This document shows positions 1 to 64,000 of a DNA stretch of 64,000 nucleotides, in pieces; the first letter of the stretch is position 1, and every line of letters starts with the position of its first letter. The stretch covers positions 20,405,910 to 20,469,909 of the forward strand of contig NC_134031.1 of assembly GCF_964204645.1 (NCBI RefSeq), written 5' to 3'. Position numbers and translations under genes: made by a program. This stretch comes from Tubulanus polymorphus. Lineage: Eukaryota > Animalia > Nemertea. The notes beneath the pieces were generated by a model that was given only the letters and a program-made list of their open reading frames with translations, ran no database searches and had not been told where the DNA came from.

Positions 1-37
1 CGCCGTTCAAATCATCTTCGATGCAAAAACACAATTT

Positions 38-3000
38 TCAGCTGCTGATATTTCCGCTAACGTGACGTCGGAAAAGAGCGTCGTCGTAATCGTCGTAAGT
101 GTATTCTCCTTCCTGTGATTAATACAAATGATATGATATTATTCATTTTCGGTAGAGGAATTTTCAGGGAAGGAATTCGTCAACGCTGAAAGGGTTGTAT
201 TCGCGTACATGGGGGTTAAAAATCAGCCAAATTGTATGGGGTGAAATTTTTATCTAAATAATGTTTTGACAGTCACCTTTATGGCTAAACTCCAGGGGCC
301 AGTTGTACAGTTATGGTTTAAGTCAAAAAATTGATCTTAAAAATCTTAAGACTGGTCTAAAGTTGTTAGATTGGCTGTAGAACTAAGATAGCCTTAGACT
401 AGTCTTAAGTCTAAGCTGTGAATGTGCAACTGGCCCCAGAATCACATATTCAAACCCACAACAGTGGAACTGATTCCCGGATGTAAACATCGAAATATTT
501 CTAAACTTACCTCTTCAATAATGTTATCATCATCACTAGATCGTTCTTCACCTTCAGACATCGGTCGATGAACATCCGGATAATCATCACCGCCGTGATC
601 AATCTCCATTTCCGGTTCTGATTGAACCTCTTCATCGCCGTCGTATTCATCTTCTTCTATACAACAACAAACAACACTTTTTAGATTCAGAGAAAAAACC
701 TTTCAACTACACGACAAAACCCTGCAGCACCCCCACATCTAAAACCCTGCAGCACCCCCACATCTATAACCCTGCAGCACCCCCACATCTAAAACTCTGC
801 AGCACCCCCACATCTAAAACCCTGCAGCACCCCCACATCTAAAACCCTGCAGCACCCCCACATCTAAAACCCTGCAGCACCCCCACATCTAAAACTCTGC
901 AGCACCCCCACATCTAAAACCCTGCAGCAACCCCACATCTAAAACCCTGCAGCAACCCCACATCTAAAACCCTGCAGCACCCCCACATCTAAAACTCTGC
1001 AGCACCCCCACATCTAAAACCCTGCAGCACCCCCACATCTAAAACCCTGCAGCACCCCCACATCTAAAACCCTGCAGCACCCCCACATCTAAAACCCTGC
1101 AGCACCCCCACATCTAAAACCCTGCAGCACCCCCACATCTAAAACCCTGCAGCACCCCCACATCTAAAACCCTGCAGCACCCCCACATCTAAAACCCTGC
1201 AGCACCCCCACATCTAAAACCCTGCAGCAACCCCACATCTAAAACCCTGCAGCACCCCCACATCTAAAACCCTGCAGCACCCCCACATCTAAAACCTTGC
1301 AGCACCCCCACATCTAAATAAATCAGTCAGGGACCTCATAGTTATTTTCAGCTAGTTTCTTTTCCAGCCACAGCTAGCATAGAGAATAATGATAGCAATA
1401 CAAAATAGCTTACTAAGTACATAGAACTTTTTAAAAATTTAAAAAAAATTGCTCAGTGTTTATTAATAGTGTTCTTTCAAACAATGTGGTTTAAAAAGAC
1501 GGGCAATGAATGATGGCATGTGCTCTTTAACCAAAAATTGATAAAAAATGTTTTTATAGTAATTTTATGGTATCGATAACAAGTCTTTTGATCTTCAGGA
1601 CTGTGGGGCTTATGCATGCATGTATTGCATTTTGGTTAATAATATCTACATTCATCGTTCAAGTTCTACATGGCAATAATTACCGTTATCAGAAGCAATG
1701 TAGAATTTCGGCCGATCGATTCTTGAGACGAGTTCAGCTAGATCAGTGAATCCAGTATCCGCTGTCATCAGGTGTGTTTTCGGCGACGCTGTTTTCTTGA
1801 TGCTGTCGGCAACTTTCTTCTCCTTGAACAGTTGTTTAATCATGTCGCTCTTGGCCCACGCGGAAAACAGTGTTTTTCCGTGGTTAAAACCAACATCCTG
1901 AAAATGATAAAAATTTATTTTGGAATCTTTTGAAATTATCAGGTCAATGATCAATGATTAGTTCAATGATGCTTGCGCGACATCCTGGCAAGCCTTCTTC
2001 GTCGCCTCTCTACCTAGTAGCTAACCGATATACACTTAAAAACACACCCAGGAGGATACCAGGTCTGATAGAGGACTCCTGAGCTCAGAGTATTGTAGTT
2101 CCCCGAGGAGAGATACCGGTAGGGTGGAGGTGAAGTCTTCCAGGATTTTCAGGATGAATATGAATGGTGACTATCTCATACTCTGATGAGACGAGAAGAT
2201 ACACAATATCCGTGTATGATGATAACGAGAGAAATCCCACATTGATTCAGTCAAAACGAGACACTTGAATAGAAGAGAATATATATTTGCACACAACGTT
2301 TTGGCTAAAGACTATTAGCCATCATCAGACGTACTGGTGGTGATGGCTAATAGTCTTTAGCCGAAGCGCGAATATTATACTCTTCTATTCAAGTTTCTCA
2401 TTTTGGCTGAATTCATTGTGAGATTTCTCTCGATATCTCAAACTCTACTCACATGGATTTCATCGAATGCTCCGAATTGCAGGGTTTTATAACGATCGAT
2501 CGGTGGTCGAATGTATTCACAATAATCGCTGTCCTTAACCGCTTCTAACTGCCGGACACAAGACACATACGCTAAACGTGACTGAATCTCCTGCATGTCA
2601 GGTACCTATACTCAAATAGACAATATATCACTTATATTCAACCAAAAGAAAATTACAAAGCTGTTTTGGTGTGTTCATGTCACTTATTAATTACCCTGAC
2701 TGGGGAAGCCCAAGGATTCCAGCGTTTCCACAATAACCACCAACCGGATAGATCATCTCCGTAGTTTGTGAGATTTGTGTCGTCGAGGCTACCGACATCT
2801 ACTGCGAATATTGTCTGCGCACCCATACTACGCATGATATCAGCTACAAAATAGTGACTAATAACAGTAAGTATCAGAGAATGGCCTGCAGCCGGTGATG
2901 AAATTCAAAATTTCCAGGAATAAAACCAGAGACCCTCGGGCCAGTTGCACAGCCATGACTTAAGTCCAAAGTGGTCTAAAATTGTTAGATTGGCTATAGA

Positions 3001-6000
3001 ACTAAGTTGGTCTTGACTGGTCTTAAGTCTAAGCCATGACTTTCCAACCGGCCCCTGAGGATTGAATCATACCCGGCAAATTGTTGACGTATCCTCCGTC
3101 TAGAAGTAAACTTCCATCGACCGGATCACAAAGCGGAGGCAAATAACCCGCTAATGACATACTGGAACGCACGTATCGCCATAACGATCCTACAATTAGT
3201 ATCATTACATGTAGTTGCAATAAGCTGCTTCGTGAAACTGGGAAAAAGTCTTGATAAAGTCTTAACAAATAACGAAGTCTTATATAGAGACTGTACAAAT
3301 AATACCGTACACCCAGCATCATATGGCCAAATGAAATCACTCAGGTTTATGAGAAATCTACAGGTTCCAATATCAATATCTCTTATTTCGTATACATTTA
3401 TGTCTAAAAGGACCGTCAATAATATCTAAATTACATCAAAATTCGGACTTAACAAAGTCTACTGTACTTTAGGACCTTTTTATCACGTATTTCATCGACA
3501 GGATGAAGAATAACCTACCCGATGTATGGACCTTCATTTTTGAGGTGGTGATATCAGTCGTGATGCAAAAGTACGGTATCCATAAATCTTCGATTTGACG
3601 ATCGCGGAAAACTTCTTCGATACTTTGATTAAACGATCGACCTGGTTAGAAAATATCAAAACTCACTAAAAAGAACCATTCAGGCCTACCACGTATTTGA
3701 ATCAGACTTTTTAAGCCAAATATCTGCATAAGTCATTTTAGATATTTTGGACCATTTTCTATAAATGTGTAATGATTAAGAACTGACAGTGATATCACAT
3801 GCCCAGGGATTGAACCTGGGTCCCGTACATGGAACGCAAACGTGTTTACCAGCAGACCAATAGAACCAATCCACTTGGCCAGTGGTTATACAGCTCTCTA
3901 AGTCAGATTTTCACTTATATCAGATAAAAATCCCTGTTCTCTAGAGATGCGACTTAAATGGGCTTTAGCATATATCCGAAACATATCCACTAAAGGGTAA
4001 ACATATCCACTAAAGGGTAAACATATCCATTAAAGGGTAAATATATCCATTAAAGGGTAACAACAGGGTAACATTATCCTACCAAATAGTTAACTTAAGT
4101 ATACTTTTATCTAGGGGAGATACTGAACCAAAATTTAAATCAATGGTTATTTGCCAGAATTTCTACAGCGGATTTTCATACAGAAATATTCACGAATTTC
4201 TCGTCCAAGTAAAAGATATATGTAGAAATTTACCACATAGTTACAAACATGGAATTGCGTGAAAATGTCCAGTATAAAATCTTTCCGCTCGGGTGAGATT
4301 GGCAGAAATGAAGTAAAAGTGGATGGAAGTGTAAATAATGCGAATGCGAGTGAAACTGTTACAAGCATTATTGTTGTACGTTTTGATTTCGTTGTTTTCT
4401 GATCGGACGAAACCATTTTTGAACCTCTGAATAACTGAACTATTATAACAGAATTTGACGTAATGATCAAAGTTAAAGGTAAAATGTTAACATGGATTAC
4501 AATTGTTAAAAATCTTATTCGGTCAAATACTTTATAGTAACATCCGAAAAACTGATTGGGAAAATTAATCGACAAAGCAGGGCTGAGATATAGAAACAAT
4601 CCGTTTACTGCAATGATTATCAGTATGGTAAATCTTGCGAATCTCGGTGTACATATCAAACGAGATGTGAACGGGAAGAGAACAACTGCCACTCGTTCTA
4701 GAGATATCGCTACTATAAACCATGAACTATTGCTGACTGCAAGCGCCATTATAAATTCATAGATTTGACAACTGATCAGTGAATTCATGATGAATATAGG
4801 ACCATCTTTAACGTGCAAGAGAATAAACTGTAAAATAGGCATCAGTGTAAAATCTATACAGAACAGGAAATCACAGACTGACAAAATGATCAGATAATTT
4901 GTGTAAGATAAACTGCGGAATCTACGACTTATCATTATGAGGAAAGTCGCTGAATTTCCGAAGGCTCCAAACAGGAACAACGCTGGCAGAATGACCAGTG
5001 TCACAGTACGGTAGCTTCCAGACCTGTTCACCACAGACATTAGAACGATGTAACTGCTGTAAGGTCGACCAATCTGAATTCGAGTTGAATTCATGATTGG
5101 TGATAACTAACTATTGAAGGTGTAGACTGAATGTTTCAATAGACTGACACTAATCTATGCACACAGTAATAATGTCATGCTTATTTGTTGAAGCTCACAA
5201 TTCATTGTTCGCATCAAATGTAACCACCATAACTTTGACCAATTTGAATCTAGGTAGAATTAATGAAGACCACATTGTCGACTCTCTGAGAGTGTATGGG
5301 CTGACTGAGTGTGTTGACTCTCTGAGAATGTATAGACTGACTGAGAGTGTCTGGGTTGCCAACTGAGAATGTTCTGGAACTGACTGTATCTTCCCACGTA
5401 TTGGAAAATTAATTCAACTTTGATATAAAAATATGATTTAAGTTATTACTGCAGCTACAAACCATGATTTACTGCCTACAGAAAATAGAAAATAAATTCT
5501 CAGAAATGTAACAAAATTTACTCAGATTTTTTGAAAGTTTAGTGTGAAACATAAATGTAACTAAATTGAATATAAATTAAATATACGCGAATTCATTGTA
5601 AATGGTGAAATATCTTATATAACAAAACATCTGAACAGGTTGGAAAATATCTATTAGTTCTATCGTGGACTCCATGGTTCTATACAGGGAAATCACAGAC
5701 TACAATAGCATCAGTTCATTATTCAACCACGTAAATATACACGGCAGTAGCCGGGTAGGCCTATCTGTAAAGACTTTCCAAGCCTATAAAAGTTATTCTA
5801 AAGCCTTTACAAACCTATACAAATCACTTAAGACACCCCTGGAGAACAAACTGAGGTGTCAATCAAAATCAAGACACTTGTAATCTGTATGTATTGGGGT
5901 ATAGCAAAATCCTAGAAAATTTGGTAGAAATCTGTTAATTAGTTTAGGAGCCTTAGGCTTTTAATGACTTTTGAGGATTATCTGCTCGGAAAGAAGGAAA

Positions 6001-9000
6001 ATAATAACATTCATCCGCAGGAAAGGAATAGGGGTTTCCTTGAAAAAGCATTTTCATAGAAGGTTAGAACCTAGTTTATAAGAGGCTTCTATTTTTTCAT
6101 TAGACCTATAACAATCGATGCGATTTGAGATATATCTACCTGTGAACATAGATGTCACTGGATACGTCAGATCAAGTACTTTCTTCCACAACGAGCCCAT
6201 AATCTACAGGATAAGAGAACATATAAATGCATTGCTGCACAAATTCAATAGTCAACTGTAATCGCTGAATATTTCTGAATGTGTGAAATTGTAGGACCGA
6301 AAGTACAGAGGCACATTACATGCTTAGACTAATAACGTATTCCCCAGTGATATCACAGAACTGTCGAGTTCTCTCGTGATACATGCATGTTGTATGTTAC
6401 ACATTGTATCTAAACATAACCAAATTCTCTAACTGAATATTTGCTGATTTCTTCGTGCAACGTTTTCCATATTCAAAAGCCACATGAACTAATCATAAAA
6501 TAATCTACTTTTTTTCGAAGGTGTCAATAATTCATCGATGATTAATTTTCTCGTTTAAACTCACCATTGACCATTCTCGAGCGCGTTGAGTAAATCTCGT
6601 GAGATTACGTTCCTCCGCGTACAGGGCGCCCATGAACGATCCGATGCTCGTACCGCCGACGATGTCGATGGGTATTCCGGCTTCGTTCAACGATCGAATC
6701 ATACCGACATGCGCTATACCCCTGTTATTGGATAAAATATAGATTCACAGTGAAGATTAATATCAGGCTCATATTTGGGGGTTCTCGATGTTCGAATGAG
6801 TCCCCAACTCGTTTACCAACGAAGGTCCAACATGATACAGACCTCAAGAATATTTGAGCATCAACTTAACAAAATTCACTTATTGAGTTAAGAGATAATT
6901 TAACTCGAAAGTATTTGAGAAAAAAGGAGTGGTTGCCAAAACTAGGGTAACCTATAAGATACATTAGTTTTAATCCAAAGCTCAAGTCAAATCTAATTTA
7001 ATGATTTAATGATTTAATGATTTTGTTAAAACTTTCTACAGAAATTCCTATGATGACTTTGTTTTTCTTTTAGTGTGAAACTAATAAAGATGTAACTAAC
7101 CGAGCTCCACCTCCGCCGAGCACCAGTCCGATAGATGTACCGGTCAGGAATCGAGCGAGTCTCGAGAAATCCGACAAACGATCTGGTTCCATGTCGAACA
7201 ATTTCTTGTATAAATCCATCTGGAATTTTTCCGAAAAATCAAATCAATTTGACAGTCAATTAAAAAATTTCTTTTTTCACCACTTTTCTATAAAACTATA
7301 TAATTTTGATAAGAAAGAGAAATCTAATTTCTAAACGCGATCACTTACCATCTTTTCGGGCGATCTTCCGCTGAAGACACGTTTCGGACATCGAATGTGA
7401 TGATGCGACGAACACCAGCCACGAGCGTTCAACCAATGCACGGTTCCACCAGGTCGAGGTTTATCCACATCCTCTCTGTGAAGCAGAACCAACTCTTTCT
7501 GAGCGCGGACGCTTAAATTCTCCAGTTGTTTTTCGAGCTGAAAAGAGTATTAATTGTTAGGGGCAATTTTTACTGCCTCAGCAAAGAAAGCAGAGCATTT
7601 TTTTCAAAACACTTTCCAGAATATACTCAACGCGTACAATTGAATATTCGAAACACCATTCTGGTTCCCAAGGAAACGATTGTTTGAGGCAAACCCTCAG
7701 GAAATTTTGAGGTATGAAAAGTTTTCAAATTCATTTTGAATTTTACCTGTCTTTCCAAGAAGGACGTTTCAGATATTTTGAGTACCTCACGCGAGGCTGC
7801 GAGGTACCATAAATTCACCACTGATTATCAATGTTTACGCGTGTTATTTTACACTGGTTGTAAACATGTCGTCTGCTAGTTCGTCGACTTACCGGTGAAA
7901 CTACTGGATCATTCTCAGCGATTCCGACAACCAGTATACAATCGGCTTGTCGAATGCATTGTTTCGTCCACGGCGTTACGCGTGTATCGCATTGATACAA
8001 AACCATACGGTGAAGATCTTCTTGTTGTCCCAACCAACTCGTCAACCGATATTCATTAACGCTAGGAAAAAAATCATCAACAATTTCATTGAATTTGATC
8101 ATGTTCAGATGAAGAGAAAATTGGACAATACTGGTTTCAAAACTCAACAAGCACTACACATAGCTTCTTAACTGATGGCTTCGGTGACAAAATATTTAAA
8201 TTATTTACGTTAACTGTTACAAGCAACAGTAGATCCTGGCCCATCCGAAATACCGGGTTCAAGCCAACATTTTAAAATGAGTTCTGGCATGGTGAAAAAA
8301 TTCAAGGGTTATTCAACAATAGCCGATGATCTTGATTTAATTACCTCTCAAGAGCCGAAGGTCCGAGTCGTTTCTGTATGATTTCACTGGTCAAACGAAG
8401 CGTTGGTCCTGCAAAAAGCCAGATATTGATTATGGAAATAAAGGACACATAATGGTATATGAAGATGAATATGAAGATTAAAGATTAGGCAAGATTCTGG
8501 CCCCGGGTGAGAAGTTGACATACCGGTATGGGACTGAAGGTGTTAAGGACTGGATAAATGTTCTTGTTTCATTTGAGATTCAGGTAAGTCAAATCATTTA
8601 AGTACCCGGTAACTATTTAGAGGGCACGGATGTACTCACCGATGGCATTGAGAGAATATTGTAACTCGAGTGTGAAGTTGGATACGGGAACATCTTCCGA
8701 GGCAGCTACGACGGCAACAGTAGCCAGATTAGCTACCGTCGATCTCTGATCCACATTTGGGTGTTCTAAAAAACGAAATATCCACACATGAAAACCTTTC
8801 AATGAATAAACATCTTCTTCAAGGTATAATTTTGACAATAAATTCGACAATCCAGTAATGCAACATATGGCACAAATAACAGTTGGTCTCATGTAGTCAA
8901 ATAATTTTTAATGGACTGTGAACTGGATTTTTGATTCGAATCTTAAGAAATTTAAGATTAAGATTTACCTAATAGAGCTTTCGACGTCTGCTGCTGCGGA

Positions 9001-12000
9001 CTTTGTAACGAACCGAGAATTCGTTGACCGAGTAAATGAATCAAACGCGTAACGACCTTCGGATATCTACGTTTTATCACGTTCAACAGTTCAGCGGGAA
9101 GTTTCGCCAGGTCGGTATCTCTGTACGTGTGTGAAATAATCCAGTGAGAAATACTTCATTGAAATGCGACATTACAATAATAATGTTTTGTAGACTTATT
9201 TATTCCAGATTAGATCTTAAGACATTCATCTTTCAAATGGGGTAAACTATTGTTTGTGAAATTCCCTTCCCGGATGGCTGAGGATCATGGCTTTAAAGAA
9301 AAGCCTCCGTTTTCCACTTCACTTTTCTTTAAAGTTATGGCGAAACCCATCAATAATTTGACCGAGGATTCTTTAAACAAAACATCTGACGAACAGATGG
9401 GAAGGATTAAACTGACCTGACGGCTAATACAGTAGTAGCTCTCTCTGTCTGCGTTAAAACCTCGACTATACCGATCAGTTCACCGCGACCGTATTCACCG
9501 ACCAGTTCCTTCTTACCGTCGTTTAGTGTTATAACGTTACGTAGACGACCGTTCAGTATAATATAAACACAATCTGACTGTTCTCCTTGCCTGAACATAA
9601 ATCAACGTTACAAGTTAAGATTCAGTGTGTATCTTAATTTCCTAATTATTGCAACTTTGAGAATCAAAATCCAGTTGATGCTACATGGATTTTTGTGGAG
9701 TCAGCATTCCTGTTTGCACATAGTTCTATAAACAAACTGATATTACTGTCTCTGATGAGAGGATTTTTGATTTTATTCTCATAGTTAGCAATGACATATA
9801 TACACGTATAATTTCTTCTACAAAACGTTAATGAACTGCCATGTAAGGAATCCTTCACAGCCTGAAGGCTGTAACTCTGTACGAAACTGTTAGAAAAATA
9901 AACTAATAATCCATCAATAATTGTGGAAATCTTATTTCGTGTATGGCAGTAAAATTTCCATTACCTGTACAATGGACGACCGGCCTCGATCTGATTCCAG
10001 TCGAGCGCGAAATCGATCTGACGGACAAACGGCGACATGCGTCGTACGACTGAATGAGCGACATTCTTCACAATACTCGGCTGAACGTACATCAACGTGT
10101 AGAAATCTTTCTTCGTAATCAGGACGACCGTGGCGTCGGTTTTCGCGCGAACGCCGAAAAACTGCGGCTCGCCCGTCAGCACGGCTAGTCCGCCGACGAG
10201 TTCACCGGCTTGTGTTATGAACAGACATGCCTGAGAAATAGAGCAGATTATTAAACTGAGATGAACATGAAATATATAAAACGTACACTAAATTCTATCT
10301 ATATTTCACTTCAAAAAACGGAGTAACCTAAATCATTTTCTTATAAAGATATGTTCTCTGTAGCAATGTTTACCTCTCCTTGAATGTCAATGAGGTGTTG
10401 CATGCACTGCAATGTACCGGTGACCACGAACAGTAAACTGGCGTCTTGATCCCCTTGTTTTGTCAATGTCGTGCCCGCTCTGAAGTGTCGAAGCATTAAT
10501 TTGTTGTCTAACTGAGAAGGATCCTGGAATGAAGAGAGTACTAGATTTCTTATGATCATCTAGTTAGTAGGCCTGAACGTACGTGATAAGTTCAGGAGCA
10601 AATCCATCGATTTTCCAAAGAATTCTCCACTTCCAGGGATGAAGGACATCCTGCATGTGGTTCATCATTTGATCGTTTACCTTTAATCCTAATAACAGAA
10701 TCAGGTCATCTCTCGCCATATTTAACATGTGCTGGTCATCGATAACATGAGCTTCCGGTTCTTCAGCGATATTTGAACGTTTGCTGCTCTGTCGTTTGTA
10801 TTGAAAATGCAGTTCTTCCATCGTCTTGTGAACAAAAAAGAGAAAAACCTCTAAATGAAAGTATTTATTGCAGTTTCACCCTCCCATTTTCCATCATGAG
10901 GTTTGAAACAGATGAATGAAAGTTTCTATTACAATTTTGTTGAGCCACTGTACAAATTAACGAGATTCAAACTTACAGATTTTGCAGGAGGCGTTCCGAT
11001 TGATAGTGGATCATCTCGAGATTGCTGGTTGACGCGCGCCTGACTCAATGCCACATCGAAATCAGACGGAACGCTCTCAAGGTCGTGTTCATCGATACCA
11101 GACGGCCGCGATCCACGAGCTGAAATAAATCATTCTCAAGTCTAGTCAAACCTGGTTTCACTGAATAAGTCAAAACTGATTCATGTAACGAGTGTCATAA
11201 ATGAGTTATAGTTAATTCATTTGACCAACTGTTAATGCTAGATTTAGGGTTGAAACAAAACTGGTCGATAGAACCAGCACCTGAAGATCGAATTTTGGTA
11301 ACGAGTTAGAATAGATTGATATACAGTAACCAGTTTCACAAAGCATAAGCCGTGATCACTCAAACATTTCTTTTTCTGGGCCAAATTTGGCCGTGCCAAA
11401 TGAGGTCTGGGGCAACCACTCACGTCGGTGTAAAATAGGTCCGTACCCGTCTCATATTTGCCAAACCAGATTTATTAAGCACGGGCCAAATATGACTCAG
11501 ATCTTGTCCGAGCCAGTTCACACTGGGCTTGTGATTGTGGAGATGTTGAAAGATACAGATTGTGAAACTGCCCTAGGCCCAGGTTACATAGAATGAATGG
11601 CGTAGTTAAACCCAAGAAGACATATTTTTTCAGATGAGCCAAACACTCATGGCACTGCACAACACAAAAAGCTTTTTTCAGCAACTATCTTTTTTCAAAA
11701 ACCAAAAAGTGCTGTTTCAGTGTGAAGGGTGAAAAAACATTCTTTATGTTTACTGTCAATGCAGGAACACACTGGGTTCAGACCTTTTTTTTAATTACCT
11801 GGGAGTACAGTTCCACTGCCCAGAATTTTTTAAAGTTTTTTTGTCCCCATTATTTTTTCCATTTTAATACTTCAACGATACTCATTTTCTTCATTTTCAA
11901 TTGAGTTAACCCACGGGTTAAAATTGATACCAGTTTATAAAACTGTCATAGAAATTTCCATTCACCCTTCCATTTTTTTCAATCCTTACTCCAAGTAATT

Positions 12001-15000
12001 GAGAAAAAAAGGCCTCGAGACAAAAAAAGAGAATTCATCTACTGCTAAGTACTGAAACAATGAAACCATTCTAATTTTCAGATTAGCCCATGCAAAACCA
12101 GCAAGACAGTGTATAAGTGAAACCCGTGCGGGGTGAGGTCACGTGTACAACCCTTACCTATCAGCGTGGATGAATCGGAAAAGCGACGCAGCTCTAAACG
12201 CTGTAGATACTTCATATGAGAAGAATTCTCTGCGAAGCACGAAGCATGGCAGTGGTAGTAGAAAATAAATTAGAAGAAAAAACATTGACATTGATGATAG
12301 AAAAACATCACGGCATAAAGCATTGTCAAACTGATGAATATGAAACATATTGGTAAATAGCAGCCTGCCACTACTGATGCATACATAGTAACTTATTGTG
12401 ATGGTACGAATGCGCTTTGGTACAAATGTGTTAAGTGTGCAAAAAATAGATTTCTAGTAAAGTTTTCCATAAACGATTAGAAATGACGTACAGCTAGTCT
12501 TAAGAATACATTAAACAAGTGATTACAAAAGACACACAACACATATACATACAACACAGGCTGGTTTTATGGACTTAATTTGAACTTTAAACCTAATATA
12601 TTTAATTTAGACGTTTAGCCAATTCCATTTACAGCAGGGCTTAAGTTAAAATTGGCCTATAAAACCAGTGCTGGGGGTTAACTATACATAGCATATATAC
12701 ATCATATATAGGTCTCATAACCAAACGAAACATGAATGTAATCACCAGATGCAAATTTCCTAACAAAAACTCTTACAAATACCACGCAAACTTAATCCGG
12801 ATGATTTGGGACCGACAAAATTAACAGTATCTCGGAAATCTAGATCAAACAGCATAAAACTATTTCACATTAATTTTTTATTTATTAGTGAATCATAATT
12901 AGATCCAGATCATCCAGATCCGGATTGAACTGGGTCCAGAGTTAGTGGTTTCACGAGGGGCAGATCCACTGGCAATCTGAAATATTTACCGAATTGTTTG
13001 TGGAAAATGAATCAGAAAAAGCAGTATCATTAGCTTTACCAAAACAGCAAAATCCCTTTCACCAGAATTTGTACTTGTTAAATTGAAACGACCATTTCTT
13101 TAAATTCTAAACAACATCAAGTACCCTTTTTGATTTGGAGTTCTCAAAAACATTGAGAGTCTCATAAAACCCTTTGATCTGCCCCGATCGACTACATTAT
13201 CAAGCACGTAGCTAGGCTATGTATGAAGATGACTGAAGTAAATATTCTTGACTATTTTTGACTTAAACTAACGCACGAACTCTAGTCTAGCCAAAACACG
13301 TACACACATCTCGACTGTAAAATGCTACAAACATACCTGCAGGAATTTCGGAACCTCTTCTCAACGGTTTCGTGCGACTACTCTCTATAATTGAGCGAAA
13401 ATAATAATAATGAACTCAGCAGAATTGAGTCAGTGATATTAAGCAAGCCGATTGCAAGCCAGGCGTGACGGCAATGAAATTCATTGCCAATTACTTACCA
13501 GTACTGTAACTATTTTGTTACGATATTAATTAACAATACCTCACACACCTTGCACTGGTAAGTGTACCAGTTAGTACGGGGCAAGGGTATGATAGATAAG
13601 GTCATGATAAACTGATGATGCGCTGATGATGGATATGGTAGAAAGCGTTGTCGAGTACTTACTGATTGTAGGGTATTACAGGGTAAGGGTCCTGAAGTAG
13701 GCATGGGTTAGTATAGGGCAGCTTCAATGTGGGATACAAACCGAACAAATTAAGGTTCAGAAGGGTTGTTTAGGTTAAAGGTGTAATAGGGTAAGGTCTA
13801 CTGTAAGCTAGAGTTAAGGAATAACGTAGAATGGAAGGCGTGTGAGGGATAAAATCTAGGTGCAACATTTAGCCTCGTGAAGCTTCACGAATGTTATATT
13901 AATGTGCAATGAATTCAGAAAATTCGGTTCAAATGAGTAACACTTCAAAAAGCTAGGGACATTAAACATTGCTAAGTCTAGAGACTTTTCGCGGGAAGCC
14001 AGGTTCTCGCGGAAAAATTGTTGATAAAAATCATTCATTCTTCAACACAGGGTTCCTGCACTAAAAAATCTACCAAATTTCATGACCTTTCTTCCAGTTA
14101 TTTCCAGACGCTCAAGTCCAAAATTCCATGACCTGCCAGATTTACATGGAATTTAAACTGGTGTAAGAAAATCTTCAGAGGCAAGAAAATATGAAAATAT
14201 CATTACACCAAAAATTCCATGACTTTCACTGAGTCAATCACTAAATAGCTGAAATTCCCCGACTTTCAAAGACCTGGAAAACTATCTTTAAATTCCCCGA
14301 TTCTCACTAACGGCAGGAACCCTGCAACGAGCATATGAACTAAGAGTAGACGTACTTACCGGCAACATCGTCATCATAACTACCAGTAACAATATTCAAC
14401 ACTTTCTCCTCGGCACTCGTCGACGACACAGTTCTCTGTGGCGGCTGCTGACCCGCGTATTTCACGAGGGGATTTCCCGACAGGCTCTGAACGGACATAC
14501 GTTTCTCCGGCTGACAACTGTGATTTATCAGTTCGTTACTGAGACCGAGATAGTTGTGAAGAGCCATGAACGTCACGCGTTGTAATCTTACCATTATTAC
14601 CTGAATATATAATAAACAAAAATATATACAAGACAGGAACAACAGTAGCGCTCACTAAGAGCATCTTAGCCTCAATCCCAACGCAGGAAAACACTGAAAA
14701 TGGAGTTTCTTTTACTTGACAGGTGTATATCGATAAAGCTTACCGGTATATTTCTACAGTAAGGTCGTCTGAAGTTAATAAAACACATACCTGTACAACG
14801 CGAACCATACTTTCAGCGTAGTTGTCAAATATTTTGCTAAAAGCATGGGCTGGCAACCTACAGTAGAAATAAGTATATTGGAATAAGAAGAATTTGTATT
14901 TGAAATGTCGGATTGGCTATAGAACGAAAATCATCGGCATTTCCACTGTACCTGAGAACATGGGAATCAACATGCGCTACCGCAGAGACTGTCTTATACG

Positions 15001-17658
15001 GCGCTGGATGACCCTATAATCAATTATAATTAATTAGAACCATGAAAAATCAATTGTGAATAGCAGCTCAAGAAGTGAAATATAAGCAAAGAAATATCTG
15101 TGGCAAACATCGGAAATGTTCCCTGGTCTTGGATTAAATTGAGCAATTAGTTAGCAAACCATTTAGTTTTAAAACTGGAATGACTCAGTAACCTGGTTGC
15201 ATTTTTTAATGCCCTGAGCTAATAAGAACATTTCAAAAGCCGTGAACACTCGCACAAAGGAAGTCTAATGTTAAAACTGACGTGTTTAGATATTGCGGTA
15301 ACATCAATAATGAAATTACATTAATAATGTAATAACTAATAATGTCTAAATCCCGGTTAACATTAAACGCCATTAGATCACTTTTGAGTTTGTTGTCATT
15401 CTGCCAGGATTTCTAATTAAGTGTATAATAAGTTTTTCAATTAGTTCCTATGCATTATCCTGATTGGGTAACAACACTTACGGGTGATAGAGAATGCCGT
15501 CCTAGAGGGGTAGGTACACTGATAATATATACTTACCGTGATTACGTCTAAGATACTAAGTAAACTATGAATACTATCACCAGTCGATACTTCTTTTATG
15601 ATTGACTCAGTTCCATCCTGAAAATTGAATATGGGTATAGGGTAACAGTAGACATTTCCTGGCGAGATGGCGTCCTCCATATAATCCCCTGATGACCATC
15701 GACAGACAAGCGGTGGCCAAATAGTTTAAGATGTATCTTCATGGATTGAGAAGAAAATGTAAACAGCGTGAAATCTGGTCGCGATTAAGGAAACTAACTA
15801 ATTCATAAGTTTGTTAGAAATACTAACCCAACAACAGGGTGTATTTCAAACTTACCGCTTCAGTAATAAATACGTTGATTTTTCCGCTTTGGACGACGAA
15901 GATACTATCATCGGGTTCACCGACTCGGAACATTAAACTACCGGCGGGGATGAATTTCGATTCGACGAATCGACACAGTTCCAAAAACAGCGGCTTCTCG
16001 AAATGTCCAAAAACCCTAAAATAGAATAAACACTCGATAATCTGACCGTCGAAATATGAAAACAAAAAGATACACAATTGCATCAAAAGAATGGATTCTG
16101 TTTTTTAAAGATATTTCCTTTAAAGATGGCCACCTCATAAATATTCTTGTGATATCATCAAATTTTCCACAGATGAGTGATTGGATCATTGAAAGAGTTG
16201 CATCTTAAAAAGTTGTCAAGAATAAACCAGTGTATAGTTGAAATACCGAAAGTCCACAACCATGGTATTTATCTGTGCTATAACTTTGATCTTATTTCAA
16301 GGAACCGGTCCCTGGTTGGGAGCTAGTAGTATAAGCGCCACCAATCTTTAAAGCTACATACCTGACGCTTTTAAGCATGTACATCACTTCAGCTGGTAGT
16401 CTGATTTCGGGTTGTTGAGTGGCCTCCATCTCGAGGAATGACTGCGGCGGTTCTTTCACCTGAAGTTGAGGTATCGACTCGCGGCGCATTCTCAGCAGAC
16501 GCTTCGCGAATTTCACGACGAGCTGACGTTTTTTCGGTCGTATCGATTTGCCGGCCGACTCGACGCGTGTCAACGTGACAGCCGTGTTTTTTGTGAATGA
16601 CCTTACTTTCCGCAGCATCTTTCGCCCGTAGAACAAAACTTTGTCACGCTTGCGGAATCTCGGTTTTATCTCGTCCGGCTGTGAAGACGGCATCACTGAA
16701 GAAGGGAAGAAACAGAAGTATGAAAGAAGAACTTTCTCTTCTTATGGCAAACACTGCTCTGTCCGTATGACCTAGTGGAGGGAGTTTGACAGCTGGGGTT
16801 ATTGAATCATAGTGAAACAAGCTATTTGAATGAATAGCGGCTTCATGCAAATACGTTTCACGGTGCAAATAGTGAGCTTGAATCTTAGGACAGGGCAGCA
16901 TCTTCTCATTTTACAATTCATTTTATCGCACTATATTGAAAATCTATATGCCTAATGACAAGATAGAAAACATGAAAACGTTCAAGGCCTAATATCAAAC
17001 AGCACATCACATTGTATTTGGCTTGATACAAAGAAAAAAAATTCCCAGAGAGGTTTTCTCTTTCTTGGAAATAGCATAATTTACCTTTCGCTTTGAGTTT
17101 TCGTAGACTTATAAATAGAATGATCAAAGCGGTGACAATTCCTACAACCAAACCAGTGACGATATTCTACAATAGAGAAATAATAAAAACATAATTAATA
17201 ATCCTGAAATCATGAAGCACAATGTAAAGACTAGTAGCCATCTGGTCTGAATTACAGTACCGACTGACTGACATGTTAAAAGGCGATAACCATCGCCCCG
17301 ATCAGGTTATATTATTACACATGAAGATATCTAACCAGATAATTAACAATAATTTAGGTTAGGTTGTAGAGTTAGGATGAGAATGACGCCGAGACGAGAA
17401 GAGGTCCAGAGAGAGTTAGGGTTAGGATAAGAGGGGAAGGATTAGGGTTCGTTCAATTAGCTAATTTAAAGAAAGGAAACCATAACACAAGAAATCGGAA
17501 GCTTCCTGCCAGCCTTTTTTATGTTTCCTAAAAAAACTAACCACAGTTAAGTCATAGCTGGATAAAGTTTCAGTCACTTCGTGCACTTTTTCTTTCACTT
17601 TCTCCACGAATTCCGGCATGTCAGCGGCAACTCCTGGATAAAAGCCTTTCGCTGCCAT
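38..17658 (-). CDS. PNPLA7: Neuropathy target esterase / swiss cheese (PNPLA6/7) patatin-like lysophospholipase, complete multi-exon gene
   Basis: Spliced ORFs give MAAKGFYPG..., a TM helix ([21 protein letters not shown]), [19 protein letters not shown], three cNMP-binding domains and a patatin domain with [11 protein letters not shown] (~7100), GTSIG (~6650) and LLDGGY (~3100). The last exons 1684-1897, 511-656 and 38-112 join in frame at GT-AG sites and end at TGA 40-38. Confidence 0.95.
296..436. mobile_element. PIF/Harbinger-type MITE (GGGCCAGTTG TIR, CAG target duplication)
   Basis: Termini GGGCCAGTTGTACA and TGTGCAACTGGCCC, flanked by CAG at 293-295 and 437-439. The interior is homologous to the copies at 2938 and 55291. 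Confidence 0.75.
716..1315. repeat. 25-bp minisatellite, 24 copies (AAAACCCTGCAGCACCCCCACATCT), in a PNPLA7 intron
   Basis: Exact 25-nt periodicity with only single-base variants. Confidence 0.97.
2185..2433. mobile_element. Hairpin (foldback) element with two degenerate inverted hammerhead motifs, probably derived from a Penelope-like element
   Basis: About 100-bp inverted arms starting GAGAGAAATCCCACA. The centre reads CTGATGATGGCTAATAGTCTTTAGCCAAAACGT on the minus strand. Flanked by the 13-bp direct repeat TATCTCA(T/A)ACTCT (2172-2184, 2434-2446). Confidence 0.65.
2938..3054. mobile_element. Harbinger-type MITE, same family as 296-436
   Basis: GGGCCAGTTGCACA...CAACCGGCCC termini; shared interior TTGTTAGATTGGCTATAGAACTAAG. 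Confidence 0.7.
3797..3867 (-). repeat. tRNA-Gly(TCC)-derived repeat / pseudo-tRNA
   Basis: Minus strand has an A box (TGGTCTGCTGG), a TTCCA anticodon-like loop and the T-arm CCAGG-TTCAATC-CCTGG. The acceptor stem does not pair. Homologous to 22346-22420. Confidence 0.6.
3979..4061. repeat. 20-bp tandem repeat (AAACATATCCACTAAAGGGT), about 4 copies
   Basis: Direct periodicity. Confidence 0.9.
4147..5094 (-). CDS. Intronless rhodopsin-family GPCR (FMRFamide-receptor-like / chemoreceptor-like), nested in a PNPLA7 intron
   Basis: 315 aa with 7 hydrophobic segments; GN in TM1, LSVCD in TM2, SLERV at the DRY position, LP in TM6 and NFYIY in TM7. It lies between PNPLA7 exons at ~3520-3642 and ~6140-6204. 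Confidence 0.9.
   Translation of the reverse strand: MNSTRIQIGRPYSSYIVLMSVVNRSGSYRTVTLVILPALFLFGAFGNSATFLIMISRRFRSLSYTNYLIILSVCDFLFCIDFTLMPILQFILLHVKDGPIFIMNSLISCQIYEFIMALAVSNSSWFIVAISLERVAVVLFPFTSRLICTPRFARFTILIIIAVNGLFLYLSPALSINFPNQFFGCYYKVFDRIRFLTIVIHVNILPLTLIITSNSVIIVQLFRGSKMVSSDQKTTKSKRTTIMLVTVSLAFALFTLPSTFTSFLPISPERKDFILDIFTQFHVCNYVVNFYIYLLLGREIREYFCMKIRCRNSGK
5123..5150 (-). promoter_or_regulatory. Tandem initiator-like TCAGTCT motifs upstream of the nested GPCR
   Basis: Minus strand reads GTGTCAGTCT...TTCAGTCTAC, 30-55 nt before the ATG. Similar TCAGT motifs precede the 21123 GPCR (21084-21097) and the POM121-like start (~56920-56932). Confidence 0.4.
12158..12229 (-). CDS. PNPLA7 candidate cassette exon (72 nt, phase 1-1): [24 protein letters not shown]
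   Basis: GCTTCGCAG acceptor and AG|GTAAGG donor; open in the frame required by the flanking exons. Confidence 0.6.
13337..13384 (-). CDS. PNPLA7 candidate cassette exon (48 nt, phase 1-1): [16 protein letters not shown]
   Basis: TTATAG acceptor and CAG|GTATGT donor; open in the required frame. Confidence 0.6.
14048..14324. mobile_element. hAT-like MITE with CAGGGTTCCTGC/GCAGGAACCCTG termini
   Basis: 12-bp perfect TIR and internal TTCC(A/C)TGAC subterminal repeats. Related CAGGGT...ACCCTG elements occur at ~32340-32526, ~42287-42513, ~45120-45348 and ~46063-46284. Confidence 0.55.
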
Positions 17659-18195
17659 AATGATCGTTCAACAGATATCGAGATCTACGACCCCGGTCTA
17701 CACTGCTGACTGTCAAAACTTATTTTTACGTTGCAAAATGTCAATATTTATATCCGCATCAATTCAATTCAATCGAAATAGGTTAAACTGCAGCAGTCCC
17801 GTCACAGGTCCCGATAAAAAAAATTAAAACTTTGCATTTCATAGACGAAATGTCGAAAGTAACTGAACTCAATTGTTTACTATTTACACTGAAAATAATG
17901 TTAAGAACATGTTAATAATCTAAATTTATTCGTAATTTGATTATTTCAGATCAATGATATCCAAATCGAAACATTAAATGTAATGAAGACCGGATCAAGA
18001 GAAGTCAACCGTCGTGAAGTGAGCACTGGATTCGGTATCACTCGATTCAAATTTATTTCATCAATCGATTCAAATTTGCTATAAATTTTTTTGGTGGTTT
18101 TTAATGTGTATTTTTGCACTGTTATTGAATAAAAAGATATTTTACGTTAAAATAAAATTGTGAATATACAACTTAATTCATCTAATTCATTTTTA

Positions 18196-19300
18196 GTTGT
18201 TATTGTACGGATACGGACTCGGACTCGGACCCGGCAGCAACGTAGACTGGTTCCCGGTCTCAATGGAGACATTCTAAAATAGGGCCAATTTTCGCGAAAT
18301 CTCCATCGAAGATAGAGCTATGCAAGAGCTACTGCCCGGTGTTTATAATTTTCGCCCGGTGCAAGGGGCTCCTAGGGGGTCTAATTGACCCCAAAACCCC
18401 AAAATAACAAAAATATTGTTAAAAAAATAAATAAATTCATAAGTAAAATACAAAACGGTCAAAGTCTCTGAAACTTACAGAGAAGATAGACCTAAACAAG
18501 AGCTACAGCCCAGTATATAGTTGTTGCCCCGTGCAAGGGCTCCTTGGGGGTTTAATTGACCCCAAAACCCCAAAATATCAAAAATATTTTTTGAAAAATT
18601 AAATAAATTCATAAATAAAATACAAAACTGTCAAAGTGTCTGAAACTTTCAGAAAAGATAAATCTATTCAAGCGCTACAGTCCAGTATATAGTTGTTGCC
18701 GCTGGTGGAAGCGAGTTCGGGAGCGATACCGGACCCCTGGCAAGCGAGGATGGTTCCTCACACGACGCATGTTCCCCGCAGTAGCCTCGACTGTCAAAGC
18801 TGGCTTCGTGCATTGTGGACTGTACCGCAGACCAGAAATTACAATCTGACGGGCGGCGTTAGAATGATATTAAGGAAAATCCCTATTTCTGAATCGACGA
18901 GATTTTCATATCGTTTTTTTTTTCGTCTGTCATTAAAGAGGCTATAAACATCTTAAAAAAAGCCCATATTCCAGATTCTACTTTGCTGAATCTATTATCA
19001 AGGACGGGTCAGAGACACGCGACCGCAATTAAAATGTTCAAAGTCTATGTATAAAAAAACGGGAACTGAGAGTTTTCTGAATTTTTTATATTTTTTGATA
19101 TCTTCATGAACCTTCAAATGCCGCCAAAAACTAGAAACATGTTAAAAAAGCCCATCTTCCAGATTCGATTTTGCTAAATCTATTATCAAAGATGGGTCAG
19201 AGACACGCGACCGCAATTAAGATGTTCAAAGTAAAAAAATTACAAATATTTGTTCTTATTTCCATATATATGCTGAATAAAAAAGGAGCGACGGGGAACA
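18196..19300. repeat. Composite repeat with a (GGACTC)n stretch and two internal tandem arrays (~175-bp unit x2 and ~189-bp-spaced unit x2); possibly a non-autonomous Helitron/Helentron-type element
   Basis: Duplicated blocks 18323-18496/18497-18700 and 18955-19047/19144-19232. The class assignment is inference only. Confidence 0.45.
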
Positions 19301-19910
19301 GATAAAAATAAAATTCTTTTGTTTTACCTAGATCCGTAGTCAAGTTAATGATAAAAAACGGCTCTTCGGATCATTCATAATTCATAAGTTCTTTTTGTGT
19401 TAAGCTATTTTGATAAAATGTCGTTTTACGCAGTCAATCGGGTTGATACTGATAGCGATCGATAATCAAGATCAACAACAGGGAACAATCATAGTATTCG
19501 CCATTTCAGCAGGGTAATGACACGAGTTTGCATTTTAAGTATTGCCGGCAGTGAGACACGTACGGGAGAACCGGAAATGAGTAACCTGAATCTGGTAGAT
19601 CCGAATAAAGTGATAGCTTCATGTAGGTGTACTACGGGAATGGGAGATTTGCTCATGTCAAGTGGCTGTTAGAGGGGAAATGAACCCTAAGAGGGCAGAC
19701 TAGTCTAACACCGACGATGACAAGGCTTTTCATATCTTGTTACTTACGTCTTACTACTCCTGAAACCGGCTGACCAATGCTGTCCAGGCCCAAAGTGAAC
19801 TCTGCGTGAACACTATGTGGATATAATAATAAAACTTGCAAAAATGGACATTTACACAAATTTCTAGGGGCAACTGGTCCCATCAGTCCCCTGCCCCCGC
19901 TATGGCCCAC

Positions 19911-19996
19911 TCGAGAGAAATCCCACAATAGATTCAGCCTAAAAAGAAAAGTTCTTGTGAGTAAAATGGTATTGAGCAATCGTTTCGGCTAAAAAC
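19911..19996. mobile_element. Truncated arm of the hammerhead-bearing hairpin element family
   Basis: TCGAGAGAAATCCCACAATAGATTCAGCC...CGTTTCGGCTAAA matches the arms of the 2185-2433 element. Confidence 0.5.
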
Positions 19997-21122
19997 TTCG
20001 CTTTACGCTTCACGGTTTCGCTTCACGAGTCTCGTATCAGGATTTGCCATTCGGATCCAAGACTTCCAATATCGCATGACGATCTTGAGACACTCAAGTT
20101 TCCCCATTTCTTTATCGCACGGCCAAGCTGGTTCATCGATGCGCGTTGCTCGCAGTAGCTTCTCGTTCCATGAAATTGGCGAATCTGCTTTTTAGACGCT
20201 TGATAATCGAAACTACGATTTCCCCGCCTGCCAAATTCAATACTACAGTACAGTTGAACATTTTCTTTAGAGGATTCTGTCGATAGAGACATGTGAGATG
20301 ACTTGGAACGATTCACTAATCACTGATTAATCTCACGCACACGAGATGTCGATTTTTGGTCATTTCTTTTCAGATGTCCAGATACACGGCACAGTACAGC
20401 TTGAACTCAACTTGTGACATTACTGAGCTCAGACCACTATTCCAAAAATCTTCTAATCCTATTGTAAAAAATAAGAAATTCGAGCGTTAAGTCACAGCGA
20501 GTAAATCCAGGGTCATTCTTTTGGCTGCTTCTTTTGGTCAGCATCTTCAAACCTGTAGAAAGGAGGGATATCCCAGAATAGGTATGCCAATACATCCGTA
20601 CCGAGGATGGAATCCCCCACCGTGTTTGGTACCCTTACGTCATTTGTTTAATTCACGTAGAACTTCACGAGTTTGAGTCGTGAGCCAGTTTCTAATTGCA
20701 GCAGAAAATACGTTTGCGTGTGTGTTTTTTATTCATTTAGAGCTGTTGAGCTTTAGGAAGAAATCCTGCTATTTTACGAATCATTGTTCCTGTCTATTGG
20801 CTTTTTCGGCAATATGATTTTAATTCTACTTTCACCGATTGAATCTAACGTTGCTATTGTCATGTTGGGTTCAGAAAACGATATTCTCTTTTCACAAATT
20901 CGTTCTGTCGCATTTTCTATAGAATTCACTACAAATTAATTTAAATCAAATTTTACGGTACGAATGGAACAATATGCCTGTAGCTATTCGTGAATAAAGT
21001 TGAATCATACAATAAATTAATGGAATAGTGAGAAGTAGTATGACATGATATCAGTATCAATAATTTCATCATGTTTTGAATTGTCAGTCTGTCAGTCGGC
21101 GGTCACAGCGCATTTCTAGAAC

Positions 21123-22094
21123 ATGCTGGCCAGCAATCTAACCGCGGCGGATAACGCCCTTACCGGTGACAATCAACCTAAATACAGACTCGCTTACATC
21201 GAAGTAATATTCGTACCAAGAAACCGCACTTCATCACTACGCCTAGCTTTAGAGGGTGCCAACATATTTTTGATCGCCTTACTGGGATATGTCGGTAACT
21301 CATTGATAATGGTGATCATGTTAAACTCTAAATATCGTCGACATCCGTACAGTTTGTTTTTCATGTCGATGGCGCTTTGTGATTGCGCTATAGTGACGTT
21401 TTATCTGCTGGCGTGCATTAACAAGTTTCTCTTTCAGTACGGTTTGGATGTTATTCGATTTCCACGCAGTGAATTCTCCTGTCGCGTTCTCTATTCGTCT
21501 CATAATGTCATCAACTTCTTCAGCCCGTTAGCGCTCGCCCTCGTGTCCCTAGAACGGATGACTGTGATTCAGTTCCCGTTTCGGGGCCCACGATTCTGGA
21601 CCCGTAAAGCAGTCAGTATAATCATCGCAGCTACAATTCTTCTATTATTTTGTTTGTCTATGTATCTAACTAGAGGTGTAACATACATGTTAAATGTTGG
21701 TTGTGTCATTAGTAATACTGGTTACCCACTGGTCGCTACGATTCTTACATTCATTTTCAGCGCCTTTTTACCGACGTTCATCATACTATTTTCAACAATT
21801 TTCATCATTATTTCGCTATTCCGCAGAACCAGTTCTTCATCGAACTCAACGGCATCGTTGCAAGTATCTATGATGGTAACTGCCAACTGTATATTCTATC
21901 TGATCACCACACAACCTGTCTATATCATCATGGTGATACTTTGGGCTAGGCCCGATTTGTCAGTAGGTTTTGCTTTGGAGGTAACAGATAGCTTGAATAT
22001 ATGGAATTTTTGTGTGAACTTTTACCTTTATGTTCTGACGGGGAAAGATATTCGACAAACATTGAAAAATATATGTATTTTCAAAAAGGCGTAG
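21123..22094 (+). CDS. Intronless rhodopsin-family GPCR, paralog of 4147-5094
   Basis: 323 aa, 7 TM; GN, MALCD, SLERM and NFYLYVLTG motifs. Confidence 0.92.
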   Translation: MLASNLTAADNALTGDNQPKYRLAYIEVIFVPRNRTSSLRLALEGANIFLIALLGYVGNSLIMVIMLNSKYRRHPYSLFFMSMALCDCAIVTFYLLACINKFLFQYGLDVIRFPRSEFSCRVLYSSHNVINFFSPLALALVSLERMTVIQFPFRGPRFWTRKAVSIIIAATILLLFCLSMYLTRGVTYMLNVGCVISNTGYPLVATILTFIFSAFLPTFIILFSTIFIIISLFRRTSSSSNSTASLQVSMMVTANCIFYLITTQPVYIIMVILWARPDLSVGFALEVTDSLNIWNFCVNFYLYVLTGKDIRQTLKNICIFKKA

Positions 22095-22345
22095 CGTAAA
22101 TTTCATAGGATCTTAATACCGGTAGATGCTCAAACATCATTCAAATATCATAAGAGCCTCATCAAAATGTTGGTTTAAAGTGGACAAATTTCGATTATCA
22201 CAGTAAGCTTAAATTAACTTCTGCAATTTTTGCGCAATAAAGCGTTTTAGCAGTAACAGAATACCGCGTAATAATATTTTGGTGCAAAAAGTGACGATGG
22301 TTCTTCTTACAAAACCAGCGGTGACGCAGCTCGAGACACAAACTC

Positions 22346-22420
22346 TGGCACTCACCGGGAATCGAACCCGGGTCTTGTACCTAGAAGGCAAGCGTGCTAA
22401 TCATTAGACCAATAGAATTC
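22346..22420 (-). repeat. tRNA-Gly-derived repeat / pseudo-tRNA
   Basis: Perfect T-arm CCGGG-TTCGATT-CCCGG; TGCCTTCTAG resembles the Gly(TCC) anticodon arm; the acceptor stem is broken. Confidence 0.6.
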
Positions 22421-22499
22421 TAGCTCTCGAATGACGATACAGCTTTTCCTTTATACTAACATCGAGGCCCGAGATGACAGCTGTGAGTTGAAATTTCAC

Positions 22500-22840
22500 T
22501 TCAAGACAACTGGAATCTACGTGTTCGTTAATAACCCATCGCTTATCATTTCGATGTGTCGCAGCGCAAATCTCGGACAAGGTGCGATAGAAATGCCAAG
22601 TCACGATCACAATGCTGACAGTATCGTGCGCGTTCCTCGTCGTATTTCTTCTACCGATGAGCATCACAGGAATTCTCAGCGCGTTTTGGCCAGATGACGA
22701 AAACGTACGCCTGGATTCGTAGTTTTCTACCCATAAAGAACGGCATCAATTTCTACGTCTTGACCGGTGTCGAAATTCGGCTGGCTGTCATGGAGAAGTT
22801 GTTTCGGCGAAGCTGGAACCTCTTCTGCCGTTCTGGCATC
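22500..22840 (+). pseudogene. GPCR pseudogene fragment (TM5-TM7)
   Basis: One frame reads QVTITMLTVSCAFLVVFLLPMSITGILSAFWP then a stop (TM6-like). Another frame reads NGINFYVLTGVEIR (TM7/helix 8, matching NFYLYVLTGKDIR of the adjacent gene). Frameshifted and 5'-truncated. Confidence 0.7.
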
Positions 22841-23278
22841 GACTATCACCGATTAAAGTTTATAGGTTGTTGTGCGCAGTTATTGAACTTATCTTAATAT
22901 GTAACTTTGTTCGAGCCATGAAAACTAGTTACTGATCTAGGTGTTGGGAATTGTTATTATACACCAAAGCTACCGAAATGAATGCACGCGTTGAACGTGG
23001 TTTATGATTAAAACAAAAGAAGCTAAATTCCAGCAGAATTTTCATATTCATGTGTTGTAAAAATAGAATAAAGCAAATAATCTACATTTTGTAGCTGATG
23101 AATGTATTTGGAATAAGGCGTCGATATAATTATCTCTTAATACATTCGAAAATACGATCAAAATATTTTCAATCAATAAAACTGCAGACGATAAAAGAAA
23201 AATGTTTGCCGTTGTCTTCTGAATACATGTACGAAAAAGAATCAACCGTTTCCGATCCAAATAACCAGAAACATTAAT

Positions 23279-24096
23279 TTAAGGCGCATCCGATTGAGAA
23301 AATGGGACGCTCAGACACCGATCTAAGCAAATTGCGCAAGCGTTTGCATCTACATCCACCTTTGAACACACTCGTTGGCATCGTTTACAAGCTGGAAAAA
23401 AAAAACATGCATACGTTACCATTCCTCATAAACCCATTGGATTTACCTGACCATTCCGAAAGTTTATTGAATAGCCACAGTGAGGCCGAGCACTTTTTTT
23501 TATACCTTTCATCTTGCATAACTATCACTTTTTCTATACGTAATACTTACGTGATGGTTTGCATTTGCATGTTGGGCAGCCATCTTTACCAGGAACATAT
23601 CCGTTAGGACAATAGATTTCGCAAGTTGGGCCGCAGTCGTCAACTGGAAAAGCCCCAAAGAGAGACGTCATACCTATCAGTCACCATTATTTATATGATA
23701 AACTTTACATTTTACACCTGACTTGACTATATTATATACTTACTCGATGATTTGCATTCACACGTAGGACAGCCGTTTTCATCTAGAACATTCCCATACG
23801 GACAGAATACTGCACAAACTGGATCACAAGTACCTAAATCTAATAATGAGATGCTCTAAATGAGTGGTTTGTCTTGTTACCCGAAATCCTCACTAATCTA
23901 TCTGCATATCAAATGCCATGTACGTAAGTGCATGACTGAGAGTTAATTTATCGCGACCCATCGAAAAACTTTCATCTCAATTCAACCCTACAAAGAATTT
24001 GATGTCGATTTTACATTCTATGAAGTTATATTTACCGGGCAGAGATTGCGCAGCAGGTAATAGAAGAGCGACCACGAGGACAGACGTGGAAAACAT
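23279..24096 (-). CDS. Secreted antistasin-family cysteine-rich protease inhibitor, 118 aa, 4 exons (24096-24036, 23833-23744, 23643-23551, 23391-23279)
   Basis: Signal peptide MFSTSVLVVALLLPAAQSLP, then CDPVCAVFCPYGNVLDENGCPTCEC, CGPTCEIYCPNGYVPGKDGCPTCKC and a divergent CKRCQRVCSKVDVDANACAICLDRC. All three introns are phase-1 GT-AG; 357 nt in frame to TAA. Confidence 0.9.
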
Positions 24097-24990
24097 TTTT
24101 TGTCGAGCGTTCAAGCCGAGTAACACAGAAAATATGAGCCGCCCATACAACTATTCCAGCTGCTTCAAGAAATATTTATCATCACCAGGAAAAAAATTCA
24201 ATTAAAAATGGGCTTCTCAGAAATATCATATGATTTCTTCAAACGCTTATGTAAACATGTCAATTAATCATCCACAAATTACATAAGAAAATCATTTTGT
24301 ATCGCATCTCTACAAATCTGTACAGCATCGAAAAGGGATTATCATCAGGAGCTCTATGGAATAATAGCACATTCAGTCAGGTTAATTCGGTACAACCTAT
24401 GAGCAATTATCTATCTTTAGATAATTGCTCGTAGGTACAACCTACGGTAGTTCGTAAGCGCCTGATCTCGTGTCAACGCGGCTATGGTTCCTTTCGCAGT
24501 CGTGTATTATATTAATTCCATAGAACTCCTATGATAATCCATTTCGAAAGCAAAAACGAAATGGTTTCTTTTTGTTTTTGCGCGCCAATATTTTTTTGCG
24601 CGGTAAGATTTGTTTTGGTGCGCTTGCGCGGAGGATGGAAAAATATTTATATGTCTCGAATCACCCACTATAAATCAGAAACATGCAAAATATTTTATGA
24701 AGGTATGGATTTATTCGGGGGTGTAGGCCTGACACTACCTACGACAATTTGTTAAATCAGCGCAATTTTTTGGGGGGCAACTTTTCATTTTGTATTGACA
24801 AAGCTACTTTCGGTAATTATGAGCTCCCGAAAGCAGCAATTCGAAGTCGATATCAGCAAGTTGTTCATAGAAAATGCTGAATCGCTCTTCTTAAATTGGT
24901 TTCAAACGACCGTTGTTATTAGAAATCAATTTTGAGGCTGAATCCCATCGCAATTTTGACTGCAAAGATTGGCCGACGCAACACGAATCA

Positions 24991-26058
24991 ATGTGTGATA
25001 ACAGCAATTCGTCAGCCGCCTGCAGTAAAGAAGATGGAAACAATGTAAAAATATATCTCCGTTCTTCGCTTCCAGGTTTTCCCGCTATATACACTGAATT
25101 CATGTCAGGCAGCGAACCACTAAAAACTAGGTACGGTGCTTATCTTTTCCTCGTCGGCCATTTCATCATTTTTGTGGTCGGGTTTGTTGGTAATTCGATG
25201 GTAATCTTCATCATGTTTGGGAAAGTCATGAGACGTCATTCATATTCAGTCTATTTGATTTTCATCGCGATTATGGACAACAGTTTTCTAGGAATGTATG
25301 TAGTTGCTTGGATCAGCGTGTTCGCGTATCTGCTCACCGGGCGTCATATTGAAACACCTTTTTCAACATCTTACCTGGGCTGTGTCATTTCAGATTACCT
25401 ATTTCAGGTGATATATTTCGTTAGTATGTGGGTAATGGTTACTTTATCGTTAGAACGTTTTATTGTGGTTTTCTTTCCATTGGTTTCAAAGCGTATCTGT
25501 ACGCATAGAAATGCCATCATAGCGACTTGTTTAACATTTTTCGTACCAGCCGTTTTCTGTTTGTACTATCCCTTATACCCAGTTTACTACGATGTCAGAA
25601 TCTATCCGGCTGGGCCATATTTCTCTTATCGAGGTGTTTGTTGGCATAAATTCGATATCAGTGTCTTAATAATACAAGTTCGCACTGTCAATGTCTATCT
25701 TACGACGGCCCTAGTTTTAATTATCAACCTTGCAATGGTCCAGAAATTACGACTTTCAAGGAGCAAATTCGGGGATAAGAAAATTAGAAATGAGAAAGTG
25801 AATAAAACCACTTACGTTCTGATTCTAATCGCCTTGACATTCGTTGTTGGTACGAGTGCCAGTGTGATCATTGCTCTTTTGGATGTTGTACATTATTTAC
25901 AAGTGTCGGATATCGGCTGGGGAGTTCTGTTTAATGTGCAAGATCTGTGTAATGCTTTAGTACACTCTACAAATTTGTTCATTTATTTAGCCGGAGCTGA
26001 AATGCGGGCGGAGTTCTACAAAGTGGTCTCTTGCAGAAACATATCGAAAAGACTATAG
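24991..26058 (+). CDS. Intronless rhodopsin-family GPCR (same clade)
   Basis: First true ATG at 24991 (MCDNSNSS); 7 TM; GN, IAIMD, SLERF and TNLFIY motifs. Confidence 0.9.
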   Translation: MCDNSNSSAACSKEDGNNVKIYLRSSLPGFPAIYTEFMSGSEPLKTRYGAYLFLVGHFIIFVVGFVGNSMVIFIMFGKVMRRHSYSVYLIFIAIMDNSFLGMYVVAWISVFAYLLTGRHIETPFSTSYLGCVISDYLFQVIYFVSMWVMVTLSLERFIVVFFPLVSKRICTHRNAIIATCLTFFVPAVFCLYYPLYPVYYDVRIYPAGPYFSYRGVCWHKFDISVLIIQVRTVNVYLTTALVLIINLAMVQKLRLSRSKFGDKKIRNEKVNKTTYVLILIALTFVVGTSASVIIALLDVVHYLQVSDIGWGVLFNVQDLCNALVHSTNLFIYLAGAEMRAEFYKVVSCRNISKRL

Positions 26059-26356
26059 AAAAGTCTACCGAACATTGGGAGGAACATTCTACATATAAAT
26101 CCTACGCATCTCCAGTCTTGATACGTGTCATTTTGGAGACGGAATATACCGTCTCCAAGAGCTTGAACGCATTACCGCGACTTACCTAAAACTGCTTAAG
26201 CTCTTCTTGAATGAAACCAAAATAGAGCACACCCACGTGTATCCTGCCGAGAAATGTGGATCCGAGGTGGATGGTAATACACTTAGAGGCAGTGTTGACA
26301 AAAAGTAAAATACTCGGATCACAGATAGGCAGCATCAGTAGACATAACAAATCCAG

Positions 26357-26464
26357 GGGCGAGTTTTATAGACTGGTATTATCTTTAACCCAGGGGTTAA
26401 CTCAATTGAAGATGAATTGAGTGAGCCCCCGGGTTAAAGATAATACCAGTCTATAAACTCGCCC
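26357..26464. mobile_element. Nearly perfect palindromic Harbinger-type MITE
   Basis: Arms GGGCGAGTTTTATAGACTGGTATTATCTTTAACCC and GGGTTAAAGATAATACCAGTCTATAAACTCGCCC; flanks CAG/CGG. Confidence 0.7.
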
Positions 26465-26942
26465 CGGATGCAGGTAACATTACGTCCCAATCATATTGGG
26501 AACTCTGGAGCAGATGATTATGAATTTTCATCATTCGTCTATACGTACATAGTCGCGTGTATCCTTAATGTTTTACAACTGGATGGCTGGACGACTGCAC
26601 CGTTCTGGATAAACTGGATTTATGTTACTGCAGTTTTGTCTTATGTTTTTGTTTGAAACTATGATTGCGTATGGGCTACGCCTAGAAGCGATATCAATTT
26701 GACGAGTTTGTTTTGGTGTCTTAATATTTAATCCATCTGGAATCAGTAAAACATTTAGAAGCATATAATAGGTGTTCTGTGCGAACTTTTTCATTAATAT
26801 GTATCGGAACATCTATAGGTTTTAGGTATCCGTTATCATTTATACACTCAGCTGGTCGAATTGCAAAATAACGACAAAAAGGAATAAAATCATAATAAAT
26901 CAATTCATATCTTCTTCTTGTGTTTGAAAAGGGTCCATGTTT

Positions 26943-28898
26943 TCAAGGAAAGAAACAACATTTAAAAAGAATCTTAATCATGATACGATTTTTTTCCATC
27001 CTTGATAGCCTTTGAAGTCGACTCGCTACGCGTTGTCTCTTACAGACTGTGTTATGTTTTCATCAGTTTGTTTCGGTTTTTTGATATGTTTTATCCATTC
27101 TGGAATCAGTATCAAAACACATAGAATCAATAAACCAGCGCAGAAATAGAACGAGATCGCGTAGTTTCCCGTTGCGTCGTAAATCCAACCTGAAAATAAA
27201 TAGACAACTAGTTAAATCAGCGTTAATTAGACAAGTTTCCATTCATGAAACCTCTAGGAGCATCATCGCAACTTGAGATTATTGCTCATAGATAAGACCT
27301 ACCTGCAACAGGAGCACCGAGCAAATATCCAAATCCTCCACTGAAAAAACCATACGAATAAGACATATACAGATATTCGCTTCCAAATAGTTCCAAAAGC
27401 ATCAACAAATGTAAGGCAGCATGGGCGGACATTAGAATGCCTATAGAAGCGCTGACTGTCAGGGCTGCTACATAACCCTTCATAAACGGTATAACACAAA
27501 CTTGAATCGCCAGTAATGTGTTCAGTATCATGTATAACGTGAATGTATCTATCATGGGATGCTTGGTTATCAACGAGACGACGATGCGCGCAAAAAGTGT
27601 CGACAAACCCATCGCTGATAAAGTAAATCTCGCCTGTTCAGGAGAAATTTCTAATAAAACTCTAGTTCCAGATACGATGTGCACGTAAATGACAGACAAT
27701 GCTGCATCTATAATAAAACAATGTATCATAAATACTACGAACATTTTCTGTTTAAACAGATCTAATTGATGAAGATCGCGAAATCTTCTGGTGTTATCAC
27801 CATTGTTCTGTCTCAATAGCGATTCTTGGTTTTCCTCGTGTTTTGGAAGTGGTTTATTTGACCAGTGACGAAATAGAAGTCCTAGAGCGCACCGTTGAGA
27901 CGCGATACCACCGATAATCAAACAGCATCCGCGCCAACCGTACTGTTTCAAACAGTAGTTTATGATAAACGGAAAAGCGAGAATACCACTCGAACTGCTA
28001 GCAACCCTCAAACCTTGCACAAGTGCTGCTTGCTTTGGAAATCTGTTTACCAAATATGGCCCTATACTACAAAAGTGGAAAGTCAAGCCACATCCTGAAA
28101 TAAGATATGGATATTAAGAATTGATCTAAAATATATACATATATATATAAATAAATTCTGAGGAACAACGAAGAGCTATCGGTTGAAGTGAGCTAAGAGG
28201 TCCTGAATTGTAATAGCATCAGGAGGTAGAACCTCATGGCGCCTCAGTTGATAGTTCCAGGCTACTACAGGTTTCTCATCGTTCTCTACCGAATCTAGAA
28301 TACTCTTCTGGCATGTTCGTTTCGATCACAATACGCTCTCCCTACTCCGGAATAGCATGGCTGGTACGAGAGTTTGAAATACGGAATTGATGATCTTATT
28401 CCGGAATACGTCCAATTGAAACCTGCCGTAATTGAAGTTTACCTGCTAAAACTCGCAGTGCTATAGCCAGGTATATATTGTATACAAATGACGTCAGAGC
28501 TAAAGCGGATGCGTTGATCGTTGCAGCGATGAAAAATACTTTGCGAAAACCAAATCTTTTTATCAATAAAGTGGCGATCGGTGCTTCATGTGAAAAGAAA
28601 CATCAAGGTAATTATCTCCACAGTGATATCACAGATACGAGTTCTAGTTTTCAAATATATTTGTCATAGAGATGAACTTACCTCCACAACTGCTGATTCC
28701 AATAATAGCTGTACCGAGCCAAGCTGTAACACCACTTCCCTGATGAAAATAGTCCACCCATTCCGCTACCAGAATACCATCGACATAATTACCTCCGTTG
28801 ATGAACGAAGAGATCAAACCGGCAGATATGACGATGATTGTTTCCAATAGATTTGAGTTCTCATTTTTTGCTGCTTCGTCAACGATTGATGAAGACAT
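26943..28898 (-). CDS. Monocarboxylate transporter (SLC16/MFS) family protein, 4 coding exons (~28898-28682, 28583-28443, 28094-27304, 27189-26943)
   Basis: Motifs APIATLLIKRFGFRK, YCLKQYGWRGCCLIIGG, ELFG and GAPVAGWIYDATGNY; in-frame GT-AG joins. An additional upstream exon is possible. Confidence 0.85.
28170..28253 (+). repeat. 84-bp dispersed repeat, copy 1 (copy 2 at 30201-30284)
   Basis: The two copies differ at only 2 positions. Confidence 0.9.
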
Positions 28899-30200
28899 CT
28901 CAAAGTCGATATCAAAACCTTGTTGTGGCAAGGAAAAAAGATCTGTACATTAAGTATGACCCTCCAAACGCTGATGTTTCTCTTTTGTTTTGACACGTAG
29001 CAAACGCTTTTTAATAAATAGGGGCGGCATCATAGGGGGGGGGGGGCAGGTAGAGGGAGCAATTATTGCTTACAGGTTTGTATATGTAAATACAAACATT
29101 ATAGTTGCTTTGAATTATTCTAACTACATAATAACAAGTTCCACGAAGACTACGGCCGAAAACGAATTGGTAAAAGTTAGGTACTTGCCCCCACTCCACC
29201 ATCCAAACAATCAGTCGACCTATATTGAACTTTTTGTACAAGTACCTTTTACATTCGCCACCAGTTTAACACGACTCCTTCCAATTCTTTTCATTATTGT
29301 ATTGCTTAGAATTTTTATAACCTTATCGCACGAGTTGTTTGTCAGCAGTTTTATCTTATTTCATATTGAGCTTAGCGTGTCACGAGGTCGAACAAACTAG
29401 CTCACTAGGTGCCATAACCGAGATATCGAAACGTTTTTACTGTAGCTTCCTAACGAGAATTTTATCTATCTTTTTGTTGCACCCAGATATTTAATCATTT
29501 AATAAATGAACTTTCTGCGTTAAGAAATCCCACGGAAAAATAATTCATATTCATGTTTATCGTTCTTCTCGACGGCAGCCATATTTCAGTGTGTGAATTC
29601 AAATTCACCGTTTTTCTCGAGGCAGCTTCATCTTTCTGATCTTTACCATTTGGCAAAAATTTACCGAATCTGGGAGGCAGTTACGTACGTATCAATTTCA
29701 ACACAATACTACGATGAAGTCAATACGCGAATGAAGTCCAAGACTGCAGACTCCTGAGTCAAATCATTGGAACTGAACTAATTTCCACTTGAGAGAGAGA
29801 GAGAGAGAGTCAAGCGTAACTCAGAGCTTTGAAACTTGAAAAGAAATAAATATAAAAAGAATAAATTTCTAGTATTCATAACAATTTCTTTAATATTCAT
29901 TGAAACTAATTTTTCATATTTACAAAAATTACTACTGATGAGACACTAACAGTAATATTCTTTTGCAGAGGGGGGCTATACTGTTAAAACACTAGGTGGT
30001 TTTTCCTTCACAACCGTAGCACATACGAAGTCTCGGCACTCTTAATCGCAATTATTTGTTCACTTAAATACGCAATCAGGTATGTGCATTTTTTTAACTT
30101 TCCAAAAATAATTTCCACTGCATAAGGAGAGCGACAATAGACTAGGCGAAGAATGAACAGCATTGAAAACCTAATCCCATAAAACGGGATTTTGGACGAT

Positions 30201-30284
30201 GAAGAGCTATCAGTTGAAGTGAGCTAAGAGGTCCTGAATTGTAATAGCATCAGGAGGTAGAACCTCACGGCGCCTCAGTTGATA
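30201..30284 (+). repeat. 84-bp dispersed repeat, copy 2
   Basis: Matches 28170-28253. Confidence 0.9.
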
Positions 30285-31650
30285 ACTCAGTTGAAGCCGC
30301 AATGACACATACCAATGCACTCTAACCAATCACTTTAAGTTTAAATGCAATAATCATTCAAAATGTAATCACCGATTTGCCCAGGCCAAGCAACACTGAA
30401 GCCCTATTCTTTAAGCTCACTACCCTAATTGATGCAGAAAAATAATATTGTACGGTAGACTACTTACTCGATACAGTAAAACTGGTCAGGTGGATGAATG
30501 TTACAAAGTCATCCATCCATTTCACAATTTCGGTACTAGGCCCAAGGGTCAACCTGAATATTTACGGTTCCAACACGACTGAATTCCTCAACTTTCTTTT
30601 AACCTCGGTGAAATATTTTCAGTTGCGACGTCGAAAGTAAGGCCGAGTTTACTGTACATTAACTACTTGAATGGATATATATTCTACTGGTACATACAAT
30701 TTCACCAAACGAAAAATATCGTTTTACGCCTAATTAAAATCTACATCTCATATAACAATACATATACAGTTCAAGTACTTTATAACGCCATCATTTGGAT
30801 TGAGAATAATTTGACGCTACAAAAGATGGCGTTATAACAGACTCCCGTTATACCAATGCTTCATATCACTTCATCTGAACAGACTATGAAAAAGAAATAA
30901 TTCACTCATCGACCATCAAACATTGATACGTTAATCTATTTAAACATACGCGTATTGGACGAAAAATGCCGCAAAGCAAGCATAAATGAAAATGTTTCAA
31001 TCTTGTACTCATGCTTAAAATTAGCTGCAACATCGTTTTTGTTTCGTTTCACTCGAGTTATGACGAATAAATAACGGACAATGTTCCCACTTTGGTGACA
31101 ATATCTTGCAGACGCTTGTTCCCTTTTGATTAATAAAAATACTGCGTACACGACTAGATATCAGCAGAATATCACTTGGTTTATGGGTACATTATAAACA
31201 CCAGTGGAACTTCGTTACAAATTAACTTCAAAGGGTCCAGGAAAAATATGTTCGTTAAAACTAAATACTTTGTTTTCTGCAGTAAACACCTAGTTTCACG
31301 GAAGTTAAACTAAAATTTTCTGTTGAATGTTTTGGGCAATGCTGAAATTTTCAAATTATATCATTCACTTTCAGGTATTGATTACTCAGCACTGAAAGGT
31401 TTAAGTTGACCTGGACTGTAGTTTCATGAATTTGCCGGTAGTCGACGGTGAATCGTCCGTCTGCTGATCTCTCGAGTCGTGTACATTTCAAGACATCGTC
31501 GTTTTAAAAACAAGCGTTTCATTAAATATGAACAGGCACAAAACGAAGTAGACGATGCTACCTAATCGGCAAAATCAACGTATCGAACAAAAACGCTCGG
31601 TTTTTCATCATCGTTAATAATTTATAGTTTGTATAATCGGACAGTTCATG

Positions 31651-34600
31651 TCATAACTGCGTTGAATCCTGTAGTCTCGGCTGCTGATCCCGCGGCGCGG
31701 CGTCGTCGTCAGTCGTGGACAACGTCTCAATTTTCAATATCAACGCGTCCGTATCGCGCGGCGACGATGGTTGAAGTTCGCCCTTATAGTCAAAAGATGG
31801 CGCCGCGTCCGACAGCTTGATCGAATTTTTTAACGCGCCGTTTTTAGCGTAACCGTTCGCTAGGGTATGTTGTTGTTGTTCGGGCGACGGTATATCCACA
31901 ACTGTTGACTGACTCGGCGCGATTGCCGGCAGAAATTCGTTCTTCGTGAGTTCCGCTAAACTCAGTACGGATTCGCTGATCGGTGGCCAGTCAGGTTCCG
32001 ATTTTATCTCCTTTTCGATGACCTTGTGTTTGACCATCGTGTCCGGCAAACACTGCTCTTTCGTTTCGCGCCATTTTCGTCTGAGACGCACGTTGTCGAC
32101 CAGGAAACTCTGAAAACAAGCAAATCAAACGTATTTTTACCGCTTGAAATGGAAAATTGCAAAGAGCTCGCGACCATCCTCAAAGCAAAAAGAATGGCTT
32201 AATCATAGCATACCTCGAGTATTAAAGAGGCCAGGAAATTGGCGGCAGAAATTCCAACTAGAAGAAGTCGAAACTCGATAGACTTCGGAGGCAACAACTG
32301 AAAATCAAGAAATTGTAAGATTTCATCAGTTTATCATTTCAGGGTGGGTACTTTTATTTCATTTACTTTATCCCCGACTATTCCCAGATATCTACGCTGT
32401 TTTCCCTAACTTGATCTTGTCAGAATCCAAACAATAAGACATTGATTGTTTGCTTATACATGCGACCTATCCGTTTCAACAAATTTCCCAGACTTATCCC
32501 TGATTTTCGAATAAGTGGCCACCCTGATTACGCTAAATCCAGTCAAACTTGAAACTACACGCATTTTTTCATTTCCGATGCTCAACGCAAAGATCTACCG
32601 TACATGAATGATTCGGGCAGCTGAACACTTACCTCTATGAATGACATGAAGAATTCAGCGGGGTAAATAGTGAGATAAGCAGTGAACGCGATAAGTATCA
32701 CTAGATTCGCTAAAAACCAATCTGAAATGAAAAACACATTCGCTAAAATCCTTCAAGAAAAATTAGCAACCAGGCTTATGGCAAATGAAAAGGGGCTCAA
32801 GATTATGGACCAAAAATTACATTCACACGGCTGGAAAATGCCACAGGACAATCATCTTGAATGTGATTGACGTATGACAATAGAATACTTACAGTTAGTC
32901 AATATAGATTTCCGATACGGAGTGCCTTTTGAGAAAACAATCGCCAGTGTTATATACTGGAAACTGGAAACGCAGAACAACGAAAAGTTCTCGTGACTGG
33001 CGTATTCTTCCTCGGCATTCCGTACAAATGGCACATACCTGCAAATAACAAAATCACTGTCAATGCAAACCTGTACATCTGGAATATTTCGAATCAAAGT
33101 TTCACGAGTATTTTCTTACAGATAGATGAACCGAATTCATTGAAAATTATTGCAGAAAAACCTTAGGGTATCATTAACAAGTCTGTAAAATATCTAAGGA
33201 AAAATTCACAAGTAATGTGAACTTTCGCACTTTCAAAACAGCATGTTACTAATGCATTATCAAAGCAACTTTAACTCAAAATGGTTAACTCTAACCAACT
33301 CTTCAGTAAATTAGCCCTGTATCATTTATACATGTAAGTCTATTGAATGCTATTATTTGTCTGAAGTCTGTGTATCACATACAGTTTATCGCCTCTATAA
33401 CTTACCAGGGTTGAGCTAGCACAAAATAATAGGTGATGACTTGAAACAGTAATTGCACTGACACTTGTATAATCAGTGATATGATCGGGGCGCTGCTGAA
33501 CAGACTAACTAACGGTGGTTCTCTGGATAGAAACGGATAGGCAGCCGTTCTGCCAACTGAAATGAAGTCGAACTAGTTGAAGTAAATATTGTAATCGTAT
33601 ACATTTAAAAATATTAGCAAATTTGGTTTTTCATAGACGAGTCTAATTAGTTTGACGAAAACAACCAGGGGCCAGTTGCTCAAAAGTTGTTAAAAGATAA
33701 CCAGCCATTAAATACCATAGAAACAATGAAATCTCAATTGTCACCATATCGACTATCCACTGATTAACTCTAGCCAACTTTTGAGCAACCGACCCCAGGG
33801 ATTGAAGTAAAAACTGAAAGAAATACATCTAAGTTTTTGAGAATGTCTCATACGATGAGTCATAGATTTGAGACGAAACGTCAAAATTCTTAGTTTTTTC
33901 CTTCAATCGAGAGTTTTATCGTTAACACATTAGCCACGAGATATAACGACATCTGTTACACTTACACGTTATACTAAGTGAAGTCAGCAAAATCAAGTCG
34001 ATGTATAAGAACTCGAAATCCGTCAGATTTGCTCCGATCTGAAAAATGAAATAGAAAATTGTGAAAATGTTCACATTTATATAGAGATGATCGGTATTAT
34101 TCCAGTCCAAATACAAGTAAGTATAGACTGGATGAACGGCATTCAGTTGGGAATATCATAGATCCAAATATATGGGTAGATATTCAATTTACAACACTTG
34201 TCAATTGTACACGGACTCAAATGCCTTACAATTGGGAATACCCAATTGTCCCTAAATCCTGTTCGCGAAACTTACCCAGTATAGAATAAGTACAGTAACA
34301 AACTGGGTTAAACTGTAACAGGCGATGTACTTGAATATACCGAATGATGTGACCAATGAAGCACGACCCTCTCTGAAGAAAGTAAGCGTAGACGATATTA
34401 GAACTTTCACCAAATGAACAAGACGCATGAACAATGTGACGGCAATCAATAGAGAATCCCACAATAATAGCGAAAATAATTTACATCCCGAAAATGTTTC
34501 CAAGTGAGCTATTTCATTATTTGACGTTTCAACTGTATTCTAAATAGTCATCTTCAGGAATACTGAGGATTCCTGAAGATGAAGACTAGAATATATACAT

Positions 34601-37600
34601 TTTCGGTCTTTATATTATAAAGGTTTCCGCTGCATTCGCAGTTCTTTATCGTGAGATTCTCTATAGAAAGATGATTGAATAACGCGTCTTACTTGATGAC
34701 TGTGGGCACGCAGTTAATGTTAGCTTCTGTAGATGTGAACGGTGAGGCGACCGACGCCTCCGCTTCCGATAAGGAGATACCGGCGTGAGCTGTTTTCAGC
34801 GCGCCGCAATCATTAGCTCCGTCGCCGCACATACCGACGTAGTAACCTAACTCCTGCAACGACTCGATCAGTTGAGCTTTCTGATCAGGCGACATCCGAG
34901 CGAATATCGTTCCGCGTACGACTAACTGGAAAATAAACGATGGATCGGATGTGAGATAATGATCGAGGAATACAAACGTCAGTTATCAATCTGCAGCTTC
35001 GAATTTAGACAATAAATCATTTGTTTGCATTATGTAAATACAGCGCGTACCTTTGGTAACATATCAGCGAAATTGTCTTTAATTACGTCCCATGATTTTC
35101 CGGTTAAAGCGAAATGATAATGATCGTGTTTACTTTCGTACTGCACTAGAGAACTCTTCTGCAAAATATGAACGATAAATTCGTACAATTCATAAACTGA
35201 CAACAACTTTAACTCCACAATTCAAAAAGTTTGTCGCGAAAAACACTCAAATTCAGAACCCAGTTGAAAGTTGGTTAGCACAACTTGTCCAACAGTTAAC
35301 TTAAAACCAACTTTTGAGCATCTGGCCCTTGAAATTAATAGATTTCCAGAGATGGAAATAATGGCTCTGACTATTTTGAAAACGACCCCCTACGGTAAAT
35401 CTTGCTTTGATAACGTCAATAATATAAACAATTAAAAGCTGAATAGATGTAGTCATTGATATGATATCGTCAAACGGTGACTTAGTTTTCAGCTTACCTT
35501 ATGAGTTCCTTTCAACTCTTCCACCGTAATGTTATCTTCTGCGTAGACCCATTCGACATCTGCTGGCTGACCTTGTACTGCTGGTTTCGCGTTGACCAAT
35601 ATCACTTTATCACCGGGCTCGACGATGTGACAATCTCGCGCTACGCTGAGCGCGGTCAAAATGTTGTCACCTTCAAAAAATTTTAGAAAAATTTCATTTA
35701 CGCAAGATGAAAGTCAGTGGCAAGCAGTAGCAGAAAGTAGATAATTGTTCCCACAGTTACACGAATTCAAAACTACCCAAGTATTTTAAGGGTGATTTTT
35801 TCGATTTTTTGAATGCTACGGGATCATTGACAATCCACGGTTCGCAAAATTTCGAGACCACTATTCGCAAAATTTCGACTTAAACTGCCACTGGTTTCAC
35901 AATATCAAATAAGTTAGATATATTAGAATAGAGTACAGTACCTGTAACCATCACACTGCGTATTCCAGCCTTTGTTAGTGTATTGATAACCGGTTTACTC
36001 TCCGGCTTCAGCTTATTTACCATAATAATCAATCCCAAAAATATCAGATCCTTCTCGACGTCTTTCCTGAAAATACATCCGAAATTAATTACACAACACC
36101 ACAGGTCACTGAGCACCGGTGCATGCTACTGAGCACCGGTGCATGCTTTCAATAAGCATCCTAGAAATCATAAGTATATCCCCGGTAGGGATTCGAACCT
36201 GATGGCATCGAGACTCACCACGGTACGAAACCCTGCCACACTAGATAGAGTGGTTAGATATGCCATTATAGGTCCGATCAGAAATCATGTTTCATCTTAG
36301 CCCAGGTTCGTGTAAATAAATCTTAGTAAACTTATATCATACCTTTCAATTCGTTGCACTTTAACGTAAGAAAGTTTCAGTGGTTTCCAGGCGAGGGCGA
36401 TCACTCGGTAACCTTGCTGCGTGTAATTCGTTAAAACATTGTGGAAATCAGACGGAACTGAAAAATAATTCATAAATCAATCGGTCACCATACGATAGTA
36501 AACTCATCCTCTCCTGGGTCCAGTTCCACAGTTCCGAGTTAAGATTAAACTCTTAGTTAACTCTAACTCACGACTGTGGAACTGGGTCCGTAACTTTGAC
36601 TCTAGACTTTAACTCAGAGTTAACTCTAACTCACGACTGTGGAACTGGGTCCTGGTGATCGAACAACAAATAAACGTCAACAATCAACACTTCCGTACCT
36701 GTTTCTGGTTTTGAAAGCGAAGCGATCATCTCCGGTGAGCCTTTAGCGTACAGCGTGAAACAGTTCTCACCGAGCGTGCGAGTGATGACAGACATTCTCT
36801 GTAAACTCGACGAGAAGGTGAACTGTCGAATGATTCCTATTTCATGCATACCGACAGACGGAATTCCCTACGAAAATGGAGAAAATCTAAATTACATTTT
36901 ACCATATTGGGAAATACCATCTCAAATTGTCCAAACTGCTCAAGCAGTTACCCCCTGTTACGCCAAGTCTCACAATCCGTCTACCTACCATTGAATCAAT
37001 CGATTCTGAAGAACTGATTATATCTGGTTTCTTCGGGCGAACGACCGACGGCATTATCACATCAAACTTTGTGCTGTCTTCGCGAATTTCCTCGAATTCC
37101 TGCAACAATAACATAAACATTGGTTATAGACCTGCTACAAGACATAGACATTATACCAGGACCTGATTCCACAGTTACGTTATGATTTAGAGTTAACTCA
37201 TTGAATATGTACTTATTTTAACTCTTAAAACAGTTAACATCGAAGTAATCAAATCACATTCCGCATTCCATTGCTCAAAGCATTTCAGGTACTCAACACT
37301 TACCCACTGAGTGGCTTCAAACATTTTCAAATCAAGGGGATCGCCGCTTAGTACGTCATCGATGATCGTTAATGAATGACAAGTAGCCATAACGCTAAGG
37401 AACGCGCCTTTAGGCAACAATGTGCAATCCTCGAGCAACTCTTTAAACCTGCAAAAACATTTAAATTCGATGATATTCTTAAACGATAGAAATTATATGA
37501 ATTATGCAGTAGATGGTAAATTAGAGTAAATTATCGAAAGAGCTCAAACTGAATAAGAGTGAAATATGAAACAGTAGGGAATTGATACTGATGGTGTACA

Positions 37601-40600
37601 GTATATTGTAACAAAGCTTTCTACTCTATAATAAATCGCCCACAGCATTTACCTCGCTTTATCATCAGTTTGTACGGCACCATACATATCTAAACCATCT
37701 TCAGTTAAAGTACCAGTCTACAATAAGAAGTGTATGATAAGTTTTTGAGAAATGGTTACAGAGTTGTACCAGAAATTCAAAGTCCCTATGAATTTTTGCT
37801 ACGGTCTCCGGTGTCTGGTGCATTAACTTATTTTTCATACATAATTTTACATACCTTATCAAAGCAGACACAGTTGATGGTACCGCATACGTTTATGCTA
37901 CTCGGACTAATACAGAATACGTTCTGCATTGTCAGACGTCTTTGCGCGAAAACTGTGCCGACAGTCAGAGCAGCCGGTAGAGCTGGCGCCACTGTGATCG
38001 TCACTAAGTCCAATCCACGCAATATCATATGACCAATGGTCTCACCTTGTATCGACTACGAATAGAAATATAAAATTCAGGTCGTAGAATATGAATGAAT
38101 TGAACTGTTGATTCCGATCTGCTCAACTACGGTCGGGATATTCAGATGTAAGAAATACAGCTAAGGGCCAGCTAAGCTAACAATCTACATGGATAACTTA
38201 CTGGTACTCAAGAAATGCATTAGTCAGGAAGTTACTATATCGGCTATATTGTCATCCCGTGAGTGTAAATTTAAGGAAGTGTCAACTTACCATGATTATG
38301 ATAGTAAATAAGAATCCCATCGATGCGATGCAGGCAAGAAATCCAACAAATTTATACGTATCTTGATTGAAACGGAAATCGCAAGGTTTCGGGTACAGTA
38401 TAGATCGTACTAGTTCACCTTTAGCCGTCATGAATCCTGCAAAACCATGGAACAACCATGTTCATGAAACAATTCAACAATTCCAGGGACTGATTGTATC
38501 AATTGCACTTTGAATGGGGCACCGGCAACGCCTACTGTGGCAAGCGGAATTCCACCATTATCCGCCGGGTGATCAGAATCAACAATCGGAATGAACGTAC
38601 CGGTTCTCAGAACGACGGCTTTAACTTTCTCGCTGCCGTAGTAACGCGTCTGTATAACCTTCGTACCGCAGAATAGAACGTGCTTCGAATGTTCTTTCAT
38701 GTTGAATTTCAAGTGCGTGTCGACATTTCGAATGTTTGGGTTCGGAAGCGGAGTCTTTGTCACCGGAACGCTTTCACCTAGAAGAAAACAGAAAGTTGTC
38801 ATCAGGGTTCCAGAAGAGTTTGAGGTTTCAAGAGAATTAAGCTGTTAAACTTTCCAATTTTACACACTTAAAGGAGAGCGATGAGGAGAATGATGACGAA
38901 CCTGTTAACATACTCTCATTGACAATACAATTACCACTGATCAGTACTGCATCGCAATGCATAACACATCCATCACGCGGAATCACTATCAGATCACCGG
39001 GTACTAACATATCAGACGGAATATCCATATACTCTGTAAATGAATTCAAGACATTCATTATGAATTATACATCAACCTCTTGAATATCTAATTCAACCCT
39101 AGGGCTTTAACTGCTTATAGTCAAATGAGCTACAACAAGTTCAAGTTAAACGGCTCTTATCAAACCAGCATTTGATATCTAGGCCTATAAGTGCGTACCT
39201 GCAGATCTCAGTACTGTAACTATACTAGACGATTGAATAGTGTTTTTCAGGGCATGCTGCATCTGTTTAGAGAAAAGAAATATAAATCATCAATCTTAGA
39301 GGTCAATCGTTTTTTTCACAATGCTTAATCAACACTGGTAACCCTTAGATCCGATCAGAGTCCAGATAGGTCCATATCCGAACAAAACAAGAAGATCTAA
39401 GACGATTTATGCGTTAAAACCACAACTCTGCAACCAAACCCAGTGAACTTCAGAAGGCGGTGCCTAAATAGTATCAGATTTGACTCCAGAATGAAACTGA
39501 ACTTCAACTCTAGAAAATTTCCAATCTTAAGGTCAAGAAAACTGACCTTTCTTGTTTGGTAAATGCCGGTACTGATCGAGATGATCGATATTAATACTAT
39601 GCACGTAGCGTAGGCTTCATACTCATCGCAATACCACAGAATTATACTAAATATCTGGAATATGTAGAACGGGTTCAATATCTGAAATACGCAAAAAAAT
39701 CAAACAAATTTAATAACAATGAAACATCAGACATTCATCAGACATTCATCATACATTCATCAGACATTCATCAAACATTCATCAGACATTCATCACAGTA
39801 GGAATATTTCATATTATAACATTATACGCTTACATCTTTGAAGAGTAGTTTGATGATGGGTGTGATTTTCACGTCTATGCTGTTACCACCGTACATGAGA
39901 AGCCTGAAGATGAGAATTTCAAACGTTATTCTCGCAAAGAAAAAACTCAAAGATTACACATGAAGGCCCAGTACAGCCAACAGCGAGACTAAACCCTAGG
40001 GAGGGTTCCAAGGCAGTTGAAATAAGTAAATCTGTTAATTCTTAATTACTAAACGAATTTCAATCACACATACAACTAGGATGAGAACTTGATGATACTT
40101 TCTTACTGACCGTTTTTGCTGTTCCCATTGACTTAAACCATCGCTGTTTTCGTGGAAATAATAGCAATTTCGATTATCTTCTAATCCCCTAAAGACAAAG
40201 CAAAAACCATTTGATCAAATTATAATGTATTGCTCAATACCTGCGTATTTGCTCAATTATTCACTTACTTAAGCTTTTCAAATCGGTTTTCCGAACTGTT
40301 CCAAGTATATTTCAACTTCTTATTCATAAAATAACTAATTAACGAATCGTCCTAAAATACAAAACATGAACTGCTTGAATTATTACGGAACAAAATGACA
40401 TTCGATATCATCAATGTCTCAATACTTCAAGTAGAATGTTATTTTCTGATATATAAGAACGTAATCGTGATTAAATGCAGAAAGCAAATACACGATGTAG
40501 CCTATGTTTGACATTTGATCGAGTGCAAATACTCATTACAATTAATTAATCACACTCAGTAATAATGGAGAACTCATTAGTAAAAGAAAAGACAACGGCA

Positions 40601-43600
40601 TAATTGGCAGAAAGTCGATATTTAATATATAGCCTACTACACCACGACAGAGGTTTATAATTCACAAATACATTACACATAGAATAGTATTAGATAAAGT
40701 GTAAATCCTTAAGTACAACAACCTGTAGTGTTAGCATTAAAAAAAAACAAGCCTATCACTAAGCTACAAGCCAAAACTCTCCAGATGGCTTGAATTTCAT
40801 TAAAATACCGAAATCTGGATATAATGCAGCATATGGAGATATAGCATATAAGTGAAACCTTCTTAAAAGAGCATCCCTATTAGACATGTCCTCGTATGAG
40901 CGAACACAAGAGGAGATAATTATCAACCCTTAATGCTACCATTGGCCGTTTTTATCCGATCAAACCCGTTAATTATGCCCTATCCCATTTGAGTGTGAAG
41001 CTTTGCGACATGTTGATATATGGGCGTTTTAAGGAGGTTTCACCATATACATGTTTTACAGAAAAAAGCAAGAACAACGTGAGTCTGAGGCACTCAGCAC
41101 TATGTGAGTCTGAGGCACTCAGCACTACGTGAGTCTGAGGCACTCAGCACTACGTGAGTCTGAGGCACTAAGCAATACGCGAGTCTGAGGCACTCAGCAC
41201 TAGGCAAGTCTGAGGCACTCTGCACTACATGAGTCTGAGGCACTCTGCACTACGTGAGTCTAAGGCACCCTGCACTACGCAAGTCTGAGGCACTAAGCAA
41301 TACGCGAGTCCGAGGACATCAGAGAGCGAATAATAGAATGGAATGTAAAATTCATTAAGAACCAGAACCGACATAAAATAGGGACGCGGGAAATAAGAAT
41401 TTTCTTTTGCGTTTACCCATAACACTCGCTGACTACAATTTTCCAAGTAAAAGAAAATAGAATATTGAACATTGAAAACTAACTACAGCAACAGAACGAC
41501 AAAAAACCAAAATGCCGACAGAAATGTGCAAGGATATGCAGTTGAATACCTCTATAATTACAGAATTGCAAGACAGCAATCGAAAAGAAGCATTCGCTTA
41601 AATGCAAATAATTTTCTGATGGTAAGTTTAACCAGTGGACTAGTCGACTGTACGGTATATCTACTGAACTAAAATACTAGGTTGACACCAATATGTTAGA
41701 TTGGCTTTGGAACCTAAGAGTCTGGTTTCAAATCTTAAGTGATTGGCTACGTAACCAAAGCTAACTATGAATCGTAGAGAGTAAAGATTTAGGCCTATAT
41801 GAAGAAGTGCAAACAAAAGATGGCTGGCAAAATAGTTGCGTTACAAAATATGTTTCGTGACGTTAACACAAATTTGTCCGATTGCGAAAGTAAATGCTCC
41901 TTTTAACCGCGCAGCATGCAAACGGAAAACAGAACACGGAACCACAGAAACATGAGTGAGATATGAACATACATTTTGTGGAAGACGCAGATGATGTAAA
42001 TGATGAAATGGCTGATCGTAAAAATCATCCGATCGACGATGATGATGACTGATTATAAACGGTTCGGTCGGACCGGACTCCGTTGTTGATTCGGGCTCCT
42101 GAAGGTGTCGCTGCAGCTGCGTCCAAACAAACGAAATAATGGTTATGCACGTTTAAATACAAGTCACAAGTTTCCAATGACGAGTCTCGCTGTTTATGTT
42201 TTGAATTGTTGAAAAAAGGCACACGATCGAAAGAAAGGACTATTAATGTATCTCAACATTTCTACTCAAACACTATAAAGCCATTTCAGGGTGACCAATT
42301 AACTTGATCAACACAGTCAAATCAGGAAAAATTGACGGAAACTGTCTGATCATACATGCTATCTAACAATCTCAACAAATTTCCCTGATATTTTAGATTA
42401 TCTTTTCTTTTTTTTTTACAAAATTCCCTATACATTCCCAGGGTTTTATTAAGAAAAGAAAATTCCCTGACATCTTGATTTCCCTGGCTTCTTCTTGAAG
42501 TGGCGCCACCATGCATTTTCATAACAGATTCTATATCCAAAATGGATTGTAAAAATAACTGTTTGGGGAAATGAAATGTTCTGAAAATGGTTCATATGAT
42601 AGCATTAGAGTGGAAACATTACGATACTCGACAAGGCTTTTCTTTTAATCGTGCGACCCTTTTCAATTTGAAGATCAAAACTAACATTCACGACCACTTC
42701 GAACATTGGGAGTGCGCAAAAAATCAATAATAGATCATCCATGTGCGATCGAAGGAGATTATAATAGAGGTATTAATTAGAGAACGTTGTGGTTAAAGAT
42801 AAAAGCATTAACTATATATATTTCTATCCAAATCACTGTGCGATAATCGGAAATATCATTTTCATTCCAATAAATTCATATTTTCTATCGATTCTAATTT
42901 ATCGAAATGTCAAAGTTTTGAAAGAACTGAAGCATTATGTATCCTGAAAAAAATAATATTTTCTCGAGCAACGCATAAAACCTGTGTACGCATACATACC
43001 TTCGAGTTGTTCATAAACTTTCCATTTGAATATTGCTGAAATTTGGTTGATAAATGATACTTTAAATCATGTGCAAAGCGATAGGTTTTAAGAAAATTAA
43101 CATAGCCTAATTGGAAGAAATTTTGTCTAAATCATATCATATTTCAATATGGCAATGTATCGGGGTCAGCAGTTATTAGTGAGGATTTCATAGTTAAAAC
43201 TTCTAAAATGAAATAACTTCACTCACTAACTAACACTGTTCAGCATTTCTCTTTTCAGTAATTTCATCCTTGGGGTAAAAATAATAATTTTTTTCATATA
43301 ATCAAGACTTGTTCTACCAGGCGAAGATTTCGTAAAAAGATGTAGGCCCCTATATATTTTTCTCCACAGAAGCAGCTAAATGTAATGATTGTCTTCAAAA
43401 GCAATTTAAGGTACGCAAAGCTGTTTCTAGGAAAACTTGAATTAAGACCTAGAGCTATTTGATTTCAAAATGTAAAATTAAGTAAAATTGCGACCGACAA
43501 CAATACATAGAATAGGACCTGTTACGTGGTTATGGCAAAAAGAGTTTTTAACTCTGTTATGGATTTCAGATCAGTTATTTTCGAATGTCTAATCGGTTTA

Positions 43601-46600
43601 GAGGGCACAATTACAAAGCACGAAAATGATATACGGGATTGTTCCGGGACAATTGAATAACTACTTCTGTAATCATCAGAAAGCGTTATATAATAGGCCT
43701 ATTAGGCAAGAAAAAAACACAAATCATTTATGAAAGCATTGCAAATGAAATACAATGAAACTGTGTGTACCTTGCTCAGAATGGTGATCTGCGACTGAGT
43801 TTCAACATCGGAATTGAAATACTGCGGACAACAATGAGCCTTTGAACGCATTATTTTCACTCTGGAAGTCAACAGAAGAACAGTCATCGGTTAGAAATAG
43901 AAATACAGTATAAGGGAGGTTCAGGTTATGTTCACTATAGAGGTGTTAGTTTACTGTAGGGAGGTAACATTTTAGATTTTGGGACCAGCGTTCATTTAGG
44001 AAGGTGTTCGTTATAAGGAGGTCTTACTGTATGTACCGGGAAGTACATTCAGAGTGTACAGTTTCACCGGTCGTGTAGTAGACACCTATTTCAGGTACTT
44101 TTTTTTCAAAAAATTACGCCGAACATTATAAACAATTGCTCATAGACAAAAAAAGAGACATCAGTTGTGACACAGCTAGTTTGACTCTATTTTAAATCTA
44201 TTGATGCCGAGCCTTTTTCACGCGCTGATAATTATAAATTCGTACTCTATGAAAGAGGATTAACATCTTATTCATCCTACATTTAATACATAATCTCCCC
44301 ACATACAACATACTGGGAAACAGATGGTTAAGACTAAAACATATTCATTTTCACATGTTTTTTAGTCGATGCAGGTGGGTGTAAATATGTGTACTCTATA
44401 AAGTTCAAAATATGCGAGAAATTCTCTTTTTGAATGAACACGTTTTTTATCGCACATTTCTTTCGGTCAATTCAGGACTTATTGGATAATTTCCAGAATA
44501 GTGGCTTTCATAGATAGATTAGTCTCTATCTAAATTCCTGGCTCAGCAGTTATACAGTCATGACCTAAGTGCAAAGAAGGCTCAAATATCAACACGGGTC
44601 ATTAGTTGATAGATCGGTTATAGAATAAAGATGGTCTCAAGACTGGTTTTAAATCTAGGCCACGACAGCAGCTAGTCCGAGGATCTCACATTGAAACGTA
44701 CCTGGTGCCATCTCGCGTGGTTACAATCACATTCTCCACGAAATATTGTTCGTACTGGTCCTAAAAAAAAACATGGAAATAATCACCACGATAAACAAAG
44801 CACTTCGGAGACCATAGTTCCTACAGATAACAATTCAGAAACGTTGGAGATTTTTTAGTTGAGAAATTGACCGACCTTTAGCAGCACTTTTTCGGCGCAA
44901 TCTAGAGGACATTTCTCGTGCGTGAAATACAGCATCCATTCGGGTTTCCAGTGGAATACTAAACGCAATAAACCGACTGTGAGAACAATGACGATCCACG
45001 TCAGAATACGATACAAACCAGACGATCGAAATCCTTCAATCACCTGAAATATAGTTTAAAAGAAAGAAAGCGATTTATAATCGAGAATTCATCAGCTACT
45101 GTAGGAGTCGCAGCCGCTTTTATTTAACTTTCACCCAGACTATTCCCTGAAATCTACGTTGTTTTCACGAACTTGACCTGCTAAGAATTCGATCAATCAA
45201 ACCTTCAAGACGGACGGAAACTGTTTTATTTTAATGTAACTATCTGAACGAGTTTCCCTACTTTTCAAAGAAAAAAAAAATCCCCTTACTTTTCACTGAT
45301 TTCATGGTAAATGATTTCTAATTTCACCAGGTAAATGGTGCCACCCTGTGCTGTAACAAGTTTTCAAACAATCAAGCACGAAGTGACATTGAAACGAATG
45401 TTACATAGGGCCATCGGAGCAGGTCCGATATGACGACCTCCGGTCTGACAAATAATTACCCAAATCATAATCTAATAAATTTCCACTCAAAAACATATTC
45501 GATCAACATCAGCTGAAGTGTATCATTAAAATGCATCTGAGAGCACCTTATTTTCAACATTTTTCAGCGGAGGTTAACCCCGACTTTTTTAAAACATAAG
45601 TGATCACTTCAAGTAAATGAATTAGGGCAAAACATGTAGAATTTTATGTAGGAAAAGTAGATAATCGAGAATCACATGACAAAATCGCTCTACAAATGAC
45701 TGATGAAAAAGATAACAGATTATTATTTTCGACCTTGCATTTAAGTCTTCAGACATCACAAGATCTAGTAATAAATCATATAGCCTATGAATGAGTGACG
45801 GAACGTCTATTATTTTATCAGAAACAGTTCAAAGTGTTTATAACCTGGAAAGACAAGATGACTTTTAGACACGACGGAACATAACAAGGTTGAATTCAAT
45901 GATTTCTCCAAGGACGGTTATGTTCACATAGTTCACACAAACCCACAATAAGAATGAACATAAGAACGTTATTCGACACATGATGCCATACTACACAGTC
46001 TTAATTGATTAATAGATAAAACCTACAATCAGAAGAAAAACAAGACTATCATAGTAGTTGAACAGGATGGCCATTGTTATACGACTTGACTTGATTTGTT
46101 TTCCCTGATTTTACCTGTTTAGAATAGATTTACACTTACGCAGGCATCTAACTATTTGAACAAATTTCCCAAACTTTTCCCTGATTTTAAGCTTCCAAAA
46201 ATATTTCCATAACTTGACAAATTTTATAAAGGCACGAAAATTCCCCAACTTTTCTCTGATTTCCAGGTAAGTGGCGCCACCCTGTTTATGGACAAAGTAG
46301 GCTATTTTGCCAGGTAAGTTTAGACAGCTGAAATTTATGCGGTTTTTCTTCCTGATCGTGGGTTTTGTTTCATTTCATAATCTCTCCTGCGAGTCTCAAG
46401 CCTATACCTAATACATGTTGGCTATATAAAATCTAACTGTAAGTCAGGTCTGCGATATTACAATCAGGTTTGCATTGAATAAATTAACATAATAAATCGA
46501 CCAAGTCGCATAACTTGAACGTTTTGCGCATTCATTAGTCCGCAGCTTAGTCAGATTGCTTCATAGAAAATTTTCATGAATGTAATTTTTACGAGGCCTA

Positions 46601-47491
46601 CCGTAGTTATAAATAATTTCACAAAGCTCATTCATGACAGCTTAATGGAGGGCTGCAACACAAGAAGTTATCCCACCAGATGGCGTGACGAGCCCTCGGT
46701 CTTACGTTATCAAAATAAGCTCATTTTCGATCAACTTTAAATGAATTTCTCTCCGTAGTAAAATAAAAGACTAATTTCTTCTTACCATTTGATCTTCTTC
46801 ACCGATATTAACATACTGTTTGTTTGGATCGACAGGTGGAGGTCCTTTCTTTACGTTATCCGGAATTTTATTACCTGCGGAAAATCATGAAATTTCGAAA
46901 AATTAGAAAAAAAAAAACAATAAGGTTATTTTTCATGATGGTAAAGGGAGACTCGGGCAATCCCTTAAAATTGGTACACGTGTTCAGCCCGGTGCTATGA
47001 ATTCACGACAAATGAAAACATAGCTTCAATGCGCTCATTTTATTCACACTAATGATTAACATTCAAAAAAGGCCAAAATTTAGTTCGACTTTTGCAATTT
47101 GTCGGATATTTCTACATCAAACTATGTAAAAGGTTAGGTCTGAACATACAGAACTATTGCGTTAGGCCTATAGTTCTATGGTCTGAATACCAAATGACGT
47201 CAACGATGTCCGGTTTGGAAAGAGGAGATTAGCCCTATCTAAATATAATTCATAAAAAGCTCATCCCAAGAAATGATTTCTGACTACAGTTATGGGTATT
47301 TGGGGGTTTACGAGGGTCAGTCCTTTTGTATCAAAATCAGTCAATTAACTTACTTAAATTTGATTGATGATTGAATTTTAAGTGTCGAGCGTCGCCGGAG
47401 AAAAAGCCTTCAATTTTGTATCACAAATATTTCGCAGACGTGAAACAACAATCAACAACAGCATCATCCACTTACCTTTCCTTCTACACAT
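31651..47491 (-). CDS. ATP13A3: P5B-type ATPase, polyamine-transporting (ATP13A3-like), about 32 coding exons
   Basis: Start MCRRKG|NKIPD...[11 protein letters not shown]|VIEGFR. Motifs [41 protein letters not shown]|[43 protein letters not shown] and [10 protein letters not shown]; ends ...DSTQL*. Confidence 0.95.
33669..33795. mobile_element. Harbinger-type MITE (second internal subfamily), CAG TSD
   Basis: GGGCCAGTTGCTCAAAAGTTG / CAACTTTTGAGCAACCGACCC, with CAG on both sides. A degenerate relative lies at ~35258-35328. Confidence 0.7.
34449..34664 (-). mobile_element. Hairpin element with a partly degenerate hammerhead motif, in an ATP13A3 intron
   Basis: ATAGAGAATCCCAC...GTGAGATTCTCTAT termini; minus strand reads TATTC-CTGAAGA-T-GACTATTTAGAATACAGTT-GAAAC-GTC. 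Confidence 0.65.
36517..36651. mobile_element. Harbinger-type MITE with a duplicated right end, CTG TSD
   Basis: GGTCCAGTTCCACAGT ... ACTGTGGAACTGGGTC (present twice), flanked by CTG. A relative lies at ~55670-55764. Confidence 0.65.
39723..39795. repeat. 11-bp tandem repeat (ACATTCATCAG), about 6 copies
   Basis: Direct periodicity. Confidence 0.9.
41078..41314. repeat. 25-bp minisatellite (GTGAGTCTGAGGCACTCAGCACTAC), about 9.5 copies
   Basis: Direct periodicity, in an ATP13A3 intron. Confidence 0.92.
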
Positions 47492-47516
47492 TTTTGCAGT
47501 TTGTTTAGTAGGGACG

Positions 47517-47573
47517 TCAGCTAATATCGTCAATTTTCTGAAGGCACGATCGCTGGCGAAGCAACCATGCCAT
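47517..47573 (-). promoter_or_regulatory. Upstream ORF MAWLLRQRSCLQKIDDIS* in the ATP13A3 5' leader
   Basis: GAAATGG strong start context; 18 codons ending GAC GAT ATT AGC TGA; the stop lies 25 nt before the main ATG at 47491. Inclusion in the mRNA depends on the unknown TSS. Confidence 0.6.
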
Positions 47574-47607
47574 TTCCTCGTTTCATCTATTTACTCCACA
47601 TTAGCTG

Positions 47608-47617
47608 GTCATGTGAC
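47608..47617. promoter_or_regulatory. M-box/CLEAR-like E-box GTCATGTGAC upstream of ATP13A3
   Basis: Matches the MITF/TFEB-type TCATGTGA and differs by one base from GTCACGTGAC; it sits at the 5' end of an endolysosomal gene. Confidence 0.4.
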
Positions 47618-48679
47618 TGCCGAATGTCATTTATTGGGTTCGAATCCCCATTAGGCTTATTCTGCCGAAAATATTTACCCTAACTTTTTTCTTTAAGTCC
47701 TCCGTCGTGTTTTCTGTATCAAAATTTTTCGAAAAAAAATAAAAGGATTTTTAACATTTCTGTCTCAATTTCGGATCTAATTATTTGTAAAGGATTGCTT
47801 AGTTTTATCCATCATTTGTAAGCTTATTCACAATTCGCGCACTTTTTGACTTTTTCCTTACTGTCCAGCAAATTGTATTTTCAAGTTAGAACCAAATTAT
47901 CTTTATCTAGGTAATTTATTCAAAGCGTCCTTCACGGAATATGGCTTCATATATCACACAGTACATCTGGTATTGGCAATAGTAAATCACCTGTATGTCA
48001 ATAAGATTTTTCCAGTCAGATGTAGTTCCTTTTGCCAGCAATCCTTAGAAATGTAAACTATCATCCATTCCACATATGATCATATTGTATGATAAAATGC
48101 ATAAGGCCACAGGCCCATTGCAAAGATACATTCTGTAAGACTGGTACATGACATAAGTCCGTGTAGGCCTTTACATCTAATTGGTCATTTTAACAAGTGG
48201 AATACACCCAATAAATGAAAACACGGCAGGAATCTTTGCAACATGGCCTTGCCCAGGCTGCGATCAGCATCGGCATAAAACAACTAAAAATACTGATGTC
48301 TTATCATAAAAAAATCTTGTATTTCAATGAATATTATTGAAGGAGAGCATAAATACAAATAAAACTTTGTTAAATATTCACATTATCGATTTGATGATAT
48401 TAAGAATAGATTCGACACAACTGTCTGATGATGACATGGTAGTCAAAATCCACACAAGTAAAAACATGCAAAACGCATTACTGAACATGATGTAACTATT
48501 GAAGTGAAATGCATTCCATGATGTAACTTATATCGTCTGTCTTGTTTAACACAAATCAGCAAACAGCAACTTTTCCGTCCGTCAGATGTGATAGTGGTAT
48601 GGCGTTTCCGTCTGTCAGGAGATGTGATTGGCTAATGTTTAGTGGTACGACGTTTCCGTCTGTCAGGAGATGTGATTGG

Positions 48680-51600
48680 CTAACGTTTAGTGGTACGACG
48701 ACGACCCTTTGCCATGGTGCGACCAGATTTCGGAGTTCCCGTGGATCCTAGGCTAAACATATTCTGTCCACCTGAAAAGAACAATCATACAACATTCTGA
48801 TGACAGTAAAATTACTTTCCATTAATATCCAAAAGGTATAAGTCGACCACATTTAGTTTCATAGATAAAATGGTAGTTACCATTAATATTCTCGAAACCT
48901 ATTATGCGTACCTATGTGGTGGATGGGGGTGGTTAAAAAAGTTGCGTTCGAGGGAGGAAGGAGGTTAAAGAATAAGCTATTTTTTGCTTATGTACTTATT
49001 GAATGATCCCCAAGAACAAGATTTTCAGATTATTTACTAGCGCTAAACTTAATCCATCTTTTCAATTTCTGATGAAAGTTAACAGGTTATCGTTTTATCC
49101 TTGATTAGATATCTGTAGGTGTCACAGCAAGGTTACGATGACAGGCAAGGTAACTTACCAACACCGAAACCAGTACTAACTGCACCAAACGGTATAGAGG
49201 GTGCTGCAGCAGCGGCAGCGGTAAACTGAAACATACCTGGAGTACTTGGGGCAACTGCTGGGTTTGCTGCAAAATGAAATAAAAATATCCTTATACATTA
49301 AACACTTCTTCCAAATCCTAGTTCATTAAAAGTTGTTCGATGTATTCAAATGAAATTGTCTCTCTTAAAGAAGTTTTAAAGTTTCACCTAGAATGTTGAT
49401 TTTTTAAGGACACTGAAAATACATACACAGGGGCAGATTTAGGATCTGATTCAGGGAGAGTTGCACCACCAAAATAGGGCACATCATAAAGGGCACCCGG
49501 AAAGAAAGCTCAATCAACAACATAAACTGCACACACCGTGCACTTTCTCCTTTGATTCTCTGATTCTAACGAATTCTCTGGAGTCCTCAATAGTATGGAC
49601 AACACTCAGATGTTAAATAAGCAATTGATTTCGCTAATTTTCTTTAGATTGTGCAGGACAAAAAATGGGTCGTCTCCACAAAGACAATCAGCTTTGTGCG
49701 AAGCAGAGTCTACTATACAATGAATATTAAAAATTATATTTAGAAAATATCTACCTTAATCGCTGTGCTCATTTACTTACCAGCACCGAAATTGAAGCCT
49801 TGCGCAGAATTTCCAGCACCAAATGCGCTTGCATTCGATTGACCAAATCCACTTCCACCGCCAGCTGGTGCAAAAGGATTCGGGGTCGATGTCGATTGAG
49901 TGAAATTAAAACCTCCTGTATTTCCGCTCGGAGCTGGAGTCCCGAATGCCGGAGTAGCTGCAGTAGAACTGCCGAATGCTGGCACAGAATTTTGATTAGC
50001 GCTTCCAAATGCCGACGTCGAACTACCAAAAGCCGGAGTAGCGGAACCCGCTCCAAAAGCGGGTGTATTTGTGTTTTGCGTTGCTCCGAATATCGGTGTT
50101 TGAGCGGTTTGAGCGCCGAAAGCCGGCGCCGGAGACTGTCCAAATCCTGTACTCGTAGAAGAACCTGTTCCACCAAAAATACTACCACCTGTATTAGATT
50201 GAGTAGCGGTAGCAGCGGAAAAGTTAAATCCACTATTCGCGGCAGTTTTTGCTGTTTGTGCGAACGCGAACGGATTTGCATTCGGTGGAGGTTGCCCAGC
50301 TGCGGATGATGCCCCGAACGTTCCCTGTTGGGACGTTGCGCCGAAGTTAAATCCACTTGCTGAAGTTTTCGCGGGAGCACTGCTGCTGTTGAAACTGAAT
50401 GTTGACGCATTCTTAGATGAAGCCGCTCCAAAATTGAACCCGGAACTTGAGCCAGTTTTCGTTAAATTAGACGCAGCCGAATTATTATTTGTCGTCGAAA
50501 AGTTAAACACACCTGAGGGCGCCGTGCTTGCCGGAGGTGCTGAGAAGTTAAATCCACTAGATGGCGCAGTGCTTGCTGGTGGTGCTGAGAAGTTAAATCC
50601 ACTAGATGGCGCAGTGCTTGCTGGAGGTGCTGAGAAATTAAATCCACTAGATGGTGCAGTGCCAGCAGGAGGTGCCGAGAAATTAAATCCGCTAGATGGC
50701 GCAGTGGTAGCTGGAGGTGCCGAGAAATTAAATCCACTAGATGGCGCAGTGCTAGCTGGAGGTGCTGCGAAATTAAATCCACTAGATGGCGCAGTACTGA
50801 CAGCAGGTGCTCCTCCAAATATAAATGACGACTTTGTTTCAGTGGATGATGTTGGTTTCGCAGCTATAGATAGATTGATTGCCGATGATGCGGTTGTAAC
50901 TGTTGTCCCTGTTCCACCAAAAAAACTTTTTGATGACCCAAAAACTGATGAACTAGAAGTCTGTCCTCCGCTGAATGAGAAAGTACTTGATGGTGCTGCA
51001 GCTGTAGTTGTAGGAGCACCAAATGAAAATCCACCAGCAGATGGAACTGATGTAGTTGTGGTCGAAGGTGCACCAAATAACCCGCCAGTAGATGGCGCGG
51101 CACTTGTTTTGGTAGAGGATGAAAATGCACCACCTGCAGATGCTGAAGAACCAAATGAAAATCCGCCAATAGCTGGCCCTGCAGCGGTTGAAGCAGCTGA
51201 AGAACCAAATAAGAGTCCACCAGCAGCTGGTGCTGCAGCAGTTGCAGCAGCTGAATGACCAAATAAGAGTCCACCAGCAGCCGGTGCGGCAGCAGTTGCA
51301 GCAGCTGAAGGACCAAATGAGAGCCCACTAGCAGCCGGTGCTGCAGCAGTTGTAGCAGCTGAAGGACCAAATGAGAATGCCCCCGTAGCTGGAGTTGACA
51401 ATCCACCAGTTGATCCAAACGACAATGTTACAGGAGCTACAGATGCTGCACTCGTGGCTATTGTGTTCGATGCAAATCCTGCTGATGCTGTAGCTGCTGT
51501 TGAGTTCAGTGCAAACACAGAACCTGTAGTTGATCCTGTAGAGGAACTCGCACCTGCACCAAATATTGCACCAGCTGATTTAGATACTGAAGGTGAGAAA

Positions 51601-54600
51601 ATACCAGCAACCGGAGCATTCGAATCTCCTGATACCTGAGATGAGGATGCTGGCGTGGCTGCATTTGAATTGGTAGGGTTTGGTAAAACTAATGGCGAAC
51701 CAGTGTTTTTGGTAAGACTAATTTGGAATGGTGATGATGATACTGTAGTACTCGTCGACGCGGTGGTTGCTGTCGAAACTTTAGATGCCAGAACAGACAA
51801 CACGGATGGCTTAATTCCATTTCCAAGTACAGATAAGACAGACGTAACACTCGGAGAAGTTGAAGGACCACTTGAAGATGCTGTAAGAGAACTTGTTGGA
51901 GTCGGAGTGCTGATTAATGAAGGCAAAGACAAACTAGCAGCAGACGTAGGCAAAGTTGAAGATGATAAACTAATTGCTCCTAAACCATTCATGGATGATG
52001 TTGCTGTTTTAGAACCAGGTGATGCAACAGACAATGGAGTAGATGAACTGTCAGGAGCGGTGTTCGATGTTTGAAGAACTGAAAAGTAGAAGTACTCAAC
52101 AATAAGATATCTTGTCATTATTATCACTATAAGTACATGTTACTCAGTTCAAGCAGCCTATTGGCTTATATAGCTATGCTATATTAATTCCATTATACTC
52201 TATTTTTCTGGTCCAGTGAACACTGTGTACATTTAAAGACTAGTAGCGATTAATAGAATTATTGGAGTCAAATCAAGCTAAGCAGTCTGTCGGCTGATGC
52301 AGCTCTGGGGTTTTTTGATAACTTCATTATCTTTGATTTAACGAATGGCCCCACCACTTAGGGCAACCCTAACGGATCAAAACCAAGAATAGCTATGTAA
52401 TTAAGTAGCTGTAGTCCATAGAACATCCATACTAAATTTGGATATGATCTAATTAACACTGTACTTACCACTAGTCTTGAAAGTCAGAGTTGAAGAGGTA
52501 GCTGGTGCACTAGCCAGTATAGATGGCGCTGATAATGCTGATAGTATTGATGGAGTTGTGCCGGTGCTGCTCGTTACTGTTGTCACGCTCGACGATGAGA
52601 GCACATCAGGCTGGCGTTCAGCTATTCAACAAAGAGGTCAAACATTTCAGAAATATGAAAATAGCTGCGTTAATTCGGGAGAACGAGTCGACTCATTTTG
52701 GGCGTATGCTTACATCCTATACGCCTATTCTCTTAGGGTTTTGGACCTACGTATATACATTCATGTCAACACTGATCACCTGAGTGTTTTGAACATATTC
52801 ATAAGACCTTGCTGTTATGATGTTTCCCTGACATTCGTTAGATGTCGCTCTGGTCTTTATTCAGAACAGCCATGACACCCTTGTGATTTATTGAAACCCT
52901 AGAAACCCTGAACGCTCACAGAACATGCATGAGCATTATATAAGGTTATCTTTGATGGACTTCAAATCATTAGATAGTACACACTGTCAAAAACATACGC
53001 ATATCTATCTAGTCACTAGAATTCAATAATTGTATTTTTGATTTACCTTTTCCTAACATCGATTCGACGCGAGCTTTTGCTGCTAAACGATCCCTTTCTA
53101 TATTCTTCAATTCTAACTCAATCAACTCTTTCTTCTTTTCTGCGGGTAACTGAACAAAGTGAAATTCATTATGGAATGTAGAAACATATTTCTCGTATAA
53201 CCAGTTATACACATATATCTATTCAATAATGATAAAGAAGGCAAATATAATAAAAATACCTATACACTGTACGATATTAAGTGAAATTTTTATCTCTCGA
53301 CATTTCTTTGAACAAATAGGGGTTTTCCCATACTATCTTTCATTCTAACAAACATTTATTTCAGCAAATCAGTTTACGAAAAAACAATTGAATAGAAAAT
53401 AGAGCTAAAAAGCAATGATAATGCAGGTGTGGATCCAGCATTTTCAAAGTGGGGGTGCTACGCTGGTAATCCCACAGAAAAATTAGCCTAAATTAGGCAC
53501 TCATGATTATCTCATAAAGCCCTATCTTATGTGCAAAATGTACCATGTACTTTGAAATATAGCATTGAAAAACTGAAAATAATTAATACAAAGAACCTCC
53601 AGCACCCATAGTTACCCCCTGGATCAGTGGCTGTAATGGGGGTTTTCTTCCTTGCTGGTTCAAAAAGGCCGTACTACGCAGGTCCAGCAATAAAATCACA
53701 ATTTCAAATTACGTCAAATAAATATATAAAAAATATACGTTTATAAAGGAAATACTGAATTGAAATAGATACTTACTTCTGGTAGAGTTCTATTAAGAGG
53801 AGGTGATACTGTTTTCTGAGTAGATCTCACCAGTAAACCGAGAGGTGTACCGCGTGGTATCGCCGAGCCAACGCTCAATATTTTGGGTGGCGTTAATTTC
53901 GTTTGTGATGAAGGCGCTTTCGACGTTCCTACGTGGGTTTCTTTAGGAGTTTGACATTCAGTCTGAGTTTCAGAATCGCTAAAAAAAAAGATTGATCCCA
54001 TTGTGTCAATCATTTTCGATTAATTGATCAGAATATCATTGAAGATTTCTTGCTCAATTCTTATATTTATGATATTTCATACGGGCTTTAACACTTCTAA
54101 TCATAAACCCAGGATTAATACATGGAGCCATTTATAACTAAGTTTACTGATTAGGCCTGGAACCATTGTCGCATATAGAAAAACAATTTCCCCAAATTAA
54201 AAAGGTAGCAGAGTTATCTAGTAATATACCAAAATTAGAGGGATACAAAGTGCTGGAAAATGATTCTTTGAGTTCCAAGGAATTAAAACCACATAGATTC
54301 ATTCCTAACTAACGACAAGCTTCAAATCCATGATCTACACGATAAAACTAAACCGGCGTTTCTTACCCCTCATGATCTCTACGATAAAACCAAACCGGCA
54401 TTTCTTACCTCTGTAAAGGATTTTCTTCTGTATCTATTCTGATATCTGTTTCTCCTATAACGATATTCGGTCGTTTAACGCGAATATCGCGATCATCAAC
54501 ATTCTCTTTAATATTCTCCTAGTAAATTAGAAAATTAAATAACTATAACCTTTTACCGTTACCTACAGTCAAATGTTGCCACAAATATATTTTGTGCAAC

Positions 54601-56862
54601 GTTTTGATTTGCCGAAGAGCCCTAGTATCTGAAACAAACTGTTTAGAGTAATAAAATTTTTTGGCTATCATTTTCGCTAAGTGCATATTTTCTAGCCCAT
54701 CCTCGCTTGCCAGGGTTTGATTGCCTCCCGCCGAAGCTCACGCTAACACTAAACTCTGGCAAACCCTTCATTGGTCTTTTTCATTGCCAAGATTTCTTAG
54801 GTGGACAGGTTGCCGCTAAGTGGCCACCAATCTATATATCTAGCCAATCAGATGTGTAGTGAATCCGCGGTTGAAAAGTAAAATAATGTCATACCTTACA
54901 GCGTCGACTCGAAGAATAAGAGCTCTCTATCGAACTCAATCCGACGATTATCTTGCGATGTTTATGAGTCGCCAAGCGAGGACTAGCATCTGGTGGTAAA
55001 GCTCTCTTCAGTGACGGCGTAATCGTTTCATCCATCGTCGTCGTCACTGCGGCAGCCGCGACTACCGGTTCCGGTGATAGTTCGTTGAGAGTCAGAGTCG
55101 TATCGTGTTCGTCCATCTGTCGCCTAATTTCACCCGCGAGAAAAACGCATGAGATCATTATTGTCGATATTCGCTGTTTTAGGTAGAAAATGCTGACTGC
55201 AGTAAAACTTGCGCTATTCAGAAGAGAATTCGATTTATAAAATATGAGATATTGTAGGTGCTAATAGGAAAATGAAATGGAAAATTCCGGGGGCCGGTTC
55301 CATAGTCATGGCTAAAACTTACTCCCAGTCTAAGACCATTTTAATTCCATAGCCAATCTAACAACAACTTAAGACCAATCTTAAGACATGAGCCCACGTT
55401 TGGACTTAAGTCTCAACTGTGGAACTGGCCCCAGGCGTATGAATGCCTTACAACTACCGTAATCTGATTAATAGCGATCCGACAAATTTTACTGCAGTAA
55501 TCAACCGGTAAATTCAATTCTGAATATGAAGTTATTTCTTACCGTCTTTTAGAAGCACGTTCAGGAGTCGATGCGGTCGGCATTGATTCATTTGAACTTT
55601 CAACTATTGAACGTTTTCTGTGGACGACAAATAGATAAAATATGATAAAATAGATATAAGTAAAACGAAGATCCAGTTCTACAATTCTGTGTTAAAAGTA
55701 GTTTAATTTTCAATGAATTATAATTCTTCAGTCTAAACGTAACTCAGAACTGTGGAACTGGATCCTGGTGGCGTTTAGAATATATCTCTTTTCGATATGT
55801 CACACACTACCTTTTCTCTTTCAATGCTTGTAAAGCTTGCATGACCGATGTCGTTGAAGATGACGAGTTGTACGGCTTCAGAATATAAGGCGACCTGAAA
55901 GCAAATATAATGATAAATCAAGTACCATATTTCAATAGGTTAAGTTATGCTTGTTGAAAAATCTAAGAGACTTGAGACGCGGCTTTTAAGACTCATCTCT
56001 TTACCCACACATATAGCAGTATACAACCAGCATGAGCACATTGCCACTAGAGATGTTATATCATATGCGGATATCTTGATAGCTTAGACCATCTACACCC
56101 TTATCATCACTTACGTGGGTTTCTGTCGACCGGACTTCGGCGGAGCTATTTTAACGGTGACCGGCGATCTCATTTCGCGCGACGACCTCGCATTTAAGTT
56201 CAAGCGAGCAGACGCGTTCAAATTGACGACGGGATAAACACCGATGCTGGTCGGCGACGGAGCAGCCGATGGCGAAATGACTCGGTTTGGATATGCGCCA
56301 TTGCGGTACGGACTGAACGGACTCGTCGCTCCATATTTAGATATCGTCAAAAAACTGAAATGAATAATTTTGTGTGTATTGAGTCAGATTGTTGGAAAAA
56401 ATGGCCAAGGAGAATATTTCCACGAAAATATGGCTAAGGCAGCACGGTGTATCATTAGTAACTAATATCAAAAATATGTTTGCTAGTATTTAGATTGTTT
56501 GACACGTGCTGCTATATTTCACCACACTTAGGGTTAGGGTTAGTGTGCGGGTCTGTGACAATGTGCGTGTTATTTTACCTGGAGTTTCCACTAATATCCG
56601 GCTGAATGTGATTATAATTCGTGCTTCTGTTCAATCTCTGTCGGGCGGTGCTAGCAGCCGCGTAAAACTTCCTTACTCTCGTTCGATCCATCGGAACGAT
56701 GCTCGTTTCTGTGCCTTTGTCCCAATGCGGCCGAAGTTGTTGATGATGATGATGGATATTCGCGAAACTGTCAAAGAAATTCAGCGCGCCGTTTCTTAGG
56801 CCTTCGAACCGTGAAAATAATCCAGCAGCTGGTAAATCAACCGATCGGTTGTTATTGTTCAT
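48680..56862 (-). CDS. POM121: POM121-like FG-repeat nucleoporin, about 12 exons
   Basis: Contains SPVTVKIAPP, ALKEKRKR...SKRRR, SLKR and SSYSSSR in the same order as vertebrate POM121; a 2.3-kb S/T/A/FG exon (49781-52078); and a basic tail MFSLGSTGTPKSGRTMAKGRRRTTKR*. Confidence 0.82.
50500..50800 (-). repeat. Coding 45-bp tandem repeat (ASTAPSSGFNFSAPP, about 7 copies); a 54-bp repeat (GLLFGSSAAATAAAPAAG-type) lies at ~51140-51390
   Basis: Visible in both the DNA and the translation of the large FG exon. Confidence 0.92.
55291..55431. mobile_element. Harbinger-type MITE, inverted copy of the 296-436 family
   Basis: GGGCCGGTTCCA...TGGAACTGGCCC termini with CGG/CAG flanks; interior AGCCAATCTAACAA. 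Confidence 0.7.
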
Positions 56863-57363
56863 CGCATTTAAGTTTTAATTTGTTGGCTGTTGAACCCTTA
56901 GTCTATAAGTTGAGACGGATGGGACTGACTGATCGGAGTGGTACGGCCTGCGTCCGCACCGGGCTGCGTTACTACAGCCAGTATCTCTAGCACTGTTTTG
57001 ATCAATGAAACCGTACAATTAATTGGGACAATTGGAACGCTTAGTTTAGTTAAGAAATATGTCTTTGCCACTAGGGCAGCAACTTTTGATTTGGAAAACG
57101 ACGATGTCGTCACTGTCAGTCAGTACCAGTCAGTGTAAAACACTTTACTACACTGTCCGGGCCGCACTGTCCCCCGGCCTCCTCAGATGATAGTATTAAT
57201 GTGATTGTGGATAATGACGTGGTTAAATGAAGGAAAACTGCTGAACATGAAAACTTTTAGGCAATCATTGTAGATGATGATTTATGTTTTGGTCCACTTT
57301 TCAAAATCAAACATCATGCTAGAAGTTACTTTTTGAAATAAATTTTCTTCTATCCTTCCCAGA

Positions 57364-57690
57364 AATGGGTGGCTCCGAGAATATATACATCAGGGCATCC
57401 ACATCGTTCACCAATCATCGTTCCTCAGTGAAAAGTGGTTTGTTTCCTCAGCAAAATTAAATTTTAATCTAAGCCCGTTAAGAGCCCCGAGCTTATATCC
57501 GCTTAGTTTATTTTATCATTGTTTTGTTTCAACTAACGTTACGAATTTTCGAATAAGTAATAATAGCATAATTGAAGTCTACAAATTACTGACGTGGCGA
57601 GTGGCCGCTGTACGGTATTCCCCGATTTGAATAGGAAAGCACTGCCACGATATGGATGCCCTAATTTGGATATTCTCGGAGCTACCCATT
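57364..57690. repeat. Inverted repeat pair (~44-bp arms) in the POM121/NCAPD2 intergenic region, probably an old MITE
   Basis: AATGGGTGGCTCCGAGAATAT...AGGGCATCCACATCGT versus ACGATATGGATGCCCT...ATATTCTCGGAGCTACCCATT. Confidence 0.6.
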
Positions 57691-57752
57691 ATTGTTACCA
57701 TTCAGCGTCCGGAAGTTGGTCCATCACTCTAAACCGGTGATTAGTGAATACC

Positions 57753-58220
57753 AATTCAAATCCAAATTTGAATTATCTGCTGATAGGGAAGTTTCCCACA
57801 AATAACCAAAAACTGTAAGCCACTAAAAGGCCCCAAATTAGATATTTCACACATGTAACGAATGTGAAAAACCACATGCCTTTTCGCAGCTAACCGTATT
57901 GATTCCATAATTTTAAACCAAATCCGGTAATTAGTGATAACTGCGTTTCCTATGCGGGAAATACGACGAAAAGTTGTTGATTTTTGGTCTTTATTTACGA
58001 TTTTCGGTAAGTATTCAATGTTAGATATATCAGAAATTTGAAAATGACGAGGCGAGGATGTTTACAGAATGTGCTTTGCATTTGAATAGAGTTTATAACA
58101 CGCGCCTCAACGTAAAATCCTCCTCCGTCACAGGCGTCACATTCGAACGAAAGAAAAAAGAAAGTGTAAGGTAGGTGGCAGCATCGTCGTTGGCGTTGAG
58201 CTGTCAAACAGAATTTTGAA
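57753..58220 (+). promoter_or_regulatory. Cell-cycle-type promoter of NCAPD2: E2F site plus several CHR-like TTTGAA motifs; probable non-coding first exon ending at 58006
   Basis: GCGGGAAA at 57954-57961; inverted pair AATTCAAA...TTTGAATT at 57753-57774; TTTGAA at 58037, 58081 and 58215; CG|GTAAGT donor at 58007 and a poly-T TAG acceptor at 58493. Confidence 0.45.
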
Positions 58221-58517
58221 TCGGCTGCAAATAAATATTTGATAATGAACGTGTAGTAGGTAGCGTTTTTGGTGCCACGTGAACATTCCTTTTTCAAAAT
58301 TAATATTTATTCTTCGATCGCGCACACCCGAAAACTAATATTCCTCAATAAGTTGATGCTGACAGTAGGGCTAAAAGCACGGAAGAAGTATCCTTTCATT
58401 AGAAATTTTTTTGAAAATTTTCCCATTTATCGAAATTGTCATAAATGTGAACCGTAGAAATAATTATCAAATTTTGATATGTATTTTTTTTAGGTCGTAC
58501 CCGTGTATGAATGAAGT

Positions 58518-61500
58518 ATGACTTATGAATTTTTGGTGCCATCGTCGAGGGACGACCTCCTCAATCGAACTGGTCCCGATCAGTATGTCGTCGATGAGGT
58601 TTACACCTTGCGTAATCTACCCACAATTGTGCGAGGTTCGTTGGATATTTTTATTTGCTGTATTACTTGGTTTTCACAGTACCTGGAATTGGGAAGTTCA
58701 TCAAAACAACATCTGTTTGGAAATATAGTAGATTTTCCACTAGGCCTAACCTGAGGAATCCATTAAAACCTAATGCCGTGTTTTGGGATTTCAATATCGC
58801 TTGCGCTAGGGCAACTTAATCAGCAATTTTTTTTGAAAATCAGTTTTATCACCCATTTGTCACAAAACTTAGCTTACCTTTAGTACGGTGAGTTCAACAC
58901 TTATGATGAATGAGAATAACTTTCTATATAATCGATATAAGCATCCTATCTTAACGAACTCATCAACAAATTTTTATTTTACAACGTGGATGTTGCATCC
59001 TCCGGCTAAAAGGCTCCAAAGCTACAATTGTCGTTCATACTTATGACATTTTTGGGAAAATCTTTAATATTTCGAATTCATGTTACTGTGGGAACAATGG
59101 TTGGGTTACTCCTTTATTTGTCTATTGCAATGGCTTTGCACCGGAATGAAGTAATAATTGGCAAAATTTTGCTAGATTGCTGTTAAAATGGCTGAAAGAA
59201 ATTTATTTTAAACAAGCATTGTCATATTTAACTAATTTTCCTTCAAATCTTCCGACAAAAGTTCAGTTTGCCCTAAGTCGAAATTAGCAAAAGAACAACA
59301 ATTCTTTTCACTATGAGTGGTTTTTATTATTTAGATTATAAGAGCAGCGTTAGAACTAAAGGTGGTTTAACGGTACTCACTGCATTTGACGGCATATTCA
59401 GCGTTTTGATGTAAGTAGCTTCTGAAAATTGAGAAGATTTTCCTAAATAGTAAAACAGTGTTTTGAATGCATGTACTGCGTCTGTTGCTATTAATATGAT
59501 TTCAATTCTAAGGCCTTTTTTGATTTCGTGGAATGTTCAAATAGGAATTGTGTAATTTCTTTTACTGTTTGTTTCGCTTTAGGAATTGGAATGATGCTGA
59601 TATACATATGAAAGAAACTACTTGGGAAACACTGCTAGACGGTAAGAACTGTTGATAATTCATACCCATTATTTTTCTTACAACAAATTCTCCACTTATG
59701 GCAAGTGATGTTCTGCCAGGAGTTTCGCTTGTAATTATTCGGTCTACCCTCAATTTTAGTTAAGATTGAATGAACTTTTCTCTCGAATAAATCGATTATT
59801 AATGAAAATTCAATCAATAACTGAGCTGAGAAATCAATTGATTGTGTATTAGGCGGGTCCTGTTATAGTGTATCGATTTGTTAGCCATCAATTCAGTTCA
59901 AATGGTAGAATAGCCTGTGCACTCTGACGTGGAGAACACATAATAAGTTTAAAACCCACTGCATACAGAATTTAAAGGATTAGAAATGAATTTTATTTAT
60001 CAAGAATTGAGATACACGACGTTTAAACTTATAATTCTATTCAAAGTTGATCGAAAAGTTGAAGTAGTTTTGTCAACGTATAACTGAGTGCTCGTCACGC
60101 CATCTGGTGTTACGGGGGTTTACCATCGATTCCAAAGCTGAAAACACGGCCATTTTTGCTTTTTACTCTTACAGAAATGAATCAACATACGGCGGTTTTA
60201 CCGAATTTAGTCGATGAAAACACAATGGATCATCACACACGGTTACAGCACCTGAACGCCGTCAAGATGCATTGTTATCTGTTATGTCAAATGATGGAAG
60301 CGTTCGAGAATACAGTTACAAGTAGTTCCACTGTTTTATCGGTTAAAGTGAGTTGACTGTCTATGAAAAATCTAATGCAGTTATACCACCAATTTGCGGC
60401 ACTGGCCAGGTCACATGTGAAAAGCAAGAGTGCAATGGGGTCAGATTGATGAGGAAAAGGAGAGAATCCCACAATGATAATAAAAAGTCCGAAAATGAAA
60501 CTTCGATTATTATTCCTGAAGATGACTATTAGGATATAGTCGAAACGTTGAATAAACTACTATCTCGAAGTTTCATTTTCGGACTTTTTATTATCATTGT
60601 GGGATTCTCTCCTCATCGCGTCAACACGGATATTGTGTTTTACCTATCGTGATGATGAGGAAAACTTTGAATATCATGTTTTTGATGAAATTTAAGTGAA
60701 TTTGCCACACAAAAAACGTGCCTGTAATTGTTTAATTTTCAGGGCCGACGTAAGAAAACTGATCGGGTGAAAAATCTAGCTGGATTTAATTGGGATAGTC
60801 AAAGTGAAGTCGGAGTTCGAACTTTACTGAAGACAATACAGATAAACATACACAGATTATGGGAGCCACCGGTGGTTGAAGAAGAATTCATCAAGTAAGA
60901 AATAATTTACTTATTCGCCCCTGGCTAAGCTTTGTTCTATTCCTTTAGCGAACTTATAATGGATGTTTCTATCCATTACTCAAGTAATTTATCCATCAAA
61001 ACTTGGGATATCTTCAGGCTAAATATCAAAGATTATTTTTAAATTAAAGATTATTTTGTCGTATTTTTAGCATGGTGACTAGTTGCTGTTACAAACTGTT
61101 GGAGAATTCGAAGATTAATCGCAACAAACCGACCCGGGACAATATCTTCCACTTAATGGCCATCGTCATCAAGAAATATAATCATTCATTGGGTAAGGAT
61201 GTTGATAATTGATTATTGATCAATCGTGGGAGGTGTTGTTTGGTTGGAATCTTGCTGTGTCCAGCACTCTGAGTCATATGAGTGTCGGCGTCTGATCCAA
61301 GCCTCACTGCCTCCTAGTGAAGCTCACTTATCGAAAGATTAACCCTTCAAGTTTCCCTTTCATTTCATTTTCCCTCCAAGCTCCTTGCAATACCAACAAT
61401 CTTTCATGTTATACACCAAACCTAGGCCTACTCGGAAATGGTCAACTCAGACTTTTGACTCGCTGTGGGTTAAGGATTTTGCAAAAGTGTATAGGAAGGG

Positions 61501-63947
61501 GTTATAAAAGAATCACCAGAATCTGGACTTGAAAAGGGATTATATGACATTTATATGACATGATTTTATTTTCATATATGAATAATTTTTCCAAGATTTA
61601 TGATAACCAGTGACATCAATAGGATATATAAATGTTGCATGAAATGTTCTGTTAAGACATAAACACTCTGAGGGTAAAAAAAGAATATCTAATTGTGTCT
61701 CAATATTTCTAATGCATTCATCATTCAGAGATTGGTTTATCAGGTAAGGTTATTGTATGTTATGCATGTACGTAATAACTCTTCCTCTACGATTTTAATT
61801 TTACAATAGTATGCTTTAAGATTGAGCGATTCCTGGAACTCGATTTCTTTTATGTTCTCTTATTTGCGAAGGCTTGTCCACACCTCTAGAAGTTGTCAGT
61901 TGACTTAGTTAGTCCGTCCCTACTGCATGCAGATGTTTTTGCTTTTTTTCGTGTCAGCAGAGCTGTTCTAACTACTGAATTTCATTTCTACCCTTTTACC
62001 GTGGGGGGGGGGACCGTTCTGACCAGTAATTGTATACAGAAATTTGAACAATTTGATCAATCCGTTGCGGTTGTAAGTAAACTCAAGTCGAAAAGGTTCC
62101 TGACTAGAAAATGGCACGATCTGATCGGATCTTAGATGACCTGAGTTAGAGCACATGAGTTTCACTGTACTGTTCTCATTCGATATTCTTTGCAGGCGCG
62201 AGTTTGAAGATAATTCAGTTGCTGCAGCATTTCGAACATCTGACATCACCTCTCGCACAAGCCGTCGAAATGTTCGTCAATGAATACGGATCTAAGGCAA
62301 TCGTGGGTGAAATAATGAGGTAATCATCATTTGTAAAACTCGTCGATTCCTTGAATCCTCTTTAATTTTGAGAAATTACTCTAACTCTTAGAAACTCCTT
62401 AAATTTTGGGAAAGTCTTTTGAAAATTTTCAAAAATAAATGTCCATGTTTTTCGTGAAAGGTTTGCTCGTTAACTGCTGCGGAACATTTAAGAAAGTAAA
62501 CAAGCAAAAATCAACCATCTTTCTTTTTTAAAGGGAAATAGGTCGAATGGATGCTCGTGATTTAGTACGTGATAATACTGCTACTCACGCGTTTTCCCTC
62601 TTCCTCACCGAGTTGGCCGAAAAAATTCCACACGTGATGCTGCCAAATTTGAGCGTGCTCGTTCATTTCCTCGACGACGAGGTAGGAATATCTAGGGAGA
62701 TAAATGACTGGTTCATTGTTACGGATTTAGGCGAGGGGGTTATTATTATGAAGGACCAGGAAGGGATGATTGATACACAGTTACAGATGTAGTCTTGGGG
62801 GTAAAAATACCAATGTCACTTCTCTCTAGAGAGAGATGACTGATACACAGTAACCGATATAGGCAATTGGTAAATATATCAATATTGCTTGGTGCCTGAA
62901 CTTTTATGATGCTCAAGGATAACAGAATTAATCATTTAACGATGATGATCTTTTCGCTTGATTTGAGGAGGATTGTCAAACAAAAATGCTTGGCAAAAAT
63001 TAAATGGTGATTGAATTAAATTGAACTATTAAAGCGAAATGGTTTTTTCTTACAGCCGTATACAATGCGAAATTGTGTATTGACTATGATGGGTGATATT
63101 CTAATAATTACATTGAGCGGTGAAAACTTGGACGAAAAACAGAAATCAACTCGAGATAGTTTCCTCGATCAGCTAGAAGTAAGTACGTAGCACGAGCAAT
63201 TAACCATCGTTCGAAGAAACGTTTTTAATATTTTTGTTTTTTTCATTAGGAACATATTCACGATGTACACGCATTCGTCAGGGCTAAAGTTATACAAGTT
63301 TGGCTGCGCATTGTTGAAAATAAGGTAAACAACAATAGGACAAATGTGGCAATTAAGTGTTTTTGGATTTAAACGGGTTTGGATTAAATGGTTTTGGATT
63401 AAACAGGTTTGACCGTGAACTGCTAATTTTCCACTCTCGTTTCAACTCACTATATCGAACGTGTTATTTTAGGCGTTACCCCTGACCCGTCAAGAGGACG
63501 TCGTTGATATGATAATCGGTCGTCTGGAAGATACGTCGAGTCAAGTTCGTAAATACGCGATACAGTTCGTTCGTACTTTACTAGAGAGTAACCCATTCGC
63601 GGCGAAGGTATGAAATAATAGATATTTACAATCAAATTCAATAACAAGTTCACTGCTAAATACGAGATATCCTGGTACAAGGCATCATGTAACTGATCCT
63701 TCTTATTCACTATTCAATATTATACAATGAGAAATTTTCTTATCCTTCAAGTGTTAATCCTAGATAATATAGTTATAGATGTAAAAACTTGTTCAATGCG
63801 ATGATGTTTTGCAATTCAAGTAAACAATGTTTCGTGCATTTTCCTATATTTTCAGTTGTCCCTTGAGGAACTAAAAGAAAATTACGAAAAAGAAAAGGCG
63901 AAATTGAAGGAAATGGTTCCTGACCGAAATAGCGATGTATTCACAGG
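58518..63947 (+). CDS. NCAPD2: Condensin complex subunit 1 (CAP-D2), 5' part; the gene continues beyond the window
   Basis: MTYEFLVPSSRDDLL, HLNAVKMHCYLLCQ, IHRLWEPPVVEEEFI, LKIIQLLQHFEHL, REIGRMD, PYTMRNCVL, EHIHDVHAFVRAKVIQVW and GRLEDTSSQVRKYAIQ, joined by in-frame GT-AG introns. Confidence 0.93.
60459..60652 (+). mobile_element. Hairpin retroelement with a perfect 49-bp inverted repeat and a 12-bp TSD
   Basis: Arms 60458-60506 and 60565-60613 are exact reverse complements. TGATGAGGAAAA is repeated at 60447-60458 and 60653-60664. The tail ACACGGATATTGTGT is shared with the 2185 element. Confidence 0.8.
60510..60555 (+). ncRNA. Minimal type I hammerhead ribozyme motif
   Basis: Stem I TTATTC/GAATAA; core CTGAAGA(+T); stem II GACTAT/ATAGTC; GAAAC; palindromic ACGT stem III; GTT cleavage triplet. 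Confidence 0.7.
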
Positions 63948-64000
63948 TAAAAAGCAGTTACAAAATAAATATTCAGTATCTTTATTTGTTGAATATTTCG

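What the first reader, a model, noticed from the sequence alone, without database searches (positions are those of the whole stretch)
47517..47573. MAGDIS-like uORF (ends D-I-S-stop) in the leader of a polyamine transporter: candidate polyamine-sensing translational feedback on ATP13A3
Seen: the strong-context uORF MAWLLRQRSCLQKIDDIS* ends GAT ATT AGC TGA, 25 nt before the main ATG. Established: the mammalian AdoMetDC (AMD1) uORF MAGDIS* stalls ribosomes at termination in high polyamines, and its Asp-Ile before the last residue is the sequence-critical part. ATP13A3/P5B ATPases transport polyamines, and the fungal polyamine transporter HOL1 is controlled by a uORF. I know of no DIS-stop uORF described on a P5B-ATPase. 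Inference: polyamine uptake is feedback-repressed at translation. Caveats: a 3-residue match is short and could be chance, and the TSS is unknown.
Basis: partly seen in the sequence, partly recalled or inferred. Interest (0 to 1): 0.85.

Follow-up and report, generated by a model that had tools for sequence, protein, structure and literature searches.

The report
Ser-stop uORF before polyamine pump gene
Ribbon worms keep a tiny reading frame just in front of their polyamine-import pump genes, and its end resembles the known polyamine-sensing stall peptides, which suggests (untested) that the cell makes less pump when polyamines are plentiful.

Summary
The uORF is there, on the minus strand (47573-47517): 18 codons ending D-I-S-stop, strong start context, 25 nt before the annotated start of a P5B (ATP13A3-like) ATPase of the ribbon worm Tubulanus polymorphus. 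The Lineus longissimus ortholog carries MAGCVS-stop 24 nt before its start (p=0.0002 against MAGDIS; 0.002 corrected). Owenia has G-D-I-C-stop at 25 nt but no in-frame AUG. Two further nemertean paralogs have AUG uORFs ending D-E-S-stop and G-P-S-stop at 17 and 29 nt. What is kept is a Ser-stop uORF about 17-29 nt from the start, not D-I itself: Lineus has Cys for Asp. Five molluscs and three arthropods lack it. No RNA data exist, so the 5' end is unknown; an E-box near -124 in four species puts it close to the uORF AUG, on either side. Best reading (0.45): a polyamine-sensitive termination-stall uORF giving feedback on uptake, like AMD1 and fungal HOL1 uORFs. Function is inferred only. I found no paper on a P5B uORF, and no earlier scan note on it.

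The parts
47517..47573 (-). uORF of the finding, 18 codons ending D-D-I-S-UGA, strong start context, out of frame with the main ORF
47530..47586 (-). overlapping uORF in another frame (18 codons, weak AUG 47586; inner strong AUG 47568); its UGA sits one base before the D-D-I-S frame
47587..47601 (-). 4-codon weak-context uORF, may lie upstream of the transcript start
47543..47571 (-). 12-bp hairpin (3 G-U pairs) over the first uORF codons; z -2.7 on a hand-picked 46-mer, no counterpart in Lineus or Owenia
47492..47516 (-). 25-nt spacer between uORF stop and main ATG (24 nt in Lineus, 25 nt in Owenia)
47608..47617 (.). E-box (CLEAR/M-box-like) 124 nt before the ATG; E-boxes at -120 to -126 also in Owenia, chiton, Pecten; probable promoter element
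   Evidence: null 1.3% for that window; window chosen after seeing the data
47476..47491 (-). first coding exon part (16 nt) of the P5B ATPase, GT donor at 47475; same 16-nt length in Lineus, Owenia, chiton, Pecten and the C7 paralog
46786..46874 (-). second coding exon
31651..45043 (-). remaining exons of the ATP13A3-like P5B ATPase (1343 aa in RefSeq model P0200)
47915..47920 (-). AATAAA, candidate poly(A) signal of the upstream FG-nucleoporin gene (stop at 48680-48682); bounds the promoter and leader
   Evidence: role inferred

Best explanation
An inherited regulatory uORF of nemertean (perhaps also annelid) P5B polyamine-transporter mRNAs that works like the AMD1 MAGDIS and HOL1 PS-stop uORFs. 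Shown: the uORF, its Ser-stop end and its distance to the start are kept in four nemertean P5B leaders. Inferred: the transcript starts a little upstream of 47573; at low polyamine some ribosomes pass the cap-near AUGs or terminate quickly and reach ATG 47491; at high polyamine termination at x-Ile/Val-Ser-stop slows, the stalled ribosome blocks scanning 25 nt short of the main start, and less transporter is made. The constraint seems to be on the last one or two residues and position, not on D-I strictly.
For: Lineus ortholog (sister to the window gene) has AUG-initiated MAGCVS-stop, strong context, gap 24; score against MAGDIS p=0.0002, 0.002 after correction for 13 leaders; Owenia p=0.0014; Fisher p=0.0008. 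AUG uORF ending Ser-stop 15-30 nt before the ATG: null 1.7%, seen in 3 of 4 other nemertean P5B leaders (binomial 2e-5; 0.002 for 3 of 15; post hoc window). Ser codon varies AGC/AGT and stop varies TGA/TAA. Tubulanus-Owenia spacers share length but no sequence (p 0.6-0.95). MAGDIS still stalls behind a 75-residue linker, so 18 codons is compatible (PMC7038982). Precedent on a transporter: HOL1 PS-stop (PMC11550727); PS-stop ends in plant AdoMetDC and animal ODC-homolog uORFs (PMC2811004).
Against: No RNA evidence. Asp is replaced by Cys in Lineus; from memory (Mize et al. 1998, not held here) Asp4 is essential in the mammalian assay. Owenia's D-I-C frame has no AUG in contiguous DNA. D-I codons are identical in all three species. 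Tubulanus-Lineus nucleotide identity runs past the stop. Chiton, Pecten, Solemya, oyster, cuttlefish, Daphnia, mite and bee lack it; oyster G-D-S-G-stop is only a weak echo. Two strong-context AUGs would repress heavily unless they are very near the cap. Only two nemertean species were available.
Confidence: 0.45

Rival explanations
1. Conserved but polyamine-independent uORF damping: a cluster of uAUGs 80-95 nt before the start simply keeps transporter synthesis low; the peptide end is kept by descent or weak constraint.
For: Strong-context uAUGs at -77 to -98 in Tubulanus, Lineus, Owenia and chiton with unrelated peptides; C-termini differ (DIS, CVS, DES, GPS); DIS-only test not significant.
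Against: Does not explain why Lineus matches MAGDIS at 4 of 6 residues plus a V/I swap or why the ends are Ser-stop.
Confidence: 0.2
2. The shared letters are a DNA/RNA-level promoter or leader element (initiator- or factor-site-like), the transcript starts near -30 to -80, and the uORF AUG is mostly not in the mRNA.
For: E-box at about -124 in four species suggests a start close by; 9 identical bases across the stop plus partial spacer identity between Tubulanus and Lineus; no synonymous change in GAT ATT; chiton has an initiator-like TCAGT at -36; a CRE-like hexamer overlaps the stop.
Against: Spacer similarity beyond the Kozak bases is weak (p=0.09) and nil for Owenia; no consensus initiator in the Tubulanus, Lineus or Owenia leader; in mRNA contig L042 a Ser-stop at gap 18 lies inside the transcript.
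Confidence: 0.2
3. Chance: short motifs picked after the fact in few, flexible comparisons.
For: Three-residue motif; several motif definitions were tried; 8 of 8 mollusc/arthropod leaders negative; only three species carry the signal.
Confidence: 0.11
4. Antizyme-like switch: ribosomes on the overlapping AUG uORF reach a UGA and shift +1 in high polyamine, adding a (D)-D-I-x-stop tail that stalls.
For: In Tubulanus, Lineus and Owenia an AUG uORF ends in UGA whose +1 frame reads D-D-I-S, D-I-L and D-I-C then stop; null 14 of 14,412. In Lineus and Owenia that D-I-x frame has no AUG of its own.
Against: [quoted passage not shown]
Confidence: 0.04

Closest known systems
Vertebrate AMD1 (AdoMetDC) uORF MAGDIS
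   Same: Ends D-I-S-stop; AUG-initiated; polyamine-pathway mRNA; Lineus homolog is a hexapeptide M-A-G-x-V-S; probably cap-near.
   Different: Different host gene (transporter), 18 codons here, stop only 25 nt from the main start, overlapping uORFs, Asp not kept in Lineus; stalling untested; no homology to the AMD1 leader claimed.
Fungal HOL1 PS-stop uORF (eIF5A/polyamine-controlled termination)
   Same: uORF on a polyamine importer ending in Ser-stop; feedback logic; Lineus paralog 2 uORF ends G-P-S-stop.
   Different: HOL1 is not a P-type ATPase (an MFS carrier, from memory); window uORF has Ile, not Pro, before Ser and a strong start context.
Plant AdoMetDC tiny/small uORF pair
   Same: An upstream uORF overlaps the start of the candidate inhibitory uORF (Tubulanus 47586 over 47573; Lineus -86 ORF stop overlaps the -63 AUG).
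   Different: Lengths and sequences unrelated; no penultimate Pro.
P5B ATPases ATP13A2-5 / CATP-5,6,7 / Ypk9
   Same: P5-ATPase domain, DKTGT, TGES, M4 PALP, M6 acidic residue; PDB ATP13A2 E 7e-260 versus P5A 1e-107.
   Different: M4 reads APALP instead of PPALP; no uORF control reported for the family in the library searched; 'ATP13A3' is an annotation label, one-to-one orthology not tested.

Membership tests
MAGDIS-type uORF (vertebrate AMD1) | C-terminus D-I-S-stop | tested here: met
MAGDIS-type uORF (vertebrate AMD1) | Six-codon uORF | tested here: not met
   18 codons; six in Lineus; N-terminal extension tolerated in vitro
MAGDIS-type uORF (vertebrate AMD1) | Asp-Ile kept in AUG-initiated orthologous uORFs | tested here: not met
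   Lineus C-V-S; Owenia D-I-C without in-frame AUG; molluscs none
MAGDIS-type uORF (vertebrate AMD1) | AUG about 14 nt from the cap, inside the mRNA | not testable with these tools
   no RNA run; E-box position is only indirect
MAGDIS-type uORF (vertebrate AMD1) | Polyamine-dependent, sequence-dependent stall at termination | not testable with these tools
   needs reporter, toeprint or Ribo-seq
MAGDIS-type uORF (vertebrate AMD1) | Lies on AMD1 mRNA | tested here: not met
   host is a P5B ATPase
PS-stop uORFs (HOL1, plant AdoMetDC, ODC homologs) | Penultimate proline, Pro-Ser-stop | tested here: not met
   I-S-stop in the window; P-S-stop only in Lineus paralog 2
PS-stop uORFs (HOL1, plant AdoMetDC, ODC homologs) | Leaky (weak or non-AUG) start allowing bypass at low polyamine | tested here: inconclusive
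   strong context at 47573; leakiness could come from cap proximity, unknown
P5B ATPase | PF12409 domain, DKTGT and TGES motifs, closer to ATP13A2 than to P5A | tested here: met
P5B ATPase | PP(A/V)LP motif in M4 | tested here: inconclusive
   APALP here, NPALP in Lineus, PPALP in Owenia, chiton, scallop, fish
P5B ATPase | Polyamine transport activity | not testable with these tools
   by homology only
Antizyme-type +1 frameshift site | ORF1 ending in UGA with a +1 frame continuing | tested here: met
Antizyme-type +1 frameshift site | Conserved shift-prone P-site codon | tested here: not met
   AAU, UCA, CGG; none in the known list

The most novel reading that the evidence does not exclude
Animal P5B polyamine pumps in nemerteans and some annelids are feedback-controlled by their own polyamine-sensing stall uORF, a family of Ser-stop peptides (DIS, CVS, DES, GPS) that bridges the MAGDIS and PS-stop classes and arose or persisted apart from vertebrate AMD1; in the most exotic form the D-I-x tail is reached by a polyamine-stimulated +1 shift (about 0.04).
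Probability: 0.4. Interest if true: 0.8.

Novelty: new variant of a known kind. Interest (0 to 1): 0.62.

Why it matters
Feedback repression of polyamine uptake in animals is usually credited to antizyme (PMC2811004), and I found no paper describing uORF control of any P5B pump. A cis-acting stall uORF would be the first translation-level sensor on an animal polyamine transporter, parallel to fungal HOL1. The natural series DIS / CVS / DES / GPS / DIC gives ready-made variants for testing what makes a Ser-stop peptide polyamine-sensitive, a point still open for MAGDIS. The reach is limited: not seen in molluscs or arthropods, vertebrates not examined.

Tried and rejected
RNA evidence: no RNA run found; the three runs laid are genomic, no splice joints; their second haplotype shows no listed change in 47468-47809, too little to count. 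N-terminal extension reading (I-L-A-D-V-P here, V-L-A-D-I-P in Lineus): rejected, the Lineus frame ends in a stop over the main ATG. Spliced leader using CTTCAG at 47544: weak pyrimidine tract and only a weak donor at 47861; not excluded. Conserved RNA structure: none. Metagenome scan gave only Daphnia, mite, bee and other insect loci, negative or without the first exon. Lamellibrachia: start not reliable; C-D-I-stop at gap 15 before a doubtful model start, not counted. Third Tubulanus paralog (C5): start uncertain, negative. L042 mRNA leader only 51 nt. Three look-ups returned nothing. HOL1 paper and the 2020 review were not held, so the Asp4 requirement rests on memory. Exact MAGDIS-coding pattern in the genome is at chance level. 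Per operators' rule I searched one exon by reference and left out any search with a self-joined spliced model; later searches used the database protein P0200. No human contig was fetched or compared; vertebrate leaders were not examined.

Full report
Observation. The stretch 47517-47573 read on the minus strand gives an 18-codon ORF ending K-I-D-D-I-S-stop. Its AUG has G at -3 and +4. Twenty-five bases after the stop is ATG 47491, followed by a GT donor after 16 coding bases; exon 2 (46874-46786) and exon 3 (45043-44876, PF12409) continue in frame. A database protein on a contig of the same length as the window's contig, P0200, matches the window exons essentially letter for letter and starts at this ATG; it is annotated as polyamine-transporting ATPase 13A3-like of Tubulanus polymorphus. 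Pfam, PDB and motif checks place it among P5B ATPases, with APALP for the usual PPALP.

Chance. Among 11,000 random ATG-anchored genomic windows, 6 had an AUG ORF ending D-I-S-stop within 60 nt. That is rare for one gene but would give several cases per genome, so conservation had to decide.

Is it in the mRNA? Unknown. No RNA run is on record; three runs laid on 44700-49400 are DNA. Indirect bounds: the upstream FG-nucleoporin gene stops at 48680 with an AATAAA at 47915-47920, and an E-box lies 124 nt before the ATG, matched at -126 in Owenia, -120 in a chiton and -124/-122 in Pecten (null 1.3% per leader, window chosen post hoc). This points to a short unspliced leader whose start lies somewhere after -115. 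The uORF AUG at -82 could be cap-near, as for MAGDIS (14 nt; PMC2811004), or just outside the transcript.

Related leaders. The first coding exon is 16 nt in Tubulanus, Lineus, Owenia, chiton, Pecten and a Tubulanus paralog, so these starts are comparable. Lineus longissimus, sister to the window gene in the tree, has an AUG uORF in strong context reading M-A-G-C-V-S-stop, 24 nt before the start. Owenia fusiformis has K-L-V-F-G-D-I-C-stop at 25 nt but no AUG in that frame; an AUG ORF beginning M-A-K and containing L-Q-K, as in the window peptide, runs one base out of register, and a splice acceptor-like tract sits at the same place. The Tubulanus C7 paralog has an AUG uORF ending C-D-E-S-stop at 17 nt (start inferred by me) and the second Lineus paralog one ending D-I-G-P-S-stop at 29 nt. 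Chiton, Pecten (only 373 nt to the divergent neighbour), Solemya, cuttlefish mRNA, Daphnia mRNA, mite and bee show nothing alike; oyster mRNA has G-D-S-G-stop at 21 nt.

Statistics. D-I-x-stop in any frame near the start has a null of 0.64% and is present in Tubulanus, Owenia (gap 25) and Lineus (D-I-L, gap 49), always with codons GAT ATT. An AUG uORF ending Ser-stop 15-30 nt before the start has a null of 1.7% and is present in 3 of 4 other nemertean leaders (post hoc). At nucleotide level Tubulanus and Lineus share nine bases across the stop and some spacer identity (local p=0.02; spacer without Kozak bases p=0.09), while the Owenia spacer is unrelated. So the signal is real but narrow: two nemerteans and, less cleanly, one annelid; position and terminal Ser-stop are better kept than Asp-Ile.

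Mechanism. Most likely (0.45) a polyamine-sensitive termination stall. Known steps: MAGDIS stalls at its stop in high spermidine, still does so behind a 75-residue linker, and loses the effect with I5L (PMC7038982; PMC7089771); HOL1 is repressed through a PS-stop uORF (PMC11550727). Shown here: the uORF, its end, its spacing and their partial conservation. Inferred: translation of the uORF, stalling, polyamine dependence and the effect on uptake. The chief weakness is the Cys for Asp in Lineus, since from memory Asp4 is essential in mammalian tests. Rivals: polyamine-blind damping by uAUGs (0.2); a promoter or leader element with the start downstream of the AUG (0.2); chance (0.11); an antizyme-like +1 shift into the D-I-x frame (0.04), whose layout holds in all three species (null 14 of 14,412) but whose P-site codons are not known shift sites.

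Comparison and novelty. It works like, but is not a member of, the AMD1 MAGDIS class (other gene, other length, Asp-Ile not kept) or the PS-stop class (no Pro). Searches for ATP13A3 or ATP13A2 with uORF terms returned only general reviews and a worm paper; the passages read describe no uORF control of a P5B pump. The library lacks most subscription journals. Earlier scan notes hold nothing on this element.

Method note. The spliced gene was searched by one exon, by reference; no self-joined model was sent to a search tool. No human contig was fetched or compared.

Noticed in passing
window 48590-48700 (-): A 48-nt unit repeated about 2.5 times copies the last codons and stop of the upstream FG-nucleoporin gene into its 3' UTR.
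   Followed up: no
window 48680-52139+ (-): Upstream gene is an FG-repeat nucleoporin with a basic C-terminal tail, Nup153/POM121-like; ends only 1.2 kb before the ATPase start.
   Followed up: partly
L010:8437-8496 (G000:C1, AMD1 leader): The genome's own AMD1 has a candidate uORF ending D-S-C-L-S-stop about 100 nt before its start, without the penultimate Pro reported for most invertebrates; its AUG may be intronic.
   Followed up: partly
window 47608-47617; L013, L015, L028, L041 promoters: E-box (CLEAR-like) at nearly fixed distance before the P5B start from nemertean to molluscs; suggests old TFEB/MITF/USF-type control.
   Followed up: partly
window 38000-38030 (-), P0200 residue 519-523: M4 signature reads APALP (NPALP in Lineus) instead of PPALP; a nemertean change in the substrate helix.
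   Followed up: no
L013:5924-5975 (Owenia): AUG ORF and G-D-I-C-stop frame differ by one base across an A4 run; possible assembly slip, splice site or decayed uORF.
   Followed up: partly
L044 (G000:C12 antizyme): The genome's antizyme has the canonical TCC TGA T shift site.
   Followed up: no
G000:C8:2425379-3892892: Eleven copies of one 21-mer coding M-A-G-N-I-S-stop clustered on contig 8, probably a repeat family.
   Followed up: no
window 4147-5094, 21123-22094, 24913-26058, 27066-28949: Three single-exon rhodopsin-type GPCR ORFs and an MFS transporter gene downstream of the ATPase.
   Followed up: no
L028:3627-4001 (Pecten): P5B ATPase and a DIS3L2-like gene start only 373 nt apart, head to head.
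   Followed up: no
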